Source: a bacterium (GTDB lineage: Bacteria > UBA8248). Taken from it: 64,000 nucleotides of DNA. The notes beneath the pieces were generated by a model. That model was not told the origin of the DNA. It saw nothing but the letters and a program-made list of their open reading frames with translations, and ran no database searches. Shown piece after piece: positions 1 through 64,000 of the stretch (the first letter of the stretch is position 1; every line of letters starts with the position of its first letter). Where the stretch lies: NCBI GenBank assembly GCA_965213625.1, contig CBDBZU010000004.1, positions 1,856,001 to 1,920,000 on the forward strand. Reading direction: 5' to 3'. Made by a program: the position numbers and the translations under genes.

Positions 1-1
1 G

Positions 2-1195
2 ACCCTGGAGAAATTCCAGAGCGAGGCCAAAGGCGATCTGGAAGCGCGCCAGAAGGCGGTGGAGACTCTCGTCGCGCCCATCCGAGAATCGCTCGACAAG
101 GTGGGTACGCAGGTGGAAGACCTCGAACGCGCCAGGCGGGAGGCCTACGGCTCCCTCACCGAGCAGGTCAAATCCCTCGCGAGCAGCCAGAAAGAACTTC
201 AATCGGAGACGGGGAACCTCGTGAAGGCCCTACGCGCGCCAAACGTGCGCGGCCGCTGGGGGGAGATGCAGCTAAGGCGCGTGGTGGAAATGGCCGGCAT
301 GGTGGCGCACTGCGACTTTGTGGAGCAGCAGACGCTCGAGGGAGAGGAGGCGCGTCTGCGCCCCGACCTCATCGTGAAGCTGCCTGGCGGGAAGAACGTA
401 GTGGTCGACGCCAAGGCGCCGCTCGACGCCTATCTCAACTCGCTCGAGGCGGAGGATGAGGAGGTACGCCGCGCCTTTTTGGTAGATCACGCGCGCCAGA
501 TTCGCGATCACATGAACCGCCTAAGCTCGAAGGCCTATTGGGATCAGTGCGAGTCCACGCCCGAGTTCGTGGCGATGTTCCTGCCCGGAGAGAGTTTCTT
601 CAGTGCGGCGCTCGAACAGGACCCCGGCCTGATAGAGGAAGGTGTGAGCCGACAGGTGATACTGGCTACGCCCACGACGCTCATCGCTCTGTTGCGCGCG
701 GTGGCCTACGGCTGGCGGCAGGAGAAGGTGGCCGAGAGCGCCCAGGCGGTGAGCACGCTCGGCCAGGAACTCCACGCACGCCTGAAGACGCTGGCCAAGC
801 ATTTCGACGCCATGGGCCGGGGGCTGGACAGGGCGGTCGATGCCTACAATAAGGCGGTCGGCTCGTATGAGACGCGCGTGCTGGTCTCGGCGAGAAAATT
901 CGGCGAGTACGGCAGCGCGCCGGGCGGGGAGATCGACGTGGTCTCTCGCGTGGAGAAAACCCCGCGCGCGCTGCAGGCGCGTGAGGCGGGCGAGGAGACG
1001 AGCCTAGATCAATTATCCGCTGTAGAAAAAGTTTCCGAGAAACTCGTAGCGGACGAGGTGGATGAGCGGGAGGAGGTCGAGCCTGAGCCTTCCGGAGAGG
1101 ATTCCCCGCGCACGGACGATGCAGACGGTGCGGCTGAGTCTCTCGAGACATATGGTGAGGAGAGTGAGCCGAATTTCCACCGCATCAGTCCCTGA
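2..1195 (+). CDS. rmuC: DNA recombination protein RmuC (5'-partial)
   Basis: Frame is open from position 2. Motifs RGRWGEMQL, RPDLIVKLPGGK..VVDAKAPL, PEFVAMFLPGE, LATPTTLIALLR; acidic C-terminal tail. Confidence 0.92.
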   Translation, partial: TLEKFQSEAKGDLEARQKAVETLVAPIRESLDKVGTQVEDLERARREAYGSLTEQVKSLASSQKELQSETGNLVKALRAPNVRGRWGEMQLRRVVEMAGMVAHCDFVEQQTLEGEEARLRPDLIVKLPGGKNVVVDAKAPLDAYLNSLEAEDEEVRRAFLVDHARQIRDHMNRLSSKAYWDQCESTPEFVAMFLPGESFFSAALEQDPGLIEEGVSRQVILATPTTLIALLRAVAYGWRQEKVAESAQAVSTLGQELHARLKTLAKHFDAMGRGLDRAVDAYNKAVGSYETRVLVSARKFGEYGSAPGGEIDVVSRVEKTPRALQAREAGEETSLDQLSAVEKVSEKLVADEVDEREEVEPEPSGEDSPRTDDADGAAESLETYGEESEPNFHRISP

Positions 1196-1214
1196 TTCGC
1201 AATAATGCACCCCC

Positions 1215-1763
1215 CTAGAGTCGTCTCAAGTAGGGATGCTTTCTCCGCATGCCGTCCTGGAACCAGCGCGGGTAGTCCGGCCAGCGCGCCTCGATGTGGT
1301 CGAGGTCCTCCGCGTCGGGGTCCAGGTCGTTCAGCAGCAGTGTGGGCGGGAGCCTTAAGGGCAGCGTGACGACCTCGCCCCGGAGCGCCAGGAATTTCCG
1401 GGCCTCGACGAGGCGGACGCTCTCGTCTTCCGCCTCTTCGACGGCGTGAAAGCCCTTGACCACCTGGTGGAGATAGGCGCTGAAAGCCTCCAGGTTTTTA
1501 TGAAATTCCTCGAGAGGCTCCGGGCTTTCGTGCTCGAAGTGGAGGTGTCCCTCGCGGATTTTTTCCGCGATCTCCCAGATGGGCATTTGCGCGGTGAGGG
1601 GCAGGTATTCGTCCACGATGCAGTCGGCAAGGTTGTATTTGTCCATGCCTTCGAGTATGAGGTCGAAATAATAGCGGTGCCTTGGCAAGCGGAACTCCTC
1701 TCCCTCCCGAATTTCTCGCGGAGGGTGTGTTTCGAGGTGGATTTTGTCAGGATATGGGTTCAT
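1215..1763 (-). CDS. hypothetical protein (~182 aa)
   Basis: ATG at 1763 preceded by AGGAG; protein-like composition. The upstream ORF extension overlaps the divergent gene. Confidence 0.65.
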   Translation of the reverse strand: MNPYPDKIHLETHPPREIREGEEFRLPRHRYYFDLILEGMDKYNLADCIVDEYLPLTAQMPIWEIAEKIREGHLHFEHESPEPLEEFHKNLEAFSAYLHQVVKGFHAVEEAEDESVRLVEARKFLALRGEVVTLPLRLPPTLLLNDLDPDAEDLDHIEARWPDYPRWFQDGMRRKHPYLRRL

Positions 1764-1856
1764 AATCTCCTGAGAGTCGATGTGGGGGCCTTCCGGTAGT
1801 ACCCGCTTCATATTTATACAGTATCTGAGGCTACAGCAATGAAGGAGAAACAAAGA

Positions 1857-2150
1857 ATGAGCAAGACCCTCGGCATGGGATTGGCGTTTTTCGCCGTCTT
1901 TCTCGTTTTGAGTGGATGCGGCGACATGGTGCCACGCGGCGTGGAGGTGGTCACGGAGCCTCCGGGCGCCACGGTGAAGCTCGGCAAGGAGAAGATAGGC
2001 AAATCGCCGGTTATCATCCCCTGGAAGAAAATTAAGGACCATTACGCGGATACGTTTACCGTCGAAATTCTCAAGGAAGGATATCGTCCCCACCATCTGG
2101 TGGCCGCGCAGTACGGGGGAACGATACGGGTGGCTCTCCAGAAGAAATAG
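1857..2150 (+). CDS. PEGA-domain lipoprotein
   Basis: AAGGAG RBS, signal peptide with lipobox LSGC, VVTEPPGATV..G..IGKSP and LKEGY PEGA-like motifs. Confidence 0.75.
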   Translation: MSKTLGMGLAFFAVFLVLSGCGDMVPRGVEVVTEPPGATVKLGKEKIGKSPVIIPWKKIKDHYADTFTVEILKEGYRPHHLVAAQYGGTIRVALQKK

Positions 2151-2194
2151 TGTAGACTCTCCTTTTTCTATTTCCTGTCGCCAAAGAAGCAGAG

Positions 2195-2863
2195 GTGTTT
2201 GTGCGCACTCATGGCATGGGTTTGTTCGCCGAGATGTTCGACTTCGCGGAAGGCGAGGAAGACGAGGCGCGCGCGTGGCTCGATGAGATCCGCCTCTCGC
2301 AAATGCTCGAAGCCTCGGGTGTGAACGGAGGAGCGAGCTATGAGGTTATTGAAGACGGCCCCCGTTTTCTGAACCTCATCGAAGCGGAGAACATCCACGT
2401 GTTCTATGGCGAGGAATTCGTCTCGCTCATGGACTCGGCTGAGATGCGCTTCCCCGTCGCACCGACAAACCACATCCGCCTCGTATGTGCGCAGGTATAT
2501 CCCGGTCTTCCGGCCCGGCAACCTGATTTTCCCTCGGTGGACGCAGCAGGCCTCGCGCCCGTCATTCAGTTCGGCAGAATCAACGTGCCCGAAGAGAGGC
2601 TCGGCGATTTTAACGGCTGGTATTCCCGTGATCGCGGCCCCCTTTGCGAAAAGGTGCCGGGCGTGAGGCGCATGCGCCGCTACAACACCGTGGAGGGGCC
2701 GAGGCTCATGATCGTCCTCTACGAGATGGAAGATGAAGCCGTGCGCGAAACGCCCGAGTGGAAGCACATGAACGCCTCCGAGTGGACGGCGCGCGTGAGG
2801 AGCTACTACAGACAGGAGCCCGGCTCTCCCGGCGTCTACAGGCGAAAGGGCTACGCCCGCTAG
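2195..2863 (+). CDS. EthD/DUF4286-like tandem dimeric alpha-beta barrel protein
   Basis: NVPEE..DFNGWY...VPGVRRMRRY...LYEMED pattern with a degenerate N-terminal copy; start uncertain. Confidence 0.6.
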   Translation: MFVRTHGMGLFAEMFDFAEGEEDEARAWLDEIRLSQMLEASGVNGGASYEVIEDGPRFLNLIEAENIHVFYGEEFVSLMDSAEMRFPVAPTNHIRLVCAQVYPGLPARQPDFPSVDAAGLAPVIQFGRINVPEERLGDFNGWYSRDRGPLCEKVPGVRRMRRYNTVEGPRLMIVLYEMEDEAVRETPEWKHMNASEWTARVRSYYRQEPGSPGVYRRKGYAR

Positions 2864-3354
2864 CCGCCCGTCGGCTTTTCTCCGGCGTTCTTCTTCAAGC
2901 GAAGAGCGCGCCAGACCACCCTACCGATAATTCTGTCTACCAGGCTTTCCCCTACCGCCAGTTCGCAGATTTCGGCGCGAAACGCCGCGCGATTCGCCGG
3001 GATGAGGGCGATGCGCCTCGCGTCGATCACCTCGACGTGTTTGACGGCGCACCGTCCCTCCGCCGAGCGTAGGGCGAATATGCCGTCTTTGCGCGGCGTC
3101 TTGTCTCTCAAATCGATGAGGACGAGGCAGCTCTCCGGTAGCAGCGGCTCCATGCTGTCGTCCAGAATTTCGGCTCCGGCGTAATTTTCCACATCGAAGC
3201 CGAATTCATCGCGCGGGAGCAGTACCCAGTCCAGGGCATCCGCATCCACGAAGCGCGCATTTGCGGCTGGATCTTTGCGTATATGATCGGAGCGCGGCCC
3301 GACTTTCTCGCGCGCCACCCATTTTCCTCCGGTGGAAATCGAGTGAAGCGGCAT
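2860..3354 (-). CDS. S24 (LexA/UmuD/CI-type) peptidase-domain protein without obvious HTH
   Basis: DDSMEP (Ser), DGIFAL..AVKHV (Lys), LIPAN, RIIGRVVW. Confidence 0.75.
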   Translation of the reverse strand: MPLHSISTGGKWVAREKVGPRSDHIRKDPAANARFVDADALDWVLLPRDEFGFDVENYAGAEILDDSMEPLLPESCLVLIDLRDKTPRKDGIFALRSAEGRCAVKHVEVIDARRIALIPANRAAFRAEICELAVGESLVDRIIGRVVWRALRLKKNAGEKPTGG

Positions 3355-3420
3355 GATGCGTGAACCGGCGGACGCGCAGGGAGCGCGCCCGCCGGGGTCG
3401 TAATAAATTCTCCGCAGCCC

Positions 3421-4209
3421 CTAGCGGGGGAAGCGGCTGAAGTCGGGCGGCCTTTTCTCCTTGAACGCGTTCATTCCCTCGACGGATTGCTCGTTGTTCC
3501 ACACGGCGTTCAGCAGTTCGCTGCCGTGCATCCAGGAGGGGTAGTGGAGGTCGCCCAGGAAGTTCAGGTTCGTCTTCATGTAGCGCAGCGTGGCCGGGGC
3601 GTGGGAGTTGATGGTGGCGCACCACTCCTCGGTCGTATTCTCCAGTTCGTCATCCGGCACGACCTCGTTGATGAGGCCGACTTCCTTCGCCTCCTGCGCC
3701 GGGTAGCGCTTGGCGAGGAACAGCATCTCGCGCGCCCTGCGGTCGCCCATGAGCAGGGGGAGGTACTGCGTGGCGCCCACCACGGGCAGCGCCCCCACGC
3801 GCGCGCCCGATTGCCCGAACGTCGCGTTCTCGCTCGCGATGCAGAGGTCGCAGTAGAGCTGCCACTCGTTCCCGCCGCCGATGCACCAGCCGCGCACCAT
3901 GGCGATGGTGGGCTTGCCCGAGTTCCTGAGCGTCATGCACAGACGCCGCATCTTGTTGTTCCAGATGTGGCCCGTCTGGTAGTTCAGCCCCAGCATCATG
4001 TCCATGTCGCCGCCCGAGGAGAAGTTCCCGTTCAGGCCGTACATGACGCCCACGCCGATGTCGGGGTCCTCATCGAGCCGCGTGAAGGCTTCGATGACTT
4101 CGTTGATCATCTGGAAATTCATCGCGTTCAGCGTTTTGGGGCGGTTGAGCCCCACCCAGAGGGTTTTGTCCCTGACCTCTACGACGGTTACTCTTTCCGA
4201 CATGTTCAT
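3421..4209 (-). CDS. crotonase-family enzyme, MenB/BadI-like
   Basis: LNRPKTLNA, FSSGGD, GWCIGGGNE, FGQSGARVG, EGMNAFKEKRPPDF. Confidence 0.85.
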   Translation of the reverse strand: MNMSERVTVVEVRDKTLWVGLNRPKTLNAMNFQMINEVIEAFTRLDEDPDIGVGVMYGLNGNFSSGGDMDMMLGLNYQTGHIWNNKMRRLCMTLRNSGKPTIAMVRGWCIGGGNEWQLYCDLCIASENATFGQSGARVGALPVVGATQYLPLLMGDRRAREMLFLAKRYPAQEAKEVGLINEVVPDDELENTTEEWCATINSHAPATLRYMKTNLNFLGDLHYPSWMHGSELLNAVWNNEQSVEGMNAFKEKRPPDFSRFPR

Positions 4210-4330
4210 AGTCTCCTTCTCGTCCGCCGCTCCGTGCGGACGCCTTGTTGAATGGAATTGTCCCGGTGGTCTTTAACCAGAGTCCTTATATTCACACACG
4301 CTGCATCGATTTTCCAGACCGCCGCGCCAT

Positions 4331-5170
4331 CTACCAGAACCACTCGCTCGCCCCCTTGTAGAGAAGCTGCAGGGAAACCAGTGTCATCAGCACCGCCAGA
4401 ATGCGCGTGAGGGTTAAGGATTTCACCCGGTGCGAGATGGCGGCGCCCGCCTGCGCGCCAACGATTATCCCGATCGCGAGAGGAAGAATCACGCTCTTCA
4501 TCGCGTGTAGGTTTCCGAGGATGAAATGAAATGCCACGGCGAGTGCGGTGGTGAAGAGAAGTTCGCACTGCGAGGTGGCGGTGGCGATGTGGGGCGGAAT
4601 GCGCAGGATCCGTATCATCAGCGGCACGTGCATGGGGCCGCCCCCGATTCCCAAAAACGTCGCCAGAAAGCCCACGATGGAGCTTAAGGCTGCGCCGAGT
4701 CGGAAGCGGAAAGCATATTCGTAGACTTTGCCATGGCTGTCCACAATGCGCCGGTGCGCCAGCGCGCCGATGCCGCCGGGGCTCTCGCGCGTCGTCTCGA
4801 AGGGCGGCGGCGGGTTGATGATGGAGATGCACAGGATCAGCAGGGCCAGGCCCAGCAGGAAGTCGAACGGCCCGCGCGCGACCCCGCTTGTGGCGAAGAC
4901 GCCGATTATCGCCCCGACCGAACCGGCCAGTGCGAATGAGACGCTCGTCTTGATGTCGATTCGCTTTTGGCGGTAATAGGCGACCGAGCCGGATAGGGCG
5001 TTCAGGCAGACCACGCTGAGCGAGGTGGCGGCGATGACTTCCGAGGGCTGGTCGGTGAAGATCAGCAGGAGCAGGGGCGTCAGGATGAAGCCGCCGCCCG
5101 CGCCCACGAGCGTGCCCAGCACGCCTACTCCTAAGCCCATCGCCAGGAACTGAATGAAAAAAAGCATCAA
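4331..5170 (-). CDS. TauE/SafE family membrane exporter
   Basis: GTLVGAGGGFILTP and FLGIGGGPMHVP repeats, multiple TM helices. Confidence 0.88.
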   Translation of the reverse strand: MMLFFIQFLAMGLGVGVLGTLVGAGGGFILTPLLLLIFTDQPSEVIAATSLSVVCLNALSGSVAYYRQKRIDIKTSVSFALAGSVGAIIGVFATSGVARGPFDFLLGLALLILCISIINPPPPFETTRESPGGIGALAHRRIVDSHGKVYEYAFRFRLGAALSSIVGFLATFLGIGGGPMHVPLMIRILRIPPHIATATSQCELLFTTALAVAFHFILGNLHAMKSVILPLAIGIIVGAQAGAAISHRVKSLTLTRILAVLMTLVSLQLLYKGASEWFW

Positions 5171-5460
5171 AAACCTTCCTGAAGGTGCAATATTTTCGTC
5201 GAGGCGCTTTGGGAGGCTTCGGGAGGCGATGCGTCTTTGGGACTCGCTTGTCCTGCCTTGCGCTGATGGGGCCAGAGTCTAATACAGGATAAAGGCGAAT
5301 GACAATTTCATCCGGTCAAAATCTAACGCCTCTCGGGTTTGTTCCGGCATCATCGCAGGAGCTGAGATCATCAAGGCATGGTTTCGCAAAACCGCCCTTC
5401 GGGGTAGAATGGATTTCTTTGGTGAATGAGGATAACCATCTTCTTCGGGAGGATGCGGGA

Positions 5461-6540
5461 ATGATAGTTCCACTCGATACGCCCGTGGCGACGCGGGCCG
5501 AGAATTTCAGGAAAGTCCTCGATTTCGACGAATCGGCGGCCTACCGCGCGTTGCAGGAGACGAAACAGGTTTACCCCGAAGCGGAAGTGCCGCCCCTTCG
5601 CCCGCCCAGGCTCAAGCGAGAGGGCAGGAGTCTCGTGGCCATGGTGCGCGGAGAGACGCGCGATGAGGCCATACGCCTGGCGGTCGAGAAACTGGGCGGA
5701 ATCCGGCATATCATCGATTCGGCAGCACCCGCGCTCCTGAAACCCAATTTCAACTCCGCCGACCCGTTCCCGGCCTCGACGCATCCCGATACGCTCGAAA
5801 CCGTTGTCGCCCTCTTGAAAGATGCGGGTTGTGAGGATATGGCCGTGGGCGAAATGGGTGGCCTGCTTTCCCTGCCCGCGCGCGGGAACTTCGAGCGCTG
5901 GGGGATGAACGATTTTCAGGAGCGGACCGGCGTGGGCCTCCTTCGCTTCGACGAGGAGCCCTGGGTGAAGGCCCGCGTTCCAGAGGCGATTCGCTGGGGC
6001 GGGTGGGTGCACTGCATCGAGCGCCTCATGACGCCCGGCCAGCACGTCATCAACCTGCCCACCATGAAGAGCCACGGCGGGGGGCCGCGCTTCAGCCTCT
6101 CGCTCAAGAACGTCTACGGGTTCGTACACCCGAGGGATCGCGTTCGCGCGCATTTCGTCTCCCAGATGGCGGAGATGATCATGGAGACGAACCTGCTCTA
6201 CTCGCCATCCCTCATCGTCCTCGACGGCACGAAGTGCTGGATTTCGGGCGGCCCCTACACCGGGGAGGAGCGCGAGCCGAACGTGATTATCGCAGGGGAC
6301 GATCGTATCGCCGTTGACGTCGTGGGTGCCTCGGTGGTGCGCGCCATGGGTTCCGAACTCCTGCGCGAATATCCCGTCTGGTCGCACCGCCAGATCAGGC
6401 GTGCGGTGGAACTCGGCCTGGGCGCGAGCGGACCCGGAGAAGTGGAAGTCCTGACGGCGGATACGACCGGCGCCGCCGATTTCACAGAACTTGCGGATCA
6501 GGTGCAAGGGTTCGTTCGGGAGCCCGACCCCGACGGTTAA
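5461..6540 (+). CDS. DUF362 domain protein
   Basis: LLKPNF...STHP, INLPTMKSH, SLSLKNVYG, D.IAVDVVG; start uncertain. Confidence 0.8.
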   Translation: MIVPLDTPVATRAENFRKVLDFDESAAYRALQETKQVYPEAEVPPLRPPRLKREGRSLVAMVRGETRDEAIRLAVEKLGGIRHIIDSAAPALLKPNFNSADPFPASTHPDTLETVVALLKDAGCEDMAVGEMGGLLSLPARGNFERWGMNDFQERTGVGLLRFDEEPWVKARVPEAIRWGGWVHCIERLMTPGQHVINLPTMKSHGGGPRFSLSLKNVYGFVHPRDRVRAHFVSQMAEMIMETNLLYSPSLIVLDGTKCWISGGPYTGEEREPNVIIAGDDRIAVDVVGASVVRAMGSELLREYPVWSHRQIRRAVELGLGASGPGEVEVLTADTTGAADFTELADQVQGFVREPDPDG

Positions 6541-6639
6541 GTCGCTTCCCTCCTATCGTTCCCGCGTTGACGAGGGCGAGCGGTTTCCGCTACATTCCTT
6601 CGCGCACCCTTCGGGGGTTTCAGGAAAATCCTCCTGTAT

Positions 6640-6715
6640 GGGGCTGTAGCTCAGCTGGGAGAGCGCATGACTGGCAGTCATGAGGTCAGGGGTTCGATCC
6701 CCCTCAGCTCCACCA
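6640..6715 (+). tRNA. tRNA-Ala (anticodon GGC)
   Basis: GGGGCTGTAGCTCAGCTGGGAGAGCG, anticodon arm CATGA-CTGGCAG-TCATG, GGTTCGATCC T-loop, encoded CCA; 76 nt. Confidence 0.97.
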
Positions 6716-6864
6716 ACTAAATCAATTGTTCAAGCTATTTACTCGATATCTGCTATTTCGGCTGTCGCATCGTTGTTAGAACACTCGATAATCCATCCCG
6801 CATATACAGCGCAAAGCATTGAATTTTAGATGATTCAATTCTTGCAGAATACATGCCCCACATT

Positions 6865-7944
<1,080 letters not shown>

Positions 7945-8075
7945 CTCAGATTCCCCTCTCTGCGAGAATCGCTATGGACACCCGCACGAAATGGCCTGTC
8001 CTGCATGAGGCCTGTAGGCGGGTCTTCACGGGCTCGATGGCTGAAATCAATTTTAGAAAAGGCACTGCATGCTCC

Positions 8076-8909
8076 TTATTCCTTGAGACCGGTGAGCGTG
8101 ATGCCGCGGACGAAGGCGCGCTGGAAGAACAGGAATATGAACGCCGCCGGGATCATCCCCATGACCGCAAGCGCCATGATTTCATGGTAGGCGGCTGAAT
8201 CGATGCCCTCCATCTGGGCGAGGCCGAGCGGGAAAGTCTTCAGGTTGTCGGTCGTCGCCACGATGAAGGGCCAGAGGAACTGGTCCCAGTTGTCGCGGAA
8301 GGCGAGCAGCGCCAGCGCGCCCAGTGCGGGCTTGCAGTTGGGGAGAATGATGCGCCAGAAGATGCCGAATTCGCTGCATCCGTCCATCCGCGCCGCCTCG
8401 ATGAGGGAGTCGGGAATGTCCCGGATGGACTGGCGCATGAGAAAGACGCCGAAAGCGTCCACCGCCAATGGCGCGATCAGCCCGCCATAGGTGTTGACGA
8501 GGCCCAGTTCCCGCACCACGAGGAAAGTGGGCACCAATACGATTTCCAGCGGGAGCATCAGCGTGCTCAGAATCAGGCGGAAGCACAACTCCCGGTGCGG
8601 GAAACGGAACTTGGCCAGACCGTAGCCCGCCAGCGTGCAGAAAACGAGGTTTCCTCCCATGACCGCAAAGGCCACGATGAAGCTGTTGAAGAAATAGACC
8701 CCAAAAGCCCCTTTGGCCAGGGAGTTCGGGTAGTTCACCCACTGGATGTCATCCGGTATCCATTGAATGGGGAGATCGAAAACCTCGATCCCCGTCTTGA
8801 TGGAAGAGGAGACCATCCAGAAATAGGGCAGGAGCATCACCCCGACTCCTGCGACTGTGAGGAGGGATATGAGCGCGCCTCCCAAGCGGAGCATCGTCTT
8901 GCGGCTCAT
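8076..8909 (-). CDS. carbohydrate ABC transporter permease (MalG-type)
   Basis: EAARMDG EAA loop, WDQFLWP. Confidence 0.93.
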   Translation of the reverse strand: MSRKTMLRLGGALISLLTVAGVGVMLLPYFWMVSSSIKTGIEVFDLPIQWIPDDIQWVNYPNSLAKGAFGVYFFNSFIVAFAVMGGNLVFCTLAGYGLAKFRFPHRELCFRLILSTLMLPLEIVLVPTFLVVRELGLVNTYGGLIAPLAVDAFGVFLMRQSIRDIPDSLIEAARMDGCSEFGIFWRIILPNCKPALGALALLAFRDNWDQFLWPFIVATTDNLKTFPLGLAQMEGIDSAAYHEIMALAVMGMIPAAFIFLFFQRAFVRGITLTGLKE

Positions 8910-9847
8910 TCCATCCCTCCCCGGCGCAAGAGCCGCAACTGAATCAGGGTCAGGCCGAATAGAAAGACGAACAGCACCATCGAGGCTGCGGCGGCCTCTC
9001 CCATGCGGAAGAAGGCGAATCCCGTTTCGTAGATGAAGTAGGGAAGCACCCTTGTCGTCCCGTTGGGGCCGCCTTCGGTCATGACCAGAGGGTTCAGGAA
9101 CACCTTTACGGCCGAGAGGAGAGACAACACCATCACGAACGTTATCGTGGGGAGAAGCAGCGGAATCGTCACGTAAAAGAAGCGCTGGAACACACCCGCG
9201 CCGTCGATGATGGCCGCCTCATAGTATTCCTTCGGGATGGCCTGGAGGCCCGCGAGGTAAATCACGCCGAAGAGCGGGATGCCCCGCCAGATGCCGATGG
9301 CAATGAGGGCGGGAAGCGCCGACTCCTCCATCGAGAGCCAGTTGATGCGGCCGATTCCGAAGGTCTCCAGGATCGTGTTCACCAGGCCGTAGGGGTGGTA
9401 CATGAACTTCCACACCATGGCCACCACGATCTGCGACATCGCAATCGGGAAGAAATACGCCAGACGGATGACCGAACGCCCCGGCATTCGCCGATTCAGG
9501 AGGAGGGCCAGCGCCAGAGCGAAGAACCACTCCGGGATGGAGACGCCGAACATGTACTTGACCGAGACCCAGAATGATTGATGAAAGAGCGGGTTTTCCC
9601 AGAGGAGGTTGTAGTTCATGAGCCCGGTGAATACGGGCGGGCTCATGAGGTCGTAGCGGTAGAAGCTCAGCCGGAAGGCCTGGAGCATGGGGTAGAACTT
9701 GAAGATTATGAGATGAATGAGCGCAGGGAGAACGAAGAAGAACCCCGCCCAGCGGAGGTGGCTGTGGAGGGAGCGTTTCCCCCCTCCAGCCACCATCCGC
9801 CGAATCATCGACGGTAAAGTCCGGTCGACTCCGATCTCGCGACCCAT
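8906..9847 (-). CDS. carbohydrate ABC transporter permease (MalF-type)
   Basis: YLAGLQAIP..YYEAAIIDGAG, TEGGP; 4-bp overlap with the next gene. Confidence 0.93.
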   Translation of the reverse strand: MGREIGVDRTLPSMIRRMVAGGGKRSLHSHLRWAGFFFVLPALIHLIIFKFYPMLQAFRLSFYRYDLMSPPVFTGLMNYNLLWENPLFHQSFWVSVKYMFGVSIPEWFFALALALLLNRRMPGRSVIRLAYFFPIAMSQIVVAMVWKFMYHPYGLVNTILETFGIGRINWLSMEESALPALIAIGIWRGIPLFGVIYLAGLQAIPKEYYEAAIIDGAGVFQRFFYVTIPLLLPTITFVMVLSLLSAVKVFLNPLVMTEGGPNGTTRVLPYFIYETGFAFFRMGEAAAASMVLFVFLFGLTLIQLRLLRRGGME

Positions 9848-9858
9848 CTGTTCTCCGC

Positions 9859-11142
9859 CTACTTCTTGGCCAGCGCCGCGTCGATCTCCTTACACGCCCT
9901 GTCGAGCGATTTCTTGGAGTCTTCCTTCTTCAGGACCACGCGCTCCATCGCCCGGTGAATCGCCTGGTTGAGTTCGAGAACTTTGTCGGAGCGCTGCAGA
10001 AAGCGCCCGTTCGAGATGTCCTTTACGAACACGTCCAGATAGCGTGTCTTGCGCGCATCTTCCATCCCGGGAAGGTTCAGGAAATTTTTGTCGGGATGGG
10101 GATAGGAAGTCCTCTCGTACCACGTCTTGGAGTCATTGACGACGTGTTTTAACACTTTATGCACTGCCCGCTGCTTCGCCTCGGAAATATGGGGATTCAC
10201 CGCGAGGGCGAAGCCGTAAATCGGCGTCACGGGCTTTTTGGGGTCCACCTGCGGGAAGGGCACCACCTTCACGTGTTTCATTACCTTGGGGCCGAATTGC
10301 GCCACACTGCCTGCGTGGGTGATGAACATGGAGACGCGCCCCTTGGGCAGATCGTCAGCCGGGAGGGCGTTGGTGCCCAGGCTTACGGTGGGGTCCGAAG
10401 CCTTGTAGTGGTGCGCAATCCTGGCCCGGACATTCATGGCCTTCACGCCCGCCTTGCTGTTGGCCAGGCACTTTTTCCCGGAGGCGTCGAGGACTTCTCC
10501 CCCGTATTGGCGAATCGTCGTGTTGAAGTACCACATCGTCCAGGTGGAGGAGTGCATGGCGAAATCGAAGCCCTCGCGCACCATCCTGCTGCCCCTCATT
10601 TTCACCAGTTTTTTCCCGATGCGGCCAACGTCTTCCCAGGTGCGCGGGTAATCCTTGTCCGGGTCCAGGCCCGCTTCCCGGAAGTGTTTCGTGTTAATGA
10701 AGAGGCTGAAGCCGGAAGCGATGGGAGGGAGAGCGTAAAGCTTCCCCTTGTGGATGTAGCCGTCCAGCGCCCCCGGTATGTAGGCCTTCTTCATATCCTC
10801 GAGGTCCTTGTAGCCCAGCCATTCGGGACGAATGGGCGCGAGGACGTTCTTGGCGGTGAAGCCGGGCAGCAGGAAGTCGATGAGCGTGAACATGTCGGCC
10901 GCCGAGCGCGTGGAAAGCGCGGCCGTGAGTTTTTGGAAGTAGGGGGTCATCGCGAAAAAATCATACTGCACTGGAGACTTGGGGTTCTTCTTGTTCCACT
11001 CCGCCACCAAATCCTTCGAGTAGTTGTTGTGCGGCGGGTTGCTGTGTTCCCACCAGGTGATCCTTTGCTGGGCGAAAGCCGGGCTCATGAGAAGCACCGT
11101 CAGCAATCCGACCAAAAGATGAGTCATGAGGAAGCGTTGCAT
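9859..11142 (-). CDS. carbohydrate-type ABC transporter substrate-binding protein
   Basis: Signal peptide ending PAFA, GKLYALP, EAGLDP..PRTWED; RBS GGAGGG upstream of ATG 11142. Confidence 0.88.
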   Translation of the reverse strand: MQRFLMTHLLVGLLTVLLMSPAFAQQRITWWEHSNPPHNNYSKDLVAEWNKKNPKSPVQYDFFAMTPYFQKLTAALSTRSAADMFTLIDFLLPGFTAKNVLAPIRPEWLGYKDLEDMKKAYIPGALDGYIHKGKLYALPPIASGFSLFINTKHFREAGLDPDKDYPRTWEDVGRIGKKLVKMRGSRMVREGFDFAMHSSTWTMWYFNTTIRQYGGEVLDASGKKCLANSKAGVKAMNVRARIAHHYKASDPTVSLGTNALPADDLPKGRVSMFITHAGSVAQFGPKVMKHVKVVPFPQVDPKKPVTPIYGFALAVNPHISEAKQRAVHKVLKHVVNDSKTWYERTSYPHPDKNFLNLPGMEDARKTRYLDVFVKDISNGRFLQRSDKVLELNQAIHRAMERVVLKKEDSKKSLDRACKEIDAALAKK

Positions 11143-11782
11143 GGTATTCCCTCCTCTCCCGGTCCGTCTGTTTTGATCAGCGGACCTATGAGGATTCCGG
11201 TACATCCTATGGATATAGGTGTGCCGGAATCGAATGAGCGCTGCAGAAGCACGTCACAGGATTCCACGACGACCACTATTTCCTTTGTAGCTTGAATGGA
11301 AACATCTTAGCACCTGGCCACTCCAGATCAAAATTCCTTTAACGATGGTCCGGTTCCGGCGCCGCACTCACGCTTGCGCGGCAGACCGGTCATCCCCACT
11401 TCCGCGAACCGTTTTCGCCTCGCCGGAAGCTCTCCTGTTTGCAGTTTTTTTAGAAAATTCTTAATCGCAATGTCGCGCCAAAAGGTGTGAAAAGTCGAAT
11501 TTCAATATTGTTGCAACATTCAAAAGTTGTCCCTATATTGAAAGTAGGAACAAGTTCATAAAGAGCGCGACACGCTGTGATTTTGATTTTGAAATACGCA
11601 GCTTTTACAGGGGTGTCGATACTGCTTGTCGCTGGCCTGGGCGCGGCCAACATCGAATAGAAGTTCGCGTTCCGTGACGACGCTTCGCAGATGAGGAGGG
11701 CATAAACCGATTCGAAATAGTTGATGGTTGATGATCGTATTGACATCAGCTAACGGAAGACTTCGCCAGGGGAGTTCTCGCA

Positions 11783-12532
11783 ATGTTGATCAAATCTATT
11801 TTACCTATTTTTTTGTCCCTGTCTTTTCTTCTTATCCTTATCCCAAACGCTTCCCTGGCGAAGTATAAAGTCGTATCCATCACAGGCGGCGGGACCATCA
11901 CCGGCAAGGTGAGCTTCAAGGGCAAGCCTCCCGCCCCCGTCAAATACATTATCACCAAGGACTATAACGCCTGCGGTAAGGGCCAGGTAACCCGCCAGGA
12001 GGTGGACGCGAAGGACGGCGCCCTCAGGGGCGTTGTCGTCTATCTCGACAAGGTCAGGAAGGGCAAGGGCTATCCCAAGGAAATCCAGAGCGCTGTGGTG
12101 GACCAGAAAAAGTGCGCCTATGTCCCCTACCTCCAGGTCGTCGCCGAGGGGGGCAAGGTCACCATCCTGAACAGCGACGCCGCCCATCACAACATCCACA
12201 CCTACGAGATCATCGGCCGGTCGAAACGCTCCATGTGGAACATCTCCCAGCCCAAGCAGCGGAAAAAAGTCGTCCGCAGGGCCAAGGTTCGGCGGAGCCC
12301 CATCGTCCGTATCGAGTGCGACGTGCACAACTGGATGAAGGGGTTTCTCTTCGTGGCCAGGAATCCCTATTACGCGCGCGTGAACGATGACGGCAGTTTT
12401 GAGATCAACGACGTTCCTCCGGGGAAATACTCCCTGCGGGCGTGGCACCCGGCCCTGGGGGTCAAGAAGAAAAAGATCGCCATAACCGCCGGGGGGAAGA
12501 AGGCCGCCGCCTTCACGTTTTCTTCGAAATAA
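11783..12532 (+). CDS. secreted carboxypeptidase-regulatory-like/cupredoxin-like beta-sandwich protein
   Basis: Signal peptide, GTITGKV, DQKKC.YVP, NSD..HHNIH, CDVHNWM, DVPPGKY..RAWH. Confidence 0.75.
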   Translation: MLIKSILPIFLSLSFLLILIPNASLAKYKVVSITGGGTITGKVSFKGKPPAPVKYIITKDYNACGKGQVTRQEVDAKDGALRGVVVYLDKVRKGKGYPKEIQSAVVDQKKCAYVPYLQVVAEGGKVTILNSDAAHHNIHTYEIIGRSKRSMWNISQPKQRKKVVRRAKVRRSPIVRIECDVHNWMKGFLFVARNPYYARVNDDGSFEINDVPPGKYSLRAWHPALGVKKKKIAITAGGKKAAAFTFSSK

Positions 12533-12604
12533 GGCCGTATTTCCAGCATATATGGGACGGAAGTCTTACAGGAGATAGAACAGCCAGCTTGGGAGGAGGA
12601 AAGA

Positions 12605-13711
12605 ATGGAATTCGTTCACGCCATCCGGCGCCGGATACTCTGCGGAATCCTGCTGAGCGCCTGGGTTTTTCTCCCGGCGATAGGGTGGGGAGCTTCCCTC
12701 GCACCCCTTCCGGCGCCCAAGGCCCAGAAGCCCGCGCAGACCGAGTTGGGCCGGCATCTCTTCTTCGATCCCCGCATGTCGGGGGACGGGGGGATCAGCT
12801 GCGCCACCTGCCATCAGCCCGCAAAGGGCTGGGGTGACGGCCAGAGCCTCTCGACGGGCTATCCGGGGAGTAAGTATTTCAGAAACGCCCAGACGCTCCT
12901 GAACGCCGCCTACAACAAGCGGGTCTTCTGGGACGGCCGTCTGAGCGGGGCCGACTTGCCCACCCTCGTGCGGGACCACCTGACGGAAGCCCACTTCATG
13001 CTGGTGGACGGACGTCTTTTCCCCGAGCGGCTCAAGCAGGTTCCCGCTTACGTCAAGATGTTCAAGGAGGCCTATGGCGGGGAGCCTTCCTTTGGCGGCG
13101 CGCTCAAGGCCATCTCGGCGTTCCTGCATACCATCGCCTCGCGGAACGCGCCTTTCGATGCGTACCTGAAGGGCGATAAAAAGGCCCTTTCTGCCCAGGC
13201 CAAACAGGGACTCGCCCTGTTCCAGGGGAAGGCCGGTTGCGTCCAGTGCCATAACGGCGCCCTTTTGAGCGACGGCGGATTTCACGCGCTCGGCGTTCCC
13301 GAAAACGAGCAGATTTTCAAGGACCCGATGCGCCACATCACTTTCCGCCGGTTCAACAAGGTGCTCGGCGTCCCGAATTTCATGAACTTGAGAGCCGACG
13401 CGGGCCTCTACGTCGTGACGAAAGAAGAGAGCGACCGCGGCAAGTTCCGCACGCCGACGCTGCGCGAAGTCGCCCGGACGGCGCCCTACATGCACAACGG
13501 CGCTTTCGCCACACTGGAGGACGTCGTCGCCTTCTACAATAAGGGCGGCGGGAGCGGCCCCAACAAGAGCTCGCGGCTCAAGCCCCTGGGACTCTCCGCG
13601 GATGAGAGAAAGGCCCTGGTGGAGTTCATGAAGAGTCTCTCCGGTGCTGCGGTTTCCACGAATGAACCGAAAATTCCCGATTATGAACTCCGCAAACTCG
13701 GCGATAATTGA
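12605..13711 (+). CDS. di-haem cytochrome c peroxidase (MauG/CcP family), IdrP-like
   Basis: Signal peptide, LGRHLFFDPRMS, CATCH, FWDGR, CVQCH, FRTPTLR, APYMHNG. Confidence 0.9.
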   Translation: MEFVHAIRRRILCGILLSAWVFLPAIGWGASLAPLPAPKAQKPAQTELGRHLFFDPRMSGDGGISCATCHQPAKGWGDGQSLSTGYPGSKYFRNAQTLLNAAYNKRVFWDGRLSGADLPTLVRDHLTEAHFMLVDGRLFPERLKQVPAYVKMFKEAYGGEPSFGGALKAISAFLHTIASRNAPFDAYLKGDKKALSAQAKQGLALFQGKAGCVQCHNGALLSDGGFHALGVPENEQIFKDPMRHITFRRFNKVLGVPNFMNLRADAGLYVVTKEESDRGKFRTPTLREVARTAPYMHNGAFATLEDVVAFYNKGGGSGPNKSSRLKPLGLSADERKALVEFMKSLSGAAVSTNEPKIPDYELRKLGDN

Positions 13712-13721
13712 GGAGACGGCC

Positions 13722-14861
13722 ATGAACGCGCGAATGAAAAACTGCTTCCTGGGTTCCACGATGGCCGTCTGCTTCATCGCCGCCCTTCTGGTGGGAGGAG
13801 CGGACGCGGCCCGGAAGGGGAAATTCCCTCCGCTGGGGCCATTACCGCCTGTTCCGGTTCCGGCTGACAATCCCATGTCTCCGGCCAAGGTGGAGTTGGG
13901 CAAGCTGCTCTTTTTCGACGCCCGCCTGTCGGGGGACGCCAGCACGTCGTGCGCCTCTTGCCACAGCCCCGAAAACGGCTGGGGAGACGGCGGCGACCTG
14001 AGCCGGGGCTACCCGGGCACGCAGCACTGGCGGAACTCCCAGACGATACTCAATTCTGCCTATTACGCAAAACTGTTCTGGGCAGGCGAGGTTCCGAGTC
14101 TGGAAGCCCAGGCCAAGAGCGCCGCCACGGGCAACGTGGCCGGAAACGGCGACACCATGATGATGGAGGAGCGTCTGCGCCAGGTTCCCGAATACGTCAA
14201 GCGCTTCCGTGAGGTGTTCGGATCCGCCTGGCCGACCATCGACGACGCATGGCGGGCCATCTCGGCCTACGAGCGCACACTGATTTCGAAGGCGGAGGAC
14301 GTGCCGTTCGACCGCTTCATGAAAGGAGACAAGAAGGCGCTCTCGGAAAGCGCTCTGCGCGGGCTGGCTCTTTTCCGCGGAAAGGCGCAGTGCATCCAGT
14401 GCCACAACGGCCCCCTCCTTTCGGATGAGGACTATCACAACATCGGCGTCCCCAAGAACCCCGCGTTCGAGGAAGACCCCTTGCGGCAGATAACGCTTCG
14501 CTTTCAGCACGTGATACGAGGCGTTCCCGAATCCGTGTACCGCAAGGCGGATCGGGATTTGGGCCTCTACTACACCACCAAGCGGGAGGCCGATAAGGGG
14601 AGGTTCCGCACCCCCAGCCTGCGGGAGCTGAATTACACGGCGCCTTTCATGCACAACGGCGCATTTTTCGAGTTGGATGAGGTCATCGATTTTTATGACG
14701 AAGGAGGAGGGGAGGACGCGAACAAGAGTCCACTTCTCAAGAAATTGGGGCTCTCGGACGAGGAGAAGGAAGACCTGCTGGCCTTTCTGGAATCGCTCTC
14801 GAGCGATAAGCCTTTGCTCGTTCAGCCCCCTGAACTGCCGCCGTACGCGGCCATGCCGTAA
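13722..14861 (+). CDS. second di-haem cytochrome c peroxidase (MauG/CcP family), IdrP-like
   Basis: AGGAG RBS, signal peptide, LGKLLFFDARLS, CASCH, LFWAGE, CIQCH, FRTPSLR, APFMHNG. Confidence 0.9.
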   Translation: MNARMKNCFLGSTMAVCFIAALLVGGADAARKGKFPPLGPLPPVPVPADNPMSPAKVELGKLLFFDARLSGDASTSCASCHSPENGWGDGGDLSRGYPGTQHWRNSQTILNSAYYAKLFWAGEVPSLEAQAKSAATGNVAGNGDTMMMEERLRQVPEYVKRFREVFGSAWPTIDDAWRAISAYERTLISKAEDVPFDRFMKGDKKALSESALRGLALFRGKAQCIQCHNGPLLSDEDYHNIGVPKNPAFEEDPLRQITLRFQHVIRGVPESVYRKADRDLGLYYTTKREADKGRFRTPSLRELNYTAPFMHNGAFFELDEVIDFYDEGGGEDANKSPLLKKLGLSDEEKEDLLAFLESLSSDKPLLVQPPELPPYAAMP

Positions 14862-14871
14862 GGAGGAATCC

Positions 14872-15414
14872 ATGACTCAGGAAGCCAAGGAAACCCGGCC
14901 TTGTATCTCGCGGCGCGCCTTTCTCCTGGCCGGCGGAACCGCCATGAGCGTGGTGCTGGTCGAGGGCATCCCCGGCCTGGCCGGAGCGGCCCTGCAAAGG
15001 GCGGCGTATCCCCGCCGGAAAATCGGCAAGCTCAGCGCCCTCAAAGTCGATACGCCTCAGTATTTCCAGTATCCCTGGAAGGACGTCTTCTCGGGGTGCA
15101 TGCTGGTCAAGCTGGGCGTAACGGCCGGCGGCGGCGTCGGCCCCAAGAGAGACGTCGTGGCGTTCAGTACCCTGTGCACCCACATGGGCGGCCCTCTGCA
15201 GGGGACATACAACGGGCAGTACAAGGCCATCGGCCCGTGCCCGTTCCATCTGACGACCTTCGACCTCATGAAGCACGGCATGGTCGGGGCGGGGCAAGCC
15301 ACGGAAAGCCTCCCCCAGGTCGTACTGGAGACCCGTGGAGACGACATCTACGCGATCGGAATGATGGGGCTGCTATACGGTTATCACTCGAATCTTGCGC
15401 CGGCACAGCGCTGA
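14872..15414 (+). CDS. idrB: Rieske [2Fe-2S] small subunit, IdrB/AioB-like
   Basis: AGGAGG RBS, Tat signal SRRAFL, CTHMGG...GPCPFH, GQATESLPQV, GLLYG. Confidence 0.8.
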   Translation: MTQEAKETRPCISRRAFLLAGGTAMSVVLVEGIPGLAGAALQRAAYPRRKIGKLSALKVDTPQYFQYPWKDVFSGCMLVKLGVTAGGGVGPKRDVVAFSTLCTHMGGPLQGTYNGQYKAIGPCPFHLTTFDLMKHGMVGAGQATESLPQVVLETRGDDIYAIGMMGLLYGYHSNLAPAQR

Positions 15415-15426
15415 GGAGGACGCATC

Positions 15427-18093
15427 ATGGCAGGAAAGGTAACGAACTACTACCTTGCGGAAGACAGTGTCCCCCTCCCCCCGCGAGACGCTGAGGTTTT
15501 CACCACGGCGTGCGACTATTGCATCGTGGGCTGCGGGTACAAGGTCTACCGCTGGCCAATCGGGCGCGAGGGCGGGCCCAAGGCCGGCCAGAACGCCCTG
15601 GGCGTCGATTTTCCCACCGCCATCATGAGCGGCGGCTGGGTCAGCCCGAACATGCACAACATCATCATGGTGAACGGTCGCCCACACCACGTCATCGTCA
15701 TGCCGGACAAGGATGCGAAGGTCGTGAACGTCGGGGGAAACCACTCCATCCGGGGCGGCGTCCTGGCGAAGAAACTCTATAATCCCAACGAACCCTCACA
15801 GGACCGCCTGCGCCAGCCGATGATGCGCGTTCGAGGAACCTTACAGGAGGTCTCGTGGGATACGGCTATGGGCGTCTTGGCGGGCATCTCGAAACACGTC
15901 CTCGACAAGTTCGGCGAGCACGCCTGGGCCATGAAGACGTATTCCTACCAGTATTTCGAAAATACCTATGCCATCTCCAAGCTCGCCTTCCGCGCCATCG
16001 GGACGCCGGCCTACGCCCCGCATGACAAGCCGGGTCCCGGCCCGGACACGCCTGGGATTGATTTTTCCGGCATCAATCCATTCAGCGCCTCCTATGACGA
16101 CTGGGGAGAGGCCGAGGTCATCTTCTTCTCGGGCGTCGACCCGTGGGAGACCAAGTCGGTGCTGTTCACCTCCTGGATCATGGGCGGAAAAACGCCGAAC
16201 AAAAAGCTGGTCTTCGCTCTTCCGCGTAAGACCTCGGGCGTGGCCTACGGCGAGAAGCGCGGCGGTCTCTTCCTGCCCGTCATTCCGGGAACGGATACGG
16301 TCCTCCAATTGGCCATCATCCGCCTGATCCTCGAGAACGGCTGGGAGGACAAGGAGTTTATCGCGAGAAAGGTGTCGAACAAGTGGGAGATCGGCTCCGG
16401 CATGGGACGCGGCACCCGCAACACGCCGTGGCAGTGGGTCACGACCTGGGGCAAGTACGGGACCGACTTCGAGGGCTATAAAAAGTGGATTCTGAGCTAT
16501 CCCTACGCCGAACTGGAGCGAGCCGCGAAGATCACGGGCGTGCCGGCGGCGGACATTCGAAAGACAGCCGAAATCCTGGCCAAGCCCAAGCCCGACGGAA
16601 CGCGCAAGAAAACCTCGTTCATGCTCGAGAAGGGCAATTACTGGTGCAACAGTTTCGGGAACACGGCTTCCTTCGCGGCCCTCGGGCTGGTCTGCGGCGC
16701 CGGGTCGCGGCCCGGTCGCGTGATCTCCCGAGGCGGGGGGCATCAGCGCGGCTGGATGGGCGCGGCCGGTTACCCGAGGAGCCTGTCTCCGGAGAAGGCG
16801 CCGGGACGCCGCAAGAAGGAAATCGATCTCGACCGCTGGGTCGTAGACGGTCACGTCCGCTTCGCATGGGTCATCGGAACCACCTGGTGCCAGGCCATGG
16901 CGGCGTCTCAGGAGTTGATGGACGTTTTCCAGCGATTGACTCGACACAACCCCCACCAGATCGAGAGTTTTGACGTCGATTCGGCGGTGGACGCCTTAAA
17001 GCGGCGCGTGGACGCCGGCGGCATGGTCGTGGCCCACCAGGACATCTACCCGGTTGCTCCCATCGGAACCGAGTATTCGGATCTGATTCTTCCGGCCGCC
17101 ACCTGGGGTGAGGAAGACTTCACCCGGTGCAACGGCGAGCGCCGCCTCAGGCTCTACAGCAAGTTCGCCGACCCCCCCGGAGAGGCCCGGCCCGACTGGT
17201 GGATCATCGCCGCGTTCGCGAGGAAGATGGGCTTCAAGGGCTTCGACTGGAAGGACAGCAACCAGATATTCGAGGAGGCGGCCCGCTTCGGACGCAAAGG
17301 AGTACTCAACTACCATCCGCTCGTCGTGAAGGCCAAGCGCGAGGGGAAACGGGGCCACGAGTTGCTCCGCGAATACGGGACCGGCGGCATCCAGACCCCC
17401 ATTCGCATGGTCAAGGGCAAACTCGTCGGGACGAAGCGTCTCCACGACGAAACCCTCGAACTGGGAACCCCCGAAGGCCCCACCATGCACAGGAAATGGC
17501 TCACCTCCTTCGGGACCCAGAGCGGCAAGGCGGTTTTGCTGAAAAGCTACTGGGAGGATTTCAAGGATTTCTACGATAGGGTCACCCCGCAGGGAGACGA
17601 GTTGTGGGTGACGAACGGCCGCATCAACGAGCTGTGGCAATCCGGCTACGACGACAAGCGGCGACCCTACATCATGCAGCGTTGGCCCCAGCAGTTCTTG
17701 GAGATTCACCCGAAAGACGCCGGCGCCCGGGGCATCGAATCAGGAGACCTGGTGGCCATCGAGAACGACGACCTGCTCGTGCAGACGGGAGGGTACATCG
17801 GCGTCGACGGCAAGGAGCAGACCTTCACCGAGCTCATGAAGGCCGGGCGGATCAAGAAGAGCAAGGGTAGCTTCACCGCCGTGGCTATGGTCACCGACGC
17901 GGTTCGGGAGGGTGTCACCTTCGCCTATTTCGGCTTTCCCGAGAACCCGGCCAACTCGGTGGTTCACCGGGTGCCGGACCCCCTGACCAACCGCTACCGC
18001 TACAAGCTGGGCAAGGGGAAGTTGAAGAAGATTGGAGAATCTCCGCACAAGCATTCGCTGACGAGCCTCAGCTTCGTCCCCCGGACGCTTTAA
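15427..18093 (+). CDS. idrA: DMSO-reductase-family molybdoenzyme large subunit, iodate reductase IdrA-like (AioA-related)
   Basis: PLPP.DAEV.TTACDYCIVGCGYKVYRWP ([3Fe-4S] Cx2Cx3C), NHSIRGG, LPAATWGE, NGERRLRLY, PPGEARPDW, NGRINELWQS, RYKLGKG; no signal peptide of its own; adjacent to a Rieske gene and two CcP genes. Confidence 0.8.
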   Translation: MAGKVTNYYLAEDSVPLPPRDAEVFTTACDYCIVGCGYKVYRWPIGREGGPKAGQNALGVDFPTAIMSGGWVSPNMHNIIMVNGRPHHVIVMPDKDAKVVNVGGNHSIRGGVLAKKLYNPNEPSQDRLRQPMMRVRGTLQEVSWDTAMGVLAGISKHVLDKFGEHAWAMKTYSYQYFENTYAISKLAFRAIGTPAYAPHDKPGPGPDTPGIDFSGINPFSASYDDWGEAEVIFFSGVDPWETKSVLFTSWIMGGKTPNKKLVFALPRKTSGVAYGEKRGGLFLPVIPGTDTVLQLAIIRLILENGWEDKEFIARKVSNKWEIGSGMGRGTRNTPWQWVTTWGKYGTDFEGYKKWILSYPYAELERAAKITGVPAADIRKTAEILAKPKPDGTRKKTSFMLEKGNYWCNSFGNTASFAALGLVCGAGSRPGRVISRGGGHQRGWMGAAGYPRSLSPEKAPGRRKKEIDLDRWVVDGHVRFAWVIGTTWCQAMAASQELMDVFQRLTRHNPHQIESFDVDSAVDALKRRVDAGGMVVAHQDIYPVAPIGTEYSDLILPAATWGEEDFTRCNGERRLRLYSKFADPPGEARPDWWIIAAFARKMGFKGFDWKDSNQIFEEAARFGRKGVLNYHPLVVKAKREGKRGHELLREYGTGGIQTPIRMVKGKLVGTKRLHDETLELGTPEGPTMHRKWLTSFGTQSGKAVLLKSYWEDFKDFYDRVTPQGDELWVTNGRINELWQSGYDDKRRPYIMQRWPQQFLEIHPKDAGARGIESGDLVAIENDDLLVQTGGYIGVDGKEQTFTELMKAGRIKKSKGSFTAVAMVTDAVREGVTFAYFGFPENPANSVVHRVPDPLTNRYRYKLGKGKLKKIGESPHKHSLTSLSFVPRTL

Positions 18094-18136
18094 TGGAGAT
18101 GGAGGTTTATAGGTCGTAGGCCATAAAGGAGGTTGT

Positions 18137-18523
18137 ATGAGAACGTTTCGGTCGAGAAGATTTTTCATCTGTGCAGGCCCGGTGCTCGCAGTGGCGCTCT
18201 TTTCTTGGTCCTCTGGTGACGGGGCCGCCCAGCAAAAAGGCGACGTTGCGGCCGGCAAGGTCAAATACCTGCAGCTTTGCGCCTCCTGCCACGGCGCATC
18301 GGGCAAGGGAGACGGCGTCGCAGCCAAGGCGCTCAGCCCGAAGCCGAGAAATCACACGGACGGCAAATACATGAAGACCATAACGGATGAATATATCGCC
18401 AAGATTACCAAACTGGGCGGGGTCGCGGTAGGGAAATCGCCGTTGATGCCACCCTGGGGCGGTGTTCTTTCGGACGCCGACCTCCAGAATCTGGTCGCAT
18501 TCATGCGCTCGCTGGCGAAATAG
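18137..18523 (+). CDS. periplasmic mono-haem class I cytochrome c
   Basis: AAGGAGG RBS, signal peptide, CASCHG..GKGDG, distal Met in MPPWG. Confidence 0.9.
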   Translation: MRTFRSRRFFICAGPVLAVALFSWSSGDGAAQQKGDVAAGKVKYLQLCASCHGASGKGDGVAAKALSPKPRNHTDGKYMKTITDEYIAKITKLGGVAVGKSPLMPPWGGVLSDADLQNLVAFMRSLAK

Positions 18524-18533
18524 GATCGCGTAC

Positions 18534-20585
18534 ATGGACTCAGGGAATCGGGAGGCCCTACCTCCTGTGCGCTCCTTTCGGGTCGAGTTGCCCGGCCACG
18601 ACCACTGGCGGAAAACGATTTGCTGTCAGGATGCGTGTCCTGTACACACGGACGCGCGGGGTTACGTCACGGCCATCTCCGAGGAGGACTTCGAGCGCGC
18701 CTACATCATCGCCCGGGGACCGAACCCCTTCGCGTCGGTTTGCGGGCGCGTCTGTGCGGCGCCATGCGAAGCGGCCTGCCGCCGCGGCAACATCGATTCG
18801 CCGGTGGCCATCCGGGCGCTCAAGCGATTCGTGACGGAGCGCTACGGGGTAGAGGCCGATTTGGCCTCCGGCAAGGGGGAATCCGCCTTCTCGCAGCGCA
18901 GCCTCAGGAGCATGCGGGACCTCCGCTTCCAGCCCTCAACGCGCACCATCAACGATTTCTCGGTGCTCGAAGCGGCCCGCCGCAAGCCCGGGGGGGTGGA
19001 GACGGCGGGGCGAAAGGCCGCCGTCGTCGGTTCGGGCGTGGCGGGGTTGACCTGCGCGCACGATCTTGCCCTGCTCGGCTACGACGTGAGCGTTTTCGAA
19101 AAACAGGAAGTCCCCGGAGGCATGCTCATGCTCGGGGTTCCCGAATACCGCCTTCCGCGCGATCTCGTTCAGGCCGAGATTCAGGCCATCCTCAGCCTGG
19201 GCGTGGAGCTGCGGGTGAACAAGGCCATTGGGCGGGACTTCGACCTCTCCACCCTTCGCAAGGAAGGCTTCGAAGCGGTGTTCATCGCCATCGGCGCGCA
19301 TGTGAGCCGTTCTCTTCCCATGGAAGGCCAGGACGCGGACGGTGTTTTCCGGGCCGTCGAATTTCTGCTGAACGTGAATCTGAACTTCCGCGTCGAGTTG
19401 GGCGAGCGCGTAGTTGTGATCGGCGGGGGAAACGTGGCCATGGACGCCGCTCGGGTCGCCGCCCGGGTGGCCGGTGAGGCGGATTCCGCCGCTAGAACTG
19501 CCGATCAAACGGAAGACGCAGTTCTCATGCGCGAGATGATGGATGTGGCCCGCGAGGCGATGCGCGTGGGAGCGAGGAAAGTCCACGTCATCTGCCTGGA
19601 ATCTCGCGACGAGATGCCTGCTGCGGACTTCGAGATCGAAGAGGCGCTCGAAGAGGGAATCGATCTCGAGCCCCGGGTGGGGCCAGTCCGCATCGTGGAG
19701 AAAGATGGCCGGGTGGTCGGGCTGGAAGTCCACACGTGCACCCGCGTCTTCAATGAGGAGGGCCGCTTCAACCCGGAATTCGAGCCGGATACCAAGCGCG
19801 TGATTCCGTGCGATTCGGTTATCGTGGCCGTCGGCCAGGCTTCGGACCTTTCCTGGATCAAGGATGAGGACGGCGTCGAGACGACGCCGCGCGGGACCAT
19901 TCGCGTCGATCCCGAAACCTTGGCCACGACCGCTCCCGGCATCTACGCGGGCGGAGACGTCGCCATGGGTCCCCGGATATTCATCGAAGGGGTGGAAAAC
20001 GGTCACCGGGCCGCTCGCTCCATACACACCTTTCTGTCAGGCGGTCAGGCGGGCGTCCAGACGCATCTCCAGTGGGCCTCCATCGAACCCTTGCAGCAGG
20101 CACTACTTCAGGAGTCGGGGGAGGGATATCCCCTTCCCATCGTCAATCCCGGATACCAGAAAGTGTCTCGGCGAAACCCGGACGCCCTGCCCATCGAGCG
20201 CAGAATCGGCGTCGCCGAGGTGGAACTGGGTTATTCGCCCGCAGATGCGGTTGGGCAGGGAATGCGGTGTCTGCGCTGCAGCGCGAATCCGATCTTCGAT
20301 GGCGCCAAATGCATCCTCTGCGGCGGTTGTGTGGACGTCTGCCCGTCGCGCTGCCTGCGAATGGTTCCCCTGGAAGCATTACAGGGAGGAGAGGATCTGG
20401 CGGCTCTGGTGCAGGCCCGATTTGGAACGTCCGCCGGGGGCGCCGGAGAGTCGGGGATGGGCGCAGCCATGATCATGGATCCGGACAAGTGCATCCGTTG
20501 TTCGCTCTGCGCCCAGCGCTGTCCCACGGGCGCCGTTACCATCGAGAATTTTTCTTTCCAGGAAGAGTGGGTTGAGCTTGGATGA
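18534..20585 (+). CDS. GltD/NfnL-like FAD/NAD(P)-dependent Fe-S oxidoreductase with C-terminal 2x[4Fe-4S] ferredoxin domain
   Basis: CQDACP, CGRVCAAPCEAAC, GSGVAG, GGGNVAMD, AGGDV, RCLRC, CILCGGCVDVCP, CIRCSLCAQRCP. Confidence 0.9.
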   Translation: MDSGNREALPPVRSFRVELPGHDHWRKTICCQDACPVHTDARGYVTAISEEDFERAYIIARGPNPFASVCGRVCAAPCEAACRRGNIDSPVAIRALKRFVTERYGVEADLASGKGESAFSQRSLRSMRDLRFQPSTRTINDFSVLEAARRKPGGVETAGRKAAVVGSGVAGLTCAHDLALLGYDVSVFEKQEVPGGMLMLGVPEYRLPRDLVQAEIQAILSLGVELRVNKAIGRDFDLSTLRKEGFEAVFIAIGAHVSRSLPMEGQDADGVFRAVEFLLNVNLNFRVELGERVVVIGGGNVAMDAARVAARVAGEADSAARTADQTEDAVLMREMMDVAREAMRVGARKVHVICLESRDEMPAADFEIEEALEEGIDLEPRVGPVRIVEKDGRVVGLEVHTCTRVFNEEGRFNPEFEPDTKRVIPCDSVIVAVGQASDLSWIKDEDGVETTPRGTIRVDPETLATTAPGIYAGGDVAMGPRIFIEGVENGHRAARSIHTFLSGGQAGVQTHLQWASIEPLQQALLQESGEGYPLPIVNPGYQKVSRRNPDALPIERRIGVAEVELGYSPADAVGQGMRCLRCSANPIFDGAKCILCGGCVDVCPSRCLRMVPLEALQGGEDLAALVQARFGTSAGGAGESGMGAAMIMDPDKCIRCSLCAQRCPTGAVTIENFSFQEEWVELG

Positions 20586-21078
20586 CATGACTGCGGGCAT
20601 GGATGAACAGACCCCCCGGCGGCGTATGCTTCTGGGCCTCGGCTGGGTTTCTTTTCTGATTTCCCTGCTGGGCCCGGTTCTCGCCAACGTCCGCTTCTTG
20701 TTCCCCAACGTCGTTTATGAGGGTGAGTCGGTTCTGAAACTCGACGCCCTGGAGAAATACACCGTGGGGTCCATCACGTTTTTCGCCAACAAGAAAATCG
20801 TTTTGTTTCGTGAAAAAGACGGGTTCCGCGCCTGCACGGCCGTCTGTCCTCATCTTCGCTGCGTGATTACCCCCTTTGTCGGGGCGCCGGGCGCGTCTCC
20901 GGATATTTTGAGGGCCCGGTGCCCGTGCCACGGCAGCACTTTCGATGGGCGGGGACAGGTGCTCGGAGGGCCTGCGCCGCGCGGACTCGACTTCTTCCTC
21001 GTGACGAAATCGCCGGATGGCCGCGTCGTCGTCGATACGCGCAAAGTCGTTGCCCCGTCCGAGCATTTCAAGCTCTGA
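20572..21078 (+). CDS. membrane-anchored Rieske Fe-S subunit of a Rieske/cytochrome b complex
   Basis: RRR followed by a TM helix, CPHLRC and CPCHGS, GPAPRGL; start uncertain. Confidence 0.88.
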   Translation: MSLDDMTAGMDEQTPRRRMLLGLGWVSFLISLLGPVLANVRFLFPNVVYEGESVLKLDALEKYTVGSITFFANKKIVLFREKDGFRACTAVCPHLRCVITPFVGAPGASPDILRARCPCHGSTFDGRGQVLGGPAPRGLDFFLVTKSPDGRVVVDTRKVVAPSEHFKL

Positions 21079-21087
21079 GCCGTCATC

Positions 21088-22584
21088 ATGGTCACCGAAT
21101 CACCGCAGAAATCAGGCCGCAGTCAAGCCGTATCGTGGCTTAGGGACAACCGCGTCGTCCGTTCGATTTTCCGCCGCGGTTATCCGGACAACGATCTGGA
21201 TCGCGCGGCCGTCATGTTCTCGAATTTCTTCCTGCACGTCCTTCCCGCGCGAACGCACGTTCACAGCCTGAAACCCACCTATACCTGGGGACTCGGCATC
21301 ATCTCCCTGTTCCTCTTCGTGATCCTTCTGGGCACCGGCGCTTTGCTCATGTTCTTCTACGTCCCCTCGACCGAGCGCGCCTACAGCGACATGAAGGATC
21401 TGGAATTCGTCGTCTCCTACGGCGTCGTCCTGCGGAATCTCCATCGCTGGGCCGCTCACGCGATGGTCGCCGTCGTCTTCTTGCACATGTGCCGTGTGTT
21501 CTATACGGCCAGCTACAAGGCGCCCCGCGAGTTCAACTGGGTCATCGGGGTGCTCCTCTGGGGGGCGACCCTGATGATGAGCTTCACGGGCTACCTCCTC
21601 CCCTGGGATCAGCTCGCCTTTTGGGCCATCACCGTCGGGTCGAGCATCGCCAGCTACCCGCCCCTGGTTGGAGAATCCATCCGCACGCTGATGCTCGGGG
21701 GCGATACGGTGGGGCAGAACGCGCTGATCCGGTTCTACGTCATGCACGTCATGCTCCTGCCGGGCATCATGATGATACTCATGGGCGTCCATTTCTGGCG
21801 GATACGCAAAGACGGAGGCCTTTCCCGTCCACCCACGCCGCCCTCTGAGGCAGCCCGGGGCGAGACGGCGGCTTTTTCGCCGCACAAGACGTACATGCTC
21901 GTGGAACTGGCCGAGGGCAAGACGCCCACGGTGGATACGCAGGCCCCGGAAGAAGAGGTTATGAGCTGGCCTCACACGGTGTTCAGGATGCTGGTCGTCT
22001 TCGTGGGAGTCGTGGCCGTTCTCTCCGTTGTCGCCTACTTTTTCGATGCGCCCCTGGAAGAGCTGGCCAACCCGGACCATCCGCCAAATCCCGCCAAGGC
22101 GCCCTGGTACTTTCTCGGACTTCAGGAAATCGTGAGCTATTCCGCTCTGGCGGGAGGCGTCATCGTTCCCGCCGCCGCGATTATCGGCCTCATGAGCATT
22201 CCCTACATCGACCGCAACCCCGAGGGCCAGGGAAACTGGTTCACCTCGGGCCAGGGCCGGCGGATTACGCTCTGGTCGGTCCTGGTGATCATTCCGGTCG
22301 TCCTCGTCCTGACGTATCTGAACGAGCACTACGCGGTGCGGAAACTGGTTCCGGGCGCCTCGCAGATATGGGTCGACCTTTTGAATCCGGGGACTATACT
22401 GATCCTCCTCTTCGCGGTCGGTTCGCTCTACATCTGGCGGCGGACGGGGTCGAGCCGGATGGGGGCCCTGGCCCTCTATTCTTATTTTCTGACGTCTTAT
22501 CTGATTTACACGTTCATCGGGCTTTATTTCCGCGGCGCCAACTGGGCCTGGATATGGCCGTGGCAGGCGGCGGGTCTGCACTGA
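21088..22584 (+). CDS. cytochrome b (fused cyt b6-like + subunit IV-like)
   Basis: LHRW...LHM and MH-x14-HF haem ligands, [23 protein letters not shown] (PEWY-equivalent), extra C-terminal TM helices. Confidence 0.92.
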
Positions 22585-22596
22585 GGCGGATGACGG

Positions 22597-23409
22597 ATGG
22601 CGAATTCAAATCACAATGATTCCCATGTGCCGTTCGGGTGGGTGGTCGCCTTCGCCGCCCTGAGCGTGTGCGCGGCCCTGTTTTTTCTGCTCTCCGTCTG
22701 GAAGGACTATGACCGCGAATGGCGGGGCTACCAGCGGACGTTCCGCGAATTGCTCGTCGAAAGGGCCGGAACCGAAGAAGAGCGCAAATCAGTTCTGGCG
22801 AGCGGGGATCAGTTCGAGCAAATCATCGTGGCCAATGGCGAGCGCGTGGACAGGTGCGTCATGTGCCACCGGGGGGTCGAGCACCCGGCGTTCAAGGATG
22901 CCGACCAGCCTTTCGCCAGGCATCCCTCCATTCCGCTGCATCCCTTCGAGCAATTCGGCTGCACCGTGTGCCACCAGGGCCAGGGCAGGGCGACGACCGT
23001 TCAGGACGCCCACGGAGAAGTCCCGTTCTGGGAAGAGCCGCTGCTGCGGGGCGGGTTCATTCAGGCCAGCTGCGGTCCGTGCCACGCAGGCGCCCTGAAA
23101 GATGCCCCTCTCATCCAGAGGGGAAAGCTACTTTATCTGATGAACGGCTGTCTCGCCTGCCACAAAATCAGAGGCGCCGGCGGGGTCATCGGGCCTGACC
23201 TCACGTTTGCGGGCGAACGCCGGAAGGACCCGAAGTGGCACATCGAACACTTCAAGTTTCCGCAAAAGGTTTCTCCCGGCTCCGCCATGCCCGCCTACGG
23301 CCATTTGAAGCCGGAGGATCTCGAAGCGCTGACGGTCTACATGCTGAGCCTCCGCAGGGCGCCTTCCGCCCTGGCGCTGGCTGCTCCCATAACTCCCAAA
23401 AAGAAATAG
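22597..23409 (+). CDS. membrane-anchored tetrahaem cytochrome c
   Basis: N-terminal TM; CVMCH, CTVCH, CGPCH, CLACH; GPDLT, SPGSAMP. Confidence 0.9.
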   Translation: MANSNHNDSHVPFGWVVAFAALSVCAALFFLLSVWKDYDREWRGYQRTFRELLVERAGTEEERKSVLASGDQFEQIIVANGERVDRCVMCHRGVEHPAFKDADQPFARHPSIPLHPFEQFGCTVCHQGQGRATTVQDAHGEVPFWEEPLLRGGFIQASCGPCHAGALKDAPLIQRGKLLYLMNGCLACHKIRGAGGVIGPDLTFAGERRKDPKWHIEHFKFPQKVSPGSAMPAYGHLKPEDLEALTVYMLSLRRAPSALALAAPITPKKK

Positions 23410-23433
23410 AAGCGGCATCGCTTTCGGGAACGC

Positions 23434-23484
23434 AATTTATCGAAAAACCTCGTAAATTTATCTGAATTTATCGAATTTTTCAGA
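23434..23484 (+). repeat. AT-rich AATTTATC repeats, copy A
   Basis: AATTTATC at 23434, 23455 and 23465, AATTTTTC at 23474; 23465-23484 matches 62062-62081 at 19/20. Confidence 0.6.
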
Positions 23485-23745
23485 TTTAATCCGACCGAAG
23501 AGGGAGGATGAAACCCGTCCCGATCGAGCCCGGGAACTGCCCCGCCATATCCGAGCCGCCGTTGCGGCGCGCACCGCTGCCGGGAACGCCTCGGTTGATG
23601 AGGCGAATCCCCGGCGATTGGCTCTCAAAGGCCTTAGTTTTTGCGAGAGAACGCTAAAAATGTTACTAATGTATTCAATCTGACATTTTGTTTGCCCCTT
23701 GATAAGGGCATCTTTCTTTTTATAACGAGGTAGGGATTCGATTTC

Positions 23746-24714
23746 ATGAATGATGCACGGGATTTTCATTTCGGCTATCTGCTGCCAACGCGCGGCGTCG
23801 TCGTGGCGGCGGGAGGCGAAGCGCCGGACACCGACCCCATATTTTCTCTCGCGAAAAAGGCCGAGAACCTCGGCCTCGACTCCGTGTGGCTCGGCGACAG
23901 TGTGCTGGCCAAACCGCGCATGGAGAGCTTCACCACCTGGGCGGCGGTTCTCGCCTCGACCGAGCGCGTTCAGGTCGGTACGGCGGTGATGCTTGCGGCG
24001 CTCAGGCATCCGGTCATGCTCGCCCAATCGATGAGCACGCTCGACTGCATGTTCCCCGGGCGCGTCCTTCCCGGTCTGGGCGTGGGGCGAACGGACTTGA
24101 AGTTCGAGTTCGAGACCATTGGCGTGCCGATCAACGAGCGCGCGCGCCGCTTCTCCGAGACGGTGGAGATACTCAAGCTCCTCATGCGCGAATCACAGGC
24201 GAACTATGCGGGCAGGCATTTCTCCTTCGAGGGCGTAGCGCTCGAGCCGAGGCCCAAAACCCCCGGCGGCCCTCCGGTCTGGCTTTCGAGCAATCTGGTG
24301 GAATCAGGCCTGAAGCGCGTAGCGCGCTTCGCCGACGGCTGGATCACGAACTCCATCACGGCGGATCTCTATCGCCAGTGCTGGGAGAAGATACTCGCGT
24401 ATTCCGATGAGTTCGGCAGAACCGAAGAAGTGGAAAAGATTCCCCAGTGCCTCTACGTGACGATGAACATCAATCCCGATGGAGCGAAGGCGGAAGCCCA
24501 GTGCGGTGAATTTCTCTCGAAGTACTACCACAAAACCTTCGATGAGGTGCGCAAGCAACTCCTTGTCCTTGCCGGGGATGGGGACCGCGTGGAGGAAGAT
24601 CTCAGATCGTATGCTGCGGAGGGAGCGCGCGTCTTCGTCGTTCGCTTCGCGGGCGGCGTCCAGGAAGAGCAACTTGAGAATTTCGTCTCCGAACTCTTGC
24701 CGAGGTTCAAGTAG
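23746..24714 (+). CDS. LLM-class (luciferase-like) flavin/F420-dependent oxidoreductase
   Basis: FGYLLPTRG, DSVWLGDS, GTAV, GRVLPGLGVG, PPVWL, ADGWI. Confidence 0.88.
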   Translation: MNDARDFHFGYLLPTRGVVVAAGGEAPDTDPIFSLAKKAENLGLDSVWLGDSVLAKPRMESFTTWAAVLASTERVQVGTAVMLAALRHPVMLAQSMSTLDCMFPGRVLPGLGVGRTDLKFEFETIGVPINERARRFSETVEILKLLMRESQANYAGRHFSFEGVALEPRPKTPGGPPVWLSSNLVESGLKRVARFADGWITNSITADLYRQCWEKILAYSDEFGRTEEVEKIPQCLYVTMNINPDGAKAEAQCGEFLSKYYHKTFDEVRKQLLVLAGDGDRVEEDLRSYAAEGARVFVVRFAGGVQEEQLENFVSELLPRFK

Positions 24715-25899
24715 ATGGTCCTGGAGAATGGAACGGGAGCCTCCAAAGAAGAGATTAAGGGGAGGATATCGGATGCGCGCGGCCTCATGCGCAAGGGGGG
24801 TCTCGACGTTCTCCTCGTCATCGGGCGCTCTTTTTACGACCGCATGGGGAGCCTGACCTATCTCACGAATCATTTTCCGCCGTTTCCGCCGGGGGCGTTC
24901 AGCGATACGGTTCGCGGCATGGGCCACGGGGTGCTCGTCCTGCCGATTGAGGATGAGCCGCTGCTCTTCGTGGATCACAGGAACTATCGCGCAGAGATGG
25001 TGCACGTCGAAAACGTCCAGGTGGAGGCGAACATCTCCGCGGGCCTGGTGAATCAACTGGGGCGCTTGGGAGCCGGGAGCGCGCGGGTGGGCATCGCCGG
25101 TGAGGACATCATGCCGGCGACGATGTACATCGACCTTACTTCCGCGCTGCCAGAGGCGCACTTCTCGAACGCGAACGCCCTGGTGGAGCAGCTTCGCGCG
25201 AGGAAGAGCGAAACCGAGGTCGCCTACTTGAAGTGTGCGGCGGATATCGTCGAGGCGGGCTACTCCGCTATTTTCGACGCGGTTCGCCCCGGCGTGAGCG
25301 AGAGCGACTTGTGCGCCGAGGGCCACGCGGCGGGGATGCGCGCGGGGGCTGATTTCGTGCGCTACGTCCGCGTTCACAGCGGCCCGTGGGCGAGCTGGGG
25401 TTCGCGCTGGCCGCAGGCGACGCAGAGGAAACTGGAGGCGGGCGATTTGATCCGCTTCGACTACGTGGGCGCGGTGGAGGGCTACGGGTTCGACGTCAAC
25501 CGCACCGCCGTGGTTCCCGGAAAGAAACTGGAGAAAGACGTCGAGGAGATGCTGGAGTTGACCGTCGCGACCTCGGAGGCGGCGATGGGCGCAGTCCGCG
25601 CGGGCGCAAAGGCTTTAGACGTTCATGAGGCGGCGAGTCGGTTCCTGGATGATAACGCGAACGGGGCGGGGCAGCACCTCTTCCCGATGGCGGGGCACGG
25701 CATCGGTCTTGAAACCGTGGAGGCGCCCATCATCAGGCCGGACAACGAGATGATTCTCGAGCGCAATATGGTGCTCTGCGTGGAGCCGCAGTTCGTGCTG
25801 CCCGAGGTGGGGGGTACGAACATCGAGCAGATGGTGCTCGTTGAGGAAGATGGATGCGAACTTCTCACGACGACCACCACGCGCCCTTGGGCGGAGTGA
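24715..25899 (+). CDS. M24 family (Xaa-Pro peptidase/creatinase-like) hydrolase
   Basis: LRARKSETE, FD..D (DVNRT), GHGIGLE, CVEP, NIEQ metal ligands. Confidence 0.88.
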   Translation: MVLENGTGASKEEIKGRISDARGLMRKGGLDVLLVIGRSFYDRMGSLTYLTNHFPPFPPGAFSDTVRGMGHGVLVLPIEDEPLLFVDHRNYRAEMVHVENVQVEANISAGLVNQLGRLGAGSARVGIAGEDIMPATMYIDLTSALPEAHFSNANALVEQLRARKSETEVAYLKCAADIVEAGYSAIFDAVRPGVSESDLCAEGHAAGMRAGADFVRYVRVHSGPWASWGSRWPQATQRKLEAGDLIRFDYVGAVEGYGFDVNRTAVVPGKKLEKDVEEMLELTVATSEAAMGAVRAGAKALDVHEAASRFLDDNANGAGQHLFPMAGHGIGLETVEAPIIRPDNEMILERNMVLCVEPQFVLPEVGGTNIEQMVLVEEDGCELLTTTTTRPWAE

Positions 25900-26048
25900 G
25901 TCAGGCGCCGCATGGCAGGGTATGAAAGCGCCGCGTAAGCGAGAATGAAATTCATGCGTGTAATGCGCTCGTAATTTTCGTGTGAGACGCTTCCTGATGC
26001 GTCTGGCGTTTGTTCGCGAAAACGCATCACCAAGGGGACGGAATTTCG

Positions 26049-27923
26049 ATGAAGCGATTCTTGAACCCGGTTGCGCTGCTGGCCATCGTCTGGTCCGTCA
26101 TCCAGCTGTACTGGGCCTTTTTCGGGATGCTTCACGTCTTCACCTCCAGGCCGCTCCACCTGAGTTTCGCGCTGGGCATCGTCTTTCTCACCAAACCTTT
26201 CCGCAAGGAAGGCCGCGTAGGCCCAGTCGATTACGTTCTGACCGTCATCGCCATGTCCATCGCGGTGCTCTATCTGTATGAGTGGAACTTCCTGAACGAG
26301 CGCATCCGCGACGTGGATGAGGTCCCCACGCGCTATATCTACTTAGGTCTCGCCTACATCCTCCTGACCGTCGAGGCCTCGCGTCGTTATCTCGGCTGGG
26401 GCGTCACCTCGGTGGCCGTCGTGGCGCTGGTCTATAATTTCCTGGGCCACCTGATACCGGGCGCCCTGGGACACCGCTTCATCCTGTTGACCGAGTTCAT
26501 CGAGTTCCAGATCCTGGGTGTCGAGGGTTTGCTGGGCGTTCCGCTGGGCGTGAGCGCGGAGGTGGTGTTCTATTTCGTGCTCTTCTCGGCGGCGCTTGAG
26601 GTCTCGGGCGGTGGGCGTATGTTCATCGATCTGGCCATACGGCTCACCGGTGCGTTCCGCGGCGGTCCGGCCAAGGCGGCAATCGTGAGCAGCAGCCTCA
26701 TGGGAACCATCAGCGGGAGCGCGACGGCGAACGTCGTGGGTACCGGCATCTTCACCATCCCGCTCATGAAGCGCCTGGGCTTCGCCCCACATTACGCGGG
26801 CGCGGTGGAAGCGGTGGCTTCCACGGGCGGGCAGCTCATGCCGCCCATCATGGGCGCCGGGGCCTTCATCCTGGCCGACATGACGGGCACCCCATATCTG
26901 AGAGTGGCGGGCGCGGCGGCCATTCCGGCCATCATCTACTACGTCTCGCTGTTCTTCATGGTCGACCTCGAGGCGAAGAAGCTGAACTTGAAGGGATTGA
27001 GCAAAGAAGAGATGCCGGAACTCAAGAGCATCCTCATGGAACGCGGCCTTCTGCTCTTCCCGATCATCCTGCTCCTGGGCTACATGATCGCCGGCTTCAC
27101 TTTGATGTGGTCGGCCACCTCGGCGGCCATAGGCGTGGTGGTGCTCAGTTGGGTGCGCAAGTCGACCCGCATGGGACCCGAGAAGATAATCGAGGCGCTC
27201 GAGAAGGCCGGTCGCATGACGGTCCCCGTCGCGGTTCCCTGCGCCATCGCGGGCGTCGTGGTCGGCGTGGTGGACGATACGGGCATCGGCCTTAAATTCT
27301 CGGGCCTCATCGTTAACATCTCGGGCGGTATGATCCTGCCCGCGCTGGGGCTGACTCTTATCGGCTGCGTCATCATGGGCATGGGAATGCCGACTGCCGC
27401 CGCCTACATCATGGCGGGCACGCTTCTGGGGCCTGCGCTCTTCAAGCTCGGCCTCCCCGTTCTGGCGGCGCATATGTTCATCTACTATTTCGCCATTCTC
27501 TCGATGCTGACGCCGCCGGTGGCGCTCTCGGCCTATGTCGCATCGGGCGTGGCCGACTCTGATCTGACCGCCACGGGCTGGAAGGCGTTTCAGCTCTCTT
27601 TGGCGGGATTTCTCATTCCCTTTGTGTTCGTATATAATCCTTCCATGCTTTTCATCGGTCCGCTCGGCGAGACGCTCTGGGTGTCGCTCACCTGCATTAT
27701 CGGTGTAGCGGCCCTGGCGGCGGCGATCACCGGGCACATATCGATCCCCTTGGCGGCTTGGGAACGGGCGGTTTTCTTTATCTGTTGCCTGGGGCTGATC
27801 GTTCCCGAGAAGTTGACGGACGTCATCGGCTCCGTTTTGCTGGTCATAGTTTTCTGGCGTCATCTGACGCGCGCAAAGAAAAGCGCACTCGACATGAGTT
27901 CGGCGGATCCGGCTTCATCGTAA
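26049..27923 (+). CDS. TRAP transporter fused 4TM/12TM permease (TAXI type)
   Basis: RGGPAKAAI, GTISGSATANVVGTG, ASTGGQLMPPIMGAGAF, GMGMPT.AAY, TPPVA. Confidence 0.93.
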   Translation: MKRFLNPVALLAIVWSVIQLYWAFFGMLHVFTSRPLHLSFALGIVFLTKPFRKEGRVGPVDYVLTVIAMSIAVLYLYEWNFLNERIRDVDEVPTRYIYLGLAYILLTVEASRRYLGWGVTSVAVVALVYNFLGHLIPGALGHRFILLTEFIEFQILGVEGLLGVPLGVSAEVVFYFVLFSAALEVSGGGRMFIDLAIRLTGAFRGGPAKAAIVSSSLMGTISGSATANVVGTGIFTIPLMKRLGFAPHYAGAVEAVASTGGQLMPPIMGAGAFILADMTGTPYLRVAGAAAIPAIIYYVSLFFMVDLEAKKLNLKGLSKEEMPELKSILMERGLLLFPIILLLGYMIAGFTLMWSATSAAIGVVVLSWVRKSTRMGPEKIIEALEKAGRMTVPVAVPCAIAGVVVGVVDDTGIGLKFSGLIVNISGGMILPALGLTLIGCVIMGMGMPTAAAYIMAGTLLGPALFKLGLPVLAAHMFIYYFAILSMLTPPVALSAYVASGVADSDLTATGWKAFQLSLAGFLIPFVFVYNPSMLFIGPLGETLWVSLTCIIGVAALAAAITGHISIPLAAWERAVFFICCLGLIVPEKLTDVIGSVLLVIVFWRHLTRAKKSALDMSSADPASS

Positions 27924-27978
27924 ACAACGCAATATAAACGGAACTATTCGTGGCATTTCCAACAGAGGAGTTTTCAAA

Positions 27979-28953
27979 ATGAAGCGCACATCCTGGAAAA
28001 TGGTTTTCGTTCTTGCGGTGGCCATCGGCGCATTCGTGGCCGTTCAGGCCGAGGCGGCCCGCCTCACGATGGGCAGCTGGAAAAAAGGCAGCGGCTGGCA
28101 CGTGTATTCGGCCACCATGGCGAACATCGTGAACAACGCGAAAGTGGGCGTTCAGATCGACGCCCTCTCCAAAGGCGGCGGCGTGGGTAACCCCAAGCTC
28201 GTCGGCACCGGCAAGTTCAACATGGGGCTCACCTTCAGCGTGGCGGCGGCCTGGGCGTATCAGGGCAAGGTGGCCTACAAGAAGCCCTACAAGAACCTGC
28301 GCGGGCTAGTAGGCGGCCTGGATCAGTACTACCTGGGCATCGTTACCACGAACCCCAAGGTGAACGGCATCCTGGACTTGAAGAAAGTGCCCGTGAACTA
28401 CGTGACGGTTCCGCGCGGCGGGCTGGGCCAGTGGGCCACGCGCGCCATGCTCGGAGCGCACGGCATCACATATGAGGGCATCAAGAAGATGGGCGGTTCG
28501 GCCACGCACACCGGCTTCGGCGCCATCAAGAGCCGGATGAAGGACGGCCAGGCCGACATGCTGAGCCACACCGTGAACGCGGGCCACCCGGCGCTCACCT
28601 CGATCGCTGTTCAGAAAAAGCTGAAATTCTTAGGCATCGCCGATGAGTTCCGCAACAAGCTCTTGGGTATCGGCTTCCTGAAAGCCACCATGCCGGCCAA
28701 CACCTTCCCGGGGCAGAAGGAGCCCAAGAAAACGTTCGGCTTCACCACGGCGGTCCTCGCTTCCACGGCGCTCAGCAACAAGGATGCGTACAATATCGTG
28801 AAGGCGCTGCTCGATAACGTGAAGGATCTGCGGGCGGGGCATAAGGGCCTCAGGGGCTTCGACCCGGCCAAGACGGGCTGTAAGGAAGCGCAGATGGGTA
28901 TTCCGTTCCACGATGGCGCGGCCCGCTACTGCAAGGAGAAGGGCTGGAATTAG
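27979..28953 (+). CDS. TAXI family TRAP substrate-binding protein
   Basis: Signal peptide, GS..GSGW, GG..N, C-terminal IPFHDGAARY.KEKG. Confidence 0.9.
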   Translation: MKRTSWKMVFVLAVAIGAFVAVQAEAARLTMGSWKKGSGWHVYSATMANIVNNAKVGVQIDALSKGGGVGNPKLVGTGKFNMGLTFSVAAAWAYQGKVAYKKPYKNLRGLVGGLDQYYLGIVTTNPKVNGILDLKKVPVNYVTVPRGGLGQWATRAMLGAHGITYEGIKKMGGSATHTGFGAIKSRMKDGQADMLSHTVNAGHPALTSIAVQKKLKFLGIADEFRNKLLGIGFLKATMPANTFPGQKEPKKTFGFTTAVLASTALSNKDAYNIVKALLDNVKDLRAGHKGLRGFDPAKTGCKEAQMGIPFHDGAARYCKEKGWN

Positions 28954-29111
28954 TTGAGCATCCAGGGGGCGGAAGAGTTCCGCCGCCTGAAATAGCAAGC
29001 AAGAAATAGAATCGAAACTGGTTGATGAAGGATTCACTCCCGCCGTCCGTCTTTGATGGGCGGCGGGAGCCTTCCATTTCAGAATTTATTTACTCCTGTA
29101 GGGGGAAAGCC

Positions 29112-29903
29112 ATGCCGTACCGCTTCGTCGATCTCTCGCTCACCGTCGACCCGGAGGACACCTACGTCCAGTTTCCGCGCGATGAGATTTACGACAAGCC
29201 GGCTCCGGGCACGACCATCACCCCCATCGCAACGCTGGACGTGGACCACATCTGCAACTTCGGTTTCACCACCACCACGCAGAGCTACACGCACTACGAC
29301 GCGCCCTATCACTTCTTTCACGACGGTCTGAAGAACGACGAGTTGCCGCTCGATCACGTATGCGGCGACGCCTGCGTGCTCAAGGTGCCGGGTAAGGGCA
29401 ACTCCGAGTCCGTGACGGCGGAAGATCTCGAAGCCACGGGTGTGGAAGTGCGCCCCGGCGACATCGCCATCGTCAGCACCGAATGGACCGACCGCATGTG
29501 GGGCTCGCGTGATTTCTGGGAGAACATGGTCTATCTCTCGACCGACGCGGCCGATTGGCTCATCGACAAGGGGATCAAGGCGCTCGTCCAGGATTTCATG
29601 ACGTGCGACTCGCCGCTTTATCCCCCCGAGGAGCGCAAGTGGCCCGCACCGAACTGGAGCCCCAACCACATCAAGTTCCTGGAGCGCGGGATATGCCTCA
29701 TCGAGTGGTGCACGAACATGGGCGCCATCCAGAAAGAGCGCGTCCTGCTCGTTACGGGCGCGGTGAAACTCAAGGACACCGAGGGCGCCCCCGCGCGCGT
29801 CATCGCCATCGAGTTCTGGGACGAGGAGCCGCCACGCGACGGCGCTCCTCCCCTGCCGCCGATTGAGAATCCCTATACGGATCGCGGCTCCTGGGCCAAA
29901 TAA
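29112..29903 (+). CDS. cyclase family (kynurenine formamidase-like) metal hydrolase
   Basis: FVDLS, THYDAPYH, H..FL..GI..IE, GAPARVIA. Confidence 0.85.
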   Translation: MPYRFVDLSLTVDPEDTYVQFPRDEIYDKPAPGTTITPIATLDVDHICNFGFTTTTQSYTHYDAPYHFFHDGLKNDELPLDHVCGDACVLKVPGKGNSESVTAEDLEATGVEVRPGDIAIVSTEWTDRMWGSRDFWENMVYLSTDAADWLIDKGIKALVQDFMTCDSPLYPPEERKWPAPNWSPNHIKFLERGICLIEWCTNMGAIQKERVLLVTGAVKLKDTEGAPARVIAIEFWDEEPPRDGAPPLPPIENPYTDRGSWAK

Positions 29904-29913
29904 GGCGCGCGAT

Positions 29914-31296
29914 ATGGTCGATCAAAGCCTGCGCGGCTTCCTGGAGATGGTGGAGAAAGACCACCCCGAAGAACTCGTGCGCATCGCAGAACCCGTTGGC
30001 AGGGAGGACATCACGCCCACTGTGTTCGAGTTCGAGCGAGCGGGCAGATACCCCGTCATCATCTTCGAGCGCGTGGAGGGTTTCGAGGGTTCGGTCGTAA
30101 CCAACATCGCGGGCAACCGGAATCTGCTCGCGGCGTGTCTCGACGTGGAGCCGGGCGACTTGCCGACGGCGTATAAGGATCGCTGCCAGAATTATCTCCC
30201 CGTGGAGGTGGTGGATGACGCCCCCTGGCGTGAAGTCGTAATCGAAGAAGACGACGTAGACCTGAACGAACTGCCCATCCCATTTCATTTTCCCGTGGAT
30301 GCGGCTCCCTACATCACGGCGGGCCAGATCGTGGCGCGTGACCCCGAGACGGGTGTCGACACGACGGGTTTTCACCGCTTACAGCTCAAGGGAAAGAACA
30401 GGCTGGGCGTTTCCCTGCATTCGCGCCGGCGGATGTACCACTTCCATAAAAAGGCGGAAGATGCGGGCGATCCTCTACCGGCGGCTGTCGTCATCGGAAT
30501 CCACCCGGTCCACTACATGGGTTCGATGGCGTATCACTACCCGCCGGGGGTGCGGAAGTACGAGATTATCGGTGCCTTGTTCGGCGAGCCGTATCGCGTC
30601 GCCAGGTGCGGCACGGCGGACCTCGAAGCCCCCGAGGGCGCGGAGATCGTTCTGGAAGGGGAGATTCTGGCCGAGGTGCGCGAACCGGAAGGCCCATTCG
30701 GCGAGTTCACCGGCTATGCGTCCTACCGCAGCACGCAGAACGTGTTTGTCGTCAAGCGCGTACAGATGCGGAGCGACGCCATGCTCCACAGCGTGGCCTC
30801 GGGCATGTCGGCGGATCACATCCTCATCTCATGCGTGAGCCGCGAGGCGGAAATCCTGAACACGCTCAGACGCAACCTGCCGGGCGTATCCGCCGTGCAC
30901 GTGCCCTCGAACACGGCGGGCGCGCTGCTCGCCATCGTCCAAATGAACAAGACGGCCGAGGGCCAGCCGCAGCAGGCCATCATGGCGGCGCTCGGCACCG
31001 AGTTTTATTGCAAGTGCGTGGTCGTGGTCGATGAGGACGTGGACATCTTCAATCTCTCCGACGTCGCCTGGGCGGTCATCACGAGGACGCGCGCGGACAA
31101 GGACATCAACTTCATCCACGGGGCGATGGGCGCCATTCTGGACCCGACTTCGGACCCCGAGACTCACACCCTCACGAAAGTGGGCATCGACGCTACCAAG
31201 CCGGCAGGACGCGACTTCGCGGAACGGCTCCATATTCCCGACGCGCAGCGAGAGCGCGTGCGCGGAATCCTCGCGAGCGCTGGCATTCACCTTTAG
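29914..31296 (+). CDS. UbiD family prFMN-dependent (de)carboxylase
   Basis: D.APYITAG, GFHRLQ, EIVLEG, EPEGPFGEFTGY, VVVDEDVD, KVGIDAT. Confidence 0.93.
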   Translation: MVDQSLRGFLEMVEKDHPEELVRIAEPVGREDITPTVFEFERAGRYPVIIFERVEGFEGSVVTNIAGNRNLLAACLDVEPGDLPTAYKDRCQNYLPVEVVDDAPWREVVIEEDDVDLNELPIPFHFPVDAAPYITAGQIVARDPETGVDTTGFHRLQLKGKNRLGVSLHSRRRMYHFHKKAEDAGDPLPAAVVIGIHPVHYMGSMAYHYPPGVRKYEIIGALFGEPYRVARCGTADLEAPEGAEIVLEGEILAEVREPEGPFGEFTGYASYRSTQNVFVVKRVQMRSDAMLHSVASGMSADHILISCVSREAEILNTLRRNLPGVSAVHVPSNTAGALLAIVQMNKTAEGQPQQAIMAALGTEFYCKCVVVVDEDVDIFNLSDVAWAVITRTRADKDINFIHGAMGAILDPTSDPETHTLTKVGIDATKPAGRDFAERLHIPDAQRERVRGILASAGIHL

Positions 31297-31304
31297 GCCA
31301 AAAA

Positions 31305-32267
31305 ATGGTGGATAGAAAAGTAAAACTCGGCGTGTTGCTTCCCACGCGTGGGGTGCTGCTCTGGAACGACGGCGCCCCGGAGGTCGGCCCCATCATCGAC
31401 TTGGCGGTGCGCGCGGAAGAACTCGGCTACGATTCGGTGTTCGTGGGCGATTCGGTGCTCGCCAAGCCGAGGCTCGAGGCGCTCAGCGTGCTTTCCGCCG
31501 TGGCGGTGAGAACCGAGCGCGTAAAACTCGGCACCGCCGTCTTTCTGCCCTGTCTCAGGGACCCCGTATTCCTCGCCTACCAGGTGGCGACGCTCGACGT
31601 CATATCGGGCGGCCGCGTCATTTTGGGCGTCGGCATCGGCCCGCCGAAGCCCCAGGAATGCGTCCATGAGTTCGAGACCCTGGGTGTTCCGTTCCGAAAA
31701 CGCATGTTCTACATGCAGGAGCACATGACGCTCATGCGGAGGCTCTGGACGGAGGAGAAAGTAACCTTCGAGGGCAGGTATTACCAGGTGGAAAACGTGA
31801 CGCTGGCACACAGGCCCATCCAGAAAACCGTGCCCATGTGGATCGCCTCAGCCACAGTGGACACCGCATGGCAGCGGGTGGCGAAGTATGGGGATGGATG
31901 GTTCCCGAACCGCGTGACGCCCGAGGAGTTTCGCGATACCTGGGGGCAGATCGTCGGTCTCGCGGAGGAGAGCGGGCGCGACCCGGGCACACCCGCGTGG
32001 TACATGACCACCTGTATCGACGACGACAAGGAATCGGCCATGAAAAATGGCGAGGCGTTCCTGCTCGATTACTACTACACCCCGTTCTGGGGCGATTCCA
32101 TCGAGAAATGGGGCACATACGGCCCCGCCGAAGACTTGATTGAGCGCATCAACGCCTTCATCGATGCGGGGGCGGAACACATTTCCCTGCGCTTCACCCA
32201 CCGAGATCAGATGAGCCAGTTGGAGCGCTTCACGAAGGAAGTGCTGCCATACCTCAACTTGGACTAA
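31305..32267 (+). CDS. LLM-class flavin/F420-dependent oxidoreductase (paralogue of 23746)
   Basis: LGVLLPTRG, DSVFVGDSVLAKPRLE, SGGRVILGVG, GDGWF. Confidence 0.88.
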   Translation: MVDRKVKLGVLLPTRGVLLWNDGAPEVGPIIDLAVRAEELGYDSVFVGDSVLAKPRLEALSVLSAVAVRTERVKLGTAVFLPCLRDPVFLAYQVATLDVISGGRVILGVGIGPPKPQECVHEFETLGVPFRKRMFYMQEHMTLMRRLWTEEKVTFEGRYYQVENVTLAHRPIQKTVPMWIASATVDTAWQRVAKYGDGWFPNRVTPEEFRDTWGQIVGLAEESGRDPGTPAWYMTTCIDDDKESAMKNGEAFLLDYYYTPFWGDSIEKWGTYGPAEDLIERINAFIDAGAEHISLRFTHRDQMSQLERFTKEVLPYLNLD

Positions 32268-32342
32268 GGCTTCTTCTCTCCTGCCGCTAACAGGATGTAA
32301 GTCGGCTGCACTCGGCGGTTTCAGGCCAAGGAGCTGCGTTGC

Positions 32343-33137
32343 TCATCCTTTGCTAGTCAGCATCTCCCAGGAATGGCTGAGGAGGAACAACACCGAGGCC
32401 GCCACGACGATGCAGGGCCCCGCGGGCGCATTCCATTCGACCGACCCCCACAGACCCGCCGCTACCGAAATGATCCCCGCCAGGACGGCGAACACCGCCA
32501 TCTGCTCGGGCGTTCTGGAGAACCGCCTCGCCGCCGCCGGCGGTATGATGAGCATCGAGATGATGAGCAGAATCCCGATCAGTTTCATGGCGATGGCGAT
32601 GATGAAGGCGATCAGGAGCATGAAGACGCATTTCACGGCGAAGGTCGGTATCCCTTCGGCGCTCGCCAGCTCCTCGTTCACCGTAACGGCGAGAAGCCCA
32701 CGCCAAATCAAGGCGAGCGCACCAAGCGAAGCCGCCCCTCCGAGGTATATCCACCACAAATCCTGCGCGCCGACCGCGAGGATGTCCCCGAAGAGATAGC
32801 CCAACAGGTCCACTCGGATCGACTCCATCAGGCTGACGGCAATGATGCCCACCGCGAGCGCCGTGTGCGCCAGGATGCCGAGGAGCGTGTCGGTGGATAG
32901 TGTTTTCCGGCTCTGCAGCGTCATGAGAACGATTGCGAGACCGATGCAGGTGATGAGGATGCCGAGCCGCAAGTCGATACCGAAGGCGAAGCCAATTGCC
33001 ACGCCGAGGAGGGCCGTGTGGGCAAGGGAATTTCCAAAGTAGGCCATCTTGCGCCAGACGATGAAGCAGCCCACGGGTCCCGTCACCATGGCGACGCCCA
33101 CCCCGCCCATCAGTCCCCTCAATATGAAATCCTCCAT
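32343..33137 (-). CDS. znuB: zinc ABC transporter permease
   Basis: GCFIVWRKMAYFG.SLAH, YLFGDILAV, GILLI.SMLIIP. Confidence 0.93.
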   Translation of the reverse strand: MEDFILRGLMGGVGVAMVTGPVGCFIVWRKMAYFGNSLAHTALLGVAIGFAFGIDLRLGILITCIGLAIVLMTLQSRKTLSTDTLLGILAHTALAVGIIAVSLMESIRVDLLGYLFGDILAVGAQDLWWIYLGGAASLGALALIWRGLLAVTVNEELASAEGIPTFAVKCVFMLLIAFIIAIAMKLIGILLIISMLIIPPAAARRFSRTPEQMAVFAVLAGIISVAAGLWGSVEWNAPAGPCIVVAASVLFLLSHSWEMLTSKG

Positions 33138-33919
33138 CAGTCGTCTCCGTGATGGTGGTGGGCTTCTTCTTCGATAGGGAGTATCTCCCCTTCGGAACCG
33201 TGAACATGGTTGTGCTTGTGGGTGTATATGGCCAGGCTCTCGGCCGCATGCTTTCCAAAGAGGGCGAGGTATTCTGGGTTTTTGCTCACGGCTTCAGGAT
33301 GTCCGCAGCAACAGATGTGCCTGTTGAGGCACACCACGCGATCGGTGAACGCCATGACGAGGTGGAGGTCGTGCGAGATCATGATGACGCCGCAGCCCCT
33401 CTCGTCTCTGATCTTCGCGATCAGGCGGTAGAGTTCGCTCTGTCCGATGACGTCCACGCTCTGAATCGGTTCGTCGAGAACGAGCAGTTCGGGGTCGCGC
33501 AGCAGGGCGCGGGCGAGCAGGACGCGTTGGCGCTCTCCACCCGAGAGGCTCTGGACGGGATGATCCAGCAGGTTTCTCGCGCCCACCTCTTCGAGATGCG
33601 CCTCCATCTGCTCGAGCGACGGCTTTTGCGTAAGACAGAGCAACCTGCGCACTGTGAGCGGAAGCGAGGGGTCCACCTCGAAAGCCTGGGGCAGGTAGCC
33701 GACCGAGAGGCCCTCTTTCCGGTGGACTTCGCCAGAATCGGACTTGATCAGTCCGAGAAGCACGCGAACCAGTGTGGTCTTCCCTGCGCCGTTCGGGCCG
33801 ATGAGGGTAAGGATTTCACCCGCCGAAATGTCGAGACCGACGTTATGGAGTATCGTCGTTTCGCCGAATCGGAGATAAAGGTTCGCGGCGGTGACGAGAT
33901 TGTGCCGCGCGTCATTCAT
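33137..33919 (-). CDS. znuC: zinc ABC transporter ATP-binding protein
   Basis: [33 protein letters not shown], His-rich tail; start overlaps the zur stop. Confidence 0.93.
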
Positions 33920-34391
33920 CTTCATGACACTCCTGGCACCTGCCGCTGATTTCCATGACGGGCATCTCCACCAGGAAACCGGCCCGGATGGCGCTCGCCT
34001 CGATGGCTTCGCCGATTTCCTGGCTGTGCGTCTCGGCCACGCTTCCACAATCGCGGCATATTAAGAACAGGGCATCGTGAGCATCCGCCGCCATGGCGCA
34101 ACCCACGAACGCCTTTTGGCTCTCGATACGGTGGATGAGGCCGTGCTTTAAGAGAAAATCAAGCGCCCGGTAGACCGTGGGTGGGGCATTTCGCTCCCCG
34201 TCCGCGTTCATACGCTGGAGCGCGTCATACGCGCCCAGGGGCGCGTGGCTTTCCAGGATGATCTCCAATACTCGTCTCCTGAGCGGCGTGAGTCTCGCCC
34301 CGCGCTCCCTGCAAAGCGTTTCGGCTTGTTCGAGGGCGCTCTCGATGCTGGCCCCGTGGTCGTGATTCCTTTCGGGAAATTTCTTATTCAT
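33912..34391 (-). CDS. zur: Fur-family zinc uptake regulator
   Basis: [29 protein letters not shown] twice; adjacent to znu genes. Confidence 0.9.
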
Positions 34392-34412
34392 CGATGTCAT
34401 CCCCATAATTGC

Positions 34413-34450
34413 TTGACGAGAATAATTGTAATGATATAATATAACAATAT
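34413..34450 (+). promoter_or_regulatory. sigma70 promoter of znuA overlapped by a Zur box
   Basis: TTGACG (34413-18), TGnTATAAT (34432-40); TGATATAATATAACA differs at one position from the Zur core TGTTATAnTATAACA. Confidence 0.8.
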
Positions 34451-34493
34451 GAAAACTTTTTCAATCCAATTTCACGTCGAAAGGAAAGAATTC

Positions 34494-35618
34494 ATGAAAA
34501 GGATCGGATCAATGAAATATATGTTGTTCACTGCGGTTCTGACAATGGCGCTCCTCGCGCGCTTGGCCGCTCCCGCATCGGCCGCTCCCAAGGTTGTGGC
34601 CTCCATCAAGCCGCTTCACTCGCTGGTCTCAGGCGTGATGAAGGGGGTCGGCGAGCCCTATCTCTTGGTAAAAGGCGTCGCCTCGCCGCATACGTTTTCC
34701 CTCAAACCCTCCGACGCCAGGGAGCTCGAGAGGGCGCGCGTGATTTTCTGGGTGGGCGATGAGCTCGCTCCGAGCCTGGAACGTCCACTCGAAGTTCTGC
34801 CGAAACGGGCGGAGGTCGTCGCCATGGCGGAGATCAAGGGACTGGAGTTGTTGAAGCTCAGGGAAGGCGGTTTGTGGGAAGGACACGACGATCATCATGA
34901 CGAGAAGGAAAAAGGCGAGCATCACGACGAAGATAAGCACGCCAAGGGCAAAGACGCCGATCATCACGATGAGCATAAAGAAACCAAAGCCAAAGATGAC
35001 CACCATGCGCATAAGGAAGCAAAGGCGAAGGACGATCATCGCCATGATCATGATCACGAAAAAGCCAAGGACGATCATCACGGGGAGCATCGTCACGGCG
35101 TCTTCGACGTGCACGTCTGGCTCGACCCGATGAACGCCCGCAAGTGGGTGCATGCCATCACGCATGAGCTCGAAGAGGCGGATCCTGCGAACAGGGAAAA
35201 ATACGAGGCGAACGAAAAGAGGCTTTTTGCTCGACTAGACGCCCTGCACGAGGAATTGAAAAGTACGCTCGCTCCCTTGAAAGGCATGCCATACATCGTC
35301 TTTCACGATGCGTATCAATACATGGAGAAACGCTATGGGCTGAACGCCATTGGTTCGGTGACTCTCTCCCCTGAGACTAAGCCGGGCGCGGCGCGGCTGG
35401 TGGAGATACGCAAGAAGGTCAGGGACACGAAGTCGATCTGCGTGTTCAGCGAGCCGCAGTTCGAGCCCAAATTGGTGAAGGTCGTCATGGAGGGAACGGG
35501 GGCCGGAACCGGCGTGCTCGACCCCCTGGGCGCGGATATTTCCGCCGGTGAGGACGCGTATTTCACCCTCATGCGCAACATGGCGAAATCGCTCAAGGGG
35601 TGTCTTGCGGGGAAATAA
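34494..35618 (+). CDS. znuA: zinc ABC transporter substrate-binding protein with long His/Asp/Lys-rich loop
   Basis: VVASIKPLHSLV, SPHTF, ~70-aa His-rich loop, D.HVWLDP, VFHDAYQY. Confidence 0.95.
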   Translation: MKRIGSMKYMLFTAVLTMALLARLAAPASAAPKVVASIKPLHSLVSGVMKGVGEPYLLVKGVASPHTFSLKPSDARELERARVIFWVGDELAPSLERPLEVLPKRAEVVAMAEIKGLELLKLREGGLWEGHDDHHDEKEKGEHHDEDKHAKGKDADHHDEHKETKAKDDHHAHKEAKAKDDHRHDHDHEKAKDDHHGEHRHGVFDVHVWLDPMNARKWVHAITHELEEADPANREKYEANEKRLFARLDALHEELKSTLAPLKGMPYIVFHDAYQYMEKRYGLNAIGSVTLSPETKPGAARLVEIRKKVRDTKSICVFSEPQFEPKLVKVVMEGTGAGTGVLDPLGADISAGEDAYFTLMRNMAKSLKGCLAGK

Positions 35619-35855
35619 TTTGACCCGGCGTTCGGGGATGTGAACGAGCCCACCCGGATCCCCCGCACATCCTCGGAGCCGCCCGCATTTTCGTAGCGGG
35701 GAATGGAACCGAAGGGGGAGATAGATCTGTAGCTGGACAGGCGCAGGAGCCTGCCCGGGGACCTGTGTGGTCGGTGAAGGAAGCGAACCAGCCCGGTCCA
35801 GCGCTTCATGGCCCATTGTGAACGAGAAGTCTTAAAGGGGAAGGAGAAAGACAGA

Positions 35856-36989
35856 ATGAAGTGGAAAGCCTTGCTAATGGCCGGTATCGCCATGTTCCTA
35901 TGGCACGCGCCCGCATTCGCGCAGCAGTCCGTAGAAGAACGCCTGAAGAGCATGGAAAAACGAATCAAATATCTCGAAGAGCGCGTCTCCGCGCAGGATA
36001 AGGCGATCGTCGAAAAAGACAAGCAGATTTCCAAGCTCACCAGTGGAGACAACTGGTTCGAAGCCGTGGAGATCGGTGGAGCCATCGAACTCGAGGGAGC
36101 ATTCGCAAATCCCGCCGAGGGGGACAGCACTACGGATCTGGCCGTGGGAACGGTCGAACTCGGCATCGGAGCCCAGGTGAGCGACTGGGTGAAGGGAGAG
36201 GTCGTACTCCTCTATGAGCAGGGCGAATCCCTGGACGTGGATACCGCGACGGTGACGATTGGTCCGCCGGAAGGCTCTTGGTCCCTCACGGGAGGCCAGC
36301 TTTACGTTCCATTCGGCGCCTTCGAGACGAACCTGATTTCCGACCCCATGACGCTCGACATCGGCGAGACGAGGCAGACGGCTCTGCAATTCGACACCTC
36401 GGCAGGGGGTCTGAGCGGTTCGGTCTTTATCTTCAAGGGCGACAGCCCGGAGAACGATGAAGACAGGATTCAGGGTGCGGGCGTCGCGGTGGGCTATTCG
36501 ATCGAGAAGGAAAACTTCGAGCTCGGCCTGAACCTCTCCTACATCAACGACCTGGGCGATTCGGACGGCTTGCAGGACGTGATAGAGACCAGCATCGACC
36601 GCGCGGCGGGTGTTTCAGCGAGCGCGATGATGCGGATTGGCAGCATCACCGTGCTCGGCGAATTCCTCGGAGCCATGGACGAGTTCCACGCGGATGAAGT
36701 GGCGTTCGGCGACTATGGTGCGAAACCCTCGGCCTGGATGGTCGAGGCTGCCTATGGGTTCGAGTTGGCCGGCAAGGAGGCGACGCTGGCCGCGAGCTAC
36801 CAGACGACGGACGAGGCGCTGGCGCTCGAGTTGCCGAAAAAACGCATACTGCTCGGTGTTTCGGCCGAGGTGATGGAAGGGCTTTCCCTGGGCGTCGAAT
36901 GGGCGCGTGATACGGACTACAGCGTCGCCGATGGCGGAACCGGCGAGGACTCCGACACCCTCACCCTCCAGTTGGCCGCCGAGTTTTAG
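35856..36989 (+). CDS. outer-membrane porin, LbtU-like family
   Basis: Signal peptide, coiled coil, GAIELE, VELG, GQLYVPFG.FETNLISDP.TL..GE, C-terminal Phe. Confidence 0.75.
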   Translation: MKWKALLMAGIAMFLWHAPAFAQQSVEERLKSMEKRIKYLEERVSAQDKAIVEKDKQISKLTSGDNWFEAVEIGGAIELEGAFANPAEGDSTTDLAVGTVELGIGAQVSDWVKGEVVLLYEQGESLDVDTATVTIGPPEGSWSLTGGQLYVPFGAFETNLISDPMTLDIGETRQTALQFDTSAGGLSGSVFIFKGDSPENDEDRIQGAGVAVGYSIEKENFELGLNLSYINDLGDSDGLQDVIETSIDRAAGVSASAMMRIGSITVLGEFLGAMDEFHADEVAFGDYGAKPSAWMVEAAYGFELAGKEATLAASYQTTDEALALELPKKRILLGVSAEVMEGLSLGVEWARDTDYSVADGGTGEDSDTLTLQLAAEF

Positions 36990-37100
36990 TCGGCGCCAGG
37001 GCACGGGCAGACCGAGCGGAGAGGACATTCCTCCGTTGAACAGGGGTAGCAGGGTCATTTTCAACCAGTCGAGAGACGCACCCGAGGAGGAACTGAAACA

Positions 37101-37478
37101 ATGAACATCGCATACGTTTTCGCCACCGACATGTCGGCCACCTACAAGCTGGGCACGATGATCCTGCCGCAACTCGAAGCCGGCAACCACGGGGTGAACG
37201 TCGTCGGCATGTTTTTCTTCGACGACAACCTGTTCTGCCTGCGCGAGGGCGACGAGGTGGGCGAGCGACTGGCCAAGGTTGCCGCGGAGCAGAACATCCT
37301 CCTCATGGTCTGCGATCAGTGCGCCGTAAGGCGCAACCTCGCCGAGGGCACGTTCGAGCAATGCGGATCGGGCGACGTCACGGCGAAGGGCCTGGTGGCC
37401 GGCGTAGGCGCAGGCTGCTTCCCGCAGCTTTACGCCGCACTCGCCCCCGCCGCGCCCGACCTCGTCATCACCCTTTGA
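37101..37478 (+). CDS. SaoD/DsrE-family protein
   Basis: MILPQLE.G.HG..VVGMFFF.DN, CDQCA, GCFP, VITL. Confidence 0.75.
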   Translation: MNIAYVFATDMSATYKLGTMILPQLEAGNHGVNVVGMFFFDDNLFCLREGDEVGERLAKVAAEQNILLMVCDQCAVRRNLAEGTFEQCGSGDVTAKGLVAGVGAGCFPQLYAALAPAAPDLVITL

Positions 37479-37574
37479 GTGAGCAGCGCGTGTATTGACG
37501 AGTGCTGAAACGCCTGCCGTGACGCTAACCGGCCCCATCTTCGGTCTCGCCTTGTCGCAGGGAGAAGAGAGAAT

Positions 37575-37883
37575 ATGTTGATCAACACATCACCACGTCG
37601 CCCGAGCCTCGAACGGATTCGATATATCAAGGAGGCATTGCGCGCAGCGCTGACCCTTCCCGATGGTGCAACGGTTACGGTCACCGAGCTGGCATGTCTC
37701 GAAAAGGGGTGTGCGTCTATCGAGACCGTAGTCGCTCTGCTTCGGCCCGATGCCCCACCGCTGCAACACAAGCTTCACAAACCCACGGACGCCATTGACG
37801 CCGAAGACCTGGCCCAGGTCTGCAAGGCGTGGGGGTTCGACGTCCAAAATCCAATACTCTTACCTCTGCTCCAGGAGAACTAA
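37575..37883 (+). CDS. small Cys-containing hypothetical protein
   Basis: VTELACLEKGCASIETV motif; stop directly abuts the COG0523 ATG. Confidence 0.7.
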   Translation: MLINTSPRRPSLERIRYIKEALRAALTLPDGATVTVTELACLEKGCASIETVVALLRPDAPPLQHKLHKPTDAIDAEDLAQVCKAWGFDVQNPILLPLLQEN

Positions 37884-39230
37884 ATGGACACTCCGCGAAA
37901 AGTACCTGTTTCCATCCTCACCGGCTTCCTCGGCTCTGGCAAGACGACTCTGCTCAACCGGATATTGAGTGAAGAGCACGGCAAGCGCATTGCCGTGATC
38001 GAGAATGAGTACGGGGAGGTCGGCATCGATCAGGCGCTCGTCATCAACGCTGACGAAGAGATCTTCGAGATGTCGAACGGCTGCATCTGCTGCACGGTGC
38101 GCGGAGACCTGATTCGCGTGCTCGGAAATCTCATGAAGCGCCGCGACAAGTTCGACTATGTGTTGGTGGAGACCACAGGGCTCGCCGATCCCGGCCCGGT
38201 CGCCCAGACCTTCTTCATGGACGACGAGATTCGTGAGGAGTTCTCGATCGACGGGATCGTCACGCTCGTCGATGCGGCCCACATCGAACAACAGCTTGGC
38301 CGAAGCGACGAAAGCACCGAGCAAATCGCGTTCGCAGACGTCCTGGTGCTCAACAAGACCGACCTCGTCAACGGCGAGGCGCTCGACAGGCTCGAGGCTC
38401 GGCTACGGGACATGAACCGAATGGCGCGAGTCGTGCGCAGCGAGCGGGCGAACGTCTCGGTCGACACGGTCCTCAACCTCGGTGCCTTCGACCTGGACCA
38501 GGTGCTCGAGCGTCGTCCCACCTTCCTCGAGCCGGAGTATCCGTTCGAATGGACCGGAGTCTATTCGCTCGATAACGGCCGCTACGAACTCGACCTCGCC
38601 GATGGACCTGATCCGGCGATGTCGCTCGTCGTCGTGTCCGACCAAGGCACGGATGACGCTGCCCTCCGTGAGAGTGCGGAGTGGTGTGTGCGGCGTTACG
38701 CCGAACCTGCGGAGATCATTCGCCCCGGGGAAAAGATTCCAGTCGGAAATCATGTGAATCTCCAGCTCGATTCCCCGGGACGCAAGTCGTTCTTCTTGGA
38801 GGTCGATACGCCGGTGCGGGTTGGCCTCTACGCCGAGCACAGCGCGGAGGAGTTCGATCTCCAACTGACGAACGCGGAAGGAGCGACAATCAGGCAAGAG
38901 GTCGAGCGCACCTGGGTCGCACAGCACGAGCACGACGACGAGGTGGGCTCGATCGCGATCGAGAGGGACGGCGACGTCGATCCCAAAATGCTCGACGCCT
39001 GGATTGGCGAACTGCTCAGTGAGCGCGGGGTGGACATCTTCCGAATGAAGGGCTTCATCAGCCTCGCGGGTGAGTCGCATCGCTTCGTCTTCCAGGGGGT
39101 TCACATGCTCTTTGACGGCCAGCCGGATCGCCCATGGGGAGACTCGCCCCGGCGCAATCAGCTCGTCTTCATCGGCCGAAACCTCGATGAGCAGAGCATG
39201 CGGCAGGGATTCGAGGCATGTCTGATTTGA
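37884..39230 (+). CDS. COG0523/CobW-family G3E GTPase metallochaperone
   Basis: GFLGSGKTT, ENEYGE, GCICC, ETTGLA, NKTD, HEHD, RMKG, LVFIG. Confidence 0.95.
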   Translation: MDTPRKVPVSILTGFLGSGKTTLLNRILSEEHGKRIAVIENEYGEVGIDQALVINADEEIFEMSNGCICCTVRGDLIRVLGNLMKRRDKFDYVLVETTGLADPGPVAQTFFMDDEIREEFSIDGIVTLVDAAHIEQQLGRSDESTEQIAFADVLVLNKTDLVNGEALDRLEARLRDMNRMARVVRSERANVSVDTVLNLGAFDLDQVLERRPTFLEPEYPFEWTGVYSLDNGRYELDLADGPDPAMSLVVVSDQGTDDAALRESAEWCVRRYAEPAEIIRPGEKIPVGNHVNLQLDSPGRKSFFLEVDTPVRVGLYAEHSAEEFDLQLTNAEGATIRQEVERTWVAQHEHDDEVGSIAIERDGDVDPKMLDAWIGELLSERGVDIFRMKGFISLAGESHRFVFQGVHMLFDGQPDRPWGDSPRRNQLVFIGRNLDEQSMRQGFEACLI

Positions 39231-39240
39231 ATGTCGCCAG
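39158..39240 (+). repeat. 83-bp direct repeat, copy 1 (COG0523 3' end/WD40-type start)
   Basis: Matches 40631-40713 with 7 mismatches. Confidence 0.9.
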
Positions 39241-39251
39241 GAGGAGTCTGC

Positions 39252-40382
39252 ATGATCGGCACCGAGAGCAGTGAAACCGTCTATGATGTAGTGGTCGTCG
39301 GCGCCGGTGCCGCAGGCGTGGGGGCCGCGGTGGCTCTCAAGCATGCTGGCATCGAGAACTTCATAGTTTCCGAGCGTCGCAAGGTCGGCGCATCGTTCGC
39401 CTCATGGCCAGCCGAGACACGCTTCATCACGCCCTCGTACCCAACCAATTCGATTGGCATGCTCGATTTGAACTCGATCGCGATTGGAACTTCACCCGCG
39501 TTCAGTTTGGGGGTCGAGCATCCGACGGGTAAAGAGTACGCGAGATATTTGCGTGCAGTAGCACGATTCTTTGAGGTGCCTGTACGCCAGGATACCGACG
39601 TGATGCAGGTCGCAAAGGTTGGCGACGGCTTTCGCATCGATACGGCCGACGAGACCTTGCAAGCCAAGCACGTCATTTGGACCGCTGGCGAGTTCCAATA
39701 CCCACGCTTAAGTGGGTTTGTTGGGAGCCAATTGTGTTGCCACACCGCGACCATCCCCAGCTATGAAGAGCTTGACGGTGACGACTTCATCGTTGTGGGT
39801 GGCTACGAAAGTGGTGTCGACGTGGCCTACCACTTGGCGTGTCGCGACAAACGAGTGCGGTTGTTCGACAAGGGTTGCCCGTGGGAGGACGAGAGTTCCG
39901 ATCCTAGTGTCGCGCTTTCCCCGTTTACGCTCGAACGGATGCGTGAAGACCAGTTTGTTGAGCAAGTGGAACTGTTTCCGCACACCCCTATCGAATCGGT
40001 CACTCGCGCGGATTCCATGTATGAAGTTACGGCTCGGGACGGACATCGGTTTCAAACCCGCGTGCCGCCACTATTGGCGGGCGGATTTGAGGGGAGTCAC
40101 AAGTTAGTCACGGATTTGTTTGAACGACGCGACGATGGCTCTCCGCTTCTGAGCGAACACGATGAATCGACCATCGTACCGGGAGTGTTTCTCTGCGGCC
40201 CCACAGTTCGCCATAACAATTACGTCTTCTGCTTTATCTTCAAGTATCGACAACGATTCGCCGTTGTCGCCAAAGCAATTGCGACCTCGTTAGGGCTGCC
40301 GGCGGAAAATTTGGAAGAGTACCGCAAGTGGGGCATGTATCTCGATGACCTCTCCTGCTGTGGGGAGGAGTGCGTATGTTGA
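39252..40382 (+). CDS. NAD(P)/FAD-dependent oxidoreductase (FMO/TrxB-like) with Cys-rich C-terminus
   Basis: GAGAAG, RFITPS, GGYESG, FIFKYRQRF, ends DDLSCCGEECVC. Confidence 0.85.
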   Translation: MIGTESSETVYDVVVVGAGAAGVGAAVALKHAGIENFIVSERRKVGASFASWPAETRFITPSYPTNSIGMLDLNSIAIGTSPAFSLGVEHPTGKEYARYLRAVARFFEVPVRQDTDVMQVAKVGDGFRIDTADETLQAKHVIWTAGEFQYPRLSGFVGSQLCCHTATIPSYEELDGDDFIVVGGYESGVDVAYHLACRDKRVRLFDKGCPWEDESSDPSVALSPFTLERMREDQFVEQVELFPHTPIESVTRADSMYEVTARDGHRFQTRVPPLLAGGFEGSHKLVTDLFERRDDGSPLLSEHDESTIVPGVFLCGPTVRHNNYVFCFIFKYRQRFAVVAKAIATSLGLPAENLEEYRKWGMYLDDLSCCGEECVC

Positions 40383-40603
40383 CGGGAAACGACGAAGGGG
40401 CCGTCGTGTCTGACGCGGGGCGAAGCCGACTAGCCAGGGTGCGGAGCATCGAATGGCTCGGACAAACGGCTGCCAGCGTTTGCTGGATTGGCAGCATGCT
40501 GGCTTACGGGATCAGATCCAGTGGGGATTGGTTGCAGTTATTTGCTGCATCCGCATGGCTGTTGGCCAACATCGTAGCGATTGCGACTGCCGAGGCTGAT
40601 TGA
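40376..40603 (+). CDS. small two-TM membrane protein
   Basis: GGAGGAG RBS, overlaps the upstream stop, two hydrophobic segments. Confidence 0.55.
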   Translation: MLTGNDEGAVVSDAGRSRLARVRSIEWLGQTAASVCWIGSMLAYGIRSSGDWLQLFAASAWLLANIVAIATAEAD

Positions 40604-40630
40604 GATGTCGGTAGTACTTCAAGGAGTCGG

Positions 40631-40713
40631 TCATCTCGTCTCCATCGGCCGCAACATCGATGAGCAGAGCATACGGCAGGGGTTCGAAGCATGTCTGATT
40701 TGAATGTCGCCAG
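40631..40713 (+). repeat. 83-bp direct repeat, copy 2 (vestigial COG0523 3' end carrying the WD40 start)
   Basis: Translates HLVSIGRNIDEQSIRQGFEACLI* versus QLVFIGRNLDEQSMRQGFEACLI* in copy 1. Confidence 0.9.
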
Positions 40714-41731
40714 TCAAAAGGGTGTTCTTCGCCGGGGCTGGTCTGCGGCGGTCGGCGACTACGCCATCGCCGGGGGCTGGACCCTCCGCGGTGAGGCGCT
40801 GGTGGTCGGTGACGCCGCGGGTGGCGTCTACGCATTCGACGGCAAGTCCGGCGCAAGCGCTTGGGCGCGGCAGGGGGCTCATGATAGCGGCGTGCTCGCG
40901 ATGACGATCCACCCAAGCGGAACCGCGTTCGCTACGGCTGGCCAGGACGGACGCGTCCTTATCTGGGGTGTCGCCGAAGGTCAGGTAAAACAGGCTATCG
41001 ACATCGGCAGTAGTTGGGTGGAGAACGTGGCGTGGTCGCCGGACGGACAATGGCTGGCAGTCTCCTGCTCCCGGCAGGTTCGCGCGTATGGCGTGGACGG
41101 CGCGGAGGTTTGGCGATCTGATGATCATCCCAGCACTGTCAGCGCGATCGCCTGGTCGAGCGAAGGGGAGCTGGCGACGGCCTGTTACGGTCGAGTGACG
41201 TTCTTCGACGCGCCCACTGGCGAACTTCGCCAGAAGCTGGAATGGCAGGGTTCCTTGGTGTCGATGGTACTGAGCCCGGACGGGGATATCGTGGCCTGCG
41301 GCAGCCAGGACAACTCGGTGCACTTCTGGCGTCGCTCCACGGAGCAGGACTACATGATGTCAGGATATTCTGCCAAGCCGTCGGCCCTGGCTTTCAATGA
41401 GACCGGCACCCTTTTGGCCACCGGCGGAGGGGAAGCAGTGACGGTCTGGAGTTTCCAGGGAAGTGGCCCCGAAGGTACGCGGCCCGGCGTTCTTGAGTTT
41501 CATGTTCAACCCGTCACGACGCTTGCCTTCGCTCGCCGCGGGATGCGCCTGGCATCGGCAGCAAGGGATGGCACCGTAGTGGTGTGGTCGCTTGAGAGTG
41601 ATGGAAAAGGCCGTTCGATCGGGTCCGCGGTTTTGGCGGGCATCGGGGCCGAACTGTACTGGCGGCCAGACGGGCGCGCGCTGGCAGCGCTCGACGCCCG
41701 GGGTGGCGTGACGGTTTGGCGGATAGGATGA
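40691..41731 (+). CDS. WD40-repeat beta-propeller protein
   Basis: Repeated AH..V..HPSG..ATAGQDG.V.IW, WSPDG, SPDG..ACGSQD.SVHFW. Confidence 0.9.
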   Translation: MSDLNVASQKGVLRRGWSAAVGDYAIAGGWTLRGEALVVGDAAGGVYAFDGKSGASAWARQGAHDSGVLAMTIHPSGTAFATAGQDGRVLIWGVAEGQVKQAIDIGSSWVENVAWSPDGQWLAVSCSRQVRAYGVDGAEVWRSDDHPSTVSAIAWSSEGELATACYGRVTFFDAPTGELRQKLEWQGSLVSMVLSPDGDIVACGSQDNSVHFWRRSTEQDYMMSGYSAKPSALAFNETGTLLATGGGEAVTVWSFQGSGPEGTRPGVLEFHVQPVTTLAFARRGMRLASAARDGTVVVWSLESDGKGRSIGSAVLAGIGAELYWRPDGRALAALDARGGVTVWRIG

Positions 41732-41810
41732 ACAAAGGCCCGAATTGCCAGCGCACGCGTAGTGCTGCGCAACAGTGCGGCCAGCGGCTGATGTCGATGA
41801 TCTCGCACGG

Positions 41811-42164
41811 ACCCTCGCGCCCGTGAAAGGCGCACCCTATATCGTCTTTCATGATGCGTATCAATACATGGAGAAACGCTACGGGTTGAACGCTATCGGG
41901 TCGGTTTCCCTCTCGCCCGAGAAAAAGCCGGGCACGGCGCGGCTGGTGGAGATTCGCAAGAAGATCAAGAACACGAAATCGATATGCGTGTTCACCGAGC
42001 CGCAGTTTCAACCCAAACTGGTGCGGACCATCATCAAAGGCACGGACGCGAGGACGGGCGTGCTGGATCCACTGGGCGCAAAGGTTCCCGCCGGTGAGGA
42101 CGCGTATTTCACCCTCATGCGCAACATGGCGAAATCGCTCAAGGGGTGTCTTGCAGGGAAATAG
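41811..42164 (+). pseudogene. orphan duplicate of the znuA 3' third
   Basis: Colinear with 35265-35618 (354 bp), 97/117 aa identical, last ~76 nt differ at 2 positions; no N-terminus or signal peptide. Confidence 0.88.
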
Positions 42165-42290
42165 TTCACGGCGGCGCTTCCGGGGAATAGGAGGCGAGAC
42201 GGCCCGAGGCCGCTTTATTGCCACAACATATTCTCCATGCATTTCATGGATAATCGGCAGGTTTGTCTGGGCAGGAGGTGGTCTGACAGT

Positions 42291-43619
42291 CTAGAATTCC
42301 GCGTCTTCGGATCCAGGAATCTTGAGAGAACGGAAATGGCCCTCCAGTTCGCCCAGCGGAGCCGTGGCGTCCAAGCCCATCTTCGTCGTCACGCCATTCT
42401 CAGCGGAAGGGTCGAGGCGGCTGCCCCATGCGCCGGGAACGACGAACAAATCCTTGTCCGCCTGAAAGCGCGTGGCCAGCGCCCAGTCGACCTGCGTCGG
42501 GTTGTGGATGTCGATGTCGTGATCCACGCAGATGGCGTGCTTGACGTCGTAGTGCGCGGCGAGCGCCGCCATGAGTGCGCTTTTCGCTTCCCCCTCGTTG
42601 GTTTTCCGTATCTGGACGGTGCAGTGGAAGCGACCCGCGCCGGAGAGGGGGAGCACGACGTCCGTAACGGCGGGGACGGCTTTCTGGAGGTCTCTGAGGA
42701 GTCCCGCCTCCCTCGGCACGGCGCCCATAAGCAGATGGTCGTAGCCCGCCGCCACGATGGAATAAAAAACGGGTTCCTCGCGCATGGCGATGGATTTTAC
42801 CCGGAAGACCTCGCGTTCTCCCGCCGGGCTGTAGTAGCGAGGAAACTCGCCGAAAGGCCCTTCGCGCCTGCGTTCATTCGGCGGTATTTCCCCCTCGATA
42901 ACAATTTCGGTTCCCGCTGGCACGGGAATCCCCGACCAGGGGGCGGGGGCGACGTCCACGGCGCGGCCCTTAAGTCCGCCCGCCGCTTCCAGTTCGTCCT
43001 CCCCGGGCGCGAGCACGAGCTGGCTCGCCATCAGAAGCAGTGGGTCGAGACCCACGCAGACGGCCGCCTTAAGAGCTTCTCCGCGCTCTGCGGCGCGCCG
43101 AATCATCCCCTTCAGATGGCGCGGCAGGACGAGCAGGCCGAACAGGTCGGATTCTAAGGCGTGCATCCTGTGAATCGATACGTTGCCCGCGCCGGAATCG
43201 GGGTCCTGGGCGAAGAAGACGCCGGCGGAAATGTAGGGGCCGCCGTCCAGTTCATGGTAGGTGGGGAGGGGGAGAATTTTCTGAACGTCGATATCTTTGG
43301 TGATGACCGTGCGTAAAAACGGCGCATCGGCGATTACGTTCGGTTTTATCTTGATTTCCTGTCTACGCTGAACCTCGGTGAGCAATTCTCCGGGCGCCAC
43401 CCCCATGGCGTCGGCGTACCATTCTCTTTTGCAGGCGATGTTGGCGACGACGGGCATCGGCGCGCCGTCGGTTTGCTCGAATAGGAGTGCGGTCCGGCCA
43501 TCCGCTTTTTGCGACAAGGCGGCGAGTTCATGGCGGAGCGATACGCTGCGCGATACGCGCTTGAGCGAACCCCGCTCATTGAGGTGCGTGAGCCATGTTT
43601 TGAGGTCATGAGCGTTCAT
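42291..43619 (-). CDS. UbiD family prFMN-dependent (de)carboxylase
   Basis: DGGPYISAG, SIHRM, EIVIEG, EGPFGEFPRYY, VDHDID, KMGLDAT. Confidence 0.93.
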   Translation of the reverse strand: MNAHDLKTWLTHLNERGSLKRVSRSVSLRHELAALSQKADGRTALLFEQTDGAPMPVVANIACKREWYADAMGVAPGELLTEVQRRQEIKIKPNVIADAPFLRTVITKDIDVQKILPLPTYHELDGGPYISAGVFFAQDPDSGAGNVSIHRMHALESDLFGLLVLPRHLKGMIRRAAERGEALKAAVCVGLDPLLLMASQLVLAPGEDELEAAGGLKGRAVDVAPAPWSGIPVPAGTEIVIEGEIPPNERRREGPFGEFPRYYSPAGEREVFRVKSIAMREEPVFYSIVAAGYDHLLMGAVPREAGLLRDLQKAVPAVTDVVLPLSGAGRFHCTVQIRKTNEGEAKSALMAALAAHYDVKHAICVDHDIDIHNPTQVDWALATRFQADKDLFVVPGAWGSRLDPSAENGVTTKMGLDATAPLGELEGHFRSLKIPGSEDAEF

Positions 43620-43677
43620 GCGCGTATGATGGCAAATGGAGGGATGAGCGTCAAAAGCACGCAAGGAGCGAAGAGCA

Positions 43678-44574
43678 TCACATTTCTTGCGTTATCAAAG
43701 TTTCTTTCAGCATGGTGAGATAGTCGTTGGCGTAGGGCGGGAGGTAGACGTCGTTTCGCCGAAACAGGCCGATGCGTTTTTTCCCGAAAAGATGGGATAT
43801 GTTGGCGGTTCGCCATCCAGTTGTTGTTTCGGGCCGGGGCCAGAGCGCGTTGACGACCGCGATGCCCGCCCCGTTCAGAACGGCTTCGTTGATAAGGGTG
43901 TAGGAGGACGTTTCGAAAACGACGTTGATGGATAAACCCTGCTTCTCGAAGGTATGCTCGATGTGCTGGCGATCCGCCGTGCCGCGTTCCAGCAGTATGA
44001 GCGGATGCGCCGCGATCTTTTCGAGAGAGATTTTCTCTTCCTTCAAGGCGGCGTGCCCCTCTGGAAAAAAGAGAAGGTAGTCCGTCTCCGTCCACTCTTC
44101 GAAGGAGAAATTTCCCCGCGCCTCGGGCGCCGAGCCGAAAGCGAAATCGACGGCGCCTTCGGAGACGTGCTCGAGCAGATTCGTCCAGTTTCGCTCCAGC
44201 ACGGATATCTGGACGTTCGGGTAGCGTTCGCGAAACTTGAGGAGCGCTTCCCTGTGGCCTTTTAGAATCAACATGGGGGCGGCTTCCGCCACGACGAGCC
44301 GCCCGTGCGTCTCCCCGCGCAGATGCCTTTCGACCGTCTCGAGGGACTCAAAAAAAGGTTTCACGGCGTCGTAGAGGTACTCGCCGCTCGGTGTTAATTG
44401 AAACTTGCGACCGACGATCTGGTAGAGCTTCACTTGAAGGTCTTCTTCAAGCGCTTTCACCCGGATGCTGAGGGCGGGCTGCTGGATGGGGAAGGATGAT
44501 TGTCTCGCCGCACGGGTAAAGCCGCCGTGTTTCGCCACGTAGTAGAAGTATTCGAGTTGTCTCAGATTCAACAT
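43678..44574 (-). CDS. LysR-family transcriptional regulator
   Basis: LRQLEYF..VA..GGFTRAA...QPALS..VKALE; divergent from the 44888 operon. Confidence 0.92.
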   Translation of the reverse strand: MLNLRQLEYFYYVAKHGGFTRAARQSSFPIQQPALSIRVKALEEDLQVKLYQIVGRKFQLTPSGEYLYDAVKPFFESLETVERHLRGETHGRLVVAEAAPMLILKGHREALLKFRERYPNVQISVLERNWTNLLEHVSEGAVDFAFGSAPEARGNFSFEEWTETDYLLFFPEGHAALKEEKISLEKIAAHPLILLERGTADRQHIEHTFEKQGLSINVVFETSSYTLINEAVLNGAGIAVVNALWPRPETTTGWRTANISHLFGKKRIGLFRRNDVYLPPYANDYLTMLKETLITQEM

Positions 44575-44887
44575 GGATACCTCATGAAACCATATGCCGT
44601 GTTGCATATCATTTCATTATGAATTTTGATGGTACGATGCTGTGCTGATCGGGCTCGTTTTCTCGTATTTCTTGCGAATAACTGGTGATAAAAGAAAACG
44701 ATCTTCCAAGGCACGATAAAATTATATGAGATATCCATTAAATTATTCAATAGGTTCGATTCAAATTTTCCCCATTGCGAATCCGCTGTCTTGCGTTTAA
44801 TCTACCAATGGAGCGTATATTTTTTCGACAGCCGATATGAGAGTTTCAGCGCGTTGTGAGCAAGGGGCGAGCATCCGCCCCGCAGTG

Positions 44888-45853
44888 ATGGAGAAAAACG
44901 TGACGCAAGATTATCTATCGCTCAGGGAACAAACCCAGTCGCGGGATCGCAGCCTGAGAGACAAGGTGATGACGCTCGAGGAGGCCTGCGATTTCGTGAA
45001 TGATGGCGAACATGTCAGCCTGGGCGGCTCCACGGCCTCGAGAACCCCCTTCGCCATGATATGGGCGCTGATACGTGCGAGGAAGAAAAACCTTTCCTTC
45101 TCGCGCAGCATCGTCTCTACCGAAGGCGACCTCATCTTCGCCTCGGGGGTCGGGAATCACATTCTCACGAGCTGGTTCAGCCAGGGAATCGTCTGGGGCG
45201 TATCGCGCGTCATGCGGCATTTCACCGAGAACAGGCTGGCTCGTTTCGAGGAATGGAGCCATATGTCCATCGGCCTGCGCTACAGGGCGGGCGCCATGGG
45301 CGTTCCGTTCATGCCGATGCGCTCGATGATGGGTTCGGACGTAGCCGGGCAGCTCGATAATCTCGAAGAGATGACTTGCCCATTCACGAGCGAGAAAATC
45401 CTCTTGGTTCCTGCTTTGAACCCCGACGTCGCCTTGATTCACGTGCAACGTTGCGACCCCTACGGCAACGCGCAACTGGACGGCCTGACGTTCATGGATA
45501 TCGACATGGCGATGGCGGCGAACCGCGTCATCATCACCACCGAGCGCATCATCTCGAACGATCAGATTCGCAGAAGGCCCGATCAGACGAGGATCCCCTT
45601 CTTCACCGTCGACGCGGTGGTGGAGGCGCCTTACGGCTGCGCGCCGCATGAATGCTTCGGCGTCTATGAGCCTTTATTCTCACACATGGACTATTATGCC
45701 GAACTCACGAGGAAAGAGCCGATGGAAGGCGTGAAGACGTATCTGGATGAATACTTCTACGCGCCCAAGAGCTGGACGGAATATCTGAATCTCATCGGCT
45801 TGGAGAAGCTCTTGGATGCGGCACGCAGGGGGAGGAGCATTTATGACGACTGA
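44888..45853 (+). CDS. family I CoA-transferase subunit A (glutaconate CoA-transferase-like)
   Basis: FEEWSH, AGAMGVPFMP, CPFT, PDVALIHVQRCD.YGN, PYGCAP. Confidence 0.88.
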   Translation: MEKNVTQDYLSLREQTQSRDRSLRDKVMTLEEACDFVNDGEHVSLGGSTASRTPFAMIWALIRARKKNLSFSRSIVSTEGDLIFASGVGNHILTSWFSQGIVWGVSRVMRHFTENRLARFEEWSHMSIGLRYRAGAMGVPFMPMRSMMGSDVAGQLDNLEEMTCPFTSEKILLVPALNPDVALIHVQRCDPYGNAQLDGLTFMDIDMAMAANRVIITTERIISNDQIRRRPDQTRIPFFTVDAVVEAPYGCAPHECFGVYEPLFSHMDYYAELTRKEPMEGVKTYLDEYFYAPKSWTEYLNLIGLEKLLDAARRGRSIYDD

Positions 45854-46616
45854 GACGAAAGACTTCACGGCGTCGGAGCTTTTGTGCGTCATGAGCGCCC
45901 GCGCGCTCGAGGACGGTCAGGTGGTTTTCGCAGGCGTGGGGATTCCGCTTTTGGCGGCCACGCTGGCCCAGCGCCTCCATGCCCCGGGCGTGACGATTCT
46001 TTTCGAAGGAGGCACCATCGGCCCGCACGTCGTGCCCGGTCAGCTTCCGCCCACGACGAACGAGCAGCGCTGCACGCGCAAGGCGAACATGCTGGTGAGC
46101 ATCACCGAGGTGCTGCTCCTGCTCCAGCGCGGTTACGTGGACGTGGGCTTCATGGGAGGCGCTCAAATTGATCAGTACGGCAACCTGAACAGCTCCTTCA
46201 TCGGAAGCGCTGACGATCCTTCCGTGCGGCTGCCCGGCACGGGCGGGGGGAACGACATCTCGAGCCTCACCAGGATGATCGTGGCGATGCCGCAGGAAAA
46301 GCGCCGTTTTGTGGAAAGCGTGGATTTCATCACCAGCCCCGGCTATATCAGAGGCGGTACTTCGAGGCGCGATTCGGGCTTGATAGCCGGGGGCATGTAC
46401 CGCGTGGTCACTGATCTCGCGATTCTGGGGTTCGATGACGACACGGGCCGTATGCGCGTCGAGGCCCTGCACCCGGGCGTCACACCCGAACAGGCGCAGG
46501 AAAACACGGGCTTTGAGCTGATCATCGACTCATCGGTGGGAACCACGGAGCCGCCCACGGAAGAGGAACTGGCCGCGCTTCGCCATCTGGATCCGGACAA
46601 GGTCTACACCGCATAA
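45843..46616 (+). CDS. family I CoA-transferase subunit B
   Basis: FAGVGIP, catalytic Glu in LFEGG, GGAQIDQYGNLNS, LPGTGGGNDI. Confidence 0.9.
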   Translation: MTTETKDFTASELLCVMSARALEDGQVVFAGVGIPLLAATLAQRLHAPGVTILFEGGTIGPHVVPGQLPPTTNEQRCTRKANMLVSITEVLLLLQRGYVDVGFMGGAQIDQYGNLNSSFIGSADDPSVRLPGTGGGNDISSLTRMIVAMPQEKRRFVESVDFITSPGYIRGGTSRRDSGLIAGGMYRVVTDLAILGFDDDTGRMRVEALHPGVTPEQAQENTGFELIIDSSVGTTEPPTEEELAALRHLDPDKVYTA

Positions 46617-46631
46617 CCACATGGAGCTGTC

Positions 46632-47900
46632 ATGAGCGCCGAGCACAGAGAAAAAATTCTAGCCCAGGTCGACGCCCATCGGGACGAGATAATCGCCCTG
46701 CTCGCCAAGCTCGTGCAGATACCGAGCGTGACGGGGGATGAGGAGGAGATTCAAGGCTACATCGCGGATTTCCTGCGCGAGATGAACTTGGAAGTCGACG
46801 TCTGGGAATCAGACTGGGAGGAGCTTAAAAAACACCCCGAATACGTGCCCGTCACGAGGGGCTATGAGGGGAGGCCGAACGTGGTCGCCGTCCTCAAGGG
46901 CTCGGGTGGAGGCAAGTCGCTCCTGATGAACGGCCACACCGACACCGTCCCCAACGGCCCGGATGACGCCTGGGAGCATGGGCCGCTCTCTGCGGATATC
47001 GAGGGCGGCCGTCTGTACGGGCGCGGCGCTTCGGACATGAAAAGCGGGGTGGCGGCCATTATGATGGCGGCGAAATGCTTCATGGCGGCGGGGCTCAGGC
47101 CCAAGGGTGATGTGATTCTCGATTTCGTTGTGGATGAGGAGTTGAGCGGTCACGGCACGCTCGACACCATTTTGCGCGGCTATACGGCGGATGCGGGCAT
47201 ATGCTGCGAGACGAGCGGGAACGCCATCCAGCCCGGCTGCATCGGCAGAATCTGGTTCGAGATTCTGGTACGAGGAAAGGCGGCGGGCATCCAGCGGAGA
47301 TATCAGGGCGTGAACGCCATCGACCTGGGCTACAAGATCGTTCAGGCGGTGGCCGATCTTGAGAAAAAACGCCTGGAGACGGTATCCCATCCGCTGTATC
47401 CCAAGATCATCGACGCGATACCCTGCATGGTCGGCTCGATGGAGGCCGGGAGTTTCCCGAGCGCTTTCCCGGACACCTGCGTCCTTAAGGGGAGTCTCGC
47501 CACCGTGCCCGGCGAGGATCACGACGCGGCCAAGCAGAGCCTGGTCGATCAGGTGGCGCAGGCGGCGCAGGATGACCCGTGGATGAAGGATCATCCGCCG
47601 GAAGTGCGTTTCGTGGGGTATTACGCCGAATCGGCGGCGGTGGACGCTGAACACCCGATCGTCAAGACGGTGGCGAGCGCTTACCATGAAGTATCGGGCA
47701 ATACACCTGAAATATCGGGACGCCAGGGAGCGGCGGACACACGCTTTTTGAACGGTTTCGCCGGCATCCCGACGGTGATCTTCGGCCCGGGTCCCACCAC
47801 CCAGATGCACGCGAACAACGAGTGGGTGGCGGTGGAAGACGTGATCGACGCGACGAAAACACTGGCGCTCTCCATTCTGGATTGGTGCGGAGCGGAATAA
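46632..47900 (+). CDS. M20 ArgE/DapE-family deacylase
   Basis: NGHTDTVP, YGRGASDMKSG, VDEE, FGPG...HANNE. Confidence 0.92.
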   Translation: MSAEHREKILAQVDAHRDEIIALLAKLVQIPSVTGDEEEIQGYIADFLREMNLEVDVWESDWEELKKHPEYVPVTRGYEGRPNVVAVLKGSGGGKSLLMNGHTDTVPNGPDDAWEHGPLSADIEGGRLYGRGASDMKSGVAAIMMAAKCFMAAGLRPKGDVILDFVVDEELSGHGTLDTILRGYTADAGICCETSGNAIQPGCIGRIWFEILVRGKAAGIQRRYQGVNAIDLGYKIVQAVADLEKKRLETVSHPLYPKIIDAIPCMVGSMEAGSFPSAFPDTCVLKGSLATVPGEDHDAAKQSLVDQVAQAAQDDPWMKDHPPEVRFVGYYAESAAVDAEHPIVKTVASAYHEVSGNTPEISGRQGAADTRFLNGFAGIPTVIFGPGPTTQMHANNEWVAVEDVIDATKTLALSILDWCGAE

Positions 47901-47916
47901 GACCGAGGGAATCGAC

Positions 47917-48873
47917 ATGTCAGGAACAGACGTCAAGTACGGAATCGCCATGCGGAATTTCACCGCTTATCCAGAACTCCCCGACGCGGAGGCGCTCATC
48001 GAATACGGCGTCGCCATGGAGGAGTTGGGCTTCGAATCCCTGTGGGTGTGGGACCACATTCTGCTGGGCGTGGAGCCGCACTTTCCCATCATCGAGTCGT
48101 TGACGCTCCTGACGGCGGTGGCCGCTCGGACGAGCAAAATCAAGCTCGGCACGGGTGTGCTCGTCTTGCCGCTCAGGAACCCGCTCGTCGTGGCGAAGCA
48201 ATTATCGAGTATCGATCAGATCTCGAACGGCCGGCTCGTCGTCGGTATGGCGTCGGGCTGGTACAAACGTGAGTTCGACGCGGTGGGCGTTCCTTTCGAG
48301 AAACGCGGCAACATCATGGATCAGAACATCGAGATCATCACGAGGCTGTGGACCGAGGATATGGTGCGCGCCGAATATGGACAATACAATCTTAGAAACT
48401 CCGTCATGTTCCCGAAGCCCGTGCAGAGCCCGAGGCCGAGCATTCTCATCGGGGGTTACGTCGATCGCGTGCTCAAGCGCGCCGGAGAAAAGGGCGACGG
48501 CTGGCTCACCTACTTCTATACGCCCGAGAGCTTTACGAAGTCATGGGTAAAAGTGCTCCGCTTCGCGGAAGAAGCAGGACGCGATCCCGCCATGCTCGAG
48601 AGTACGAACCAGCTTCCCATCATGGTGGGGGATTCACGCGCTGATATCGAGGAGCCGATGAACGAATGGCTCCACACGGAGTGGGACTACGCCTCCTGGA
48701 GCGAGTCCACGGCAGAGAGCGCCGTTATGGGAAACGTTGATGAGTGCGTGGCGCAGCTCCAGGCCCACGTCGACACCGGGGTCGACCGGCTCATTTTCGT
48801 TCCCTACAAATACCAGATGGAACAGGTGGAAATAGTGGCGAAGGAAATCATCCCTCGTCTGAGAGCGGGGTAG
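47917..48873 (+). CDS. LLM-class flavin/F420-dependent oxidoreductase
   Basis: LWVWDH, KLGTGVLVLPLRNP, SNGRL, PKPVQ, GDGW. Confidence 0.9.
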   Translation: MSGTDVKYGIAMRNFTAYPELPDAEALIEYGVAMEELGFESLWVWDHILLGVEPHFPIIESLTLLTAVAARTSKIKLGTGVLVLPLRNPLVVAKQLSSIDQISNGRLVVGMASGWYKREFDAVGVPFEKRGNIMDQNIEIITRLWTEDMVRAEYGQYNLRNSVMFPKPVQSPRPSILIGGYVDRVLKRAGEKGDGWLTYFYTPESFTKSWVKVLRFAEEAGRDPAMLESTNQLPIMVGDSRADIEEPMNEWLHTEWDYASWSESTAESAVMGNVDECVAQLQAHVDTGVDRLIFVPYKYQMEQVEIVAKEIIPRLRAG

Positions 48874-48910
48874 TATAAGGAATCACGCGCCGCCTCACGG
48901 GAGCAGCACA

Positions 48911-49963
48911 ATGCAAGTGACATCGAGAGCATGGGATAGCCTGGCTTCGGTATCGGAGACGATTTTCGACGCGGTGGGTTTTACACCGCTTGTGAAACTC
49001 GGCCGCATCGCACAAGGACTGGGACCTGAGATTTTCGCCAAAATCGAATGGTTTTCCCCCACGGGCAGCTTGAAAGACCGCATCTATGAGCAGATGATCT
49101 CCCGCGCCGAGGAGCGGGGGGAGTTGACGCCAGGGAAGGTGATTCTGGAGTGTTCGTCCGGCAATGCGGGCATCGCCTGTGCAGCTGCCGCCGCGGTCAA
49201 AGGGTACGCGTGCATCATCGTCATGCCGGAGTTGATGAGTCCCGAGCGAAAGAAGATGATTAGCGCCTTTGGGGCGGAACTCATCACGACGCCGGGTGGG
49301 GAGAGCGATGTGGACGTCGCCCTCGTGCGTATGAAGGAAATAGCCGCGAGCGACCCCGGCAGATACTGGGTACCCGCCGAATTCGAGAATATGGACAACG
49401 TGGATACGCATTACACCACCTCGGGTCCTGAAATCTGGGAACAGTTGGATGGCCGCGTGGATGCGCTCATCGCTGCGGTAGGCACGGGCGGCTGGCTCAC
49501 GGGCGTGGGACGGTTTTTAAGAGAGAAAAACCCGAAGCTCAAAATCTACGGCGTGGAGCCGACGGAATCGCCTCTCATCAGCGAGGGAATATGCTGCGGG
49601 CACGGTATCGCGGGAATCGGCGACGGACTGATTCCCAACATACTGGATTTATCGATCATCGACGGCATCATCACCGCCTCGACCGAAGAATCGCTCCGCA
49701 TGGCGAGGCGCGCATCGCGCGAAGAGGGACTTTTCTGCGGCATCTCCTCGGGCTGCAACCTGGCGGCTGCGGTAAAGTTCGCGCGCTCTTACCCCGATGC
49801 CGGTCGAATCGTCACCATTTTCGGGGATTCGGGGCAGCGCTACTTCTCCACCCCGCTTTGCCATGACGAATCGGGCATGGAGGCGGCGCTGCAGGACGTT
49901 GTCGAAGGAGACAGGGAGATGATGCTCCAGAAATTCAGAACCTCGTGGGAGATCATCGAATAG
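48911..49963 (+). CDS. PLP-dependent cysteine-synthase-family enzyme, paralogue 1
   Basis: TPLV, SLKDR (PLP Lys), SSGNAG, GTGG, GISSG, DSGQRY. Confidence 0.88.
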   Translation: MQVTSRAWDSLASVSETIFDAVGFTPLVKLGRIAQGLGPEIFAKIEWFSPTGSLKDRIYEQMISRAEERGELTPGKVILECSSGNAGIACAAAAAVKGYACIIVMPELMSPERKKMISAFGAELITTPGGESDVDVALVRMKEIAASDPGRYWVPAEFENMDNVDTHYTTSGPEIWEQLDGRVDALIAAVGTGGWLTGVGRFLREKNPKLKIYGVEPTESPLISEGICCGHGIAGIGDGLIPNILDLSIIDGIITASTEESLRMARRASREEGLFCGISSGCNLAAAVKFARSYPDAGRIVTIFGDSGQRYFSTPLCHDESGMEAALQDVVEGDREMMLQKFRTSWEIIE

Positions 49964-49993
49964 GGTATTTCCCTTCTTATTAAGGCGTAAGAA

Positions 49994-51049
49994 ATGGGTA
50001 TTCAAAAAAGAACTTGGGATTCTTACAAACGCTATTCGGAAAACATTTTCGACGCCATCGGGGGTACGCCTCTGGTTCGCTTGAACAAAGTGGCGGCGGA
50101 CGTGGAGCCCGAAGTCTATGCGAAGCTCGAGTGGTACTCGCCCTCGGGGAGCCTCAAGGACCGCATCTACTACAACATGATCTTGAATGCAGAGGAACGC
50201 GGCGACTTGAAAGCCGGCATGACGGTGCTCGAATGCTCTACCGGCAACGCAGGCATCGCCTGCGCTTTCGTATCCGCGGTGAAGGGTTACTCCTGCATCG
50301 TCGTTATGCCCGAGGGCATGAGCGATGAGCGCAAAAAGCTCATGCGCGCCTACGGGGCCGATCTGGTGTTTACGCCGGGTGGGGAGAGCGACGTCGACTT
50401 GGCGCTCGATAAACTCGAAGAAATCCGGGCGGCTACGCCCGAGAAATACTGGGTTCCCGCCCAATTCGACAACCTCGACAACAACGAGGCGCATTACCTT
50501 ACGACGGGGCCTGAGATTTTTGAGCAATTGGATGGGCGTGTCGACGCCGTGGTAGCGTCGCAGGGAACGGGTGGCTGGGTGAGCGGCGTGGGGAAATTCC
50601 TGCGCGAGGACAACCCGGACGTTAGGCTCTACGCCGTGGAGCCTGAGGAATGTCCGCTCTTGAGCGAGCGGGGCTGGGGGCCGCACGGCATCGAGGGCAT
50701 CGGGGACGGCTTCGTGCCCAGGGCGCTCGATTTGTCGCTGCTAACGGGCATCGTAACGACGACGACGGATGAATCGGTCGAAATGGCGCAGCGCCTCGCA
50801 CGCGAGGAGGGGGTTTTTTGCGGTATTTCCTCGGGCTGCAACGTGGCGGCCGCCGTCAAGCTGGCCCGCAGGCATCCCGAACTGGCCAACATCGTCACGA
50901 ACATCAATGACACGGGACAACGCTATTTCACCACCGCCTTGTGCGGGGAGGAGAAACACGTCGATATTCCCGAGCGCGAGCACCACGTGGACCCATACAG
51001 CGCGGCGCAACTCGATCGATATTCGAGCGAATGGGAAATCATCACCTAG
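49994..51049 (+). CDS. PLP-dependent cysteine-synthase-family enzyme, paralogue 2
   Basis: TPLV, SLKDR, STGNAG, PAQFDN, GTGG, HGIEGIG, DTGQRY. Confidence 0.9.
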   Translation: MGIQKRTWDSYKRYSENIFDAIGGTPLVRLNKVAADVEPEVYAKLEWYSPSGSLKDRIYYNMILNAEERGDLKAGMTVLECSTGNAGIACAFVSAVKGYSCIVVMPEGMSDERKKLMRAYGADLVFTPGGESDVDLALDKLEEIRAATPEKYWVPAQFDNLDNNEAHYLTTGPEIFEQLDGRVDAVVASQGTGGWVSGVGKFLREDNPDVRLYAVEPEECPLLSERGWGPHGIEGIGDGFVPRALDLSLLTGIVTTTTDESVEMAQRLAREEGVFCGISSGCNVAAAVKLARRHPELANIVTNINDTGQRYFTTALCGEEKHVDIPEREHHVDPYSAAQLDRYSSEWEIIT

Positions 51050-51070
51050 CATCTACCGCAGGTAAGACAG

Positions 51071-51937
51071 ATGGTTTACGCTCAGATTCTGATTAACAGC
51101 ATTCTCCTGGGAGGCATATACGCCTGCATCGCAGTCGGCTTCTCGCTCGTCTGGGGCGTAATGAACATCCTCAACATTATGCACGGTACGTTCTTGATGC
51201 TGGGTGGCTACGTTACGTTCTGGATGTTCAAGCTCTACGGGGTGGATCCGTTTTTATCCCTCCCAGTTTCCGCCGTCACCATGTTCTGCGCCGGTTATGT
51301 AGTGCAGCGCGGATTGATCAACAAAATCGTACGCGCGCCCATGTTCATGTCCTTGATTCTCACCTTCGGACTTCAATTGCTCGTCGTGAGGCTGGCGATT
51401 TATTTCTTCACCGGTGATTTTAGGTCGGTTCAGCCCACCTATGCGGGTTTTTCCATTCCCCTCATGGGTCTTTCGATACCGTTCGTTCGAGTTTCCATTT
51501 TTGTGCTGGGCGTCGTTCTCACGAGCATTCTCTTCTGGTTCATGGGGCACACGCGCACGGGCCGGGCCATACGCGCGACGCGGATGGATTTGGACTCCGC
51601 CCAGTTGATGGGCGTCGACATCGGAAGAATCTACGCCATCACGTATGGAATCGGCGCAGCCGCTGCCGCCACGTCGGGGTCCCTGGTGAGCGTGGGTTTC
51701 GCCATTTCGCCGGTGAGTGACGTGGAGTTCCTCTCGAAATCTTTCATCATCTGCACCATCGGAGGTCTCGGAAACATCACGGGTGCGCTTGCGGGGGGGC
51801 TGATCCTGGGACTCGCCGAGAATTTCGGGGCCCTGTATCTCGGCCCCGGGCTGCAAAACGCCATCGGCTACGTGCTCTTGATTCTGGTGCTCTTCATCAA
51901 GCCGTCGGGCCTGCTGGGCAGAAAGGGTTTTGAATAG
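51071..51937 (+). CDS. branched-chain amino acid type ABC permease (LivH-like)
   Basis: GFSLVWGVM.ILN..HG, TRTGRAIRA, IGGLG. Confidence 0.92.
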   Translation: MVYAQILINSILLGGIYACIAVGFSLVWGVMNILNIMHGTFLMLGGYVTFWMFKLYGVDPFLSLPVSAVTMFCAGYVVQRGLINKIVRAPMFMSLILTFGLQLLVVRLAIYFFTGDFRSVQPTYAGFSIPLMGLSIPFVRVSIFVLGVVLTSILFWFMGHTRTGRAIRATRMDLDSAQLMGVDIGRIYAITYGIGAAAAATSGSLVSVGFAISPVSDVEFLSKSFIICTIGGLGNITGALAGGLILGLAENFGALYLGPGLQNAIGYVLLILVLFIKPSGLLGRKGFE

Positions 51938-51938
51938 C

Positions 51939-52922
51939 ATGTTCAAGCCTTGGGCCCACATTCAATGGTTCAGCATGGGAGCGGGCGTCCTTGCCCTCAT
52001 ACTCTTGCCCTCTTTCGTGGAAAACGACGAGATCCGAAAGTGGATGGACATCCTGATGGTGGCTATTCTGGCGACCAGCTGGAATTTCATCGGCGGCCTG
52101 ACGGGCTACCCCTCTTTCGCGCCGGCGGCCTTTTTCGGGCTGGGTGCGTACACGACGGCCATCCTCATGAACGCAGGTTTCAATTTTTTCATCACGTTGG
52201 GTATCGGCGCCTGTTTGGGCGCGCTCGTGGCGCTCGCCTTGGGCGTTCCCATATTGAGGCTGAGGGGCCACTACTTCGCCATCGCCACCTTCGGCGTAGC
52301 GGAGTTCTTCCGTGAACTGGCGGATAATCTGCGCATCACCGGCGGGGGGGACGGCATCAACCTGCCCCAGATTACGGGCGGGCCGGATTATTTCACGCGC
52401 TTTTTTTACTTCTCCATGCTCGGGGTGGCCGTGCTCGCGGTCTTGACGCAGTATTTCGTCACGCGACACCGCTTGGGCTATGGACTCGTCGCCATACGCG
52501 AGAACGAGGACGCGGCCGCCATGACGGGTGTGGATACGACGAAATACAAGATCATCGCCTTCGTGCTCTCATCCATTTTCCCCGCGATGGGCGGTGGTGT
52601 GTACGCCTACCGCGCCGCGTTTTTGGAGCCAATCGATGTTTTCGACGTCATGTTCTCGATCAAGGCGATTGTGATGTCGATGCTCGGCGGCGTGGGGACG
52701 GTGATGGGCCCGCTCGTAGGCGCGGTGATGATGGAATACTTGTCGGATTACCTCTGGGGGGCGTTCACGGAATTCCACAGCGCATTTTTGGGAATCATTA
52801 TCGTGCTGGTCGTATTGTTCATTCCGCGCGGCCTCATGACCCTCTCCCAGGAAGTGAAGAGCCGAGGATGGGGGTCATTGGGGCTGATTCTCAAGAGCAA
52901 CATACAGAGGTTCAAGGTGTGA
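51939..52922 (+). CDS. branched-chain amino acid type ABC permease (LivM-like)
   Basis: RLRGHYFAIAT, AIRENEDAA, LGGVGT. Confidence 0.92.
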   Translation: MFKPWAHIQWFSMGAGVLALILLPSFVENDEIRKWMDILMVAILATSWNFIGGLTGYPSFAPAAFFGLGAYTTAILMNAGFNFFITLGIGACLGALVALALGVPILRLRGHYFAIATFGVAEFFRELADNLRITGGGDGINLPQITGGPDYFTRFFYFSMLGVAVLAVLTQYFVTRHRLGYGLVAIRENEDAAAMTGVDTTKYKIIAFVLSSIFPAMGGGVYAYRAAFLEPIDVFDVMFSIKAIVMSMLGGVGTVMGPLVGAVMMEYLSDYLWGAFTEFHSAFLGIIIVLVVLFIPRGLMTLSQEVKSRGWGSLGLILKSNIQRFKV

Positions 52923-53686
52923 GCCAAACACTATTGGAGGGCAGGGGCGTCACGAAGCGATTCGGCGGACTCACCGCTGTCTCGGCGGTGGATTTCACCG
53001 TGCGCAAGGGGGAGATCCTGGGCGTCATCGGCCCCAACGGCGCGGGGAAGACGACGCTTCTGAATTGCATCACGGGCCTCGACCCGGCGAACGAGGGCGA
53101 AATCCTCTTTCATGGCGAGCGCATCGAAACCATGAAACCCCACTCTATTACGCGTATGGGAGTCGCACGTACGTTTCAGATCGTCCAGCCTTTCGCGGGT
53201 CTCGCGGTGCGCGAGAACGTCGTGATGGGCGCGCTGTTCGGTTCTCAGAAATCAAAGAAAGAGGTGAAGCGCGCCCAGGAACTCGCGGATGAGATGCTGG
53301 CGTTCGTGGGCTTGAGCGACAAGTCAGCGCAACTCGCCTCCCAGCTCACTCTCGCCGAGAGAAAACGCCTGGAATTCGCCAAATCCCTGGCCACGGAACC
53401 GGAAGTGTTGCTGCTTGATGAGGTGAATGCAGGGCTCAACACGACGGAAATCGAAAACGCCATCTCTCTCATCCACAAGGTGAGGGAACAAGGCGTGACC
53501 ATCCTGGTGATCGAGCATTTGATGAAGGTGATTACGGACCTCTCGGACCGCGTCGTCGTTCTGCACCACGGGGAGAAGATAGCGGAAGGTTTGCCGAGTG
53601 AGGTCACGAGCGACGAGCAGGTCATCAAAGCGTATCTGGGCGAGAAGTACGTGGCGATGATGAAAAAACTGGCCGAGGAGTCTTAG
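52919..53686 (+). CDS. ABC ATP-binding protein (LivG-like)
   Basis: [32 protein letters not shown]; GTG start overlaps the upstream stop. Confidence 0.92.
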   Translation: MSQTLLEGRGVTKRFGGLTAVSAVDFTVRKGEILGVIGPNGAGKTTLLNCITGLDPANEGEILFHGERIETMKPHSITRMGVARTFQIVQPFAGLAVRENVVMGALFGSQKSKKEVKRAQELADEMLAFVGLSDKSAQLASQLTLAERKRLEFAKSLATEPEVLLLDEVNAGLNTTEIENAISLIHKVREQGVTILVIEHLMKVITDLSDRVVVLHHGEKIAEGLPSEVTSDEQVIKAYLGEKYVAMMKKLAEES

Positions 53687-53688
53687 GC

Positions 53689-54429
53689 GTGATGACGCAT
53701 GAGTCACTCGGCGGGGAGAGCCTTCTCGAAGTACGCGGCTTGGCGGGTGGGTATGATGTCGTGCAGGTTTTGTGGGGCATCGATTTGAACGTACGCGAAG
53801 GCGAGATTGTCGCCATCGTCGGCAGCAATGGCGTTGGAAAATCCACTTTCCTGCGAATGCTGTCGGGCGTTCTCCCTCATCAGGCGGGAACGATAACGCT
53901 CGGTGGTGAGTCCATCGAGGGAATGGCGCCGGAAGGTGTCGTCGCCAAAGGGATTTCCCATGTGCCCGAGGGCCGCAGGCTCTTCGCCGCGATGAGCGTG
54001 GAGGAGAACCTTTTGATGGGCGCCTACGCCCGGAAAATGGCGGATCAGGAATTGGCGGCGGATTTGGAGAGAGTGTACGGGTTTTTCCCGAGATTGGCGG
54101 AGCGGAAATCCCAGCTTGCGGGGAGCATGTCCGGCGGTGAGCAGCAGATGTGCGCGATTGCCCGGGGATTGATGGCGCGTCCCAGGTTGCTCTTGATCGA
54201 TGAGCTCTCCCTGGGGCTAGCGCCCCGTCTGGTGGAGGAACTGTGTGGATTCGTCCGGCAGATCAACGAGGAAGGCGTCGCCATCATTCTCGTGGAGCAA
54301 GATGTGCTGACCGCGTTCGAACTCGCGAGCCGGGCCTATGTATTCGAAACGGGTCGCGTAACAATCTCCGGCACCTCGGATGAGCTGCTGGCGAATCCCG
54401 AAGTGAAAAAAGCGTATCTGGGCATGTAG
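53689..54429 (+). CDS. ABC ATP-binding protein (LivF-like)
   Basis: GSNGVGKST, VPEGRRLF, MSGGEQQM, VEQ, KAYLG. Confidence 0.92.
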   Translation: MMTHESLGGESLLEVRGLAGGYDVVQVLWGIDLNVREGEIVAIVGSNGVGKSTFLRMLSGVLPHQAGTITLGGESIEGMAPEGVVAKGISHVPEGRRLFAAMSVEENLLMGAYARKMADQELAADLERVYGFFPRLAERKSQLAGSMSGGEQQMCAIARGLMARPRLLLIDELSLGLAPRLVEELCGFVRQINEEGVAIILVEQDVLTAFELASRAYVFETGRVTISGTSDELLANPEVKKAYLGM

Positions 54430-54526
54430 CTTGTTTTCATATACTCTGTCTGGAATCAAAATGCATGAAAATAGCGAAGAACTCGAGAACGCAAGAGGTA
54501 GCATTCACTTAATGAGGAGGCGAATC

Positions 54527-55735
54527 ATGAGAAGGCGGAATTTGTTGTTTCTCATCGCAACTGTCTTGTTTGTCACCTTCGGCTTGACGGGCCTACAGGG
54601 TCTAAGCGGCGCCCAGGCGGCGGAGGTCAAGTTCGGCGCTGCATTGCCGCTCACGGGTCCGCTCGCCACCGAGGGGAAAAAGCAGCAGGCGGGTTATGAA
54701 ATCTGGCGCGAGCGCGTGAACAAGGCGGGCGGCATCAACGTAGGCGGCAAGAAGATGAAAGTGAAGATCGTCTACTACGACTACGAGAGCAAGACGCCGA
54801 CGGCCACCAAACTCGCCGAGCGGCTCATCACCAAGGAAAAGGTGGACCTCCTTCTGGGCCCGTTCGGTAGCGGAGCGACGAAATCCGTCGCCGCGATTAC
54901 GGAGCGCTATCAGGTTCCCCTCATCGCGCCCGTGGCGAGTTCCGAGCCGATTTTCGACCAGGGCTATAAATACCTCTTCGGCCTCCTGGCGCCGAATGCG
55001 TATTTACCGAACAACTTCCTTGCGCTCTTGAAAGAGCAAAAGCCGATGCCGAAGACTATAGCGTTCGTGACGCGAAACGACTTCTTCCCGCGCGCCGTCA
55101 CGAGGATGATCAGAAAAGCGGCGAAAAAACAGGGTTTCACGGATGTTTACTACGCCGAGTTCCCGAAAGACTCCAAGGACATGTCCACCTGGCTCACGAT
55201 CGTGAAGGGCAAGAATCCCGACGTGCTCATGGTGGCCGGGTATCTTCCCGACACCCTCCTCGCCACCAAGCAGGCGAACGAGTTGGGAGTGAAACCCAAA
55301 ATTCTGTTCACCATGGTGGGTCCGGTATACGCACAGTTCACGGAATCGCTCAAGGGCGCGGCCAACAACATCCTGACCGCCGCCTGGTGGGGCGAGGCGC
55401 TCGATTACAAGGGCGATTTCATCGGCTCCGCGCGGGATTTCGGGAAAATCTGGCGCGCGAAGTTTAAGCAGGAGCCGGACTACGTCGCCGCGGCGTCGAC
55501 CGCAGCAGGCATCGTCGCCCAGAAGGCCATCGAGGCGGCGGGCACGCTGGATAAGAAGAAGGTTCGCGATGCCATTGCGAACACCAACTTGAAAACTTTC
55601 TTCGGCCCCGTGAAGTTCGACAAGCTCAACATGAACGCGGCCAGCGCCATCGTTTTGTTCCAGGTGCAGGACGGAAAACGCAAGACAGTGGGACCGAAGA
55701 GCGTGGCGAACGCGAAGTTCAGGTATCCGAGATAG
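54527..55735 (+). CDS. amino-acid ABC substrate-binding protein (LivJ/K family)
   Basis: Signal peptide, LPLTG, GGINVGG, LLGPFGS, TFFGPVKFD. Confidence 0.9.
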   Translation: MRRRNLLFLIATVLFVTFGLTGLQGLSGAQAAEVKFGAALPLTGPLATEGKKQQAGYEIWRERVNKAGGINVGGKKMKVKIVYYDYESKTPTATKLAERLITKEKVDLLLGPFGSGATKSVAAITERYQVPLIAPVASSEPIFDQGYKYLFGLLAPNAYLPNNFLALLKEQKPMPKTIAFVTRNDFFPRAVTRMIRKAAKKQGFTDVYYAEFPKDSKDMSTWLTIVKGKNPDVLMVAGYLPDTLLATKQANELGVKPKILFTMVGPVYAQFTESLKGAANNILTAAWWGEALDYKGDFIGSARDFGKIWRAKFKQEPDYVAAASTAAGIVAQKAIEAAGTLDKKKVRDAIANTNLKTFFGPVKFDKLNMNAASAIVLFQVQDGKRKTVGPKSVANAKFRYPR

Positions 55736-55814
55736 TTCTATAGTTTTCGGGCCGGATTCAGGAGAGCCGCCCTGGTTGAGGCGGCGCTCCAGGTCTGGTG
55801 TTTTGAGGGTTTTG

Positions 55815-56612
55815 ATGCCGACGATTCACCAGTTGGCCGACAACGAGGTGCCCGAGGCGGCGCGCGATCTCGTAGAACGCGTCAAGACGCGCGAGAAGCG
55901 CGTTTTCGGGGTCGATACGCTCTCGAACATCTGGCGCTCCATGACCCACCATCCCGAATACATGAAGGCGAATTGGGAGCGTTCGCGCGCCACGATGCAG
56001 CGTGGAGACGTGCCGCCTTTGGTAAAGGAGATGGTCGCCTCGTCGGTTTCAATCGTCAATGCGTGTGAATACTGAATCGATTCTCATATCGCCGCGGTCA
56101 TGCGGATGGGGGTCGATGAAGTGGGCATCACGGAGTTGATCGGATTGACGGATCACGTCTCGGGAATGAACAAGGTCGCTTTTGGTTTGTTGTTGGAAGA
56201 TGAGGATACGACACCCCTTTTGCCTTATCCGGATGAACTGGAGATCGCATCTGTCGTTCAGGAGCTGATGCGTGAGGTGGAGGATGTGGAATCGGCGCGA
56301 CTGGGCAGGGATGGCATTCCGCGCTATTGGCGCTGTCTGGCGCGGAACCGGCATTATTTCGAATCGACGTGGAACAAGCACAAGCTCATGCTCGATGGAG
56401 GCGTTCTCGAAAAGCAGGCCAAAGCGGCCGTGGGTTATGGCGTAAGCGCCACGAACGGGTCCAGGTATTTTATACGGTATTTTCATTCTTATCTGGTGAA
56501 TCTGGGCTGGGACCCGGGGAGAATTCTCGAAATTCTCGGCGTAGTGGACCACTACAACAGTTTCAACGCCCTGGCGACGGGAATGCAGATTGAATCTGAC
56601 ATCAGACCGTGA
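55815..56612 (+). CDS. two-domain AhpD/CMD-like selenoprotein (UGA at 56073-56075 read as Sec)
   Basis: ORFs 55776-56075 and 56100-56612 are in one frame, separated only by TGA. Read-through gives KEMVA..VS.VNACEY-U-IDSH, the AhpD CxxCxxxH motif; a hairpin follows immediately. Confidence 0.85.
56076..56117 (+). promoter_or_regulatory. bacterial SECIS-like hairpin
   Basis: Lower stem ATCGATTCTCAT/ATGGGGGTCGAT (12 bp including G-U), upper stem CCGCG/TGCGG, apical loop GTCA 21 nt after the UGA. Confidence 0.75.
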
Positions 56613-56686
56613 ATTCTGAGGACTTCTGGCGCGCGCCGGGTGAGCGTGGCTTCTGACGAAGAGAAATTATTAGGGTAGGGCAGGAA

Positions 56687-57541
56687 ATGGAATTTTTACG
56701 CGCTGCATCGGTAGAAGAGGCGCTAGCGGCTGCGCGGGATGGGGCCGCTTTCGTGGCGGGCGGAACGAACCTCGTGCCGGACGTGCTCTTTAGACGCAAG
56801 AAAATAGCGCGCGCGGTAGACATCAGCCGTCTCGATGAGCTTCGCTTCATTGAGGAAGCCGACGGAAAAATCAGAATCGGTGCGCTGGCGACGGTCACGG
56901 ATTTGCTGGATTCTGACTTGATACGCGCCGCCGCCTCGCCTTTGTATGAGAGCGCTCTGGAGTTCGCGGGGCCTTTAGTCAGAAACCGCGCGAGCGTGGC
57001 GGGCAACCTCATGGATGCCTCGCCCGCCGCCGATTTGGCTCCACCGCTTCTGGCGCAGGATGCCGTCATCGAATTGGCTTCAGTGGAGGGCGAGCGCGCC
57101 CTGTCGCTTTCGGAATTTTTTCTGGATTACCGAAAAACAGCTGTACGTCCGGAAGAACTCATGACGGCCATCGTCATCGAGCCGCTGGGGCCAGAGGATC
57201 GTTTCGCATATTACAAACTCCAGCTCAGGCGCGCGATGGCCATCGCCGTCGTGGGTGTGGCGGTCGCTCTCCGGATGAATGGAAGCGTTTGCACGGAGGC
57301 CGCCATCGGTCTGGGGGCAGTAGCCGCGATTCCGTACCGCGCACTCTCCGCCGAGGAACTTCTGCGGGGCAAGGAAATCGGAGAAACGGAAATCGAGGCG
57401 GCGGCAGCCGCCGCGGCGGATAGCGCGCAGCCGATTGACGATGTACGGGCGAGTGCGGCGTACCGCAGGAAAATGTGTGGGGTATTGGTCCGCCGCTTGT
57501 TGAAAAAAGCGCTGGGAATGCCGCAAACCGTGGTCGTGTGA
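56687..57541 (+). CDS. xanthine dehydrogenase family FAD subunit (CoxM-like)
   Basis: AGGTNLV, IRIGAL.T, RNRASVAGNL..ASPAAD, DDVRASA.YR. Confidence 0.92.
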   Translation: MEFLRAASVEEALAAARDGAAFVAGGTNLVPDVLFRRKKIARAVDISRLDELRFIEEADGKIRIGALATVTDLLDSDLIRAAASPLYESALEFAGPLVRNRASVAGNLMDASPAADLAPPLLAQDAVIELASVEGERALSLSEFFLDYRKTAVRPEELMTAIVIEPLGPEDRFAYYKLQLRRAMAIAVVGVAVALRMNGSVCTEAAIGLGAVAAIPYRALSAEELLRGKEIGETEIEAAAAAAADSAQPIDDVRASAAYRRKMCGVLVRRLLKKALGMPQTVVV

Positions 57542-57571
57542 TGAGAAATATATTTTTTGCTTGAGAAGACG

Positions 57572-58054
57572 ATGAAAACATATGAAATAAAATTGCGCGT
57601 GAACGGGAAGGACGAAGCCCTCGAGGTGCGGGGGGATGAGACGCTCCTGCGCGCGCTCAGGCGAATTGGCTATGTCGAGGTGAAACTCAGTTGCGAGGGC
57701 GGCGATTGCGGTGCGTGCGCCATTTTGCTCGATGGCGTGGCGGTGAACGCCTGCCTCATGTTCGCGGCGCAGGCGGATGGCTCCGAAGTCACCACCGTGC
57801 GCGGTATCGGAACGGAAGACGATCTCCATCCGGTACAGGAGCAACTCATCGAAAAAGGAGGCGTGCAGTGCGGTTTCTGCACACCGGGGATAGTCGTATC
57901 GGCGAAGACGCTTCTGGATGAGAACCCCGCGCCCACGCGTGAGGATATACAACGCGGCCTCGCCGGAAATCTTTGCCGTTGCACGGGTTACAAGAAAATT
58001 TTCGAGGCGGTATCGGCCGCCGCCCGGCAGATGAACCAGGGAGGCGACTCATGA
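57572..58054 (+). CDS. xanthine dehydrogenase family 2Fe-2S subunit (CoxS-like)
   Basis: CEGGDCGAC, QCGFCTPG, GNLCRCTGY. Confidence 0.95.
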   Translation: MKTYEIKLRVNGKDEALEVRGDETLLRALRRIGYVEVKLSCEGGDCGACAILLDGVAVNACLMFAAQADGSEVTTVRGIGTEDDLHPVQEQLIEKGGVQCGFCTPGIVVSAKTLLDENPAPTREDIQRGLAGNLCRCTGYKKIFEAVSAAARQMNQGGDS

Positions 58055-60333
58055 ACACGCGCGTCGTCGGCCAACCTCATCCCATCATCGATGCCGTGGA
58101 GAAAGTTTCCGGCGCCACGATTTACATCAATGATCTGGAGCTTCCGGGCGCGCTCACAGGCATGGCGCTCAGGAGCCCTCATCCGCACGCCAAGATATTG
58201 AACCTTGACACCTCGGATGCGGAGCGCTTGCCGGGCGTCGCCGTCGTTCTGTCGAAAAACAACACGCCGGACGCTCCATTCGGCATCAATCACAAGGATG
58301 AAGCCGCATTTTGCCGCGAAAAAGTGCGCTATGTGGGGGACGAAGTCGCCGCCGTGGCGGCCGTGGACGAGGAAACGGCCCGTGAGGCGCTCTCGCTCAT
58401 CCGCGTCGAATATGAGGTTCTGCCCACGGTTGCCGATCCTTTCACGGCGCAGGAGCCGGATGCGCCTCTCGTCCATGATTCCGTCGCCGGAAATATCGCG
58501 AACGAGTTTCACATCAAGCGCGGTGAGATAGACGAGGCGTTTCATGCGGCGGACGCCACGTTTGCGGATGAATTTCACACGCATCTCGCGCACCAGGCCT
58601 ATATCGAGCCCACGGGTTGCGCAGCGCAGTGGCACCCGGACGGAAAAATATCCGTCTGGGGCTGTCTGCAGTCGGTGTTTTTGATTCGCACCTTCATGCT
58701 GGGGCCCGCCATGGGCATGTCCCCCGATGATTTTCGCGTGACGCAGACCAAGCCGGGCGGCGCCTTCGGCGGCAAGCTGGACGTGAAAGCGGCCCTCATG
58801 GCGGCGATGCTGAGCCGAGCGGCGGAAAAGCCGGTCAAATTCATGATGAGCCTGGAAGAAGACTTGATCGCCATGCGCCCGAGGATGCCGGTGCACATAT
58901 CCCTGGAATCCGCCTGGAAGCGCGACGGCGCGCTTGCCGGCAAGCGCGTCAAGATTGTGGCGGAAAACGGCGCTTACAGCTCTCTCTCGCCGGCCATTAT
59001 GAGTTCCATCGCCCTCAGGACGGATAATCTCTACAAAACGCCCGCCGCCGAAATTCAGGGCAAACTCGTCTACACGAACATCATCCCTTCGGGCCAGATG
59101 CGGGGGTTCGGCAACGTGCAGGCGACCTACGCCTGGGAGAGCCACCTCGACAACGTGGCCGATGGACTGGGCCTGGACCCGGCCGATCTTCGCCTCAAGA
59201 ACTACACCGAAAAGGGCGACGTCTCGCTCCACGGCTGGAATATAGCCAGTTGCGCCGTGGCGGACGCCACCAGGCACGTGGTGAAGGAGATGGACTGGAA
59301 AGCCAAGCGCGCCCGGGGAGGCAAGGGTCGCGGCGTGGGTCTCGCCAGCTGCATCCATGTTTCGGGCAACAAGGGGTTTTCCGTGGAACTGGGGCCGGAC
59401 GGCACCGACCCCTCAAGCGCCGTGCTCAGGGTGGATGAGGAGGGCAAGGTCGAAATATGGTCGGGCGAGTCGGACCTGGGCCAGGGCGCCACGAGCGTGA
59501 TGGCCTATATCGCCTCCGAGGTCATGGGTATTCCGGTCGAGCGGTTCAAGGTGCCTCCCACGGATACGGGCTATATGCCTTTCGGCATGGGGGCGTTCGC
59601 CAGCCGCATCACCCTGATTGGCGGCAACGCCGTCAAAATCGCCGCCGAAGACACCCGCAGAAACCTTCTGGACGCGGCGGCGGAAATCATGGAAATCCCT
59701 GCGGAAGAACTCGAAATAATCGAGGGAGAAGTCCGGGCGAAGGCCCTGCCTGAGCGGAAGATGGCGGTGGGCGAGGTCGTCAGCCGGGTGGGCAGCATCA
59801 TCGAGGGTGAGGGCAAGTGGCTGGCCGGGGGAGACGTGCTCGACAAGGATAAATACGGGAATCCCTCGACGACGTATTCTTTCAGCACCCACGGCGCCGA
59901 GGTGGAAGTCGACATGGAGACGGGAATCGTCACCGTTTTGCAGATTTGCTGCGGTCACGACCCCGGCCGGGTGATCAACAGGCTGGGCGCGGAGGGCCAG
60001 GTCGAGGGCGGCGCGGTGCAGGGCATGAGCTTCGCGATGATGGAAGGCCTGGCGCCGCAGGAGGGGCATCTGCGCGGCAGGAATTTCCACGACTACCTCA
60101 TCGCCACCTCGATGGACGCCCCGCCGATTGAGAACGATTTCTTCGAGTCGATGGACCCCTACGGCCCTTATGGCGCCAAGGGGCTGGCCGAGGTGGCGAT
60201 AAACCCGATCACGGCGGCGATTTGCAACGCCGTCTATCACGCGACGGGCGGCGCGCGAATCCGCACCCTGCCCGTCAGCCCCGAACGCGTACTCGAGGCG
60301 ATCGAAGAAGCCAGGATACAAAATCCCTCTTGA
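58051..60333 (+). CDS. xanthine dehydrogenase family molybdopterin-binding subunit
   Basis: LRSPHPHA, GGAFGGK, MRGFG, DLGQG, FASR, QVEGG, GAKGLAE; lacks the AYxCSFR motif of CO dehydrogenase. Confidence 0.93.
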   Translation: MNTRVVGQPHPIIDAVEKVSGATIYINDLELPGALTGMALRSPHPHAKILNLDTSDAERLPGVAVVLSKNNTPDAPFGINHKDEAAFCREKVRYVGDEVAAVAAVDEETAREALSLIRVEYEVLPTVADPFTAQEPDAPLVHDSVAGNIANEFHIKRGEIDEAFHAADATFADEFHTHLAHQAYIEPTGCAAQWHPDGKISVWGCLQSVFLIRTFMLGPAMGMSPDDFRVTQTKPGGAFGGKLDVKAALMAAMLSRAAEKPVKFMMSLEEDLIAMRPRMPVHISLESAWKRDGALAGKRVKIVAENGAYSSLSPAIMSSIALRTDNLYKTPAAEIQGKLVYTNIIPSGQMRGFGNVQATYAWESHLDNVADGLGLDPADLRLKNYTEKGDVSLHGWNIASCAVADATRHVVKEMDWKAKRARGGKGRGVGLASCIHVSGNKGFSVELGPDGTDPSSAVLRVDEEGKVEIWSGESDLGQGATSVMAYIASEVMGIPVERFKVPPTDTGYMPFGMGAFASRITLIGGNAVKIAAEDTRRNLLDAAAEIMEIPAEELEIIEGEVRAKALPERKMAVGEVVSRVGSIIEGEGKWLAGGDVLDKDKYGNPSTTYSFSTHGAEVEVDMETGIVTVLQICCGHDPGRVINRLGAEGQVEGGAVQGMSFAMMEGLAPQEGHLRGRNFHDYLIATSMDAPPIENDFFESMDPYGPYGAKGLAEVAINPITAAICNAVYHATGGARIRTLPVSPERVLEAIEEARIQNPS

Positions 60334-60370
60334 ATTCCCGCAAATTCGCTTCAAATCCCCGGGTGGACTC

Positions 60371-62008
60371 ATGGAAAACCTCTCCTGCGACGTAGTGATT
60401 CTGGGCGGCGGCCCCGCCGCGATGACGGCCGCCATCGCCGCCATGGAAAGCGGTGCGGAAGCACTTCTGGTCTGCAAGCAATCCCCCGGGAATTCAGGCA
60501 ACATCGTCATGGCCCGGGCGGGGCATTCGGCGAATTTCGCGCCCGATGACAGCGCGGCCCTCTTCCTCGAAGACACCCTGGAGGGCGGCGATCACCTGAA
60601 TCATCCGGATGTCGCCGAAGCCATGTGCGCGGATTCCGCCGCGCGGATTCGCGATCTCTACGACTGGGGCATCCCCTTCATCACGCGCGAGGACGGCTCG
60701 TTCGACTTGCACCCCCAGGGCGGCCACAGGCGCGACCGCGGACTCTACCCGGTCAGGAACTGGGGCGTGGAGGTGGCGAGGCCGCTGCGCAAAAAGCTCG
60801 ATGCGGACGGCGCGCGCATTCTCGAACACGTCATGGCGGTCGATTTGCTCGTGGATGATGGGGTCTGCCGGGGGGTAATCGGCTTCGACACGAGAACCGG
60901 CCGGATTTACGCCATCCACGCCCCCGCCACCATACTGGCCACGGGCGGGGCGGGGCAGATATACGCCGAGAACACGAACGCGGGCGGCATCACGGGAGAC
61001 GCCTTCGGCATGGCGCTCAGGGCCGGTCTCGCGCTCTCGGACATGGAATTCGTCCAGTTCTACCCGGCCGTCATCAAGCGGCCAGAGAGCAACATGGTCG
61101 TGGCGCCCACGCTGTTCCCGCTCGGCGCGCGCTTTTTGAACCGGGACGGCGAGGACATCATGCGCGACGTGCCCGGCGGCGGCGCAACGCGGGATTTGAT
61201 GGCCCGTGCGGTCTATCTCGAACTCATGGGGGGCGGCGGGGTGGATGGCGCCGTGCAGATGGACCTCTCAGGCATCCCGATGGCCGATCTCGAGCATTTC
61301 GCCCCCGACAACTTGAAACTCTTCGCCAGGCGCGGCGTGTCGGCCCACAGCAGCGAGATATACGTCGCACCGAAGGCCCATTTCTTCATGGGCGGCGTGC
61401 CGATAGACGGCGCGGGCGCAACGGCCATGCCGGGCTTGTATGCGGCGGGGGAGGCCGGCGCGGGCGCGCACGGGGCGAACCGCCTCTCGAACAACGCCTT
61501 TACCGAGGCCCACACGCTGGGCTGGCGCGCGGCCAAAGCCGCTGCGGAATATGCGCGCAGGGTGAACGGGACGGCGTTAAACCAGGCGCTCGCGCGCAGC
61601 CACGCCGATGCCTTAACGGCGCGCGCGGGGAGGCCCGCCCGCGCGGTGGAGCTCATCCGCGATATCAAGCGCGTCTGCTGGGAGAACGCCGGCATCGTGC
61701 GCGAGGGGACCCTGCTCGAAGAGGCGCGGGGCGAGCTCGGCCGTATCGGGCAAGGTCTTACGGCCTGCGGGGGGAGCGAACCCGCCCGTCTCGTGGAGGC
61801 CGTGGAAGCCGAGAACATGTGCCTGAGCGCGCGGGCGGTGGTGGAGGCCGCCCTCATGCGGACCGAGAGCCGGGGCGCGCACTACCGGACCGATTATCCC
61901 GATCCCGACGACGCGCGGTGGCGGGTGAACGTTTTCGTGAAAAAAGAGGAAAACGCATTTTCGGCCCGCTCCCTTCCCGTCGGCTCGATTGCGTGGCAAA
62001 ATAAGTAA
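60371..62008 (+). CDS. SdhA/FrdA/NadB-superfamily flavoprotein
   Basis: GGGPAA, GGH, LATGG, DMEFVQFYP, HFFMGG, HGANRL, RTESRGAHYR.DYP; no adjacent SdhB/C genes. Confidence 0.88.
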   Translation: MENLSCDVVILGGGPAAMTAAIAAMESGAEALLVCKQSPGNSGNIVMARAGHSANFAPDDSAALFLEDTLEGGDHLNHPDVAEAMCADSAARIRDLYDWGIPFITREDGSFDLHPQGGHRRDRGLYPVRNWGVEVARPLRKKLDADGARILEHVMAVDLLVDDGVCRGVIGFDTRTGRIYAIHAPATILATGGAGQIYAENTNAGGITGDAFGMALRAGLALSDMEFVQFYPAVIKRPESNMVVAPTLFPLGARFLNRDGEDIMRDVPGGGATRDLMARAVYLELMGGGGVDGAVQMDLSGIPMADLEHFAPDNLKLFARRGVSAHSSEIYVAPKAHFFMGGVPIDGAGATAMPGLYAAGEAGAGAHGANRLSNNAFTEAHTLGWRAAKAAAEYARRVNGTALNQALARSHADALTARAGRPARAVELIRDIKRVCWENAGIVREGTLLEEARGELGRIGQGLTACGGSEPARLVEAVEAENMCLSARAVVEAALMRTESRGAHYRTDYPDPDDARWRVNVFVKKEENAFSARSLPVGSIAWQNK

Positions 62009-62014
62009 ACACGT

Positions 62015-62081
62015 TATTTATCAGCTATTTATACCTCATTAAATTTATCGTTATTTATCCAAATTTATCTAATTTTTCAGA
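62015..62081 (+). repeat. AT-rich (A/T)ATTTATC repeats with 10-bp period, copy B
   Basis: AAATTTATCG-TTATTTATCC-AAATTTATCT-AATTTTTCAG at 62041-62080. Confidence 0.6.
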
Positions 62082-62220
62082 AATTCGAGCCTTTTCGAAA
62101 AACGGACGGCCCACCCTATCACCAGGCGATCCTGCCACGCCCCCCGGCTCCCGCCACGACGCCAAATGCGGGGAAATGCGCGCGCGATTTTCACCCTTCG
62201 ATACAAACCCTCCTTTCTCA

Positions 62221-62454
62221 GGGTTGTTGAAAAACCCGGTTCTGATAGCGAGCGCGTACCCCTCGTCATTTTTGGCTACTTAATCGACCTCACCCTGAGT
62301 AGCCGCCGTAGGCGGCGTATCGAAGGGCGAGGGAAGTCGAACGCCTCGCGCCGGGGCGAGAGAATGCAATCCCTCCTTCATTAGTCGGACTTGACCTTCG
62401 ATACGCGGCTTCGCCGCTACTCAGGATGAGGCGGAAAGGTCTTTTTCAACATCC
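62221..62454. mobile_element. MITE/REP-like non-autonomous element
   Basis: Outer inverted repeats GGGTTGTTGAAAAA / TTTTTCAACATCCC; inner inverted pair CTCACCCTGAGTAG..CGTATCGAAGG (62289-62326) / CCTTCGATACG..CTACTCAGGATGAG (62395-62430). Confidence 0.65.
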
Positions 62455-62484
62455 CCCTCAAGAAGGGAGTGAATCGGTTCTCGA

Positions 62485-62991
62485 TTACGAATCCTGCCCG
62501 GCGGGGGGCGCGGCGGTGCGCCGGATGAGTTCCCCGAGCGCCTCGCGCTGGTCTCCGAGCACGGCCATGTTTTCGCGGTGCTGTTCGCTTTGCACCACGC
62601 GCTGAGCGGTAAGTTCCTCCATGGCTTCCCGGTGCCGTTCTTTCTCGGCCTCGCGCTCGGCGGCCAGCGCCGCCATGTTCTCGTGGTGCCTGCGCTCCAT
62701 CGCCTCCATGGATTCACGGTGCCGGCCGGCAATCCCTTCCATGGCTTCACGGTGGCGGGTGTCGAGCGCCTTCATGGTTTCGCGGTGCTGGGCGTCACGG
62801 TAGCGCGCGGCCTGGCGCATGAAGTAGAGGCCGTACGCAATCAGGGCGCACTGCGTGGCCCCGACGAGCGCGGCGACCCACACGGAGGCCTGCTGCGCCG
62901 CGAGGGAGGCATGCTGGATGGCCAGGGCGGCTTCCTGCAGTTTGAGGGCGGATTCTTGCAGTGCGAGGGTCGCGGTTTGGAATTCCGTCAT
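62485..62991 (-). CDS. single-TM protein with 11-residue HRExM coiled-coil repeats
   Basis: GGAG RBS; TM at VWVAALVG..YGLYF; HRETM, HREAM, HRESM, HHENM, HREAM, HRENM. Confidence 0.7.
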   Translation of the reverse strand: MTEFQTATLALQESALKLQEAALAIQHASLAAQQASVWVAALVGATQCALIAYGLYFMRQAARYRDAQHRETMKALDTRHREAMEGIAGRHRESMEAMERRHHENMAALAAEREAEKERHREAMEELTAQRVVQSEQHRENMAVLGDQREALGELIRRTAAPPAGQDS

Positions 62992-63106
62992 TCGTTTTTC
63001 TCCCACCTGGGTTGAGTGGGTCCTCAGCGTGTTCCGCAAGAGTAGCGAACCGCCGCGCGCCGCGTCAATGTCTGGCCCGGGCGGGGGTGGAGAGCGATTA
63101 CGGTTT

Positions 63107-63229
63107 TGTAGCGGACAGGCCCCTGCGCCTGTCCGGGGCCTCCGTGCCTGTCCGCTTTCTATTGAGCCGGAATGACGAACAATATCCCACCGCATCTTGT
63201 TGTAGGGACAGGTCGCGACCTGTCCCTAC
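63107..63229. repeat. GTAG-type REP palindromes
   Basis: GTAGCGGACAGGC..GCCTGTCCG at 63107 and perfect GTAGGGACAGGTCGCGACCTGTCCCTAC at 63202-63229. Confidence 0.75.
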
Positions 63230-63322
63230 GGGATCATCATGTCGCCGACCGGGGGAAACAAGGTCTTTATCAACAACCCAGAGGAGCGAGCGTTTGCCGG
63301 TTTTTCCAACGAACGAGAGAGC

Positions 63323-63627
63323 AATTCACTCCCCCCTTGGGAGTTCTTGCGAACCGAGTAGAGAAGCAATTCACTCCCCCCTTGAGGGGGAGTCACAGAG
63401 GCCGAGTCCTCTGGACGAAGGCCGATGTGGTGGGGGGTATAACGCGTTTATTGCCATTCCGAATAATACCCCCCACCGAATCGCTTGCGGGCTTTCGCCC
63501 ACAGCTCTTCGACTCCCCCTCAAGGGGGGAGTGAATTTCGACTCTATTTGTTCGGCAATAGCCCTCAAGGGGGGAGTTGATTCTTCACGCTGCTTTTACG
63601 GCAATACCCCTCAAGAAGGGAGTGAAT
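63323..63627. repeat. cluster of ATTCACTCCCCCCTTGAGGGG-type REP repeats in both orientations
   Basis: Copies near 63323 and 63368 (forward) and 63511, 63562, 63607 (reverse), plus one near 62453; 63368-63537 forms a long inverted repeat. Confidence 0.8.
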
Positions 63628-63690
63628 CTCTTCTCTACTCTTCGGGGTTGATTCGCAAGAAGGCCCGGAGCCGTCCTGCGCCGCCATCGA

Positions 63691-63999
63691 CTACCTGCGC
63701 GCGCCGAAGGCGCCCACGTAGCTGCGGGTGACGGCGTCGTCGCCTTCCCCCACTGTGCCGGTCACGCCGAAGGTGCCGGCGACGGCCGCGGGGGCCGTAT
63801 TGGCAGGTCCTTCCACCACGTCTTCGGTTGCCGCATCGTCCGTCGCCGGGCCGTAGAACCGGCCGCTCCAGGTGCCGTTGTAGGGGTACGCCACGGTGTC
63901 ATCGTCCCGGATCACGCCGGCGCCCATCCGGGCGTTGCCGGAGAAGTCACCCGCATCCGTGATGTCGGCTTCCCTCAGGCTGATGGTGTCACCCGTGGC
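63691..63999 (-). CDS. C-terminal part of a TbpB/Slam-substrate-like beta-barrel surface protein (5'-partial)
   Basis: Frame open to the window end; GTWSGRFYGP...P.AVAGTFG...YVGAFGARR. Confidence 0.7.
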   Translation of the reverse strand, partial: ATGDTISLREADITDAGDFSGNARMGAGVIRDDDTVAYPYNGTWSGRFYGPATDDAATEDVVEGPANTAPAAVAGTFGVTGTVGEGDDAVTRSYVGAFGARR

Positions 64000-64000
64000 C

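Follow-up and report, generated by a model that had tools for sequence, protein, structure and literature searches.

A putative iodate reductase cassette followed by a flavoprotein-bearing Rieske/cytochrome b module in one bacterial lineage

Do ten adjacent genes of a bacterium encode one electron transfer chain, from quinol to iodate? These genes lie in a stretch of 64,000 nucleotides (UBA8248; contig CBDBZU010000004.1, positions 1,856,001–1,920,000), which is here called the window. The host is a sponge-associated bacterium. The original prediction saw in this block a complete, dedicated chain in which a Rieske/cytochrome b complex with a flavoprotein subunit feeds an iodate reductase and its peroxidases.

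The ten genes and their products

Ten co-directional genes with overlaps or gaps below ~75 bp had been claimed, and their coordinates and strands are confirmed. All are encoded on the + strand at 11783–23409 with neighbours at most 72 bp apart, and the domain content of all ten is as claimed (Pfam, NCBIfam). The block is composed of two five-gene modules. The Idr cassette (amicyanin-like cupredoxin, two dihaem peroxidases, IdrB and IdrA) is followed by the Rieske/cytochrome b module (cytochrome c, NAD(P)-type Fe-S flavoprotein, Rieske protein, fused cytochrome b and tetrahaem c).

11511–11539, +, weak sigma-70-like promoter match in the 578-bp gap ahead of gene 1
11783–12532, +, secreted amicyanin-like cupredoxin with a C-terminal Ig-like domain (motif, conservation, AF2, Foldseek)
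12605–13711, +, dihaem cytochrome c peroxidase-like protein, first of two, IdrP position (PF03150, CCP_MauG, 148 bits; two CxxCH)
13722–14861 (start ~13722), +, second dihaem cytochrome c peroxidase-like protein, IdrP position (PF03150, CCP_MauG, 150 bits; two CxxCH)
14872–15414, +, IdrB-like Tat-exported Rieske small subunit of the arsenite_ox_S type (TIGR02694, 120 bits, cut-off 95.65)
15427–18093, +, IdrA-like molybdopterin catalytic subunit with an N-terminal 3Fe-4S domain (Rieske_3, Molybdopterin, Molydop_binding)
18137–18523, +, secreted monohaem cytochrome c, first gene of its module (PF13442, PF00034)
18534–20585, +, cytoplasmic NAD(P)-binding Fe-S flavoprotein (Fer4_20, Pyr_redox_2, C-terminal 2x[4Fe-4S]; Pfam, NCBIfam)
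20572–21078, +, membrane-anchored Rieske [2Fe-2S] subunit (PF00355)
21088–22584, +, cytochrome b6 fused to a subunit-IV-like part in one chain (PF00033, Cytochrome_B; PF00032, Cytochrom_B_C)
22597–23409, +, membrane-anchored tetrahaem cytochrome c (four CxxCH, N-terminal hydrophobic stretch, Pfam cytochrome c families)

Calculated from the coordinates, the intergenic gaps are 72, ~10, 10, 12, 43, 10, -14, 9 and 12 bp in order. The -14 bp between genes 7 and 8 becomes +1 bp if gene 8 is counted from the next ATG. The true starts of genes 3 and 7 are probably downstream of the longest-ORF starts. The junction between the modules, from IdrA to cytochrome c, is 43 bp long and contains no regulator. 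Terminator-like sites show no excess in the region (18, vs 12.9 +/- 4.0 in shuffles). The promoter match is not evidence on its own, because the region contains 3 sigma-70-like matches vs 2.7 +/- 1.4 in shuffles. Both flanks of the block are unrelated to it: a minus-strand ABC transporter upstream and a luciferase-like monooxygenase downstream.

The first gene had been described as a secreted beta-sandwich protein. Secretion stands, and the identity is refined to a cupredoxin, which is predicted to carry electrons for the Idr cassette through a type-1 copper site. Pfam detects only the C-terminal Ig-like domain in this protein. The motif C-x2-H-x2-M is present in all 37 homologues, and H136, N137, C179, H182 and M185 are invariant among 23 sequences. 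The AF2 model (pLDDT 91.8) has a NirK chain as the top Foldseek match, followed by amicyanin, plastocyanin and pseudoazurin, with probability 1.00. The gene is present in 37 of 80 idr loci, and is seen in neither the IR-12 nor the NCP973 idr locus.

The other four products of the cassette resemble those of Denitromonas iodatirespirans IR-12. At its locus L071, the first peroxidase gene product is 50% identical over 100% of the length, the second 60%, and IdrB 62%. IdrB contains SRRAFL (Tat) and C-x-H...C-x2-H. IdrA is 61% identical to that of IR-12 and 59% to that of Azonexus NCP973, vs 32–35% to three AioA anchors. It scores 457.5 bits with TIGR02693 (cut-off 359), and has the IdrA-type residue at 22 of the 29 columns discriminating IdrA from AioA. 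The gene order CcP-CcP-IdrB-IdrA is the same in IR-12 and NCP973.

The proposed IdrA/AioA phylogeny was built with 88 rows, which do not include the Halorubrum/Dehalococcoidia 'unknown clade' of PMC8692401; in it the AioA anchors are separated at SH-aLRT 100. The clade of the window has 11 rows (SH-aLRT 100), and Methylomirabilota/Rokubacteria rows are its sister (99). The two together are sister (96) to a proteobacterial clade containing both named iodate respirers, IR-12 and Azonexus NCP973. The tree, the identity to IR-12 and the idrP-P-B-A synteny support the predicted assignment of the Mo subunit to the IdrA clade, not to AioA. Judged by homology and synteny, the substrate would be iodate.

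In the second module, the cytochrome c is 65–71% identical to the first gene product of stand-alone modules in three genomes (G050, G040 and G048). With the cytochrome c downstream of idrA in Azonexus, it shares only 29% identity across 80 residues. By descent it goes with the Rieske/cytochrome b module rather than with the Idr cassette. The flavoprotein, a single-copy gene in the genome, has a GltD/NfnB-like core and a C-terminal two-cluster ferredoxin domain. Among solved structures, 9bov/9bp5 match it best; PMC12954380 names the latter, the NfnABC structure, as a structural homologue of the Kuenenia subunit Kuste4570. Among 177,635 PDB sequences, the best matches of the Rieske subunit are 9rk4 (Kuste4569, E 1e-14) and 9rk3 (Kustd1480, E 1.6e-9), both Kuenenia Rieske subunits of flavoprotein-bearing complexes. 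Its motif CPCHGSTF has the same Ser and Phe pair as Kustd1480, reported at +335 mV (PMC12954380). These matches and the domains bear out the predicted Rieske/cytochrome b complex with a GltD/Nfn-type flavoprotein.

Among 57 homologues of the cytochrome b, the haem-b histidines H119 and H133 are present in all, H220 in 54 and H235 in 52, the misses being gaps. A split paralogue is encoded elsewhere in the genome, and its N-terminal half shares 54% identity with the protein. There, in a ddl/relA context, lies a second, plain Rieske/split-b6 complex, the housekeeping alternative. In 80 metagenome loci fetched via the flavoprotein, the first enzyme gene of the module is always that of the flavoprotein (80/80), the order flavoprotein-Rieske-cytochrome b is seen in 66 and 63, and the tetrahaem c is kept after cytochrome b in 45.

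Structure prediction hints that the flavoprotein may dock on cytochrome b via residues 500–683. The ipSAE is 0.54 (runs 0.54, 0.58 and 0.48) vs 0.16 for the best control. Among solved complexes 58 of 80 reach the mark, and among mismatched pairs 2 of 110; with values of at most 0.60, only 7 of these complexes and both of the mismatched pairs reach it. The runs share at least 83% of contacts, and the partner pLDDT is at least 74.

Distribution and variability of the pairing

The survey covered 51 genomes of the phylum-level group of the window. IdrA is present in 17, all of which have the flavoprotein, adjoining IdrA in 15. The Idr cassette precedes the module in 14 genomes and follows it in one (G036); in G048 the two are on separate contigs, unlinked, and in G015 a contig break leaves the order unread. 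Of the genomes of the same genus, 14 carry the two modules together, 8 lack both, and 1 contains a fragment. The 15 adjacencies represent few independent events, because the genomes are kin.

Elsewhere, Rieske and cytochrome b matches are missing from all 72 other IdrA loci (45 of them have at least 3 kb downstream), and the flavoprotein is found at E <= 1e-40 in 0 of 10 other IdrA-positive genomes. Conversely, IdrA is seen in 0 of the 80 metagenome flavoprotein loci. The relatives G040 and G050 have the module as a stand-alone unit without Idr, preceded by an Rrf2 regulator, and nosZ directly follows the module in 4 of 26 long metagenome loci. The neighbourhood survey suggested earlier supports adjacency among related genomes and gives nothing at other IdrA loci. 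The pairing is real and restricted to one lineage. A "dedicated" chain is not supported from either side: the module occurs without Idr, and Idr occurs without the module.

Within the lineage the two modules come and go together, carried on a variable segment of 17 kb that adjoins tRNA-Ala.

6640–6715, +, tRNA-Ala(GGC), left edge of the 17-kb variable segment (ARAGORN)
6865–11205, -, sugar-type ABC transporter operon: MalK-like ATPase, two permeases and solute-binding protein (Pfam)
16947–19770, covered by RNA-library contig X21
17603–18714, covered by RNA-library contig X23

The region at ~6.54–23.7 kb of the window is missing from three same-genus genomes, with the same tRNA-Ala at the junction. 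In G033, G023 and G021, the flanks of the segment are ~1–3 kb apart beside this tRNA. The ABC transporter and the ten-gene operon are missing together from loci L208–L210; the transporter is part of the variable segment, not of the respiratory system.

The operon sequence is also present in RNA libraries. Contigs from two studies run from IdrA through cytochrome c into the flavoprotein gene, with ~90% identity to the window. Such bridging fits co-transcription; the contigs cannot prove a single transcript, and DNA may contaminate RNA libraries. Co-occurrence of the two halves is seen in both the genomes and these contigs.

Electron flow and alternative readings

Based on the observed gene content, family membership, adjacency, lineage distribution and RNA-library presence, we consider it somewhat probable that one operon joins two known modules, an iodate reductase cassette and a quinol-oxidising, flavoprotein-bearing Rieske/cytochrome b complex supplying it. 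Quinol would be oxidised at this complex. The high-potential electron would pass from the Rieske cluster to the tetrahaem c, and then via the soluble cytochrome c and/or the cupredoxin to periplasmic IdrAB, reducing iodate. The same carriers could serve the two peroxidases, which would remove reactive by-products. The low-potential electron would go through the b haems back to the quinone pool, or be exchanged with NAD(P)(H) via the flavoprotein, docked on the cytoplasmic face. We infer the supply of Idr by the module, as well as any role of NAD(P). Electron bifurcation in the complex and reverse operation of the chain are conjectures.

The module might instead be a general-purpose respiratory complex of its family, feeding any periplasmic acceptor through its own cytochrome c, with Idr having landed or stayed beside it on a mobile segment. 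Stand-alone and unlinked modules, the wide occurrence of the module without Idr and also with nosZ, and the lack of the module at all 72 other IdrA loci and in all 10 other genomes favour this absence of wiring, as does the single haem-copper oxidase of the genome, which likewise requires reduced cytochrome c. It is rather unlikely, however, in view of the 43-bp junction without regulator or terminator excess, which RNA-library contigs bridge. The module accompanies IdrA in all 17 genomes of the group, the adjacency is kept in two different gene orders, and the plain complex is available for housekeeping.

It is improbable that the Mo enzyme oxidises, e.g., arsenite or reduces another oxyanion, with electrons running backwards from cytochrome c through the complex to NAD(P)H. 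The NCBIfam arsenite-oxidase models do score above their cut-offs, and 'aoxAB' is reported in Nitrospinota MAGs by a sponge-symbiont survey (PMC8941161). The direction of flow in flavoprotein-bearing complexes is described as unproven (PMC12954380), and the role of idr in aerobic marine bacteria as unclear (PMC11445184). Against these stand two peroxidase genes, a mark of idr and not aio neighbourhoods according to PMC8692401, as well as the identities, the separation of AioA and the discriminating columns given above. RuBisCO was not found in the genome, which is 96.6% complete, so that a lithoautotrophic need for reverse flow is not obvious. A flavoprotein acting as electron input, from NAD(P)H to the b haems and on to quinone or c-type haems, would make an NAD(P)H:iodate oxidoreductase chain bypassing complex I. 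Either direction is permitted by the domain content, the organism appears heterotrophic, and the fixed position of the flavoprotein gene in the 80 loci is compatible with this role. This is very improbable: no Rieske/cytochrome b complex is known to run with NAD(P)H input through a flavoprotein, and CPCHGSTF with the Kustd1480 Ser/Phe pair fits the high-potential branch of a quinol oxidase and is silent on NAD(P)H input.

Comparison with known systems

Each module is already known, and the pairing, predicted to be undescribed, was found in no paper in the literature searched. It is useful for testing the function of the flavoprotein-bearing complex.

The idrABP1P2 iodate-reduction island is described from D. 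iodatirespirans IR-12, Azonexus hydrophilus NCP973 and Pseudomonas sp. SCT (PMC8692401, PMC13455634). The window shares with it four genes in the same transcription order, an IdrA of the same clade, and, with the island of PMC8692401, an IdrB with a Tat motif. Lying next to a tRNA gene on a segment that close relatives lack, the cassette of the window also resembles that island in its behaviour as a mobile element is described there. The cassette of the window differs in its fifth gene, the cupredoxin. A c551-type cytochrome and moaA come after the island cassette, whereas the five-gene Rieske/cytochrome b module follows here. In the published model, as PMC8692401 presents it, Idr receives electrons from an unlinked bc1 complex. 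The order idrP2-P1-B-A is also seen in Candidatus Methylomirabilis iodofontis and other Methylomirabilota/Rokubacteria (PMC10989891). In the tree, their IdrA sequences, which are 71–77% identical, branch closest outside the clade of the window, and their gene order is the same, but the flavoprotein is found in 0 of 5 of their genomes (E <= 1e-40), and their loci have no Rieske or cytochrome b matches.

The flavoprotein-bearing type of Rieske/cytochrome b complex was first described in anammox bacteria, where its function is debated. Kuste4569–4574 and Kustd1480–1485 of Kuenenia stuttgartiensis, as described in PMC12954380, likewise combine a Rieske protein, a b6-type cytochrome b with a subunit-IV part, a multihaem c and a cytoplasmic NAD(P) Fe-S flavoprotein. 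The sequence match is that of the Rieske protein; the flavoprotein is likened via 9bp5, and the cytochrome b by the subunit set. Kuste4569–4574 also co-encodes a periplasmic catalytic enzyme, HAO-like there and a molybdoenzyme in the window. In comparison with the Kuenenia complexes of that paper, cytochrome b and subunit IV are fused in the window, the c subunit has 4 haems instead of 6 or 8, and the module is led by an extra soluble cytochrome c gene.

Clade II nos clusters co-encode Fe-S, Rieske, cytochrome b and cytochrome c genes (PMC11096178); the 'Fe-S' gene of the published drawings may correspond to the flavoprotein of the window. The wiring is similarly modular. In the four metagenome loci with nosZ, the order is flavoprotein-Rieske-cytochrome b-multihaem c followed by nosZ and nosD, with the copper enzyme NosZ in place of IdrAB as terminal enzyme.

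Gene content of the operon and the identity of the molybdoenzyme

Ten open reading frames on the + strand occupy positions 11783–23409, with intergenic gaps of at most 72 bp or short overlaps. The genes were assigned with Pfam and NCBIfam, and Tat, Rieske and haem motifs were checked by pattern. The coordinates, domain models and motifs bear out the original prediction of a ten-gene co-directional operon with these families. Its flanks are unrelated: an ABC transporter on the opposite strand and a luciferase-like monooxygenase. Promoter-like sites (3, against 2.7 ± 1.4 in shuffled sequences) and terminator-like sites (18, against 12.9 ± 4.0) were of no help in defining the operon structure. 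Genes 1–5 are called here the Idr cassette, and genes 6–10 the module.

Genes of the operon
Gene 1, 11783–12532, + strand: secreted protein; Ig-like domain at the C-terminus according to Pfam
Genes 2 and 3, + strand: dihaem proteins of the CCP_MauG family (CcP)
Gene 4, + strand: arsenite_ox_S-type Rieske protein (IdrB) with the Tat motif SRRAFL and C-x-H...C-x2-H
Gene 5, + strand: Rieske_3 and molybdopterin protein (IdrA); TIGR02693 score 457.5 bits (cut-off 359)
Gene 6, + strand: monohaem cytochrome c
Gene 7, + strand: flavoprotein of 683 residues with Fer4_20, Pyr_redox_2 and a two-cluster ferredoxin
Gene 8, + strand: Rieske protein
Gene 9, 21088–22584, + strand: cytochrome b with the N- and C-terminal domains fused in a single chain
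Gene 10, + strand: cytochrome c with four CxxCH motifs

The N-terminus of IdrA contains C-x2-C-x3-C, a 3Fe-4S motif, and PF18465 scores 125.6 bits. The arsenite-oxidase models of NCBIfam score above their cut-offs on both IdrA and IdrB of the window, and therefore these models fail to separate Idr from Aio. The window IdrA is about 61–61.6% identical to that of Denitromonas iodatirespirans IR-12 (residues 12–888) and 58.7–59.3% identical to the homologue of Azonexus hydrophilus NCP973, described as a dissimilatory iodate reducer in the available text of PMC13455634. Its identity to the AioA proteins of strain NT-25, Thermus and Hydrogenophaga is 28–31% in the plasmid search and 32–35% in a second comparison, with 284 bits to AioA.

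A pattern scan for IdrA with one genome per species yielded 80 loci, and a plasmid search added NCP973 and the AioA genes. The maximum-likelihood tree (88 rows; IQ-TREE quick, LG+G4) was built without the "unknown clade" of PMC8692401 (Halorubrum/Dehalococcoidia). In this tree, the three AioA anchors are split from all remaining rows with an SH-aLRT of 100. The window falls within an 11-row clade (SH-aLRT 100) to which only its own lineage contributes genomes, and the Methylomirabilota/Rokubacteria rows are the sister group of this clade (SH-aLRT 99). Together these 18 rows form the sister group (96) of the proteobacterial clade that includes IR-12 and NCP973. Twenty-nine columns are invariant in the three AioA anchors, invariant in 20 proteobacterial rows, and different between these groups; here the window residue is of the IdrA type at 22, of the AioA type at four, and something else at three. 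According to the part of PMC8692401 that was available, Rokubacteria, NC10, Lindowbacteria and Planctomycetaceae were already placed in the IdrA clade, and two peroxidase genes tell idr from aio neighborhoods. In the window, idrA is immediately preceded by idrB and the two CcP genes, the arrangement of two peroxidases and idrB used for recognition in that text. The placement outside the AioA branch, the 32–35% identity and the two CcP genes argue against an AioAB arsenite oxidase. As predicted originally, the molybdenum subunit belongs to the IdrA clade and not with canonical AioA, which is seen in the tree, the identities and 22 of the 29 columns. By sequence, the window enzyme is predicted to be an IdrA-type iodate reductase.

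Gene 1 had been described as a secreted beta-sandwich protein. The secretion stands, and the beta-sandwich can now be specified as a cupredoxin from the motif, the structural model and the Foldseek search; the view of it as an Ig-like protein only, suggested by Pfam, is overturned by the same data. Homologues occur in 37 of the 80 IdrA loci, and all 37 contain C-x2-H-x2-M. In an alignment of 23 sequences, H136, N137, C179, H182, M185, C64 and C111 are invariant. The spacing of His-Asn and C-x2-H-x2-M is of the amicyanin type. The AlphaFold2 model has a mean pLDDT of 91.8, and its top Foldseek matches in the PDB are the cupredoxin domain of NirK, amicyanin, plastocyanin and pseudoazurin (probability 1.00; target TM-scores 0.6–0.7). 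Motif and model indicate that gene 1 encodes an amicyanin-like cupredoxin of Greek-key fold with a His...Cys-His-Met ligand set, which is predicted to bind copper. The idr loci with this gene include those of Planctomycetota, Betaproteobacteria, Rokubacteria, Hydrogenedentota and Myxococcota. The cupredoxin thus recurs in idr clusters as a fifth gene. The word "cupredoxin" is never mentioned in the available text of PMC8692401, and no paper among those listed by the literature search joined iodate or idrA with copper-protein terms.

The Rieske/cytochrome b module

Among 177,635 distinct sequences, the best PDB matches of the gene 8 Rieske protein are 9rk4 (E = 1e-14) and 9rk3 (E = 1.6e-9), above the b6f Rieske proteins. 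These entries are Kuste4569 and Kustd1480, the Rieske subunits of Kuenenia complexes with an NAD(P) oxidoreductase, according to the accessible text of PMC12954380, which gives a measured potential of +335 mV for Kustd1480. The window motif CPCHGSTF shares the Ser and Phe pair with Kustd1480. The best solved relative of the flavoprotein is 9bov/9bp5. In the accessible text of PMC12954380, 9bp5 is the NfnABC structure, named as a structural homologue of the Kuenenia flavoprotein subunit; the likeness between the window and Kuenenia flavoproteins is known only through this common solved relative. The module has the full anammox-type set: Rieske protein, b6-type cytochrome b plus subunit IV, multihaem cytochrome c, and NAD(P) Fe-S flavoprotein. 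The original prediction of a Rieske/cytochrome b complex with an NAD(P)-type flavoprotein thus agrees with Pfam, NCBIfam and the Kuenenia Rieske subunits as best PDB matches of the gene 8 protein, and genes 6–10 probably encode a flavoprotein-bearing module of this kind.

The four canonical haem-b histidines of cytochrome b are kept: H119 and H133 in 57 of 57 sequences, H220 in 54 and H235 in 52, all misses being gaps. An extra haem b is proposed in PMC12954380, and His50 was accordingly considered as a flavoprotein-specific haem ligand. This candidate was rejected, as His50 is invariant in all 57 sequences, the plain paralogue of the same genome included. Among related modules (metagenome loci L131, L153 and L186 were compared with the window), cytochrome b and subunit IV are fused in some, and in others an in-frame stop codon lies between the two parts.

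Docking of flavoprotein residues 500–683 on cytochrome b was predicted with an ipSAE of 0.54 (0.54, 0.58 and 0.48; best control 0.16). Of 80 solved complexes, 58 reach the docking mark, as do 2 of 110 mismatches; only 7 of the 80 complexes, but both mismatches, reach it with a value at or below 0.60. At least 83% of contacts recur between runs, and the pLDDT of the partner does not fall below 74. The docking model hints that the flavoprotein may sit on cytochrome b as part of a membrane complex.

Relatives of the flavoprotein number in the thousands, with labels including NC10, Anaerolineae and Chloroflexota at 50–60% identity. A metagenome scan with the flavoprotein alignment gave 80 loci, many on short contigs. 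Downstream of the flavoprotein, a Rieske protein is present in 66 of them, cytochrome b in 63 and multihaem cytochrome c in 45. IdrA follows in none of the 80, and the single match is a 25%-identical molybdenum enzyme on the other strand. The 26 long loci contain 118 same-strand neighbor ORFs, among which PocR/AraC regulator families are the most frequent (six ORFs), and NosZ (nos_propeller plus Cupredoxin_1), NosD and SCO1 account for four ORFs each. The nosZ gene (617–629 aa) lies directly after the multihaem cytochrome c gene at L194:15276-19343, L181:10948-12801, L165:10812-12701 and L173:9312-11201, and in L194 nosD also follows nosZ. The module therefore exists as a unit of its own and is widespread.

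A distant relative of the gene 1 cupredoxin (30–38% identity over about 60% of the length) is found just upstream of the flavoprotein in 22 of the 80 metagenome modules, for example at L167:~9443-10000. Since it is present in these stand-alone modules, the cupredoxin family accompanies both Idr cassettes and Rieske/cytochrome b modules.

Linkage of the Idr cassette and the module

At least one CcP match is present in 78 of the 80 IdrA loci and an IdrB match in 74, and the order is CcP-CcP-IdrB-IdrA, IR-12 included. Matches to the module Rieske protein or cytochrome b are seen in only seven loci (L009–L012 and L014–L016), all of the window's lineage; an eighth locus, L013, ends 182 bp past IdrA. 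The other 72 loci have no match to the module Rieske protein or cytochrome b; their downstream sequence reaches 1 kb or more in 62, 3 kb or more in 45 and 5 kb or more in 34. The flavoprotein had no match at E ≤ 1e-40 in ten IdrA-positive genomes of other phyla, using a query that did match in the window's 51-genome phylum-level group. Two kinds of unusual IdrA loci were also observed. A Chloroflexota/Dehalococcoidia subclade (L047, L048, L052, L055 and L056) has one CcP match and no IdrB at E 1e-5, which may represent a reduced or divergent idr layout. The IdrA homologue of a Planctomycetaceae genome (L040; 62% identity) has no CcP, IdrB or cupredoxin match within 10 kb on either side.

Within the 51-genome group, the flavoprotein is found in 20 genomes and IdrA in 17, and all 17 IdrA-positive genomes contain the flavoprotein. 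The cassette is followed by the module in 14 genomes, 13 of the window's genus (window included) and G007 of another family. In G036, the order is reversed on one contig. In G048, cassette and module are on separate contigs; the IdrA contig ends 576 bp beyond the gene, and peptidase and TauE genes come before the module. In G015, the arrangement is interrupted by a contig end. The two halves therefore co-occur in other genomes, as originally predicted, adjoining in these 14 genomes and, in reversed order, in G036. The pairing of Idr and module is restricted to the window's lineage. In G036, the cupredoxin gene lies, like the Idr genes, on the opposite side of the module, which assigns it to the Idr cassette. 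Gene 6 of the window is 65–71% identical to the first gene of modules apart from Idr (G040, G048 and G050), whereas the cytochrome c downstream of Azonexus idrA shares only 29% identity with it over 80 residues.

The flavoprotein occurs in the absence of IdrA in three genomes: as a fragment at the end of a contig in G022, and in G040 and G050. In the latter two, the whole module stands behind an Rrf2-family regulator gene (L118:12896-13363 in G040; L117:6149-6787 in G050). No regulator gene adjoins the fused operon of the window. Upstream of the Rrf2 gene of G040, on the minus strand (L118:13811-17853), are a NuoF-like flavoprotein and a NuoG/formate-dehydrogenase-like molybdoenzyme of 912 aa that has 2Fe-2S and 4Fe-4S domains, possibly an NAD-linked partner of the module in this genome.

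The genome of the window (96.6% complete) has a single copy of the flavoprotein, one haem-copper oxidase, and no RuBisCO was found in it. A second, plain complex of a Rieske protein and split b6/subunit IV with no flavoprotein is located at G000:C4:2680943-2683177 (L097:6943-9177) in a housekeeping neighborhood, between ddl-, 2-hydroxyacid dehydrogenase- and relA-like genes.

In the window's genus, cassette and module are both present in 14 genomes and both absent from eight, and one genome has a fragment. Three congeneric genomes (L208, L209 and L210) lack segment 6540–23740, which contains the operon and the ABC transporter. In G033 and G023, the clean cases, the matches to window positions ~1–6.5 kb and ~23.7–27 kb are only 1.0–1.3 kb apart. 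In G021, the same flanks are 3.1 kb apart with the left one inverted, and the solute-binding gene is ~105 kb away; G021 was thus rejected as a clean empty site. One tRNA gene marks the junction.

tRNA gene at the segment edge
tRNA-Ala(GGC), 6640–6715: same junction in G033, G023 and G021

Because the flanks lie only 1.0–3.1 kb apart in these three genomes, the operon and the ABC transporter constitute a 17-kb variable segment beside a tRNA gene. No integrase domain was found among the ORFs scanned around the segment, and the search for att repeats between its two edges returned only repeats of 8 bp or less.

Contigs from three RNA-library runs, of 24 listed and from two studies, were aligned to the window at a likeness of at least 85%. 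In each run, 29 of 30 bins are covered; the contigs gave no cover at 11400–11810. The contigs are mostly 85–95% identical to the window and consequently come from relatives; relatives ~90% identical to the window genes occur in sponge and marine RNA libraries. One contig of run X21 (16947–19770) and one of run X23 (17603–18714) run from idrA through the cytochrome c gene to the flavoprotein gene. Such bridging contigs support, though not decisively, co-transcription of Idr and the module, as contigs are no proof of a single transcript and RNA libraries can contain DNA.

Possible electron flow and comparison with known systems

The best-supported reading from gene content is that the operon encodes a periplasmic system for iodate reduction and, co-expressed with it, a dedicated quinol oxidase. 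Quinol would give its electrons to the Rieske cluster, from which they would move to the tetrahaem cytochrome c and from there via the cytochrome c and/or the cupredoxin to IdrAB and the two peroxidases. The flavoprotein could have either of two roles. One is quinol-driven NAD(P)+ reduction, by analogy with Kuenenia, for which it is itself a proposal only in the text of PMC12954380 that was available. The other option is NAD(P)H input.

It can also be speculated that, in this sponge-associated lineage, a bifurcating Rieske/cytochrome b complex uses iodate as its high-potential sink, so that iodate respiration makes NAD(P)H directly. For each quinol, one electron would reach IdrAB or the peroxidases by way of the tetrahaem cytochrome c, the cytochrome c and the cupredoxin, and the second would travel uphill to NAD(P)+ over the b haems and then the flavoprotein. 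Bifurcation, which we consider unlikely, would fit the Rieske motif, with the Ser and Phe pair of the +335 mV protein Kustd1480, as well as the strongly positive potential of the iodate couple. If true, the operon would be the simplest natural system outside anammox bacteria for proving the proposed anammox mechanism. Under the reading as an iodate-reducing system with its own quinol oxidase, a version of the flavoprotein that serves just one acceptor, of very high potential and easy to assay, would allow a cleaner test of the role of the NAD(P) flavoprotein, although the host organism is uncultured.

Genes named "aoxAB" were reported in Nitrospinota MAGs of sponge symbionts in the available text of PMC8941161, and these may be the same genes, read there as arsenite oxidase. 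Such genes of sponge-associated "Nitrospinota" MAGs could be re-read, as they fall here in the iodate-reductase clade. This clade placement and the relatives in RNA libraries suggest that iodate is reduced in sponge holobionts.

Among the papers returned by the literature search, neither the pairing of Idr and module nor the cupredoxin gene was found, none joined "iodate reductase" with "Nitrospinota", and "cytochrome bc" was unmentioned in the iodate-reductase papers listed. The two main idr papers likewise lack the corresponding terms. As far as this search shows, the arrangement is not already published, in line with the original prediction.

Both modules are already known, and their combination is a lineage-restricted variant of known systems. 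The idr model in the available text of PMC8692401 has an unlinked bc1 complex, while the window has a linked module in its place. A figure of PMC11096178 shows clade II nos clusters that include genes for Fe-S, Rieske, cytochrome b and cytochrome c proteins. The location of this module type beside a periplasmic terminal enzyme is a known habit, seen with an HAO-like protein in Kuenenia and with NosZ in clade II clusters.
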